DNA of 64,000 bases from Chrysomallon squamiferum (lineage: Eukaryota > Animalia > Mollusca). The notes beneath the pieces were generated by a model. It was not told the DNA's origin. It saw only the letters and a program-made list of their open reading frames with translations, and did no database searches. Numbering within the stretch: position 1 is the stretch's first letter; each line of letters starts with the position of its first letter. This document shows, in pieces, positions 1 to 64,000 of this stretch. Where the stretch lies: assembly GCA_012295275.1 (NCBI GenBank), contig CM022677.1:14012001-14076000 (forward strand), given 5' to 3'. A program made the position numbers and the translations under genes.

Positions 1-15
1 TTATGTTTGTACTAG

Positions 16-1119
16 GAGTAATCAAAACAGTTTCATTTCTAACTCACAAGAACTACATGACTTAAGGAATAATGTTGAAGTATGAGTTAATTCAGTTCAT
101 AAAGAAAAAACAGATCTATATTAATTTTGTTAAAGGAGTTGTTGTTTTTATTATTATTATTATCATTCACAAAATAATGATTTAATTTCAGGAAACAGTT
201 AATATTAGTAAACAATCAGTGAATTTTACAAATGAATTGAATTGTTAAGTATGATTTGGAAATAAAATGCATTTTTATATTAGTAAACACTAAAGAAGAC
301 AATTTGTAAGGTGAAATTTCTATTATTTGTTTTGTTTTTTTGTTGTAGTAGTCTGTGGGGTTTTTTTGCGTTGTTTTTTAAATCAAAAATATAATCTATA
401 TAACTATTGTTTTATTTTATTTATTTTTATTAATTAAGAATGAGTTTAATTTTTTTTGTCCAGGATCTAAAATATCCATGTCTATGTGTGGATTGAATGC
501 TCCTATAAAGGTATGTTTTATTCATTCACTTTTGTGTTCTATAGTTCATTTGATTAAGAATTAATTTAATCAAAAGTAGCATTTAATTAGGTGGCAGTTT
601 ATTTTTATGTACAGAATAGTATTGATAATTTTATGTAAATATTTCATAAAGCATGCCTGTTTGCTTAGTTTAAATTTAGAATCAATGTAATAATAGTTTA
701 CTTGTAATAATTTGCATTGCCGGCCTAGTACCAGTAGTAGAATAGTGAACAGAACAGTTGTATTAATTTGTAATTTACTATTATTAATACCTCACTCTAA
801 TATGAAATATATAAATTTAATACTTTATGTGGTAGGGCTAAAGTTATTTATAATATTTTGAAATTTGATAGATGGATGGAATTGGCTTGAAAGATTTTTC
901 TTATTTTGTTATTTTATCACATGTATGTGCACTACTTGCACTGTATTTTATGTTTAGTTTATTAATGAATATTACATTTTGTTGTAGGATCCTAGACAAC
1001 AGATTCAAGCTGCCTTAGCCAGCACTTCAGTTGAAAATGTTGTAAGACCCATTTTCAGAAAAGATTCACCAGAAAGCTATTACATCACAGTCTTCCCTGT
1101 CCAGAGAAAATCTGTCTGA
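16..1119 (+). pseudogene. Fragmentary spliced gene remnant, paralogous to the IRAG/LRMP-like pseudogene at 31.8-33.5 kb
   Basis: Positions ~47-140 (QELHDLRNNVE|gtatga plus intron) align with ~32497-32590. AG/GT-bounded exon 464-510 (GSKISMSMCGLNAPIK) joins in phase to 988-1119 (DPRQQIQAALASTSVENVVRP...). The phase mismatch between the first two pieces implies missing exons. Confidence 0.45.
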
Positions 1120-1900
1120 AATGTAATTTGAACTTTGAAAACTCAGTGATTTCCAAGAGACTGCATTGTCAATGTGATCAGAACATCCAGTGTACACATT
1201 GTACTTCATAGCAGCTTGCACTGTTTTTATCATTGATGTGTGCTTGGTTATTCTAATTTTTATTGCTGAAAGAGGAATAGACATTTCTGCGAGTTTTTAT
1301 AATTTGCCTTTCCCATTTTAGAAAGAATAATTGAATTATGTCAGTAAGTCATCTTTAAAAACAGAAAATAATAATTTGCCTTTCATATTTTTGGAAATAT
1401 TCTAAATCTATTTAAAAAATGTGCAAATGGAAATGTCTTCCAATTTGTTTATAATCTGTATTTTCAGTTTAATTCAATTAAAAATCTGTGGGGAAAAAAT
1501 GATAAGAAATCTAAAAACAATAACCAAAGTAGAAAATCATGCTGAAGTTGTTTCAGTTTCTTAACATTAAAAATGTTAAGGCACATTCAAATAATTTAAA
1601 ACAAAAATAAAGAATAGTCTCTGTGTTTTTATTTTTATTATGTATATATTGATAACATCTTCAGTATTTCTTGTCAGCCAACAAAAGATAATCTGATTTA
1701 ATCATTATTTTTATATATACATCTTATTCAATTTTATGAAAACAAACAATCAAAGCACCAGAATGAACACTAATCATAGTAGACAAGATCACTCTTCATT
1801 TTGTTACTAATCAAACTGGAGTTTATTAAATAGGAAGCATAATTACAATAGCATTTTAAGACAAAACTAAACATGACTTTTGTAAAAAAAAAAAAAAATA

Positions 1901-1937
<37 letters not shown>

Positions 1938-3038
1938 CACATACATTATTTCATTTTCATTATCTTTGAACTAAAGAATTACTGCAAATCTGTTTTTAAA
2001 AAAGATTGGTATTAATAAGATAAAATTATTTTTTGGCCTGATTAATTTCAGCTTTTTTCAAATATCTTTTAATGTTAATAACAACAAATCAAAATCAAGA
2101 CAATAATGTAAGAATAAATCATTAAAATAATCCAATTAATAATTATATTTTTATATCTAATTGTATATCATTTTTTTCTGTTCATTGTTTAAAAACAAAA
2201 CAACAATCAAAACACTTAGAATTTGTATTTATTTATATATAAACAAGGACACTGTCTTTCACATACAACAGTTCTCTGACAACAAACACATTAACTCTTT
2301 CTCACAGATAACATGTAAGTACCAACTCATCCTTTCACATTCACATCGGTTTATCTTTCTCTCTGTATCAACATCCACATCTGTCTGTCTTTCTCTCTGT
2401 ATCTATGTCTGCATCAATATCTCCTACATATGCATGCCTCAGATAACATACACAAATTATAATTTCCTTCAGTACACACATACAGAACTTGTTTGTATAT
2501 ATATATGTACCCATTTTCTTTTTCTAACAGCCAAATATATATACCCACATCTGTCCATGTGTTTCTCTATCAATCCATGAATTCAACAGCTTTAACAATT
2601 TTTCTGTCGCCGCCTGCTTCTCTCTATGAAGTCCAAACTTATTATTATTATTGTTATAATCTATATCTTTGTGCATCTCCCTAATAGTTTATATTCTTTC
2701 TGTGTATCTCCTACTGTTTCAGTGTTGCATATTTATTTTAAAATTAATTATTTTAAATTACTTTTGCAAAGTTGACTGTAAAATTGTTTCAGAAAATTTC
2801 ATACAAATAAATAAATAAATTATCTACAGAGGTCACGCGAGGCTCAATTACGTCAACAATTTTAGTCTACCATGTAAAACAAGTTTCCAGGGCGAAAACA
2901 CTGTTAAATACAAAATACAGGAAAAGGTGAACGATTTGAAATGAATATAAAATATCATATTATGTTTCCTGATTCTACATTTTGCTTTATAAACTGTGAT
3001 GCTGGATACGCTTAATGATTTTTTTTTTTTGTAATTGC

Positions 3039-3082
<44 letters not shown>

Positions 3083-4869
3083 TCTTTCTTTTTTTTCTTT
3101 TTTTTTTTTTTTTTAGAAAGGTTTATACGAATAAAAATGAGACCGATTGTTTGCTTTCTTTTTTCTTTTTTGTTTATTTGTACGGCGTTACGCAGTTTTA
3201 ATCAGTGAGATATTGACAACATATTTATTGCTATACTACAGAATAATTAATATTTAGAGGATTAATTAGATTATGTAAAAAAAAAAAAAAAAAACACTGC
3301 TTACATCGATATTTTATTACGTTCACCTCTGATTTTCATCATAACAAACATAAAACTGTCAGTATAATATTGGATACAGCTAAAGGAATATTATCGGCTT
3401 TTCAAGAATAATGTTAACAACAGTAAATGTCGTCGTTCAGTTTCAAATTACCTGTGAAAACTGCGCTCATGTTGACAACATAAATATCATTTATTATCAA
3501 CGTATCAACAAAAATGACTGGATTCGTATAAAGTCTGAGCTTTTATTTTATAGTGGCATTTTACAGAGCTCGACTTCTAAATTCAGAAATAAATAACTTA
3601 ATGCTTAGATATACAGGGGAAGCCACTCTATTGTGACAATATTTTTCTCTTAAACTGAGTTACAGTTTCTTCTGAACAAAACAAACAAAAAAAAAATGTT
3701 AAAAATTAATATACACTTTACTTGAATCACAAAATTTGAGTTTGCAAAGCAAACGACATTAAAATTAAAATGCACAGAGATAAGCTAAGTTTTCTGTTTT
3801 GTAAAACGCGACGTAATTCACGTTTTATATACAAAACCAGCGACGTTTATATCATAAATTGATACTGAGTGAAAATAATGTGATGTTTTATTATGTTTTA
3901 ACTCTATTTTGGATCATAAAAAATACTGATAATTTCACTTACAGTTACATTTTATTCTACTAGGAGATGTCTATTGTATTAATATTATAATTGGTAAGTT
4001 ATATCATAAAAAAAAAAAAAAAAAAAAACATGCCTTTCACTACGTCTTTTACACTTTAAGAATATTTTGTAAAGAACAGAATAGTATAATTTAAAACCTA
4101 ACTGCTACCTTAATGGAATCGCAGCAATTTATATTAATAACTTGAGAATTAATGACATAAAGTTTTCTGAAGATAATCTGAGAACGCTCGACAGAATTTA
4201 CGTTTTAATTTACTACCAGCAGTTTACAGGAATAAACTGAGACAATGAGCGAAAATAGGTAAATATAGATAAAATACAGAATGACTGAGTGAAAATACAT
4301 TAATAAGTTTCCCTTTTCCCAGACTTCTCCGTTATTTCTTTTTATTAGGTGCAAAACTGAATATCCTCCATATTTCTGATTATACTTTCCGGTTTCATAA
4401 AGAAGAGGCCACACATCTTACCACTGTTTCTGCATAACTGTAACGAGTTAAAATTCACTCGATAATAAATTTGTCACATAAACAGTGGTGGTGATTTTAT
4501 CAGAAGCGTTTTTACAGGAAAATGTGATAATTAATTACAGGTTTATGATGGTAACAATTGAATACAGCAAATGGATCTTTCTGTTTGTCTGGTATATTAG
4601 ATGAAGCTGCACGTAACAAGAAAATATCTGATAATTGTTTTTATCAAACTCAATTTAAATCAGTTTTCAAAGAAAGATTTATTTGGGATAATCGTTATTT
4701 TCCGGCTGCCAAAACTGTCGCATATTATGACATCTAAAATAATATTATGATGCTTGCTGAAGGACGAAGTTAGTGTCATTTTTAGATCATCTTCCTCTCA
4801 GAATTTTGTTTATACACGGTAGAATAGTGTAAAACTAATGACATAAGGTAATTCTAATGCAAGTACCCC

Positions 4870-5760
4870 CAAAACTTAATTCTTACGCAAACGCTACTTC
4901 TAATGATGATCCTAAAATTATTTTCACATTATTATAACATTTATAGTAATATTTACAATACCCTAACCCTAAGCTAAAGAAATACCTAACCTTCATTCTT
5001 ATGCAAAGACGATTTCTAACTCTGATCTTAACACTATTTTCCTCACTACCGTATTCCTAAGCCTAATCCAAACAATAACCCTAATCTTACCTCTAACCTA
5101 ATCTAACCCCTAACCTAATCCCTAACCTAACCCTAGCTCAACTTCTGAACGTAATCCTACCCAAGTCCACAACATGGATTCTTATGTTAACCCTGCTCCT
5201 AATGGTGACCCTCTAATTATTTTGCACATTATCGTAACACTGATAACAATCTTTAAATAAACATCACCTTAACCCTTACCATAACCCTAATTTAACCCTA
5301 ACCCTAACTTCATCCTAACCCTAACCCTAACTTCATCCTAACCCTAACCCAGACTCAATCCCTAACACTAACGAAGTCGTTAAGTTTAATTCTAATGCCA
5401 ACACTAACTCTGATCATAAAACGGTTTTGCAGATTATCATAAGACTCAGTAATAAATTTTGAATAATCCTAACACTAACCCTAATCCTAACCCTAATCCT
5501 CACCCTAAAGCTAACCACATCCGAACTTCTAAAGCTAATCTTACTCCGGTCCTGATCCTTGATTCTTATGCTAACGCTACTTCTAATCGTGAGCCTAAAA
5601 TTATTTTCCACATTATCATAACCCTCATAATAAAATGTACATAACCCGAGCCCGAACCGTAACCCTAACCTTAAGCCTAACTCTGACGCTAAAGAAGTGC
5701 CTAACGTTAATTCTTATGCAAAGTCTATTTCTTACCCTGACCTTGAAACTATTATTAAGG
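4870..5760. repeat. Interstitial degenerate telomere-like (TAACCC)n/(TTAGGG)n minisatellite with higher-order units
   Basis: Many CCCTAA/CCTAAT/CCTAAC hexamers, interleaved with six copies of an 'ATTCTTATGC(A/T)AA...TGA(T/C)C...TTATTTT' block at ~4879, 4995, 5178, 5388, 5562, 5710. Confidence 0.8.
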
Positions 5761-6270
5761 TTACTGCGGTAGATTTTAATTTTTAGACATTTGAACTACT
5801 TAAAATACTGATTTTTGTTTTCTTGCAGGTTGGATCGAATTTTGAGAAATGAACACCGATAAAACATTTTCTTATTATTCTTTTATTATTAATCTGTTTT
5901 CTTAACTTGTTGATACATTTTGACTGAATGTGGCGTCTATGAACACAGATAAGGTGTTTTCAGTTTAATTAGGTAGTTGACCTGATTCAGTACTTTTATT
6001 ACTTTTGGCAGAGCTGTTACTTTTTCCTTGTACTGCCAGCACTACTGCTTCTGCTTTTCTTACTGTTTTTAGTTTTATTGTTGTTATTTATTTATTTATT
6101 TACTTATTTATTTATTTATTTGTTAACTTGTTTATTTATGTATTTGTTTATTTGTTTATTTGCTGTTTATTAATATGTCTATTTATTTAGTCTTAATGTT
6201 GTTTTTTTTCATTTATTTACTTATTTATCTTTTCTATTCGGGCGTGCAAATGTTTTATTTATTAAAAACT

Positions 6271-6361
<91 letters not shown>

Positions 6362-6363
6362 TA

Positions 6364-6556
6364 AGTTGACTTTGTACTAAAATAATCTTTATCTCTATTT
6401 AATCAACTTTAGTCTTGGCAAAACAGATTAGTAGGTCATGTTATATCTAACACGTGTTTCAATAACATGACAAAGAGATGACAAAAACTGGATCCACGGT
6501 CATAATAGTATTCCAACTTTCCAACATACAAAAATTTGATCATAAAGGAATTATTA

Positions 6557-6617
<61 letters not shown>

Positions 6618-7428
6618 ATGAATTTTATTTCAAATATTTTAATTTACATTAAACCATTAAACCAAGTGTTTCCTCTGTACCTAGTGTTATCTTGAATAGA
6701 ACAAAGATTAAAGAAGATTTATTTTAAGAAGTGTTTTATCTGTGTCAGTCACGCGGTCAGCAGATTGTTGGAGAGAAAAATATTTGATATCAGGTCTGTA
6801 CTCATATTAAATCACTGAATTGTCAGAAAATTAGTTACAACAGGGAAATTTTACTATTAGATATTCTGATTATTTTCTGTTGTCGCATAAGCCATATAGA
6901 CACGAATATTACTTTTTGTTATAAATAGCAACATGTTCATGTAATAATTTTAGAATATGGAAGAGGGGGAAGAGATAACGGCTGCTTGACTACAACACAC
7001 ACACACACTCACACGCACACACATATATATACAAACATACATATATGCAGCAATAAATATAAACATATGCGTGTGTATATGTTTGTGTGCGAATTCATAA
7101 TAAAATCATACGCTCACACATACTTATACATACATGCATATATGCTAGAAAAAAATGATATTGTGTGTGTGTGAGTGCGCGTGCGTATTTGATTTAATAT
7201 GAATTCTTAGGTTCAGTAAAGTAAATCGCTGTCAAGATATATGTATGATAATAATCACAAACGCACTGATTTGACCCAAAGTGAAAAAAAACGTCGTCTG
7301 CAAGCTTGTGATTCTAATTTACTTTAGAAAATGAAAACAAATAAAATAAATAAATAAATAAATAAATGGACATTGATATATATTTTGTTTAAAAGCAGAT
7401 CATTTGTTGAGAAATATTAATAATAATA

Positions 7429-7515
<87 letters not shown>

Positions 7516-7915
7516 AGCTGACTTTGTACTAAAGCAAATTTGTTCATCGCCAGATAAGAAAGGTGAGATAACGCAGAGAACTTTAGTCTTGACAAAACAG
7601 AGTAGTAGGTCTTGTTTCGCTCACTCGTGTTTTAATAACAATTTAACAAACTGTACACAGATAACAAATATTTCAAACTATGATCGTAGAAATACTCGAA
7701 TTTACAATATATAATATAGTTAATTAAAATGCAGCTAAATTTTATTAGATCAAAAATATGACTTTGGCAATTTCAGACGATTTACACTTATTACAATGAA
7801 ATTAAAATTTACAGAACAATTTAGTTTTTACATGCAACCACAGCATTAGCATTTGTATTAATATTAGCAGTGGTATAAGTAACAATAATAGTAGTAGATA
7901 TAGTAGTAGTAGTAA

Positions 7916-7971
<56 letters not shown>

Positions 7972-8176
7972 AGACTAGTAGTTATAACAGCAGTAGTAAT
8001 ATTCTTAGGGTATGGATATATTTTTATATTATATTAATATAATGTGTGTGTCTGCGTATCCTGTGTTTATTCTGTGTGTATGTGTGTATATGACTTTTAA
8101 TTGTCGTTGTCTTAATTTCTCTTAAGTAATTTCATTCAGCATATATGTATGATGATGATAATAATACTAATAACAA

Positions 8177-8216
<40 letters not shown>

Positions 8217-8635
8217 TAACCCTTTTTAATTTTAAGTCCACCAGAAAGGCAGTATCTAACAAAAATAATAAACATAATAATAATTAAAAAATAATATTAA
8301 TATTTAATAATAATAATAATAAAATAATAATTTGAAAAACATTCCATAGAATTCTCATAAAATCATACGTTTCCTATTGTAATTTTATTTATTTACTGTG
8401 TGCGTGTGTGAAACGTTAGCTTGTACTGAGTTTATCTCTAGACAATCAATTTAAGTTAGCCAAGTAAACATTACTCTTGACACGACAGATTAGTAAGTCA
8501 CGTTATCACTGACACGTGTTTTAGTAATAAATTAATTATACACGAGATGAACATACATAACTAAATATAAACAGAGTAAACAAATGTTAATATTTAAAAT
8601 AAAATATGATCATAAAGAAATTTGAATTTACAAGA
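6364..8635 (+). repeat. Three diverged copies of a ~200-bp module spaced ~1 kb apart
   Basis: 'CTTTGTACTAAA...TCTTG(G/A)CAAAACAGA(T)TAGTAGGTC...CACGTGTTT...ATGATC(A/G)TA' recurs at ~6364, ~7515 and ~8415; the first two copies directly follow (CT)n tracts. Confidence 0.65.
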
Positions 8636-8667
8636 TTAGAAATAGCAGTTGTTATTGTAATAGTTAC

Positions 8668-8698
<31 letters not shown>

Positions 8699-9459
8699 AA
8701 GGTGTAGCAACAGGGCTAGTATTAACACGTGCAGTATTAGTAACACTGGTAACAGTATTGTGTAGTAGTAACAACAGTAATAATAGTAATAGCTATAGTA
8801 GAAGTATTGACAGTGGTAGTAGTCGTAGAATTAAAAGTAGTTTTATCAAATATAGTAACAGTAGTTAAAGTAACTGAAGTAAAGTACTAATAATAGTTTA
8901 CTTGTATTGATATTAGTAGTGGTAGTAAAGCTGTAGCAGCACAGTACTATTAGCAGTTTTAGTAATAATAGTAGTAGTAACACTAGTAATAATGGTTGTA
9001 GAAGTATCTGTTGTCGTTTGTTCTATTTGTAAAATATAATACAAGTTAACAGCAGTGAGAATGTTACAAAAAATGTTGTAATATTACAGGTAACAGTAGT
9101 TCTGATAAGTAAATATAAAAATACCCCACCATTATTTAAACAAAGCCGAACCTGCTGTTTTGTCTCATGTTAAAGAGAAAAGATAAACGTATTTTGTTGA
9201 TGAGTAATCTTTTTAATTGACGTAATTGTCAGTTTACTAAATAAGGCCATGCATTGTGACTGAAATACCTTACCTGAGTTTTATCTCCATCACGACATGA
9301 TCAAAGTTCACTTCAAGCGGTTATATTAGATCACGTATTTCTTTGTTTATCTCATACAACTGAAACCTGGTTTCCACGTTAACTCAGCTTCGTTGTCATC
9401 GCCCTGCTAGAAAATATCCATCCAAGTAAGAACTCCATTTTATTTTATGAATGTTGTAT

Positions 9460-9538
<79 letters not shown>

Positions 9539-9643
9539 AGAACTCATGTTGATGGAATACTTTCAAATTTTAGTTTTCTTGGATATGTGTATTTTTATAT
9601 TTTTATTTATTTATTTATTTATTTATTACTGTTGTTGTTGATG

Positions 9644-9684
<41 letters not shown>

Positions 9685-10302
9685 TTGCTATGTTGATGTT
9701 ATCAGTTTTATTGTATCGAGTTTGACCTCATGATAAATAAATCAATTTATTTCACGTACATCGATTATTAAGTTTATTAGGTGCAGATAGAAATGTATGT
9801 AAACGTTATATCTTTTCACATCTAATCAAACACAGTGCAGTTTTCTAACAGTCCTTTTAAAAATCCAGAGAATTTTTTGAACAACACACACACACACACA
9901 CACACATTTCAATCTTTTTCTTATTCACCATATTATCTGAATGTTTAATTACTGTTTGATAGTATGTGCATGTGTATGTATATGTGCACAAACACACACA
10001 CACACATATGCATTCATACATGGATATGTATATATTTCTGTTCTTCTTGTTTTGGAATACAAGAAAAAAAGAAGAAGAAATAACAAATAAATAAATGCAT
10101 AACTAAAAAAACAACAAAAAATTTCTATCCAGTGGTTAAATACAGTATTTTTCTCTATCCTTCTACAAACGAATCGCTGTGTCTATTATTAGTACATGAA
10201 TGAGATACTCGGATAACCATTGTAATTTTAATTAATCTTCTACGTTAGTTATGATTTTTATTGCTGTTTACCACAAGATTAAAAATCTTTCAGAATTTTT
10301 AA

Positions 10303-10352
<50 letters not shown>

Positions 10353-10900
10353 CAAAAGAAAGATAAGCATTGAAGCTTACACCCTTCCTTTTTTCAGTTG
10401 GTATCTTCTTCTCACTGTGTGTTGTCTGTCAAAACCAACTTCAGTCACAAGTTGAAATTGCAGAGGACTACAGAACTATTTCCGGGTATTACATTTTTCA
10501 TAAAGAAAAAAATATCGATTTAGATATTTATTTACCATCACTACTACTGAGAAATTACCTGCAGGGCTTACGATATAATACGTTTTAAAATAAAATTTAA
10601 AACTTTGTTATATCGTATAAGTTTATTTATTTATTTATACTTTTTTTATTCAGTAGTCATTTGTTTATTCTGAGATTTTGTAAACCTGACTTTATAATTA
10701 TTTCAAAGAATACATTACTTCAGGTTTCTTTTACTGTACACGTACGAGTTGGATCATGAATAGCGAAATTATCTTGCAGCATTCATGTACACTCAGATGT
10801 TTATTTTGTTGTTTTTTACTACAGTCAGTGGTTTTCAACTGGTTTTCTTTGTTATCTCTAAATATTTATTATTATTATTATTATTATTATTCACACAGAT

Positions 10901-13029
10901 ATGGCAACAGCTGCAAACTCCGATGATAATCTTTCGTGCTGCATTTGTAGTGAACTTTTCAAGAAGCCGCGAATGTTAAACTGTGGACATTCGTTTTGCA
11001 GCAAATGCCTGCAGGACTATATAAGTCATAATTACAGCACAAACGACATAAAAATCACCTGCCCGTTCTGCAGGCAGGATGTCCACATCTCAGACAGCTC
11101 GAAACCAGTGAATACATGGGCAGATCAATTCCCTATAAACCTTTCACTACAGAACGCCGCTAATGATCGGCTACAATCAAAGTTTTGTGAGTCAGCAGTG
11201 TTGTGTTTAGATTTGTCACAATAAAAAACTAAAAAAAAAAATTGAGTGATTGTTTAACTAAAAATATTTGTGATATGTATTAACCACGACAGCCTAAAGA
11301 AATAGAGGAAATTTTATTTAACATTTTCTACTCAGAATTTTTAAAGTAGTTGATAAAATAAATTCTGAAACTTCACATTGCAGACATATATTTATTAATA
11401 ATAAGTAGTCCTAGTTAATTAATTAATTCACTGATTGATTATTTATTTATTTATTTATTTATTTCAGCTCAAAAGGGAGATTACATTTCAATTCTGAGTT
11501 CTGTTTCTGAAAGTCTCAAAACCTTTAAAGAAGTTCTTCAGACAGAGATGGATGATATGATTGAGCAACTTCGCCAAGCCGTCGACATCAACGTCGTGGA
11601 CACTGCAGAAGAGGTCAGAAGGATTGGTAACACACTAATCACAGATTTTACTGCCGCAGTCCACAAAGAACAAGACAGGTTAATAAGAGAAATAGAAAAA
11701 TCTCAGAACTATGTAAACTCAGAAATAGACAAATTATTCAATGAACACAAACATCTGATTGAGGAAAACGAAAAAATGATAAAATTGGGGGAAGATTTGC
11801 TGACAAGAAAATCAGAGTCAGATATAAAAATTAACATTTCAAAATTCACCAAACTTCAAAACACAACTTCCGAGTTTTTGTTCAAATCTCGTTCCCAAAT
11901 AGAAAAAGCAAAGTTTAAAATAAATCTGATAAAATCTGATAAAAAGGCAGAAATGTCAGTCCACATTGGAGAAATATCGACAAACATCCAAACAGACACA
12001 CAGATAGACACACTCAAACACATACACACCATTTACACGGAAACACAACACACAGACACACAGATAGACAGACAGACAGACACACTCAAACACACAGACA
12101 CCATTAACACAAAAACACAACATACAGACACACAGATAGACAGACAGACAGACACACTCAAACACACAGACACCATTAACACAAAAACACAACACACAGA
12201 CACACAGATAGACAGACAGACAGACACACTCAAACACACAGACACCATTAACACAAAAACACTAGAAGATAAATTCAGTACTTGTCCGGATTCCCTGCTG
12301 GTGTCAGGTGCAGAAAAAAGCAAAATTGTTGTTAGTGATTATAACAATGTCTGTGTAAAATGTTTTTGTTTAGAAAGAAAATCACTGATAAAAAGATACG
12401 AAACTTCCTCTCCACGATTCGGTCTTGCTGAATCACGTGATCAGCGGGGTGATGTTGTTGTTGTTGTTGCTGTGCCAGGTAAACGTAAAATATTGTTTTT
12501 AAATTTGAAAAACTTCAAACTGGTAAAAACAATTACAACTGTTAAACGGTATCGATATATCGCTGTGTTACCTGGCAACCGTCTCGCGGTCACTGAGTAC
12601 AATGGTCAGTGCTTGGACATACTGACAGACAGTGGTCAGCACATTAATTCTATCTCAACATATTTGATCCCCAGTCCGTGCAGTCTCACAGTTCATGATC
12701 AATGTCTGATTGTTGTGTCAAAGAAAGCAAATGAAAACAGTTTAGTTTGTGTGACGTCATCAGGTGACGTCAGATGGGAGTCACGTGATTCCGACAAACT
12801 GAGAGACTTGAGAGGTGTTACATGTGACAGAGAGGGAAATATTTTTGTTTGTGATTATGATAGAAATTGTGTTGTTCAGGTGTCACAAGGTGGTAACATT
12901 ACACGTGACATCCTCACTGACCAGGATGGACTGTCCGGACCTTGGTCTGTCTGTTGTGATGACAACAAACTGTACGTGGGAGAGTTCGACACCGGAGAAA
13001 TAAAAATATTTACATGGTGTAAAAAGTAA
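10901..13029 (+). CDS. TRIM-like RING E3 ligase (RING-HC + coiled coil + repeat linker + NHL-like beta-propeller), copy A; join(10901..11186,11468..13029), 615 aa
   Basis: C3HC4 RING (CCIC...CGHSFCSKC...CPFC). Donor GTGAGT at 11187 and acceptor TTTCAG at 11462-11467 give a phase-1 junction in frame with ORF 11548-13029. C-terminal NHL-like blades (RGVTCDREGNIFVCDYDRNCVVQV; LSGPWSVCCDDNKLYVGE). A CACAG acceptor just before the ATG implies a non-coding upstream exon. Confidence 0.9.
12043..12258 (+). repeat. In-frame 72-bp (24-aa) tandem repeat x3 within TRIM copy A
   Basis: TQHTDTQIDRQTDTLKHTDTINTK three times (units start 12043, 12115, 12187), preceded by a partial unit; copy B has one unit. 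Confidence 0.95.
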
Positions 13030-13351
13030 ACTTCAACCTGTTTGCTAAATTAGTTTCACTTTAACTGTTTTGAAGTTAAAAGACATTTCTTTCTTTACAT
13101 GAATTGATAAATAAACAGAAAATGAGTTATATTATTTATTTACTTATTAATTTAGTTAATTAAGTAATTAATTTAGTTACTTTGTTTAATTTCATTTCTT
13201 TTTTTTATTAAATATAATACCTAATTCATCAATTCGTTATTATTTGTTTTAATTACGATTATTATTCTTAAAGTCTCGTTTAAAAATACTAAATTGCAAG
13301 ATAAATTTCAAAACAAAATGTGATTTACTTTAAAAATTTTCTCCCAGTTTT

Positions 13352-13433
<82 letters not shown>

Positions 13434-13806
13434 TGTAAATTATTCTGTTATTTTTGTAGTTTATTTCAAGAAATTGTGTTATTAAATATATATATATATA
13501 TATAAGTCCAGTGTAATCAAAATAAAACTGAAATAAAATATTTGTATGATAAAATAAAATTCTTCTGTCATTATTTCATTTAATTTTAAAACTATTTAAC
13601 ATTGTTTGTTGATATTCACCTATATATCTATATGTCTGTCTGTGTGTAAAATATAATGAATGTGTATAATATCAATGTAGAACTGTTATTATAAATTTAT
13701 TATTAACAGCTAATACAGATTATTGGGGTGTTTTTGTGTGGAGGTTCCAAGGGTACTCAGCTATTCTATTTCATTTTATTTTTTATTTTTATTTTTGAAG
13801 AAGAAA

Positions 13807-13908
<102 letters not shown>

Positions 13909-14084
13909 AAAAATAAAATAGGAGAAACAACCGCACGAAAGAAAAGTGCAAATAAAAATATAAAAACATAAATAAAATAACGATGTTTTAAAAACATGAC
14001 TAAATATGTATACTGGAGATCTACAGACACGCGTTTTAAATCCGGGTGTTAGGGGTCGTGTTTCCTCTTTATTTACTGAGTACG

Positions 14085-14700
14085 TTCAAGTTAGTTTCTG
14101 AGCGGGCGCATCACCTATTAAAATATATTATTGTAATTTCTATTAATGTCACTGTCGTTGCCGTCGTACCGGCGTTGCCCCTAACGTTATTGGTGTACTC
14201 CTCATTATTCCTTTTCATTTTTTACTCGCTGTTATTCTTATTTTCTGACCATTCCCATCTTATATTATGATTATCATCTCTATTAATGTCGCCGTCATTA
14301 CCATCGTATGCGACGTTGTTCTTAACGTTCTCTGTATTATTTTGCTTTTTATTAACTAGTATTCAAACTTTCTTAGTGTCCACAACCTATGTTAAAAAAT
14401 ATTATCGCTATTTTTATTAATGACGCCGTCGTAGTAGTGTTATTCTTTTGCGCTTTTTATTTCCTCATACTTTCTGAGCGGGCACATACTACGTTAAAAT
14501 ATATTAATGCAATTTCTATTAATGTCGCCGTCATTGCCGTCGTACCAGCGTTGTTCTGAACGTTTTGGTGTATCTATTAATGGGGTGATCGTAAAGGGGT
14601 TGTTCTTAACTTCTTAGTGTCCGCATCCCATTAAAATGTAATATTAGTTTTTATTAATGTCGCCGTTGTTGTCGTAATAACGGTGTTGTTTCTAACGTTA
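14085..14700 (+). repeat. Diverged ~110-150-bp tandem repeat, 5 units, CpG-richer than the background; mirrored at ~53130-53740
   Basis: Core 'T(C/T)TATTAATG(T/A)C(G/A)C(C/T)GTC...GTCGTA...CGTTGTTC..AACGTT' at ~14139, 14279, 14413, 14515, 14651. Confidence 0.8.
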
Positions 14701-15743
14701 TTACTTACTTAGTTATTAATTTAATTATTTATTTACTTCTCTAGTTGTTAAACATAGAAAATAATCTTCTAGACAGGTATATACTATTTCAACCTATTAA
14801 TAAATATTATGTTCTGCTTCTAGGACTAATGTTAAATTACTGCTTCAAAAATGTCTTATTTCTATATTAAAAAATCTATCTGAAAAATGAAAGAAGCATG
14901 AAATTCCACTAGTGTTCATTAAAAAAGTATTTTCAAAAAATCACAAAAACATTATTAAAAATATGGAGAAATATTTCTATGCACAGTGACAGCAATGACA
15001 GACTTTCACTGGAATTGTCTCATTTATCTATGAGAAAGATTTTTATTTTTACTATATGAATCAAAGAAAAATGTCAACATGAAAACATTAATGAAATATA
15101 CATATTTATATAATCTGTTCATTCTTTGAGTGTTTGAATGAAAGTAAAATATCTCATTCAGCTGTCTCTCTCATTCACTTAGCTGTCTTTATAACTTGTC
15201 TCTGTCTCATTTGTATCTCTAACTTGTCTCAGTCTAATTCAGTTGTCTCTGCCTCATTCACTTGTTTCTATCTATCTCTATTTATAATTATTTTATTTAT
15301 TTGTTGTTTATTATTAATTATTATTTTAGTTTTGTTTTTGTTTTTGCTTTTGCTTTAGGTTGGATATAGTTAGAAATTAAAGTGAAAAACAGAGCTAGAA
15401 GTGACTTCACTGTATTTCAAACTCAATGTGCAGCCAAGTTAACTAAATTTTCAGCATAATCAAAACAGTCTTAAGACAAAGTTGGACTATTGACATCTAT
15501 AGTTTGTTAATCAAATGGTTGTTAGAATGAGTGAAAATAAATATCAGATTTGTGGTTATTAGTAACTTAATTTTCACTACTAACAGATTTTGTAAAAAAT
15601 ATTTGATTATTGTTACTTCACTTAATATTTTATGAAGAGAGAATAAAAAATACAACTCACACCAGCTATTTCTAGAGAGAATTCATTTAAATTATGTAAA
15701 ATAAAGTATTATTTTTATTTTATTATAATTATTATCTTCTTTA

Positions 15744-15782
<39 letters not shown>

Positions 15783-17044
15783 TATTCCTATTATTGTTAT
15801 TTCCATTCTAGTTATTATTGTTATTATTATTACTATTACTATTATTACTATTATTATTGTTGTTCTTGTTATTATTATTATTATAAATAATTGTGCCTGT
15901 CATTATTCACTGGGTTTCTTCACTTGGAAATAAAACTAAACAACTTTCTTAGCTGAAATAGATGAGTTTTTTTTATTGCATACAAAGTAACATTAAACAT
16001 GATAATGCCCATTTAACAATTTGTAAACTTTACCATCATGATCATGTCTGTTTTTCATAAAGTACTATTCACACCAGCCCACAAAAACATTTACATATTA
16101 TTTCAAGTTCAGTATGTGCCTTTACAATGTCTTTGTGTATGTTTTTACTGATCTAGGTTGCCAAATGGGAAATGTAATTAAATTTAAATACATTATAGGC
16201 CACCGAATACAAAATTTATATCATTTAAAATATATTTAAATTAATATGTTGACACTATCTAATTTTAATGAATTTTTGTTTTAGACAAAGGGAAATGTAC
16301 ATATATTTAAAACATTTTTAAATTAAAATGTCATAACAATCTATTTTAATGAATGTTTAACGATATTGGCCAACAAGTAAGAAATCTGCATATAATTCTA
16401 CATTTAAGATGTTAACGAAAATATATATATTTTTTAATACATTTTTTAACAGACCATTAGGCCAACTAAAGGGAAATTATCTTATTCTTAAAGGTTTTAG
16501 TTTGTCTACAAATACAAAGTTTGCTGATGTGAAACTCTATTTCCAGATGTAATCAGCTGCAGAAACTGGTACATCTAAACATTCTGTAAATTTCTGAGTT
16601 ATACAAACATATATACATCTTATTTCTTTTTATTCATTCAAATTCAGACCATACTCTTAAATTGTGAAAGAGAACATTTTGTTTAATAATACAAGAATCA
16701 TCTCTCACTTAGCAAAACAGCACTTTTGAAAACATATTTATAAAAAAAATTAGATCACTTTTCATGATGTTAGAGTGCCACAAACAATTCAGTGTGATTC
16801 TAATTATGCATAATGAAGACACATATCACAAATAAGTTTTGCATATAATCAGCTAATAACAAATATTTTCAACACTTGTGAATTAAAAAAGCCTGACAGC
16901 TGGTGTAATATCATGATGAAACAAATACAGCATTTAGTTAAAATCAAAGATGGTGAATATTAATAAGAATTATTTTGCTAACAGTAGTAGTAGTAGTGGA
17001 AATAATAAAAATATAATAATACTAATGACAGTAATGTTAATAAA

Positions 17045-17081
<37 letters not shown>

Positions 17082-18466
17082 GAAGTTGTAATAACAATAA
17101 TTATCTTAATATTATTAGCATAATAGCATAATAATAATAATAATAAGAATAATAATAATAGTAATAATAAAAATAAAAATATTATAGAATTTTTACATTT
17201 CACCATTTGATATAAGACATTAACTTCAAAGAGTCTATTTTCTGTCATTATCATTACAGAAATGACTCAAATAATGTTCTTAAACACTTAATAAAAATAT
17301 TCATACTATATAATTAACCAATCCATTGAAAATATTATAATATAGGATGGTTTAAATATAAAATTACAGTAAGATATTTTTTTCATGTTCACTAAGAGTG
17401 AATTACAAAGTCAATATTTAAAAAAAGATAAAATAGATACATCTGTTTTCAATGATCAATACAGATAGTAAACTACTTTTGATTGGCTAATATGTCTGAG
17501 AAAATCATTTTCATTGGTTTAAAAACAGTTGTCACATATATTTTTATAGATAATACATAAATATCAAATGTGATATAAAACTGACATTTTAATTTTTATG
17601 TGATATTTTTCTTTGTCTGATGTCATGTTATAAAACAGGATTGTTCATTGGTTAAAGCTCAGATCTATTCTACTGTTTGACTGGCCAGAAGCTCTAATAA
17701 ATAAATAATTTCATTGGTTAATTATTAAAGCCATTCCTATTTTCATTGGTCAGCTGACAATCCAATCACCTCTCAGGATTTCATTTATAATTAAAGAGTT
17801 TTTTCTGTGCACAGTTTTCACTGTTTGATTCAAGTGCTGAGTTTAAAATGTAAATCCACTAAAACATTAACAAATATGTACAAAAATCTGCTAAGATGAA
17901 CAATTCATTTTTTCTGAGACTGTTTCCTGTAATAAGATTTCACTGGCTAGTGTGTTGTACCACTGTGTTGTATTGTTTCTTCAGATGTAACCGGTGATCC
18001 TTTGACACTGATTCACACAAACATTTTCTTTAGATCATCAATGGTAATTTAAATGAAGTGTTTTCTGTAATGTCTGTTTTGTTCATTTTGGTCACAGACG
18101 TTTGTCAAAATAAACACAAAGTTCTTTCACAATAATGTTTCATTTGCACATTTGTTTGAATGGTCCAAGGTATTGAATAATGTATGCCAATATTTCTCTG
18201 GCCTGAATTTTTCAAGAACAACACTGATTGGTTTTGGTGGTCATTTGTTACATTCATGATGATTGGTTTATTACAGATCAGTGGCCAGTCTTTTATTACA
18301 GACACCATGACTGGCTATTTTTAACTCTCAGATCACCATGGTTACATGATTGGTAAATAACAAACTTTTTTACCAGTCTTTTCTTACAGACACAGTGACT
18401 GGATAACAGAACTCTCAGAATTTTGTTACAATCATAGTGATTGGTTAATTTAAAATCCCAGATCTG

Positions 18467-20630
18467 CTATAATGAAGTCTCATTGGTTGGTGGCCTAACA
18501 GTGTCTATCTCAAGCACTTCAATTCTTTGTTTGAGCAGTTTTATCTGTCTCTCGTAGCGATCTGTCATCCCCTGTAACTGAGTCTCAAGTTTCTTCAGCT
18601 TGCTCTGGTACTTCTTCTTTGCTTTATCAAACGCTGATATCAAGGCACTGTAAGAAAAGAAATAAATGAAAAAAAAAAAAATATATATATAAATAAATAA
18701 ATTAATAAAATAAAATAAAATATTATTATTTAAAATTAGTTTATAGTATTAAGGCACTATGGGGGAAAACAAAGGAAAATGAAAAGAATATAAAATTAGA
18801 ATATGTTATTTATGTTACAAAAATACTAATCATATAAAGGAACTACAAAAATAAAATTAAAAAGCTATGTAACTATTATGTTAATTTGATTTAAAAATAA
18901 AAATAATATAGCAATGCTTTATAAAATAAAGTGAAATAAGAAGATGTAAAATTAAATCATTTATATTACAAAAATACTATACAATAAAATTAAAAACATT
19001 AGAATAATAATGATATCAAGACATTACAGGGCAAAAAATAAAGTAAAATAAAGATTAGATATGTCAATTATATTACAGAAATACTAATGCTATCACTACA
19101 AAACATTACAAAACATTACAAAAAAAAACAAAACAAAAATTAGATGCAATTTATGTTAGAAATATATAAATGTTAATAACAACAATATTAGTAAAAGTGA
19201 TTTTAGTACTGCACAAAAAACTCTTCCACAAAAAATCCCAGACAGAAAAAGCAATGACATTATGTCAATTTATATACTGTTTATATAATTATAATATTCA
19301 TATAATAAGTTTATAATAAAAATGTCTCAAAATATAATTTGAATTTCTGTTTGAAACGAGTGTATGTGTTTACATATATCAATGTTTATTGTAGAACATG
19401 AAGATTATGCATGACATGCATACACCTGTATGTTTACCTGTTAGCTCGTTTCAGGTCATTGACAAACTCTGCTGACTGCTGATGTCTGATTTCTGAGTTT
19501 TTAGAGATTTTCTCTAGAGCAGCCACTAACTCTTGTACTCTGAATTTGAGTCGTTTTTCTCTTCTGAGTGACTCACACAGGTCCTGAGCTATCTCCATTA
19601 CATCATTCGATCTCAACTCACAGATAGCTGGCACTGTCAGCTCATCATCTTCATCATCCTGATGATAAACAATTATTCATTAAGAACTTTAGTAATTATG
19701 AAAGCTATCAAATTATCATCTTTATGATGATGATAATAATGAAAACTTGATTGTTGTCTGTTCCTTACCTTAACACCTTGATGAATCAAAATTTAAAACA
19801 TTTAAAAAATAATAATTACAAATGTTTTCAATTAATTATTATCATAATGATACATTTAAAATTTAAAAAGTAATTATGAAAAAGAGTATCAGTGGTTATG
19901 GCATACAAAATCAATATTATGATATAACCTATCATTATTACCTATTATTATTACATTCTGTTGCACTCAGTATTCTTAGAAAGATACAATTTAAAATTAT
20001 AATAAAGAACTGTGATAAACAGTATCAGTAGTTATGACACAATGATCTATACAGTAAGTTTGTATTATTTGGTTTTCTCTGTTTATATGAACAAGTCACT
20101 TTATTTAGAATACTTACATAATAAAATAAACAGACATATTCTATAAATATTATTTAGATTTTTTTCTTTTTAAATCAGGTTTAAAACACACAAACATGTG
20201 ACAAATAATAAAATAAATAATGTGACATATCTACTGTGTATGTTATTATTATATTTGGTTCCCCTGTTTATATAATTATATCTGTCTAACTACTAGAAGA
20301 GATAAAGTAAGAGAAAATCACATGTTTCTGTTTGCCCAGTCTGTTTATATAAAGTAAGAGAAAATATTGTGTTTGCTCTGTCTAACTATATATATATATA
20401 CTGTCTAAAGATATATATATGTTTGCCCAGTCTGTTTATATAATTATATATATATATACTGTCTAACTTAGAAGAGATAAAGAGATAAATAAAACAGAGA
20501 TAATCACATGTTTGTGTTTGCCCAGTCTGTTTATATAATTATATATATATATACTGTCTAACTTAGAAGAGATAAAGTGATAAATAAAACAGAGATAATC
20601 ACATGTTTGTGTTTGTCCAGTCTGTTTATA

Positions 20631-20676
<46 letters not shown>

Positions 20677-22594
20677 CTAACTTAGAAGAGATAAAGTGAT
20701 AAATAAAACAGAGATAATCACATGTTTGTGTTTGTCCAGTCTGTTTATATAATTATATATATATATATATATATATATACAATCTAACTTAGAAGAGATA
20801 AAGTGATAGATAAAACAGAGATAATCACATGTTTGTGTTTGCCGTCTCTGCCCAGTCTCTGCTGGTGCTCTGAGATCTCACACTTGAGATGCTCTATCTG
20901 TACTCTGTAGGCCTGCTCCTGTGACTCCTTACCACTCAGTCTCAACTCCACAGCTCTCTTCTCCTTCTCCATCAAGTAGTTCTGAGCCTTCAGCTCCGCC
21001 TTCTCCTCCTGAAAAACAAAATTACAACAAGGTGAGTAAATTGAGTCTGTCCAGAATTCAGAAAATGTTTTAATACAAATACAGTATGATTCAAAATAAA
21101 GAAAAAGTGTCATTAATAAAATCAAAAGAACAGAAATACTAGTTAATGTAGTACAAGACATCAAGGTAGTTTTAATAATATGCTATTCCAATGTTAAGAA
21201 CAAATCTGTCTAGAATCCCAGAAAATATTGTTAAATACATAGAATAAACATAATAATAAATATAAAACAAAGTCCAAAGTGTTATTAGTAAAAGAATATG
21301 AAAAGAAATAATACAACACAAAAATAGAAGACAATTTTTATATTAATTTATTCAAATTGTTAAAAACACAAACACAATGAGAGAAGACTCCTGTTCACAA
21401 AAAATAATGGGTTATTCTGTTTTAAGATTAGCAGCAAGGAATTTTTATACAGACAGAACAACATATTTAGTAACACTGACCTTCATAGCCATCAGCTCCT
21501 GCATTAACACAGCATTTTCCAAATCCAGTCTTTGAGCTTCCGGAGTTTTCTTGGGTTCGTCAAGCAGATGATCAAAGTGTAAACTCTCCAGCTCCATGAT
21601 GGTCATTCTGACCACTGCCCAGTCATTCTTCAGTGACTGAATGTACTCACGCAGTCTCTGTTCATCGAGTTTGGTGAAGTCAGGGTCCACTGAGCTAGCC
21701 GTAGAACTGGACGTGCTGGACCATTCAAAATGAAAAGTTGCTTTGTTAAAGATTATCACTAGTTATGGAAAAGTCAGTTAATCAACTTGAAATTTATAAT
21801 TCTGTAAGTTAGGTAAAATCCTTTTAGAAAGATAGTTAATGCAAAGTCCAGTTAATTACAGCATAGACTTTAATATACTGTAAAATCTAAATTTATCTTA
21901 GTAAGAAAAAACCCAGTTAGATGCAAAACTATGTTTTTTTTACTTATAAGTCAATTTTGGGTAATAAAAGAAATAACAAAGGTAAAAAAATAGATTCCAA
22001 TAAAGTACAAAATAAAGATAATTTAGATATAAAAACACAATTACTTTAAGTATTCAAAACAATGTAGATTAAATTCAATACAAAGGTATTGTCTCTGTTT
22101 TTGAAGGTAAAAAAATACAGTCCATTTAAATATAAAGTCAGTTTAAATATTGAAAAACAAACTATTAATGTATAAAATACAGTCAATTTCAGTATTAAAC
22201 TTTAAGAGAATAGTTAAAATGCTAAACACAAAATCTTATTAGACAGAAAAGCAATTACAGTAAAGTATAAAACAAAGTCAAAGTAGAATAGCAGATGTCA
22301 TCTTGAAGTACTGAAAAAAAAAGTGTATTAATTAACAAAGTTAGTTTCAGTATTAAAAAAACTGAAACTAAAAATAATGGAAAACAAAAAGACTTCAAGT
22401 AAAGCATCACCTTGCAGTTCTGTTGTTAGAAGAGAGATCTTTCCAGGGGTGAGAAGTACAGGGTGTGGTGTGAACTCCACAGCTTCTGTCCAGTTTGTGA
22501 AGTAGATGTTGAGCCACACCTTCAGCAGACATCCTCGAGTGATGAGCTCTCTGTGGTATAGACGTCACCTCCACCTGATCCTCACACTCCTTTA
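18467..22594 (-). CDS. MCC: Open five-exon C-terminal MCC block, copy A (translation unproven)
   Basis: Five exons with AG/GT ends, compatible phases and no stops, ending RPPTNETSL-TAG; no intact upstream frame, so it would need an internal start. Confidence 0.4.
20270..20850 (-). repeat. Intronic minisatellite (~105-130 bp, variable (TA)n) built from the MCC exon end and splice donor
   Basis: Unit CTGG(G/A)CAAACACAAACAT|GTGATTATCTCTGTTTTAT...CTAAGTTAGA..(TA)n repeated about 5 times; about 3 units in arm B (46990-47270). Confidence 0.85.
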
Positions 22595-25500
22595 CTGAAA
22601 TTAACATTGAAATTAAATATACATTTAGTAAAATTAGCATTACAGATTTATTGTAGAATACACTAACATGCACAGATATTAAAAATTAACAATTTTCACC
22701 ATCTGTGCATTAGGCTAATTTCAGTGTCTATGTATTAACAGCTAACACTGAAAGATGTTAAAAAATAAAATGAAAAACAATTTTCACCATCTTTAGATGC
22801 ATTTTTAAAAGATAAATTAATGACAGACACACACAGTGTCTATATGTATTCTGAAATTAATAATCATTAATACTGAAATGGTAAAGACATATAAACACAC
22901 ACACACATATACAAAACTTAACTTTATTTATGTGTAAAAATAGAATGAATTTCAGTGATGTAGCAATTACTGAAATAATATATTTTTAAATAAGAATTTT
23001 AGTTGTAAACTCACCCAGACTTCCAAGTCCTGCAGCTCTGCAGTTAGGTAACAAAACTCCCATCAAAACTCCAGCAGAACACACAACTCTCCATAAGCCT
23101 CTATCATCTGATCAGAGTAGTTCATAGCCAACTGCAGCGCTGTGTTGTTAGACTCATACTTCCCCATCAACACCATCAACCTCTCCAAGTAGGACTTGCT
23201 CTCGTTCATTGAGGTGGCAATTTTGCTCTGAAGTCTTTCAAACTCAATTTCAAACTCTTTCACGTTAGTTTAAAATCAGTTAAATTTATATCTGATGTCA
23301 TGACAAAAATATCAATGATTTATTCTGTTTTATTGTTTAAGAATCTATTTATTTTAGTTAATTTGAAACAGAATTGCCCAAAGGCCAAAAAACAAGGTTA
23401 AAAATCGATATTATGAAAAATAATGGGTAATTCTGTGTTATTGTTAAAAATGTATTTATTTTGGCGATTTGATTTTGAATGATTGTAGTTGGGAAACATT
23501 TGTAAGTTTAAAAATCAGTTAAATTCATATTTAAAATTTGAAAAATACTGTCTATCATTCATTTTCTGTCAGTTTGATTTTTTCTGAGGTAATATGACTT
23601 GGAATTACCACCATAAAAAACCCCATTAATAAATTAACATATCATACTGGAAATTATGAAAAATATGTCTATTTTTTCCTTCATATTTTTGCCAGTCAAA
23701 TAACATTTGTGAATTAAAACATCAGTTAAGTTTCTACTGTAAATTATGAAAATACACTGTCAGCATATTCCAATTTAACATTTAAAAGTGTTAAGCATTA
23801 GTTATAAATTTGTTAAAATATTATGCTAGTGTGTTTTATGTGGTTATGTAACATTAGCAAGTTCAAACATTTTGTAATTTTCCAGTGAAGTTACATTCCA
23901 GCACAGGAAACATCACTGTGCATATAAATGATGTTAAATGAGATTTACCCCAAGGGAGGTAATTTCAGCACCAAGAATCTGTCTGTCTCCAGCACATGTT
24001 TTTAATTTCTTCAGTTCTGCTGTTTTAGCTACAGGAAACTGATCACTGCCTGCAGTGGTCCTGTGAATTAATAAGTAAATAAATAAATAATAAAATAAAT
24101 AAATAAATAAATAGAATATTTACATAAATACTTAAATAATAAATATACTATCAAATGTTTTTACTAGGAAAATAAGCAGCAAACGGAAAGAAATGGATGT
24201 ACAAAGAACAAATAATATATATGTATATATTATAGTTTGGTATTTTTAAAAAAATAATATATATATATGTATTATAGATTTTTTGTATTTTCTCCACATT
24301 CCATATATAAAAAAATAACACAACACACACACTGTCTACCTCCACTGATTCCCTTATAGTCACATGCAATAAAGATGAGAAACAAAATAAGAAATGTTTA
24401 TTTATACCTCTCTCCTGTGTTAGGAGTTACTTTTGTTACATGGAACATAAATGAATGACAATATAACAAATATTTATTTATACCTCTCTCCTGTATTAGG
24501 ATTCACTTGTGACTTTGTTGGTGTTGATGTTTGATTCTTCATGGGACTAGAAGACAAATCTGTCAGAGGTAACTTATCCTGTAACTCTTATCCTGTAACT
24601 GTAACAATTTATCCTCTAGCTTTTTCAACTGTAACAAAATAAAACAATTTATCCTGTAACAATTTATTTATTCTGTAACTCTTTCAGCAGTAAACAAAAT
24701 GTAATAATTTATCCTTTAACTATTTTTGCTATAAACTTTAAAAAAAGTGTATTTTCTAACAACTTTACAGTACTTTTTTTTAAGAATGTAACAATTCCAT
24801 GCAGTTACTAACAATTTAACTGTTACTCTTTCATAGAAAAACTCAATGCAGAAATTATTAACACAAGCCATACTATATAACTGAAGGAAAAAGCAATCTG
24901 TATAATTAAGTTTTGTGTTTCAATTCTACCTACAAATAAAAATATAAATATAATTATTTTAATATTTATGCAGAGTTACCTTTCTTTTCAACTTCTCCCT
25001 GTCATCATTAATATATTCAATATGGCTACATAGCTGTGTAAGTTCTATTTTCTGTCTGCCTATCTGTTCTTGTAGAACTGATATTCATCGTTGAGTCTTC
25101 TCTGATACGTTGAACGACGTTCAGCGTTCATTTTTTTTTCTTTCTGCAATGGCTGACTCTTCTGTGACAACTCACGGGAAAATTCTGCATTTATTTCAAC
25201 CTGTTTCTAAAACATCCAAAAAAAAAAAAAAAAAAAACCATTTATAATTATTCTCGGTTTTAATTTTATATTTTATTTAGTAATTTAAAAAAAAAGCACA
25301 TGAACAAATTTTAATTTTATTTGTAAATTTAATTCTATTTTTGCTCTTCTAATCAAATTAACTGATTGAAAAAATATCTCATTTTAACTATATATTTAGT
25401 TGGAACTTTTCTTTTTAATTCCGTCATTCCTTCTAACAGTAAGAAAATGAGAAAAATATCTAATTTTAATTATATATTTATTTGTTACTTTCTTTTTAAT

Positions 25501-27019
25501 GCCTTCTAGCAGTAAGTAAACGAGAAATTTTTTTTATAATAATTTAATAAATTTAATAAAAAAAATCCAACAAATTATAATATGTTGCTATTTATAGCAT
25601 AAATTAAAATTAAAATTAATAAACTTTTAAAACAATTGGACATCTATCTAAAACAGCCAAAAAAATAAATATAAAAGTAAATGATTACCAGGTCTCGCAG
25701 ACTGGAAGCCATTTGCATTATTCTCGTTGATACTTCCTCCATCATTGCTTTTGTCCGATCATCTTCTTCCACAGAAATGAAAAGAAAAAAAGAAAAAAAG
25801 AAAAAAAACACTTTCAAATGTCTTTACACTTTCTGGAATTTGGTATTTTCAACAAATTCATAGAAATTATTTCTTAGTCTTTCATTAAACACAGTAAAGA
25901 ACAGCAAGTTAATGGTGTTGTTTTACATCTGAAGAATGACTGACTTGACTCATACAATGAAAGAAAAAAATGGTTAAATCTCTTCGCATATTTCTGGAGT
26001 TTCAGGTTTTCAGGAATCTTTTCTTGTCCATTAAATACAGTGAAAAACCAGCAAACAAATGGTATTATTTTACAAAACATAATGACAAGCCAAAACTATG
26101 TTTCATTATGTGTCCCGATATATTATATTATTGTTTTTATTATTCATTAAAAACAGTGAAGAACAGCAAACTCACACGATATATTATTTAATAAAGACCA
26201 CTGACCTGATGACATTAATCTGGTGTCTGTTTTCTTCATCAGCTCTGCAATGACGTGTGAAGTTCAGTGACACGTTCGTCTAGAATCACTAAAATATTTG
26301 AAGTTTTGAATGGTTTTTGGATATAACAGTCTATAAGTAAATTAAAAAACATACAGACTAAATTCTCTTAGTATTCAAAATAACAACAGACATTTTTTTT
26401 TTTTTTGATGAATTTGAATTAGTATATACTGTACTTATTGAACCTATGTACTCTTTGTTTTATTGTCTGCTTAAGAAAACATCATAAATAAATAATCAAA
26501 TAAATACATAAATAACCAAATAAGGCAGAAAGTAAATATATAATAATAAAATCTTTTTAAATTTAAATTTGCTCATCAGATTAACGTACATATTTTCTAA
26601 ATCTTTTCCAGGAAGATAGCCAGAGTAGCTTTAAATCATCACCAAGAGTTATTGCCAAACACGTTATTTTCTAGTCAGGCTATATTCTTAGAATAACAAC
26701 ATTAAAAGGCAGGTGGAAATTTAATTTCAGGATAATGCTAGGAAAAAAATAAATAAAATAAATCATTTCTTACCTGACATTTAGTCAGTTATTTTTCTAA
26801 ATGATCTCTTTCGGCTATACTTGTGCCAACCTGTTGTTCAGCTCGATTATCTCCCATTTCAGAGAGGTCAAGGCCGCCTGGTGAAGCTGGGAAAGAAAAT
26901 AAATAATTTTAAATTATTACATTTTGCAACCAAATTAAAATAGGTTATCTTTGAATGTTTGTGATTCAGTCTATTTAATCATTCCTAAAGCTAATTAAGG
27001 AAAAAATATCGATAATGAA

Positions 27020-27062
<43 letters not shown>

Positions 27063-28261
27063 TCACAAATAGTGATAATAAACTAAATATTTAAAAATAA
27101 AATACATACATACATGTATAAGTTGTTACAGCTCTTGTTACGTTAAAACGCATGTGCGTGTATGTGAAAGTGATTTGAATTGTAAGCTATTTTATAAAAC
27201 TCAGCTATAAATGCTATTATTTGTATTAGTTATTACAACGACTTCTACTACTTGCTACTAAGAATAACTGTAATTAATCATGTACGAGCAGTATGTCAGT
27301 AAGGAGCAGAACATAAGTAATCAGAATAAAACAAAATATGAATGCAATTAAATAAAACAACAAAAGAACGATCGTCAATATATTGTTATTCATTATTACA
27401 AAAATTCAGCTAAATTACTCAAAAAATTAAAGTTGAGTCTTGTGACAAGATTCTATATCGTATTGTTTAATAATTTATTTTCGATTATCTGCACTTTAAA
27501 ACTATCCAGAAACGCAGACGACAAAATATTTTAGAAGCTAAATTACAAACATGTACTTCAAACTATAAAGAAAGAAAGAAAAAAAAGTACTGTAGCATTA
27601 CCTGAATATACAAAGAAATCAACTCTTCATGATTCTTAGAATCCACATTTATTTGCAAAATCCATAAATAACAAATACCGGAAATAACAGCAGAAGTCCC
27701 TCACCCCGCAAAAACAAAAAATTATATGAGAGTAATCTCCCTTCAGCTACATTTTATTTATTAATTTATTTATTTATTTATTTATATATATATGTACGTC
27801 ATTGCACACCACAGAAAATCGTTAATAACGAAACGTCGTATATAGCTTTATAAAGAGTAATACATGTAAATGTGTAGGTGTGTTCAAGGAATATTATATA
27901 CAGTAAACAACATAACGTGTCTATTAAGATAAAATATAAACAATACAAATAAATACAATCGACTGTCAAAACCGGATTCATTGAGGCCAGCGTTGTATGC
28001 CGTTTTAGACAGTGCCGATATACAAACATTAAAATAACTTAAAACTGAAATATTTGGTTTATTATTACAAATGTTAATGGTCTATCAGTTGTCTCTGTCG
28101 ACTGCGTTTTCTTCATATTCCTCTCCAAACTCCTCAGTCATGGCCTCCAAGTTTTACATTAATTGCAAATGCTGCTTTCGATAACAGCAGCAAAAGATTT
28201 AATTTTTTTGCCACTTTAAGATAATACGAAAGTTTCTTTGTATCGTCAGTCCATTCAAATT

Positions 28262-28297
<36 letters not shown>

Positions 28298-28601
28298 TCA
28301 TATATTCTTGACGTAACCAATACAGTTTGTATACTTACAACAAACCGGCCATCTGAAATGTTCGAAGATAATTTATGCAATGTACAGCGAGTACTGACAG
28401 TTATGATAATTCTGTAAAATAAAACATGAATTAGGAAAATACCGAATCGCATGTTACATCAATGTGGTGAATTTTATACATTTTTATTATACATTTTAAT
28501 TAAATAAAACAATGTAAAATATTGCTTAGGACAGTCTATTTTAACTCACTGAATTAATAAGTAATAAGCTGTTTTCTGTGTGTGTGTGTGTGTGTGTGTG
28601 G

Positions 28602-28633
<32 letters not shown>

Positions 28634-28899
28634 TACTGTCAGTTTCTAATATGTGTACTTGTTTCTTGACCTCATTGATTAATATACGTAATGACAGTTT
28701 ACATCTAAAATGGACAGCTAATATATATATATATATATATATATCAGTTATTACAAGCAGTGTAAACCATTACTGACTACTGATAATAAAAATTTGCTGT
28801 GCATATCAAAAGAGACTTGTCGACGTTTGGCTGAAATAAGTAGCCACTGGTAAATTTAATACTTTAAACATACGGACCTATGAAAATAACAATTTAAAA

Positions 28900-28984
<85 letters not shown>

Positions 28985-29545
28985 ATATTCACGTACAGCA
29001 TATTTGATTATTTTGTTGTTGTTTTTCTTATTATTTTCTTTTTAGTAAATAAATAAATTAATTAATTAAACAATCCTTAAAAATATATTTCCTTTTACAA
29101 GTTAAAACGATGTTTAATTTTCATCTCAAGAACAAAGAATTAACTAGTGTAACAGATGTTACAATGAGCAAGCATGTTTATATAGGTTTGTCGTTGTATT
29201 TTATGTCTAAAGGCAAAGTGTAGCATTTGCAATGATTCTAAGGCGTTGAAAAAACTCAAGAGACAAGAGGACGTAATCATTATATTTTGAACGAGACTAA
29301 TCATTTACACAAACAGGCATCTTTGAAAAATACTGCAGAATTAACCAAGAATGAAAGAAGTGATGAAAAAAATATAAAAGAAATCAATAAAATCCAATCA
29401 TAAATACTTTTAATATATATTTTATTATTATTTTTTTTTTTTTTAAATAAATGCCTATGGAAAAAATTTACAAACAACAAATTAATCAATAAGCAAGAAC
29501 TCATTTCTAGGATCTGCGCACATTAAAAGTTGCATCGTGTTTCAT

Positions 29546-31025
29546 TTATTCTTCTGGATTTGTGGAACATGGTCGCTTAAATACTTGCTATTTTTCTAGA
29601 ATCCAGTAAGTTGATACCCATTTAGAGCCAATAAGAACGGGACAAGCTCCGTGAATTGTCATTTTGTTAGGTGAACCATTCCGATATAGCTGCACCTGCT
29701 TTAGGTTGTATTCTTACACCAAGATGAAGAAACACTGTTGCACCTCCTTCTACATCACTCAAATAGTTTAACTATGTGGCAATTCTGTTTTCACCGGAAG
29801 AATATGCTATGTTGAAATAGTCAGTGTGAGTCGTGAACTGTCTGCCTATTCCATAGTTTGCCACCTGAAGTGGTTCTGAAGCTTTCATTGAAAGACCTGT
29901 GATTGCTTCAATTCGTTTCTGACTTCTCGCGTCTGCTTCTATGAAACCTCTTCCTAGACATGTATGTTTGTTAATTCTTTTCTCAGATTTGATATTTTTT
30001 CAACAGTGATTGATTTCAGATGCTTGTAACAGAGGCATAGAAACTGTTTTAATGTCTTCAATTGCAGCATCACTGATAAAATCATGATAGAGAACAATTT
30101 TCGGTGAGAAATGCAGAATCTCTTCTTTAGCAGGCTTAAGAATTAGAAGCGGATTTTTGTTGTTGTAATGGTAGCGATATTTCAAACGATGTCGCTGTCG
30201 TACTATAATAACGTCTTCACCACGACAGAGAACATCGAAAATAGTTTTTTCTTTAACTCTGGCATTTTCTTTTCTCTTTTCTGTCCTTGAATATTTTTTC
30301 CTTCTATTCGGAGCGCGTTCAAGTCCAGGAGCTAAAATTAACTGTTCATTTGTCAGATTTAAAACGTGTTCTATCTGTCCCGCTAATTCTCTACCGTTAA
30401 TTTCATAGTCATGAAATACGCTCTGAATTGTTTCCGTTCTTTGTTTCTCGAGACTTGTTTCCATTCAAATATGCACATATTTGTATTTTTTCATTTTGTA
30501 TGCGAGGCGACCTAACTGATAACAGTCTTCTGCTGATAATCTCTGTATATATCGTTCATATATAAAATCGTCTGCTAATCTTGTCGCATTTAATTTGTAC
30601 GTGTCTTGAAGTCGAAACACAGCTGCAGCGACCCCTTCTAAATCTTCGTAACATGGAAGGTGTTCACGAATTTCTTGTAGTTTGGTTAATTCTGACTGGG
30701 ACGTAATATTTTGGTTAAGAATAGGCTGCACATCTCGTTCCCAGTCCAACGTGAAACGTTTAATATATAAAAATGCACCAATCGGGTTGGCTATGGAACG
30801 ATTTGGATCTTTTAGTGCGATCGAACAGTGCTGTTCGATTTGATGTGAAATTGTTTTCAACTTTTCCAATTTAGTTCCTTCTTCATAAACATGACTAAAA
30901 TTTCTTAATGCTATTGCCAAGTCTCTTCCTGCTAGTACAGAGCTGTAGAGATGTGATACGGACGTAAATAGTTCTGAATTCATAGCTGATAAAAGCAAAA
31001 CTAAAATAATGTACTGCTGATACAT
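29546..31025 (-). pseudogene. P4HA: Intronless prolyl 4-hydroxylase alpha subunit pseudogene (probable retrocopy)
   Basis: Signal-peptide-like start, ELFTS, ANPIGAFLYIKR, DLEGVAAAVFRLQDTYKL, LSAEDCYQLGRLAY, PLLILKPAKEE, VLYHDFISD, EPLQVANYGIG, HTD (HxD), NRIAT, YLSDVEGGATVF, HGACPVLIGSKW, FKRPC. In-frame stops at 30465-30467, 30000-30002 and 29772-29774, a frameshifting deletion near 29690 and a further TAG near 29589. No introns in the CDS. Confidence 0.92.
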
Positions 31026-31778
31026 ATTTGAAGGTATCTACTAGCGATATGAGTACCTAAATATCTGGTAAAAAAGTAGAGTTATGATGAATATAATTCT
31101 AAATGTATATCAGTTTAAAATACGCAGGTTATTAAACTGATGGGGGGAGGGATAAAATGACACGTTTCATTATTTTATATTTCAGTTTATGTGTTTATTT
31201 TATTTATTTTATTAGTTTTACTTTTTACTTGTTGTAATAAACAGATAACTCAGCAGGTTGATGGATAGATACAAAGTGAGACAGAGAGTGATGGATAGGA
31301 AATTAGGTAACTACATGAATATGGAAGTGCAGGTACATCTGTTAGATGTGCTAGAACGTGTGAATGAGAGTGTGCTAGTGTTATAAATGGGCAGACATAC
31401 AGAAAGACAGAAGTTGTAAGGTAGTTATGCAGGGAGATAGCTGCAGAGATGGACAGATGATTTATGGATGGTTATTGATGGATCAGAATGTGAACAGATA
31501 GATAAAAAAGAAAATGATAGGTATGTAAGTTGAGTACATTGTTCTGTTACAGAAATGTTTGTATGTATGTGAAGGAAATGTGCTTGTATGTTTATGAGGA
31601 GTGGCTGTTAATTTAACGTGAAAGGAGGTTATATCTTCAGTTTAAACAGCTCATTGGTCATTCTCTCTAACTTTTTTCATGTTGCATCCATCATTTTCCT
31701 TAACTAGCAAAATATCAGCAATATCCAGATTTGTTTTCCCATTAGGACAACTGTCTCAACTGTATATTTTTATTTCAG

Positions 31779-33539
31779 TTCACCAACTTATCAGAAGAAG
31801 ACGTCAAAGTAAGTACATTTCTATTCTGCATTTACTTAGAATTTTACTTAAAGATGTGATTTATTTGTTATTTTAGATAATGATATAAACAATTTTTGTC
31901 ACTGAGATCTTTCAATGTGATAAACAATACATATGTTAAAAATGATTATTTATTCAGTTAGAGTAGGTTCTTTGTTTTGGAGATGGTGTATGCTTTAAGT
32001 TTTTATTAAATGTAGTAATAATTTTTCTTCTTACACATTTATCTTTAACTTATTATACTAGACAAACTTTACTCAGTTTAGTCTGAAAATGAAATAACAA
32101 GCTTATGAAAAGAGCTACTTTTCCTATTTAAAAAGCTATATTATAGATAGAAATGTTAAAAATCAAACAAACACACACAAACACACACTCACTAACGTAC
32201 ACACAGAATATATGTATCTCTTGCTCAGACTATCAGGGAATTTATGTTTCCTATTTACAAAATTATGTCCAACTAATGAAATGTCTGCTTATTATTTTAT
32301 TAACTACTTTATTAATTTCAGTGTAATGTGACTTGAATGTTCTTACATTAGCATTTGATTTAATTTATATATTACAGTTTATTTTTGGTATTTTAACTAG
32401 ACTAAGTTCCTGACCTTCAAGATGGAAAAATTAAATCAAGAGTAGAGAAAAGAGAGTCAAGAAAGGTCTTGGGACATTGCTGAAAAGAACATGGACCAAG
32501 AACTACATGGCTTAAGGAATGATGTTGAGATATGTGTGAAATCAGTTCCTAAAGAAAAACAGATTAATGTTAATTTTGTTGAAGGTGTTTCTGAATGAAA
32601 AATTCTTAATTATGTGAATCAAATTCATCTTTATTTTAGACATGATTTTTATCTCTTTAGATTATTTTTCAGTAAATAATTTGAATTGATAACTGCATCA
32701 TTAAATCTCATTAGAATACTAAACAAAAGATGTAAAAAAGGTTATATTTCCATTTTTAGTTTACTATAATTATATTGATTCATGCTGTTTTAATTTATTG
32801 AATTGTTTTATAACAAGGAAATGTCAGTATTTACTGAATGACATTCAGATCTTTCATCATGTATTTATAGAACTGAAGAAACCAATATACTAAACTGTGG
32901 CTTTAAACTGTATATTTTCAGAAGTTAAGGATAGAAATATTCAAGAAATTGTTGATAAATACAAACTCAGATTGATATTTTGGAACAAAGAGTAGCTCGA
33001 GTCTCCAGTAGAGTTGAAGTATTTGGTGCTGTCCAGCAGGTATTTAAATACATTATTCATTTTATTTCAGTTTTAAATATTTCTTCAGTATTTCACAAAA
33101 TTCTATGCAAAATAGTTTTCTTACGCTGAATTAAGCAACTTACATAAAAATGTAATATATTTGTTTTTGTAAAATCATGAAAATGATTAGCAATTATTGT
33201 ATACTGATGCTTTGTCTGCACATACTATCTCATTTATTGAAAGAATCCATAGAATCACTAAGGACTAATTATTTGTTCAGTTATAAAGACACCTGCCATG
33301 AAATGGCAGTCTGATTTTTACTTTACTCTAACTTTTTTACTTTATTTTATTTATTTATTTTATTTATTTATTTATAAAATGAGCAATAATTAATAACCAG
33401 AGAATTCTACAAGTAAAATCAGTTCAAATGTGTTTTTGTAGGAGATGAGACTCAGTTGTACAATGGAGGTAATGGTTACTCATGTTGGGAACATTAAACA
33501 ATCACACACAAAATATCAGACATATCTTGAAGAGATCAA
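31779..33539 (+). pseudogene. IRAG1(MRVI1)/LRMP(IRAG2, Jaw1)-family coiled-coil gene remnant, four exons
   Basis: Exons 31779-31808 (FTNLSEEDVK), 32401-32529 (..QERSWDIAEKNMDQEL..; TAG at 32443; donor reads ATATGT), 32922-33039 (IQEIVDK..IDILEQRVARVSSRVEVFGAVQQ; frameshifted), 33442-33539 (EMRLSCTMEVMVTHVGNIK). Resembles the recalled MRVI1-domain pattern ERSRDLAEEN..AARVASRAE..GA..QE.R.SKA.EVM..HVENLK. Not visible in the ORF track. Confidence 0.8.
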
Positions 33540-33646
33540 GTAAGTTAACACTGTTTTTTCTTATCCATTCACATGTGTCACCTCTTTAACTGACAAAGAT
33601 GATAATGATATTTGTATACAAATTAAGGTAAAAAATAATCACAATA

Positions 33647-33927
33647 CAGTATACCCTCACCTGTTCGCGGTTCCCCATTCGCGGCTCCGCATATTCGCGG
33701 GTTAGGCTCTTAACCCTATCGCATCGTATGCTGGTATACCAGGCGAGCGTCATAACGTCATAAAAACAAATGCTCGGTAAACCGCACAAACAATATCAAA
33801 TTTTTTCAATTATTGTTGCAATACACTACGTATTTTTTTATAAATGCATACACTGTATGTACAGTGCATATTTTTTGTGACCGTGTATTAATAATGTTTT
33901 TAATTGCATATTATTACTGAATTGTAT
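33647..33927. mobile_element. One end of a Tigger/pogo-like non-autonomous DNA transposon, cut by the gap
   Basis: TA|CAGTATACCCTC start followed by three TTCGCGG sub-terminal repeats, abrupt CpG enrichment; the other end is not visible. Confidence 0.5.
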
Positions 33928-34127
33928 NNNNNNNNNNNNNNNNNNNNNNNNNNNNNNNNNNNNNNNNNNNNNNNNNNNNNNNNNNNNNNNNNNNNNNNNN
34001 NNNNNNNNNNNNNNNNNNNNNNNNNNNNNNNNNNNNNNNNNNNNNNNNNNNNNNNNNNNNNNNNNNNNNNNNNNNNNNNNNNNNNNNNNNNNNNNNNNNN
34101 NNNNNNNNNNNNNNNNNNNNNNNNNNN
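33928..34127. other. Assembly gap (200 N)
   Basis: Run of exactly 200 N, typical of a fixed-size scaffolding join. Confidence 1.
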
Positions 34128-34773
34128 AATTATAAATCGATGTGGTCTTTTCTTTATTTAGTTTTACTTTTTTTTTTTTTTTTTTTTTTTTATCTCATTA
34201 TTAACCAATCGTTTACCGCGACTTCAAATACACGGTGTTGTCATTCCCCCCCCCTGCTTTTTCTTTCTTCTCATTATCTATATTAATGCACCAAATAAAA
34301 TAACAAAGCTTACAATTCACACTATAATAACTTGCTTATTACTGTCCAGGAATATACCAATCTTTGATATACGTCTGAAAACATGGTCTGAAAAAAATAA
34401 AAAAATATTATTTTGCCTTTTACTAAGTACTGCAATCAGTGTCCTCCTGTGTTAAAATATATTGTTAATATTTCTAGTAATGTAGGCGTCGCTCAACATT
34501 AACGTCATAAATTATATTACACTCTAGATTAAAATGATAATTTCAAGTAAGAACATCGATTGTGTAGAATACCCTTAATCTGGGAAATACAGAGCGTACT
34601 TTTCAGTTCGTTTTAATTTTTAATTTATTATTATTTTTATTGTTATTATCATTATTATTATTATTTATGAAAAATAGAAGAAAACTTAAATGATATTCCA
34701 TTATGTATACAGTTATCACATTTATTTTGTAAAACGAGCGCAGTTTACACTATCAATCATATAACATCACATA

Positions 34774-35431
34774 CCGTATATACTTGTGTATAAGTCGAAT
34801 TTTTGGGAGACTATATTAAGGTAATATTTTGGGGGTCGAATTAAATTAAATAACAAAACCAAATATGAATTTAAAACATGATATTCTTCCGTTTAATGAC
34901 ATAAAAATACATTTTAAAGCGAGAAAACCGTCAGTACGGCGTTATGCCTTACGGCGACTTGCAATGATCTCTGCCAAATTGCACTAAATATCGGTCTTAA
35001 TTTCATAAACAAAACTCACTTGTTTAATTGTAAAGAATTTGGTGAAATAATATTGCAATCGTCATTAATATCCACTACCGACAAATTTTGTAAATCATAG
35101 AACGGCTAAATATAACGGTAAGTTATGTCTCCATGTTAGACCTATTACATTAAAGAGATACTATTTATGATACATTTAGGCTATAGCTCGTGTAATACAT
35201 GCATTTACGTTATTATGGTATGTTCGTGCAAGTTACAGCTCGTGCAAGTTATGTTCCAGTAGGCGTACAATGTAGGCCTTCATGGCACTGTCACACTGGT
35301 CTAAAAATAGTGACGGTACCTGGAATCTACAGTCGACTTATACACAAGTAATACCTAAAATGACGCAATTTTTGGTCTTAAAATACACATCGACTTATAC
35401 ATAAGGTCGCCTTGTACACAAGTATATACGG
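34774..35431. mobile_element. Complete Tc1/mariner-superfamily MITE (~658 bp) with TA target-site duplication
   Basis: TA|CCGTATATACTTGTGTATAAGTCGA ... TCGCCTTGTACACAAGTATATACGG|TA terminal inverted repeats; sub-terminal TCGACTTATAC repeats at ~35333 and ~35390; no ORF. Confidence 0.9.
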
Positions 35432-37584
35432 TAATTATAAAATAAGGTGATATTTTTAATTAAATACCGCTATTTTCACGAATAAAATATATAAACATTA
35501 CATAATTATAAACAAGTAAAAATAAGTTGTCAGTTTTACTTAAGGATAACGCTATTTGCATTGTCCATTTTACCACTGAGTTATAAAAATAAATTTTAAA
35601 AACATGTGCACTATTTGTATAGTAGTTTACATGAGCTTTTAGTTACATTGTGTTACACAGAACATTCACAGTTAGAGAGTAGCGCTGACACCAACCGTGT
35701 AAATTGTAAGAGAAGTCCGCCGATATCTTGAATAACTATGAATATCCTTCCAGACTAGCTACTGTTAGTTATACTACAGGTATGATTTCTTAGTTTAGAA
35801 AAAAAGTTAAGTTATCAGCACTACATGTCTAATTATAAATATGTTTTGTGCTATAATAAAACAATATATATATTTAATTTCCGACGAAACCTATATAAAT
35901 CGATGGTAATAAAATTATTTCTAATTTTAATAATGCCTGTGAAACAAATATATCCTAATAAAAGTAGTTTAATAAACCTAAAAATGTTGATGAATTTCAG
36001 ATTCAAATAAAAAGTCCATTTAAATTTGATGATATTAGCGTTTATTAAGCAAATTATACAAAATTCAACTGAGAGAGTTTTTTGATTTTAGATATATCTC
36101 TAAAAAAATAATAACATTGTCTTAACAAAAACACTACGTTACTTTTGCTGAGTAACAAATTATTCTGACATGATATAGTAAACACAACATAAATTACGTT
36201 GAGAAATATCACATTAATATCACAGTTGCTAATGAAATAACATTTTTATCTGGTTGCGATATTTTATTCCTGAATATTCACTGTACTTCTCACCTAGAAA
36301 TATCATGATGAATATCACTTCATATGTAATTAATTAGTTGCTAATATTTCACAGTGTAACCTCAGCTTTTCAATACACACCTGTCTACAAAAAGAAAATC
36401 AATATTTAATTATCATTTGAGGTGCAACTAAAAACTAATCCTGATTTTGATAGTAACAGAGCAATTAGGAATTTGGAAGGCCTTTTTATTTCTAAATTTC
36501 TCAACTATCCTTCGTGAATGAGATGATATTCAGTTAGTTATACTACAAAACACTGAAAATTACAGGTATGATTTCACTGTGAACGTTCAGAAATATAGAT
36601 GGAACTTCCGAGTTGTAATTTTTTTAAATAATAGTATCTTTGTATGTGACGTCAAAAATATATCAAGAACATTGTGCAACAAACTTCAGATACCGCTTTG
36701 AAGTGTCCTTTTTAGTAAAAGTAACGTGATATTTTACTTTACTAATTCGAAATCATATAATAGAAAAGTGTAATTTTACTGTACGTGGAACTTAAATATT
36801 ATGTACACTACAGAAAATATTGATAACCACAGTTAATGTATTAGATATTACTGACAGTTATAAATGATAATTCTACATGGCGTCATGAAAATAAGCGGTT
36901 TAATTACTTATAAAAAGAACAAGATGAAAATTAATTATGAGCAGTGATATTTACAGTTTGAAGGTTAATTATGTTGAGAAATGTTAATCTCATATTTGAT
37001 TAATTATCGTATATATTTATATCAGGTTATATTGAAAAATATCAGAGTTAATTCCCTGGAATCACGACAATGTGTACTGATTAGCTGAGAACAAAGAAGG
37101 TGAACATGTCATTTTATTATGCGAAGTTTATTTTTTTCATTACAAGGTGTACATCAGCGCAAGTTGTATAGTGTAATATATTTTACATTTCTTATTATAC
37201 CTTATTATTATTAGATATTAAAATAACCACTCAACCAGTAACTATCAATGAGTCAGTGAAGCAGACACCATATTTGTCTTTGTCAACAGCTAAATACAAC
37301 AACAACAACAACAATAATAACATTAAATATCTGCACTTAATATTTTTATTTTTATGTTAAAACGGAAGCTTCCTATATATGTTTGACGCTATTCTCTTAG
37401 TTTCATTAGAACTGTTCTGAGTGCTGATATAAAAATGACTTCGAATTTTTTATTAGGCCTCGTAAAGTTATCAGAGAAATTAGATTTATTCTTAGTGTAT
37501 TGTTTCTATCGAGATACAAACTAAATACTTCTTTTTTTTTAAAAAGGAGATAATAATGATAATAATAATAATAAATTGAGTTAT

Positions 37585-37627
<43 letters not shown>

Positions 37628-39076
37628 AATCGTGAACTTTTATAAAACCACATTTAACTAAAGAATATCGCTGTTTATACTGATAATGTTACCCAATCGA
37701 TAACAAAATAAAACCCTAGTTTTATCACGTCTGTATTATTTATATGGCATTTAAAAATTATATTAATTAGAGATTATAGGTTATATTATTGAATAAATAT
37801 GGAATTTCATTCTAGATTATTAACTTACTTTTCTCAGAGTTTAAACAAAAATAATGATATATTCTTAATTACATAATTTGATAAATACCAGCTGTTACAG
37901 AAATGTGTTCAAAGTTTTTGGTAGAGATGTTTATTGTATTCGTAACAGTTCATTCACATTTATCTTAAAACTGCATTAATAATGAAAAAACAAGGCAAGA
38001 ACAGAAACGGAAAATTTTTTATTTATTCAAAAAAATTAATAGTAATAAAAGTAAATAATAATAATAGCAATAACAATAATTAAAAACAGTAAGAATAATA
38101 TAAAAACAACAACAACAATAACAATAACAGTAAAATAACAATAACTATAACAATAATAATAATAACAATAACGATAATAATGATTACAGGAAAAAGAAAC
38201 TGATGGCAAAAGAACAAAACAAAAAATAATGGAGTGAGGAAGAGGATCAAAGATGAAAATAACATGTATAAGTGAGACAGAAACATGAGGACAAAAAGAA
38301 AAAGTATAAAAAACCAACAACATTCTGGCTTTTGCCTGAGACACTACATAAACTGACACATTTCCTCACAGTCAGTCATTAATCATTCTGCAATAGTAAC
38401 GCAACAAAATATTTTAAAGTGAGTGCTATCATCCAAATATTGAACTAACAGGCTTAGAGATCAAATTCTAGCTACACCTTCTATTCAGAATTAATTATAG
38501 AGATGTAAAATTACTACTCTCTCTGTTTAACTCGACTTCTAACATTCTAAGACTATTGTGAGAATATAGCTAAAATGCGCTTAAACTATATTTTTACAAT
38601 ATAATAAAATCAGCTCAACATATGTATTGTTTCCAAAAAATAAGAAATAAAAAAACATAAAAAATATAAAAAATAAAAGATACAGCATCTCTTCTGCATC
38701 AGCTGTCAGATTCATATCCTGCTCTGTCTCAATAAAAGGACCGCAAGTAAATGGAAGGGTAGAACTGATCACTGGTAAACATTCTCACTTATGGTTAATA
38801 AAACTGATTATCATATTTAGGGAGATATTTAGGAGAATTTAATGCTGGGTTACGGCTATGACAGAGGTGTCTGTGTCCTATGTCGTCTGGAAGATAATCA
38901 GACTGGGTATCTGAAAATGTTACAGTAGATGTTATAGTACTCAGTATTCACTATATCTTTTGAATCCAATAACTGTGGACATTTTTCTGAGATGCAATTA
39001 GTCACATCTTCTGACTGAAATATTTAAACAGTATTAAAATAACAAACAGATTTCTTAATATGAGAGATAATTATGC

Positions 39077-39656
39077 AGGACACAAATGGCCAGTCGCCAG
39101 GTCACCAAATGCGACCAAAGTTCTGTTTAGTTGATTTGGAAGTAAGAAATATTATGGTTAGTCGCCCCTAAAAATATTATTTGGATGACCTGTTTTTTTT
39201 AAGCTAAGCACAAGATAATAATTTTATAATAATTTTATCGAAATATTGATTTCACATAAAACGAGTGCCCATAGTTCCATAAGTTGGACGTATCGGCTTA
39301 CATAATTTGCTAACACCTATTTATAAACAGTACGTTAAAGGATTATCGGTTGGTTAACGGAACAAGTTATCATAGGAGATAACTCTGAAACTAATTGTTT
39401 GCTATTGTTTTTCCTTTTCAATTCCACCTTTAATGGGCTAAAGTGAAATCAACGAGCAAATTTAGCGAATTTTTAGCGCTTTACATTAATAATTATCGGT
39501 TGGTTAACGGAACAAGTTAACATGGAAGATAACTCTATAACCTTGTATTTGCTATTGTTTTTCGTTTTCACACGCTAAACTTTACTCACTGTCATTTCAC
39601 GTTGCTTTCCTTTAATTTGTATTTCTTTTGAAAAATCCAAGCGTTTAATACTATAA

Positions 39657-39719
<63 letters not shown>

Positions 39720-40022
39720 TTCCATTTTTGTCAAGGTTTGTTTGTAAATGTCTTACCAGCTGATTTGTATAACTAGGATTAAATTTTTGTGGCGATTTTA
39801 ATTAATAAAGAATTTTCGTATTTAATTTTAGATGTTGACAAATTAAGGTAAGCCGATACTTTTAAATTATCGAACAAACCTTTGATCTGACATAAATATT
39901 TGCTACAAACTTATTAATAGTGGCTCTTGTGTTATAACTTATAGAAACAAAAAATGATGATCCAAAAAATACTTTTTAGGCGACTAAACTATAATGTTAT
40001 TATTTTTTTATTTCGAGCCTTG
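39077..40022. mobile_element. Possible degenerate non-autonomous DNA element (hAT-like ends) with an internal ~80-bp direct repeat
   Basis: CAGGACAC...AGTCGCC at the left versus GGCGACT...TTTCGAGCCTTG at the right; ATTATCGGTTGGTTAACGGAACAAGTTA repeated at ~39342 and ~39492. No clear target-site duplication. Confidence 0.35.
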
Positions 40023-40068
40023 TGCTTACTGACATAACGTGCTTATATATTTTATTGTTTGTTTACAG

Positions 40069-40669
40069 CATTAGTCAGAACACTCAGAGCATTGCAAACT
40101 GAGTGGGGTAACAGAGAGAGAAAAGAAATCTGGCAGAAGAAAATTAATTCACACATGTGAAGACAGAGAAAGAATAATTCAATTTCTGCAGCATTTTCCT
40201 CAAGATTATGATTAATTTTGTCTGAGTCAGTCGCAGGATTCAAAGAGAGAAATTTGAAACTACTGTCTGCATGTGAGACTGAATCTTCACTTTGGAGGGA
40301 GAATCAACAGACTGCTATTGCACAGGGTAAGAATTCATTTGAATAATGTGTAATTTTTCTAACAGATTAAGTGATATTTACTGGAATCTGTTCTGAAATA
40401 TATTTAAAGGAGTAAATATAATTTTAAGGATATTGTATTAATTCTTAGATTAATTGATTTTATATTGCAGTATGTTTTTGTTTGTTATTATAAATTTTGT
40501 TTTCATTTTTATTTTTAAGAAAAAGCTATCTTCTTCAGTTTCACTTGTCAGTACAGAAAGTTCACATTCCAAACAGCCCAAATCAGCCAGAACCAGTTTA
40601 CTTCCTTGTGCCAAGAAAATGTGGAACTTTTAAAATATCTTCTGAAACTGTCAGCAAATCTATCAGCTG
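40069..40669 (+). pseudogene. Two orphan exon-like segments of an unidentified decayed gene (40069-40326, 40539-40669)
   Basis: Strong TTTACAG/TTCTTCAG acceptors and GTAAGA/GTGAGT donors around coding-like sequence; the first segment shows stops in the frames examined; no family recognised. Confidence 0.35.
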
Positions 40670-43241
40670 GTGAGTCAGTTAATCTGTTAATTAATTAATT
40701 TATATAATTATTTTGTGTTGATATATTTGTTTTTTGTTTTGTTTTTACTGTGTATGCTATTTATTTTATTTTTTTGACCTATGTGTCTGCTATTTTATGT
40801 TATGTTTTCGAATTTATTTAGTCAAACACTTGTTTGAATTTAAGTTTGGCTCTCAGTTTTTCACTGTTTGCATCAAGATGTTTTTAAATGTAAATTCAAT
40901 GAATTTTCAATGAATGTGTCATATAGCATTAGATGCTCACTGGAAAAATGTGTACAGAGAAATAAGTAATGTTTCATGGTTTCAGAAATTCCACAGCTAC
41001 AGTTTGGTGTTGTGTATATTTTGTGTTTGAATTTGATTGTGTTTAGACTGGTGGAGTAGCTGATTCTGAGTTTGGTAATGTTGTTATATAGTTTGTTACT
41101 AAAATGATTTTGGGTTTTGATGATGAAAGGGGTAACTAATGTTTACTTTATTTCTTTACTATTTGCTGATTGCAACATTCACCCACTCCAGTCTCCATTT
41201 CAATATGGCTGACTGTTGTTTAAAAACTAGATTGTAGTGAAAGGTGTGTTTTAAAACTAGATTGTAGTGAAAGGTGTGTTTTAAAGGGTTGATCAGGGCC
41301 TAGATCCTTGATGAGATGGATTTTAACACAGTATTTTAGTATCTGTAGGTTTTTGTCTGTATTTCAAGTGTTGTATGTTTTATTCTAACAGGAGACTGTC
41401 AGGCAGTGTGATTTTTGGTAAAAAGTATTTACAAGATGTGATTATCTTCTGTATGTGGCATCCGAACTTGGCTCTAACAATTTCAATGATTTTCTTTGTT
41501 ATTAAATTGTTGTCTATTTTTGTTAATGCAGTTTTTGTTTTTTGTTTTGTGTTTAGTGGCAGCTGAGTCTAGCATGTTGATAAGTGAAGTGCTGTTTTGA
41601 TTGTGTTTCATGTACTTGCTGAAAATGTGCATATTTTGCATATTTGCAAGGTATGAGAACTGGCTGGAGTTTCTATGGTGATGGACACTGCAGTAGCTGC
41701 ATGCTAATGACTTGAGTTATGTCACTGTGTACATTTTGTTGTGTGTCTGCAGGTCTGTCAGAGACCTCACTCAGGTAACTGTGACCTCATTTCTGTCTGT
41801 TGGTTGATGTAGCTGTCAGTATTAATTGTTGTCATGGCAGGTTTGTTGTTAAAGGTAAGTATGGTCCAGTAGATTGATTCCCCCCCCCTGTTTATGTCTG
41901 TGTGTGGATGTGTTTGTGTGTATGCAATACTGAGACAAAATTACATGTGGAATTACATAATAACAGCAGATTAATGTCATCAGGTCAGTAGTTTTAGTCA
42001 GATGTGAAATAATATATAATATGAGTTTGCTGTTCTTCACTGTTTTTAATGCAATTTAAACATGTATTGAAACAGTATAGTGTAGCTGGAAACATAATGA
42101 AATATTATAAGTTTGTCATTATTCAGTTTAAAGTGTGTTTGCTGTTCTTCAGTGTTTTTTTAATGCAATTCAATAACATAAATGAAACAGTACAGGTTTG
42201 TTATTTTTCAATTGTAAAATATCACGAGTTTGCTGTTCTTCATTGATTTTAATACAATTTAAACTTATAATGAAACATTACTCATTTACTTACTGTCAGA
42301 ATGAATTAAAAAACGTACAAAATAACTGTATATACCCAAATTATAATTGAGAATAATTATAAATTAATTTAAAAATATATATATATATTTTTTTTAGAAA
42401 TAGGTAATGAAATAAACGCCGAATTTTCCTGAGTTGTCACTAAACTGGAGTCAGCCATTGCAGAAAGAAAATACTTTCCCTCCACGATGTGTCTGATGAT
42501 CGCAACATCATTCAACGTCTCAGAGAAGATGCTGAAAAGCACAATGCTCAAAGTATCTGCAGGAGGAGGTGAACTCACTGCGAGTAGAAAACAATGCTCT
42601 ACAAGAACAGACAGACAGACAGACAGGAAATAGAACTTATACAGCTACGTAGCCATATTGAATATATCAATGATGACAGGGAGAAGTTGAAAAGAAAGGT
42701 AACTCTGCATAATGATTATATTTACATTTTTCTTTGTAGATAGAATTAAAACACAAAACATAAGTAATCTTAATTATTAAGACTCCATTTTCCTTCAGTT
42801 ATATAATATGGCTTTTATTACATTTTTAAGAGTTACAGGTTAAATTGTTACATTTTTGTTACAATTGAAACTTGCATTTTTATAGCAGTTGAAAGAGATA
42901 GAGAATAAACTGTTACAATTATGTTATAGTTTAAAGAGTTACAGAATAAACTGTTACTTTTTGTAACAGTTTAAAGAGATAATAAATTGTTACATTTTTG
43001 TTACAGTTGAAAGAGTTACAGGATAAGTTACCTCTGACAGATTTGTCTTCTAGTCCCATGAACAGTCGAACATCAACACCAACAAAGTCACAAGTGAATA
43101 CAGGATAGAGGTATAAATAAACATTTGTTATTCATCGCTATAAAGGAATCAATGGAGATAGACACATTTGTATGTTGTGTTTATTTTTATATATGGAACT
43201 TTGAGAATATACAAATTCAGGAAATAAGGAATTGAAAATGG

Positions 43242-43272
<31 letters not shown>

Positions 43273-43743
43273 AAAAACTTTTATATATGTTATTATTATT
43301 ATTATTTTTACTTTGTATATTTCTTTCTATTGTATGTCATGCATTTGCTGCTTATTTACTTATTAAAAGTATTTGATAGTGTTTTAAGTTATGTAAATAT
43401 TTGTATTTATTTATATATTTATTAATTCACAGGACCACTGAAGGCAATGATCAGTTTCCTGTAGCTAAAATAGCAGAACTGAAGAAACTAAAAATATGTG
43501 CTGGAGACAGACCCTTGGGGTAAATCTCATTTTGCTTTCTTTCTTTATATATCTGTGTTCACATTGGTGTTTTTATCCCAATAAAACAAAGAGAAAAGAA
43601 ACAAATCAGATAATTTTATATTTAACATCATTTTAATCTGTTCTAATTCATTTGTCAAATCATTTATCCTTTTTTTTTGTTCTTAAAATTAATTTTCAGA
43701 ATGTAAATTCTTAGAAATGTTTGGACTTGCTAGTGTTAGATAA

Positions 43744-43780
<37 letters not shown>

Positions 43781-45113
43781 TTTTTAGCAAATTTATATCT
43801 TATGCTTAACACATTTAAAACTTAAATTGGAATATACTGACAGTATATTGTTATCTGACTGAATAAATGTGAAAAACAAAATTAAAAGTTTGCAGTGATA
43901 CTGAATAACTTATAGACATGTTTTTCATAATTTCCAGTATGATGTTTTAATTCATTAAAATCTTTTTTTGTTTTTGTTTTGTTTTTTTATGGTGGTAATT
44001 TCAAATCATATCACCTCACAATAAAAAAGAAATTGACAGAAAATGATTCACTGACATATTTTTCAATATTTCAAGTATGAATTTAATGGATTCTTAAATT
44101 TACAAATGTTTTCCAACTACAGTCATTTCAAATCAAATAACACAAATAAATACAGTTTTAACAATAATACATAATTATTATTCATTATTTTTAACCTTAT
44201 ATTTCTGGCTTTAAGGTAATACTGTTTCAAATCAACTAAAATAAATATATTTTTTAAGAAAATAACACAGAATAAGTCATTGATATATTATTTTTCATGA
44301 CATCCAATATGATTTTAACTGAGTTTAAACTTTGCTTATTTTTTCTACTTCAGCTTCCAAATACAAAATTAGCCAAACATTTAGTGCAGAGTTTACAGGG
44401 CTGTTCTAACATGCAGGAAATTGTTCAGACTTTGTATCAGGTGACAGAGGCATTCGAAGTAGAGGCATGTTCTGCTGGAGAGTGAGATGGGAGTTTTGTT
44501 AGCTAACTGTAGAGCTGCAGGACTTGGAAGTCTGGGTGAGTTTACAACTAAAATTCTTTTTTAAAAATATATTATTTCAGTAACTGCTACATCACTGAAA
44601 TTCATTCTTCTTTTATACGTAAATGAAGTTAATTTTTGTATGTGTGTGTGTGTGTGTCTTTACAATTTCAGTATTAGTGATTATTAATTTCAGAATGTGT
44701 GTTGTATGTTTGTGTCCATTTATAAAAATTCAGTATTTAAATAATTTTCAGTTTGCATGTTTTTCATTTCAGTAAAAAGGATTTAATTACTTTTCTGTAT
44801 GTTTAATGTTAACTTTCAATATCTGTAGCTGTTAATACATAGACAATGAAATTAGCCTAATGCACAGATGCTGAAAATAGTATTATATTTACATTATTAT
44901 ATTTACAGTATTATATTTTATATCTGTGTATTTTAGTGTAAGTTAATTTTTGACATCTGTACATGTTAGTGTTTTATGCTAAATTTTACTAAATGTATAT
45001 TTGATTTCAATTAGTGTATGTTAATTTCATAAATCTTTATTTTAATTACAGTTAGACTGCATATGTTAATTTCAGTGCCAGCATACTGATTTCTGTAAGT
45101 GTGTGTGAGAAAG

Positions 45114-45175
<62 letters not shown>

Positions 45176-45244
45176 ATTTTAATAAGTCTTTATGTTAATT
45201 TCAGTAAGTATTAATTTTACCAAGTCTTGATGTTAATTTTGCTA

Positions 45245-45688
45245 AGACTGTATATTAATACAGAAGTGTATTTTCTCTGTGTTTATTTTCAGTAAGTGTG
45301 TATATTAATACAGAAGTGTATATTCTCAGTGTTTATTTTCAGTAAGTGTGCATATTAAAATAGAAGTGTGTTTTCTCTATGTATTTTCAGTAAGTGTGTA
45401 TATTAATATAGAAGTGTATTTTCTCTGTGTTTATTTTCAGTAAGTGTGCATATTAATACAGAAGTGTGTTTTCTCTGTGTTTATTTTCAGTAAGTGTGCA
45501 TATTAATACAGAAGTGTGTTTTCTGTGTGTTTATTTTCAGTAAGTGTGTATATTAATACAGAAGTGTATTTTCTCTGTTTATTTTCAGTAAGTGTGTATA
45601 TTAATACAGAAGTGTGTTTTCTGTGTGTTTATTTTCAGTAAGTGTGTATATTAATACAGAAGTGAGTTTTCTCTGTGTGTATTTTCAG
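45245..45688 (+). repeat. 50-bp intronic minisatellite (~9 units) ending in the true MCC splice acceptor
   Basis: Unit TAAGTGTG(T/C)ATATTAATACAGAAGTGT(A/G)TTTTCTCTGTGTTTATTTTCAG; period 50 (e.g. 45291, 45341); absent from arm A. Confidence 0.92.
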
Positions 45689-48600
45689 CTGATGAGTCAG
45701 GGGAGTGTGAGGATCAGGTGGAGGTGATGTCTATACTACAGAGAGCTCATCACTCAAGGAAGTCTGCTGAAGGCGTGGCTCGACATCTACTTCACAAACT
45801 GGACAGAAGCTGTGGAGTTCACACCACACCCTGTACTTCTCACCCCTGGGAGGATCTGTCTTCTAACAGCAGAACTGCAAGGTGGCACTTTACTTGAAGT
45901 CTTTTTATGTTATATGGACTTTGTTTTCTATTATTTTATATTTAGTTTTGTAAGTACTGAAACTGACTTTATTAATTAATATCTTTTTTTTACTAAGATA
46001 AATTTAGATTTTGTAGTTTATTAAAGTGTAATTAACTATCTTTTTAAAAGGATTTCACCTAATTATAGAATTATAAATTTCAAGTTGATTAACTGTTTTT
46101 TCCATGACTAGTGATAATCTTTACCAAACCAACTTTTCATTTTGAATTGTCCAGCACATCCAGTTCTACGGCCAGCTCAGTGGACACTGACTTCACCAAA
46201 CTGGATGAACAGAGATTGCGTGAGTACATTCAGTCACTGAAGAATGACCGGGCAGTGGTCAGAATGACCGTCATGGAGCTGGAGAGTTTACACGTTGATC
46301 ATCTGCTTGACGAACCCAAGAAAACTCCAGAAGCTCAAAGACTGGATTTGGAAAATGCTGTGTTAATGCAGGAGCTGATGGCTATGAAGGTCAGTGTTAC
46401 TAAATGTGTTGTTCTGTCTGTATAAAAATTCCTTGCTGCTAATCTTAAAAGAGAATAACCCATTATTTTTGGTGAACAGGAGTCTTCTCTCATTGTGTTT
46501 GTGTTTTTAACAATTTGAATAAATATAAAAATTGTTTTCTATTTTTGTATTGTATTAATCCTTTTCATAGTCTTTTATCTTTGTTTTATATTCAATTTAT
46601 TTAAATATATTTTCTGTGATTCTAAATAGACTGAACTTTATTCTTAACATTAGAATAGCATATTATTAAAACTACCTTGAGGTTTTGTACTATATTAACT
46701 AGTATTTCTGTTCTTTTGATTTTATTAATGACACCTTGGTCATTATTTTGAATCATGCTCTATTTGTATTAAAGCATTTTCTGAATTCTGGACAGACTCA
46801 ATTTACTCACCTTGTTGTAATTTTGTTTTTCAGGAGGAGAAGGCAGAGCTGAAGGCTCAGAACTTGATGGAGAAGGAGAAGAGAGCTCTGGAGTTGAGAC
46901 TGAGTGGTAAGGAGTCACAGGAGCAGGCCTACAGAGTACAGATAGAGCATCTCAAGTGTGAGATCTCAGAGCACCAGCAGAGACTGGGCAGAGACGGCAA
47001 ACACAAACATGTGATTATCTCTGTTTTATCTATCATTTTATCTGTTCTAAGTTAGACAGTATATATATATATAAACTATATATATATATATATATAAAAT
47101 TATATAATTATATAAACAGACTGGGCAAACACAAACGTGATTATCTCTGTTTTATTTGTCACTTTATCTCTTCTAAGTTAGATAGTAGATATATATATAT
47201 AATTGAATAAACAGACTGGGCAAACACAAACATGTGATTTTCTCTTACTTGATCTAGCAGTTAGACAGAGATAATTATATAAACAGGGGAACCAAATATA
47301 ATAATAACATACACAGTAGATATGTCACATTATTTATTTTATTATTTGTCACATGTTTGTGTGTTTTAAACCTGATTTAAAAAGAGAAAAAATCAAAATA
47401 ATATTTATAGAATATGTCTGTTTATTTTATCATGTAAGTATTCTAAATAAAGTGACTTGTTCATATAAACAGAGAAAACGAAATAATAGAAACTTACTAT
47501 ATAGATCATTGTGTCATAACTACTGATACTGTTTATCATAGTTCTTTATTATAATTTTAAATTGTATCTTTCTAAGAATACTGAGTATTATAATACAGAA
47601 ATGTAATAATAATAGGCAATAATGATAGATTATATCATAATATTGATTTTGTATGCCATAACCACTGATACTCTTTTTTCATAATAACTTTTAAATAATG
47701 ATAATAATTAATTTAAAACCTTTGTTATTATTAAATTTTAAATGTTTTAAACTTTGATTCATCAAGGTGTTAAGGTAAGGAACAGACAACATTCATAATT
47801 CTAATTTTATTATATAACTGAGTTTCAATCAATTATCATCAGGATGATCATGATAATCTGATAATTATCTATAATAATTCTATTGATATAAATCATTACA
47901 ATTTTAATTATATTATTATAATCAAGTTTTCATTGATTATCATCATGATAAAGATGATAATTTGATAGCTTTCATAATTACTAAAGTTCTTAATGAATAA
48001 TTGTTTATCATCAGGATGATGAAGATGATGAGCTGACAGCACCAGCTATATGTGAGTTGAGATCGAATGATGTAATGGAGATAGCTCAGGACCTGTGTGA
48101 GTCACTCAGAAGAGAAAAACGACTCAAATTCAGAGTACAAGAGTTAGTGGCTGCTCTAGAGAAAATCTCTAAAAACTCAGAAATCAGACATCAGCAGTCA
48201 GCAGAGTTTGTCAATGACCTGAAACGAGCTAACAGGTAAACATACAGGTGTATGCATGTCATGCATAATCTACATGTTCTACACTAAACATTGGTCTATG
48301 CAAACACATACACACATTTCAAACAGAAATTCAAATTATATTTAGAGACATTTTTATTATAAACTTATTGTGTGAATATTATAATTATATAAACAGTATA
48401 TAAATTGACATAATGTCATTGGTTTTTCTGTCTGGGATTTTTTGTGGAAGAGTTTTTTGTGCAGTACTAAAATCACTTTTACTAATATTGTTGTTATTAA
48501 CATTTATATATTTCTAACATAAATTTTTATTTTATTTTTGTTTTGTTTTGTTTTGTAATGTTTTGTAGTGATAGCATTAGTATTTCTGTAATATAATTGA

Positions 48601-48965
48601 CATATCTAATCTTTATTTTACTTTATTTTTTGCCCTGTAATGTCTTGATATCATTATTATTCTAATGTTTTTAATTTTATTTTTGTAATATAAATAATTT
48701 AATTTTACATCTTCTTATTTCACTTTATTTTATAAAGCATTGCTTTATTATTTTTATTTTTAAATCAAATTAACATAATAGTTACATAGCTTTTTAATTT
48801 TATTTTTGTAGTTCCTTTATATGATTAGTATTTTTGTAACATAAATAACATATTCTAATTTTATATTCTTTTCATTTTCCTTTGTTTTCCCCATAGTGCC
48901 TTAATACTATAAACTAATTTTAAATAATAATCTTTTATTTTATTTTATTTTATTTTTATTTATTT

Positions 48966-48997
<32 letters not shown>

Positions 48998-49179
48998 GTG
49001 CCTTGATATCAGCGTTTGATAAAGCAAAGAAGAAGTACCAGAGCAAGCTGAAGAAACTTGAGACTCAGTTACAGGGGATGACAGATCGCTACGAGAGACA
49101 GATAAAACTGCTCAAACAAAGAATTGAAGTGCTTGAGATAGACACTGTTAGGCCACCAACCAATGAGACTTCATTATAG
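45689..49179 (+). CDS. MCC: Open five-exon C-terminal MCC block, copy B (translation unproven)
   Basis: Five phase-compatible exons without stops; one in-frame codon deletion (QNYLM to QNLM) and a weak GTGGCA donor at 45882. Confidence 0.4.
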
Positions 49180-50582
49180 CAGATCTGGGATTTTAAATTA
49201 ACCAATCACTATGATTGTAACAAAATTCTGAGAGTTCTGTTATCCAGTCACTGTGTCTGTAAGAAAAGAGTGGTTAAAAAAGTTTGTTATTTACCAATCA
49301 TGTAACCATGGTGATCTGAGAGTTAAAAATAGCCAGTCATGGTGTCTGTAATAAAAGACTGGCCACTGATCTGTAATAAACCAATCATCATGAATGTAAC
49401 AAATGACCTGACCAAAAGATTTGGAATTAACCAATCAGTGTTGTTCTTGAAAAATTCAGGCCAGAGAAATATTGGCATACATTATTCAATACCTTGGACC
49501 ATTCAAACAAATGTGCAAATGAAACATTATTGTGAAAGAACTTTGTGTTTATTTTGACCAACGTCTGTGACCAAAATGAACAAAACAGACATTACAGAAA
49601 ACACTTCATTTAAATTACCATTGATGATCTAAAGAAAATGTTTGTGTGAATCAGTGTCAAAGGATCACCGGTTACATCTGAAGAAACAATACAACACAGT
49701 GGTACAACACACTAGCCAGTGAAATCTTATTACAGGAAACAGTCTCAGAAAAAATGAATTGTTCATCTTACCAGATTTTTGTACATATTTGTTAATGTTT
49801 TAGTGGATTTACATTTTAAACTCAGCACTTGAATCAAACAGTGAAAACTGTGCACAGAAAAACTCTTTTTAATTATAAATGAAATCCTGAGAGGTGATTG
49901 GATTGTCAGCTGACCAATGAAAATAGGAATGGCTTTAATAATTAACCAATGAAATTATTTATTTATTAGAGCTTCTGGCCAGTCAAACAGTAGAATAGAT
50001 CTGAGCTTTAACCAATGAACAATCCTGTTTTATAACATGACATCAGACAAAGAAAAATATCACATAAAAATTAAAATGTCAGTTTTATATCACATTTGAT
50101 ATTTATGTATTATCTATAAAAATATATGTGACAACTGTTTTTAAACCAATGAAAATGATTTTCTCAGACATATTAGCCAATCAAAAGTAGTTTACTATCT
50201 GTATTGATCATTGAAAACAGATGTATCTATTTTATCTTTTTTTAAATATTGACTTTGTAATTCACTCTTAGTGAACATGAAAAAAATATCTTACTGTAAT
50301 TTTATATTTAAACCATCCTATATTATAATATTTTCAATGGATTGGTTAATTATATAGTATGAATATTTTTATTAAGTGTTTAAGAACATTATTTGAGTCA
50401 TTTCTGTAATGATAATGACAGAAAATAGACTCTTTGAAGTTAATGTCTTATATCAAATGGTGAAATGTAAAAATTCTATTATTATTTTTATTTTTATTAT
50501 TATTATTATTATTATTCTTATTATTATTATTATTATGCTATTATGCTAATAATATTAAGATAATTATTGTTATTACAACTTC

Positions 50583-50634
<52 letters not shown>

Positions 50635-53129
50635 ATTACTGTCATTAGTATTATTATATTATTATTACTTCCACTACTACTACTACTGTTAGCAAAATAA
50701 TTCTTATTAATATTCACCATCTTTGATTTTAACTAAATGGGGTAATGCTGTATTTGTTTCATCATGATATTACACCAGCTGTTAGGCTTTTTTTAATTCA
50801 CAAGTGTTGAAAATATTTGTTATTAGCTGATTATATGCAAAACTTATTTGTGATATGTGTCTTCATTATGCATAATTAGAATCACACTGAATTGTTTGTG
50901 GCACTCTAACATCATGAAAAGTGATCTAATTTTTTTTTTATATAAATATGTTTTCAAAAGTGCTGTTTTGCTAAGTGAGAGATGATTCTTGTATTATTAA
51001 ACAAAATGTTCTCTTTCACAATTTAAGAGTATGGTCTGAATTTGAATGAATAAAAAGAAATAAGATGTATATATGTTTGTATAACTCAGAAATTTACAGA
51101 ATGTTTAGATGTACCAGTTTCTGCAGCTGATTACATCTGGAAATAGAGTTTCACATCAGCAAACTTTGTATTTGTAGACAAACTAAAACCTTTAAGAATA
51201 AGATAATTTCCCTTTAGTTGGCCTAATGGTCTATTAAAAAATGTATTAAAAAATATATATATTTTCATTAACATCTTAAATGTAGAATTATATGCAGATT
51301 TCTTATTTGTTGGCCAATATCGTTAAACATTCATTAAAATAGATTGTTATGACATTTTAATTTAAAAATGTTTTAAATATATGTACATTTCCCTTTGTCT
51401 AAAACAAAAAAATACATTAAAATTAGATTGTGTCAACATATTAATTTAAATATATTTTAAATGATATAAATTTCTTATTCGGTGGCCTATAATGTATTTA
51501 AATTTAATTACATTTCCCATTTGGCAACCTAGATCAGTAAAAACACACAAAGACATTGTAAAGGCACATACTGAACTTGAAATAATATGTGAATGTTTTT
51601 GTGGGCTGGTGTGAATAGTTACTTTATAAAAAACAGACATGATCATGATGGTAAAGTTTACAAATTGTTAAATGGGCATTATCATGTTTAATGTTACTTT
51701 GTATGCAATAAAAAAAAACTCATCTATTTCAGCTAAGAAAGTTGTTTAGTTTTATTTCCAAGTGAAGAAACCAGTGAATAATGACAGGCAGAATTATTTA
51801 TAATAATAATAATAATAATACAATGACAATAATAATAATAACAAGAACAACAATAATAATAGTAATAATAGTAATACCAATAATAATAATAGTAATAATA
51901 ATAACAATAATAACTAGAATGGAAATAACAATAATAGGAATATAATCATAATAATAATAATAATAATAATAACTAAAGAAGATAATAATTATAATAAAAT
52001 AAAAATAATACTTTATTTTATATAATTTAAATGAATTCTCTCTAGAGATAGCTGGTGTGAGTTGTACTTTTTATTTTCTCTTCATAAAATATTAAGTGAA
52101 GTAACAATAATCAAATATTTTTTTACAAAATCTGTTAGTAGTGAAAATTAAGTTACTAATAACCACAAATCTGATATTTATTTTCACTCATTCTAACAAC
52201 CATTTGATTAACAAACTATAGATATCAATAGTCCAAATTTGTCTTAAGTTATGGTGGAATTTAAGACTGTTTTGATTATGCTGAACATTTAGTTAACTTG
52301 GCTGCACACTGAGTTTGAAATACAGTGATGTCACTTCTAGCTCTGTTTTTCACTTTAATTTCTAACTATATCCAACCAAAAGCAAAAACAAAAACAAAAA
52401 CAAAACTAAAATAACAAATAATAATTAATAATAGTAAATACAACAAATAAATAAAATAATTATAAATAGAGATAGATAGAAACAAGTGAATGAGGCAGAG
52501 ACAAATGACAGAGACAACTGAATTAGACTGAGACAAGTTAGAGATACAAATGAGACAGAGACAAGTTATAAAGACAGCTAAGTGAATGAGAGAGACAGCT
52601 GAATGAGATATTTTACTTTCATTCAAACACTCAAAGAATGAACAGATTATATAAATATGTATATTTCATTAATGTTTTCATGTTGACATTTTTCTTTGAT
52701 TCATATAGTAAAAATAAAAATCTTCTCATAGATAAATGAGACAATTCCAGTGAAAGTCTGTCATTGCTGTCACTGTGCATAGAAATATTTCTCCATATTT
52801 TTAATAATGTTTTTGTGATTTTTTGAAAATACTTTTTTAATGAACACTAGTGGAATTTCATGCTTCTTTCATTTATCAGATATATTTTTAAATATAGAAA
52901 TAAGACATTTTTGAAGCAGTAATTTAACATTAGTCCTAGAAGCAGAACATAATATTTATTAATAGGTTAGAATAGTATATACCTGTCTAGAAGATTATTT
53001 TCTATGAGAAGTTTAACAACACTTCTATAAGACCAGTAAGATTGATTGCAATAGGAATATTGCATTATTTTCCCTCTAAGCATGCAAAAATAAATAAATA
53101 AATAAAAATTAATAACTAAGTAAGTAATA

Positions 53130-53740
53130 ACGTTAGAAACAACACCGTTATTACGACAACAACGGCGATATTAATAAAAACTAATAATACATTTTAATGG
53201 GATGCGGACACTAAGAAGTTAAGAACAACCCCTTTACGATCACCCCATTAATAGATACACCAATACGTTCAGAACAACGCTGGTACGACGGCAATGACGG
53301 CGACATTAACAGAAATTGCATTAATATATTTTAACGTAGTATGTGCCCGCTCAGAAAGTATGAGGAAATAAAAAAGCAAAAGAATAACACTACTACGACG
53401 GCAACGACGGCGTCATTAATAAAAATAGTGATAATATTTTTTAACATAGGTTGTGGACACTAAGAAAGTTTGAATACTAGTTAATAAAAAGCAAAATAAT
53501 ACAGAGAACGTTGAGAACAACGTCGTATACGATGGTAATGACGGCGACATTAATAGAGATGATAATCATATGTTTTAATATAAGATGGGAACGGTCAGAA
53601 AATAAGAATAACAGCGAGTAAAAAATGAAAAGGAATAATGAGGAGTACACCAATAACGTTAACGGGCAACGGCAACGACAGCGACATTAATAGAAATTAC
53701 AATAATATATTTTAATAGGTGATGCGCCCGCTCAGAAACT
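53130..53740 (-). repeat. Arm B copy of the ~110-150-bp tandem repeat
   Basis: Reverse complement of 14085-14700. Confidence 0.8.
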
Positions 53741-53934
53741 AACTTGAAGGTACTCAGTAAATAAAGAGGAAACACGACCCCTAACACCCGGATTTAAAAC
53801 GCGTGTCTGTAGATCTCCAGTATACAGTTTCATATTTAGTCATGTTTTTAAAACATCGTTATTTTATTTATGTTTTTATATTTTTATTTGCACTTTTCGT
53901 TCGTGCGGTTGTTTCTCTATTTTTATTTTTGACG

Positions 53935-54080
<146 letters not shown>

Positions 54081-54370
54081 CTGCTTCAAAATAAAATAAA
54101 AATAAAATGAAGTAGAATAGCTGATTACCCTTGGAACCTCCACACAAAACAACCCCAATAATCTGTATTAGCTGTTAATAATAAATTTATAATAACAGTT
54201 CTACATTGATATTATATACATTAATTATATTTTACACACAGACATATAGATATATAGGTGAATATCAAGAAACAATGTAAAATAGTTTTAAAGTTAAATG
54301 AAATAATGACAGAAGAATTTTATTTTATCATACAAATATTTTATTTCAGTTTTATTTTGATTACACTGGA

Positions 54371-54405
<35 letters not shown>

Positions 54406-54453
54406 CAAACAAATTTCTTGAAATAAACTACAAAAATAACAGAATAATTTACA

Positions 54454-54563
<110 letters not shown>

Positions 54564-54891
54564 AAAACTGGGTGAAAAATTTAAAAGTAAATCACATTTT
54601 GTTTTGAAATTTATCTTGCAATTTAGTATTTTTAAACGAGACTTTAAGAATAATAATCATAATTAAAACAAATAATAACGAATTGATGAATTAGGTATTA
54701 TATTTAATAAAAAAAGAAATGAAATTAAACAAAGTAACTAAATTAATTACTTAATTAACTAAATTAATAAGTAAATAAATAATATAACTAATTATCTGTT
54801 TATTTATCAATTCATGTAAAGAAAGAAATGTCTGTGGACTTTCAACTTCAAAACAGTTAAAGTGAAACTAATTTAGCAGACAGTTTGAAGT

Positions 54892-56863
54892 TTACTTTTT
54901 ACACCATGTAAATATTTTTATTTCTCCCATGAACTCTCCCACGTACAATTTGTTGTCATCACAACAGACAGACCAAGGTCCGGACAGTCCATCCTGGTCA
55001 GTGAGGATGTCACGTGTAATGTTACCATCTCGTGACAACTGAACAACACAATTTCTATTTAAATCACAAACAAAAATATTTCCCTCCCTGTCACATGTAA
55101 CACCTGCAAGTCTCTCAGTTTGTCTGAATCACGTGACTTCCATTTGACGTCACCTGATGACGTCACACAAAATAAACTGTTTAGATTTTCTCTCTTTGAC
55201 ACAACAATCAGACATTGATCGTGAACTGTGAGTCTGCACGGACTGGGGATCAAATCTGTTGAGATAGAATTAATGAGCTGACCACTGTCTGTCAGTATGT
55301 CCAAGCACTGACTATTGTAACCAGTGACCGCGAGACGGTTGCCAGGTAACACAGCGATATACCGATACTTTTTATCAGTGTTAACTGTTTTTACCAGTTT
55401 GAAGTTTTTCAAATTTAAAAACAACATTTTACTTTCATCTGGCAGAGCAACAACAACAACAACATCACCCCGCTGATCACGTGATTCAGCAAGACCCCAT
55501 GGTTGAGATGAAGTTTTGTATCTTTTTATCAGTGATTTTCTTTCTAAACAAAAACATTTTACACATTCATTGAAAATATCACTAACAACAATTTTACTTT
55601 TGTCTGCACCTGACACCAGCAGGGAAACCAGACAAGGATTTAATTTATCTTTTTGTGTTTTTATGTTAATGGTGTCTGTGTGTTTGAGTGTGTCCGTTAG
55701 TCTGTCTATCTGTGTGTCTGTATGTTGTGTTTCCGTGTCAATTGTGTCTGTGTGTTTGAGTGTGTCTATCTGTGTGTCTGTTTGGATGTTTTTGGATATT
55801 TCTCCAATGTGGACTGACATTTCTGCCTTTTTGTCAGATTTTATCAGATTTATTTTAAACTTTGCTTTTTCTATTTGGGAACGAGATTTGGACAGAAACT
55901 CGGAAGTTGTGTTTTGAAGTTTGGTGAATTTTAAAATGTTAATTTTTATATCTGACTCTGATTTTCTTGTCAGCAAATCTTCCCCCAATTTTATCATTTT
56001 TTCGTTTTCCTCAATCAGATGTTTGTGTTCATTGAATAATTTGTCTATTTCTGAGTTTACAAAGTTCTGAGATTTTTCTATTTCTCTTATTAACCTGTCT
56101 TGTTCTTTGTGGACTGCGGCAGTAAAATCTGTGATTAGTGTGTTACCAATCCTTCTGACCTCTTCTGTGGTGTCCACGACGTTGATGTCGACGGCTTGGC
56201 GAAGTTGCTCAATCATATCATCCATCTCTGTCTGAAGAATTTCTTTAAAGGTTTTGAGACTTTCAGAAACAGAACTCAGAAGTGACATGTGATCTCCCTT
56301 TTGAGCTGAAGTAAGTAAATAAATAAATAAATAATCAATCAGTCAATTAATTAATTAACTAGAACTACTATTATTAATAAAGGTATGCCTACAATGTGAA
56401 GTTTTAGAATTTATTTGATCAACTACTTTAAAAATCTGAGTAGAAAAATGTCATAAATAAAGTTTCCTCTATTTCTTTAGGTTGTGATGGTTAATATCTT
56501 TAGTTAAACAATCACTAAATTTTTTCTTTTTTTAGTATTTTATTGTAACGAATCTAAACACAACACTGCTGACTCACAAAACTTTGACTGTAGCCGATCA
56601 TTAGCGGCGTTCTGTAGTGAATGGTTTATAGGGAATTGATCTGCCCATGTATTCACTGGTTTCGAGCTGTCTGGGATGTGGACATCCTGCCTGCAGAACG
56701 GGCAGGTGATTTTTATGTCGTTGTTGTTGTAATTATGACTTATATAGTCCTGCAGGCATTTGCTGCAGAACGAATGTCCACAGTTTAACATTCGCGGCTT
56801 CTTGAAAAGTTCCCTACAAATGCAGCACGAAAGATTTTCATCAGAGTTTGCAGCTGTTGCCAT
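54892..56863 (-). CDS. TRIM-like RING + coiled coil + NHL-like propeller, copy B; exons 56863-56578 and 56305-54892, with a 1-nt frameshift at ~55105 (recent lesion or consensus error)
   Basis: Same RING, splice sites and phase as copy A. As assembled the frame stops at 55059; the original frame resumes after the indel (GVTCDREGNIFVCDLNRNC...KIFTWCKK*) and is open to the homologous TAA at 54894-54892. Confidence 0.8.
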
Positions 56864-56993
56864 ATCTGTGAATAACAATAACAATAATATTAATAAATAA
56901 ATAAATAAATAAATAACAATAATAACAACAGCAACAACATAGAAGAATAAGAGAAGATAAAAAGGAAAATACAGAGAAAGAAAAATGTAACTA

Positions 56994-57076
<83 letters not shown>

Positions 57077-58003
57077 AAACAAGAGATAACAAGAATAGCA
57101 GTTCATTCGTTCAAAAGTTTATTTTATCAAAACCAAAACAAACAAAACTAAAATTTAATCTTGTGACAAAAAATAAAGTTTTCCGTTTAGAAAAAGGGAC
57201 AACAGATATACTGTAATAAATTAATAAATGAAAAAACATAAAATAAATAAATAAATAAATAAATTTAATTATGAAATGTCCATGAATGCTGCAAGGTAAT
57301 TTCACACACCATTTGTTCATTCATTTACCCAGCCCACACATTTTCATGATGAAACTCGAATGTGGACAATGAAAGAAACTTGACATTCACAGAAGTAATG
57401 TATTCAGTGTAATAACAACGAAAATTTTCATAGTAAACGAATGAATGACTGATTGTTACTGAACATTATTTTATTAACGTCGAACTCAACAAATGTTTAA
57501 TCTGCAGTTAAATGGCTTCATTCATTGATAAAGTAATCGAGAAAGATAAATGCGACAACACATCGCCAGACACTACTTTTCTCTGACCACTGAGCCACAC
57601 CCTCCACTCTAACACAAAACAATTTTGTACAGAAATTTTATTATGAAAATAACCTAGATTACTGTTTTATTTTATAATATCTTACACTAACGAAATAACA
57701 AGAACAACAACAACAAAAAAAAAATCATAAATAATGATAATAATAATAATAATAATAATAATAAATCTTCTTACCTTTGTCTTAAGAAATGAAAATGTTA
57801 ACACCTGCAAACAGTTCTCTTCTATTCGTCTGCAATGTCAGTTTGCTGGCGGAGAAGTTGGTTTTGACAGACGTCACTCGGTGAGTGGAATATACCAATT
57901 TCAATAAATGGGTGGACGCCTTGAAATTTTCTAGAACACTTTTGTTTCTTCTGAAAAAAAAAGTAATCGTGTTCGTTTTAAATGCTTTTCTTAAACTAAA
58001 CAT

Positions 58004-64000
<5,997 letters not shown>

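Follow-up and report, generated by a model that had tools for sequence, protein, structure and literature searches.

A RING, coiled-coil and NHL-type propeller gene pair in Chrysomallon squamiferum with changes clustered on the propeller top face: a putative diversifying E3 sensor family

Results

Gene structure and domain architecture

The window, the whole stretch of 64,000 nucleotides analyzed here, is AT-rich animal DNA and carries two related genes, copy A and copy B, in opposite orientations. Copy A has two coding exons on the (+) strand (10901-11186 and 11468-13029), with splice sites assigned from GT/AG, reading frame and homology, and codes for 615 amino acids. Exon 1 contains the ATG and a C3HC4 RING finger at residues 13-57 (Pfam zf-RING_UBOX, E=9e-10; zf-C3HC4, E=5e-8). 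After the intron of 281 bases (11187-11467, +), exon 2 begins with a predicted coiled coil (11468-11901, +), a 112-residue helix and a 29-residue return helix spanning 2-113 and 116-144 in the AlphaFold2 model. It continues with a Thr/His/Asp/Gln-rich linker (11994-12262, +), a 72-base unit repeated 3.7 times and predicted to be disordered, and ends with a six-blade NHL-type β-propeller and the stop codon (12238-13029, +). The coding linker (55660-55785 in copy B) is a microsatellite-like ACAGACAC repeat that varies in length among paralogues and is 144 bases shorter in copy B than in copy A; such variation would alter propeller reach.

Copy B lies on the (-) strand, with exon 1 (RING) at 56578-56863 and exon 2 at 54892-56305, the latter coding for the coiled coil, the shorter linker and the propeller (55658-54892). 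The RING Cys and His residues are intact in both copies. One point missing from the first-pass annotation is a frameshift in copy B as assembled: a 1-base deletion at 55107/55106 (-) within blade 5 leads to an early stop at 55061-55059, leaving a product of 510 amino acids that lacks blades 5-6. The frameshift adjoins a short G run and may be real or an assembly error. The deletion was absent among 10 indel rows with a share of at least 1% in four public runs, where a single copy would amount to only 0.24-0.49%.

The Pfam matches to the RING, which is N-terminal as in TRIM/RBCC proteins, were above the cut-off. Pfam gave no B-box match for exon 1, for the sequence read through from it or for the first part of exon 2; the intron is closed in three frames, and close homologues align without a B-box. 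A Cys-containing read-through after exon 1 had looked by eye like a B-box start and gave no Pfam match. The absence of a B-box makes the family TRIM-like rather than TRIM proper. An antiparallel coiled-coil homodimer was predicted with a score of 0.57, against 0.01 for the best of three controls; 17 of 29 eukaryote homodimers and none of 30 single chains attain the score mark used. In the model, contacts pair residue i with about 120-i, at least 95% of contacts agree between runs, and pLDDT is at least 82. This result may stem from resemblance to solved TRIM coiled coils; by sequence, the coiled coil gave no match to such coils (five listed, best E=1). No filamin domain was found by Pfam before the propeller, where the region is a low-confidence repeat linker, and the C-terminal domain is a propeller and not a B30.2/PRY-SPRY domain. 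Weak Pfam matches to TumE (E=0.07) and ETRAMP (E=0.036) were taken as chance.

The nearest named relatives are nine proteins of the vent snail Gigantopelta aegis with 37-56% identity (seven among 10 homologues looked up, plus two). A RING without a B-box match was present in 6 of 16 homologues scanned. Atlas look-alikes of a G. aegis protein, which serve as leads, are RING-NHL clusters from molluscs, cnidarians, echinoderms and brachiopods. A search for proteins of near length gave no match among 381 candidates, and a metagenome scan matched one of 593 stretches, which was 26% identical and was set aside.

Divergence between copies A and B

The codons of copy A (12259-13029, +) were compared with those of copy B (55658-54892, -). 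The hand count of 41 amino acid-changing and 7 silent-only codons in the propeller proved exact (254 comparable codons, 16.1%), and the figure of about 15 changes in the RING and coiled coil was reproduced as 15 of 269 codons (5.6%), with 7 silent-only. The rate of amino acid change differs between these parts (Fisher p=1e-4), as does dN (0.088 in the propeller vs 0.025 in the RING and coiled coil, p=8e-6), while dS is alike (0.055 vs 0.047, p=0.81). All nine multi-residue patches quoted earlier were found, although two of them, DLNR and F-MG, are out of frame in copy B as assembled. The changes do fall in patches, with 22 neighbors within two codons against 11.8 expected (p=5e-5).

For dN/dS over the whole propeller the point value is 1.59, and the bootstrap interval of 0.86-3.4 spans 1 without transition weighting; with kappa 2 the value is 1.88 (1.02-4.0), and with kappa 3 it is 2.06 (1.12-4.4). 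The neutral ratio of amino acid-changing to silent changes is about 3.3:1, to which 41:7 is close. The bare ratio over the whole propeller is suggestive, a hint of selection that is insignificant against neutral expectation. The flank described as near-identical is so 3' of the gene (33/992, 3.3%, then 92/5620, 1.6%) but not in the intron, where 21 of 266 bases differ (7.9%). The propeller DNA differs at the same level (59/767, 7.7%), so the 3' flank is the wrong neutral yardstick.

Changes map to the top face of the propeller

The propeller of copy A was modeled with AlphaFold2 from a 30-sequence alignment whose 29 homologues were chosen as single-stretch matches. The model has six blades and 24 strands with a pLDDT of 95.1, and one blade has a Pfam NHL match (E=1e-7); the six-blade NHL propeller thus holds for copy A, and copy B as assembled is without blades 5-6. 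The best solved fold matches are the NHL domains of TRIM2, Thin, TRIM71, TRIM3 and Lin41 (TM 0.76-0.82, identity 15-18%), with TRIM2 on top (TM 0.82) and the Brat NHL domain also among the matches. In NHL domains the top face is built from the b-c and d-a loops, and in Brat this surface binds RNA (PMC4015489); the top-face definition and its ligand role in Brat as given in the first-pass annotation agree with that source.

Strands a-d were assigned manually from the secondary structure of the model. With loops extended by one residue, changed codons number 30 of 89 on the top face, 5 of 67 on the bottom (p=8e-5) and 6 of 94 in strands. The mapping of variable sites onto a predicted structure, which had been put forward as a check, thus upholds the proposal of a constant E3 module with a variable propeller face. 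The corresponding counts are 22/66, 3/45 and 16/139 without loop extension, and 33/111, 6/89 and 2/50 with loops extended by two. None of 255 circular shifts reached 30 top-face changes. Ten codons have multiple base changes, and every one of them lies on the top face (4.1 expected, p=0.002).

Top-face dN (0.21) exceeds both the dS of the propeller (0.055, p=2e-4) and the intron divergence (0.083, p=7e-4). Against the dS of the top face itself (0.07-0.08), the difference is borderline (p=0.02-0.17 over six settings, with 3.5-5.5 silent changes). The neutral yardstick is uncertain because of conversion, the non-coding divergence ranging from 0.7% to 20% along the arms. Structural clustering on the modeled propeller is the main signal, beyond the bare dN/dS.

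Five top-face patches on the (+) strand lie in blades 1-3 or the loops into them: residues 361-370 in the D-A loop into blade 1 (12262-12291, 7 A/B changes), 387-390 in the B-C loop of blade 1 (12340-12351, 3 changes), 407-413 in the D-A loop into blade 2 (12400-12420, containing the copy A Arg for Pro), 431-437 in the B-C loop of blade 2 (12472-12492, 5 changes) and 451-456 in the D-A loop into blade 3 (12532-12549, 4 changes). Another lies at residues 515-518 in the B-C loop of blade 4 (12724-12735, +), where paralogues have 6-base indels (rows 55180-55183). By count, with no electrostatics, the top face holds 12 Lys+Arg vs 17 Asp+Glu in copy A and 12 vs 16 in copy B.

Variation in the family

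In the first 17 of the 29 homologues, which are distant ones, variability is higher at the A/B difference sites than at the remaining sites (p=3e-6), and higher on the top face than on the bottom (p=0.005-0.02). Family data were drawn from contigs of six of 14 public runs (X numbers) with at least 85% likeness. In four runs, 431, 1928 (X3), 1266 and 488 contigs aligned to the copy B gene. Dividing the depth at the most variable position by single-contig depth gave copy-number estimates of 73, 74 and 60 in the DNA-like runs X3, X6 and X7, with a range of 46-95. The 1928 contigs in X3 and these values indicate a multigene expansion of roughly 50-90 copies, a rough estimate because summed contig depth is no true copy number.

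Variants were scored on 228 bases covering blades 4-6 of copy A. Among the best-supported 40 of 95 variant rows, 6 are private to copy A and 34 are at family level, and 30 of these 34 lie in top-face codons. Within the same best 40 of 95 rows, an amino acid-changing row is found in 12 of 27 top-face codons vs 2 of 49 other codons (p=3e-5). Residues 558-562 in the B-C loop of blade 5 (12853-12867, +) are a family-wide hypervariable spot with 14 of the best 40 rows, seen in all four runs. Residues 579-586 in the D-A loop into blade 6 (12916-12939, +) hold 8 of the best 40 rows; this loop is identical in A and B, so the family signal is no echo of the A/B pair. Positive selection on the putative ligand-binding loops is supported by both the pairwise structure-partitioned test and the placement of family variants.

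Along the copy B gene, depth in X1 drops from about 900-1000 in the central bins of exon 1 to 15-127 in the intron, and in X8 it drops from 530-580 to 8-32; the DNA-like runs stay covered. X8 is RNA on record and X1 is RNA by inference, so the intron trough in both indicates that the family appears to be spliced and transcribed. Expression thus appears supported for the family as a whole and not for copies A and B individually: in X1 the residual depth at copy A private letters is 0-11, and at those of copy B it is 85, 0 and 0. In X3, 0.9-2.5% of the depth comes from copy A private letters. No more than 45% of the copy A words sampled occur in the best runs, and two of the private letters are without depth in X6 and X7. 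Both observations hint that the repertoire may differ between individuals; this was excluded from the evidence because contigs lose rare variants.

Copy A has private changes at conserved sites, namely R412, V567, Q569 and G570. R412 is an Arg where 17 of 17 homologues keep Pro. The other three lie inside 11 bases (12880-12890) of a conserved bottom loop, and two of these three letters have depth in X3 alone among the DNA-like runs. Copy A may therefore be decaying or unusually specialized. With the frameshift of copy B and the low depth of copy A in X1 also considered, either copy may be decaying.

Origin of the pair

The genes lie in the arms of an inverted duplication, the left at 10863-26226 (+) and the right at 41963-56899 (-), and faint collinear homology of 70-78% persists upstream of both genes. 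The non-coding divergence between arms runs from 0.67% (10/1500) to 20% (436/2142), and identical runs reach at most 612 bases. A scaffold gap of 200 N at 33928-34127 lies near the center, and the relative orientation of the two halves is that of the assembly; a reading as two alleles was considered for this reason. Copy B letters at residues 533, 559 and 560 are common to 9-79% of family depth, and the A/B difference thus partly reflects variation found across the family; other differences, such as M437, are nearly private to copy B. From the arm sequences we infer that the pair are old paralogues with patchy recent conversion, not alleles.

Both arms also contain exons of a second gene, of the MCC/USHBP1 type, with Pfam USHBP1_PDZ-bd matches (E=6e-13 and 2e-10). 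Its decayed 3' exons occupy 19437-25206 (-) in the left arm, and the counterpart exons with different lesions occupy 42336-48236 (+) in the right arm. Each arm has distinct deletions and frameshifts in this unit, yet the last exons are near-identical and open. Possibly it is a duplicon that travels with the ligase gene. At 45249-45688 there is a 50-base tandem array of 8.9 copies, with splice-acceptor-like units before an MCC-type exon; the left arm is without it. Between the arms, an intronless prolyl 4-hydroxylase alpha-like sequence (29500-31030, -; Pfam P4Ha_N, E=2e-22) has several in-frame stops and is likely a processed pseudogene. Upstream of copy B, a 610-base direct repeat with 86% identity is found at 57976-58585 and 61236-61840.

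Discussion

Proposed mechanism

Copies A and B are probably old, patchily homogenized members of a RING/coiled-coil/NHL family of about 50-90 genes, likely cytosolic E3 ligases that would recognize fast-changing foreign targets. The predicted coiled coil would form an antiparallel dimer holding two propellers and two RINGs. By analogy with Brat and TRIM biology, the top face may bind a ligand and the RING may attach ubiquitin to the target or to the sensor, with degradation or signaling as the outcome. Duplication and conversion would keep the RING, coiled coil and flanks alike, and positive selection would fix and reshuffle variants of the top face, while some copies decay. The first-pass annotation had offered positive selection or patchwork conversion as the source of the patches. 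Traces of both are present, since point change and sharing among paralogues are seen, and top-face dN is above the neutral yardsticks. Its arms-race reading as a whole is partly supported. The driver may be a microbial or viral protein in the cytosol, which is the least certain step of the scheme; pathogens have the best precedent, and symbionts and selfish elements are also candidates.

A more far-reaching version, which we regard as unlikely but worth stating, is that the TRIM-NHL propeller, normally conserved, became in a vent-snail lineage the basis of a germ-line repertoire. Its tens of variable cytosolic receptors would be reshuffled by gene conversion, would differ from one individual to another, and would mark microbes inside the cell, the snail's own symbionts among them, for ubiquitin-dependent control.

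Alternative explanations

Selection on the top face may be real with an opponent other than a pathogen, such as symbionts, selfish elements or self/non-self recognition in gametes or tissues. We consider this unlikely. The selection signal leaves the driver unnamed, and in G. aegis, the source of the nearest named relatives, symbionts live inside cells and TRIM orthogroups have expanded (PMC7895826). Six 'tripartite' entries, which may or may not belong to the present family, also occur in a supplementary expression table for that species, likely a symbiont-organ list (PMC7895826). Against this, the look-alike RING-NHL clusters, taken as leads, are widespread in molluscs and cnidarians, so symbiosis is unneeded for such expansions, and oyster TRIM-annotated genes track survival under herpesvirus, being among the survival candidates reported in PMC9437489.

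Another possibility, with a lower probability in our view, is that there is no positive selection and that the patches arise from tolerant top loops, from conversion tracts of older paralogues and from decay of one or the other copy. The mosaic divergence of the arms (chi-square p<1e-19) and the wide occurrence in the family of the copy B letters at 533, 559 and 560 are compatible with this, and the dS of the top face is nominally higher (0.078 vs about 0.04 elsewhere, p=0.3). The frameshift of copy B and the copy A changes at conserved sites fit decay. However, bottom loops are exposed as well, yet 7% of their codons are changed vs 34% on the top face. Old conversion tracts would add silent changes, yet nonsynonymous differences outnumber synonymous ones on the top face by 37.5 to 4.5, and the drift of a dead gene would strike strands equally, yet only 6 of 94 strand codons are changed.

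The proteins might also be RNA-binding regulators like Brat, Mei-P26 and TRIM71 with diversified RNA specificity, as the fold matches to the TRIM2, Thin, TRIM71, Lin41 and Brat NHL domains and the RNA bound by the Brat top face (PMC4015489) would allow. This seems very improbable, because acidic residues outnumber basic ones on the top face by count, but the face of Brat is described as electropositive in the available text of PMC4015489. Identity to those NHL domains is 15-18%, and the filamin domain and the B-box are absent. Given the residue count of the top face, the ligand seems more likely to be protein than RNA.

An assembly artefact, in which A and B would be alleles joined back to back across the gap, or errors, can be given hardly any weight: the arms are centered near the gap and the frameshift beside the short G run is possibly an error, but the roughly 7.7 kb that flank the gap on either side are without homology except for one 27-base match, the outer arms differ by 20-30%, the MCC-type exons carry different lesions, and private letters of both copies and family top-face variants are seen in independent runs.

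Comparison with known systems

The best reading by analogy is a diversifying E3 sensor family in the style of finTRIM and TRIM5 that uses an NHL propeller, with a putative target and immune role. Many TRIM-annotated genes of obscure function are known in molluscs, and specific recognition of intracellular invaders in invertebrates is a standing question. The available text of PMC7895826 reports, as immunity-related, the expansion of two TRIM orthogroups in G. aegis to 46 and 35 genes, and gives counts without architecture, a selection test or face mapping. In sea urchin, 140 genes are annotated as TRIM (PMC13043383, in the part available). In the literature searched, where most subscription papers are absent, no paper was found that describes the top face of an NHL domain as evolving under diversifying selection.

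The TRIM-NHL proteins of subfamily C (TRIM2, TRIM3, TRIM32, TRIM56, TRIM71, Brat, Thin, Mei-P26) share the RING, the long coiled coil and the propeller with the snail family, and the top-face geometry is the same (PMC4015489). The snail family differs from them in having no B-box and no filamin domain, and in a top face that is hypervariable and, by count, not basic. TRIM-NHL genes are present in few copies, 3-5 per species, according to the available text of PMC4015489. In primate TRIM2, two selected sites lie outside known domains, including outside the NHL array (PMC3845644, in the part available).

Malin is short and single-copy and is not known to have a long coiled coil, unlike the snail proteins. 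It resembles them in combining a RING with an NHL domain and no B-box; NHLRC1/malin, with a RING and six NHL repeats, is classed as TRIM-like (PMC3503706, in the part available). Unstable F-box genes of Caenorhabditis are a birth-death E3 family with a selected substrate-binding end and are proposed binders of foreign proteins, as stated in the available text of PMC8665587. They share a conserved ligase module and a positively selected binding end with the snail family. However, they are SCF adaptors, and the snail protein is of the stand-alone RING ligase type with an unrelated binding domain.

The closest likeness in design is to finTRIM, btr and trim35/hltr of teleosts and TRIM5alpha of primates, which share a big lineage-specific family with a near-constant RING module (PMC2657112, PMC3137616, as far as available). 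The finTRIM and TRIM5alpha proteins also share hypervariable, positively selected loops in the C-terminal ligand domain and recombination among paralogues (same sources and extent). Their ligand domain is B30.2/PRY-SPRY and they have a B-box, in contrast to the NHL propeller without a B-box in the snail family. Induction by virus is a feature of finTRIM and a possible one of the snail family. For testing, the locus offers a family whose ligase module is constant, whose variable face is mapped to about 90 residues and whose natural variants can be compared. If this reading is true, the arms-race design of TRIM5 and finTRIM would extend to a different binding fold.
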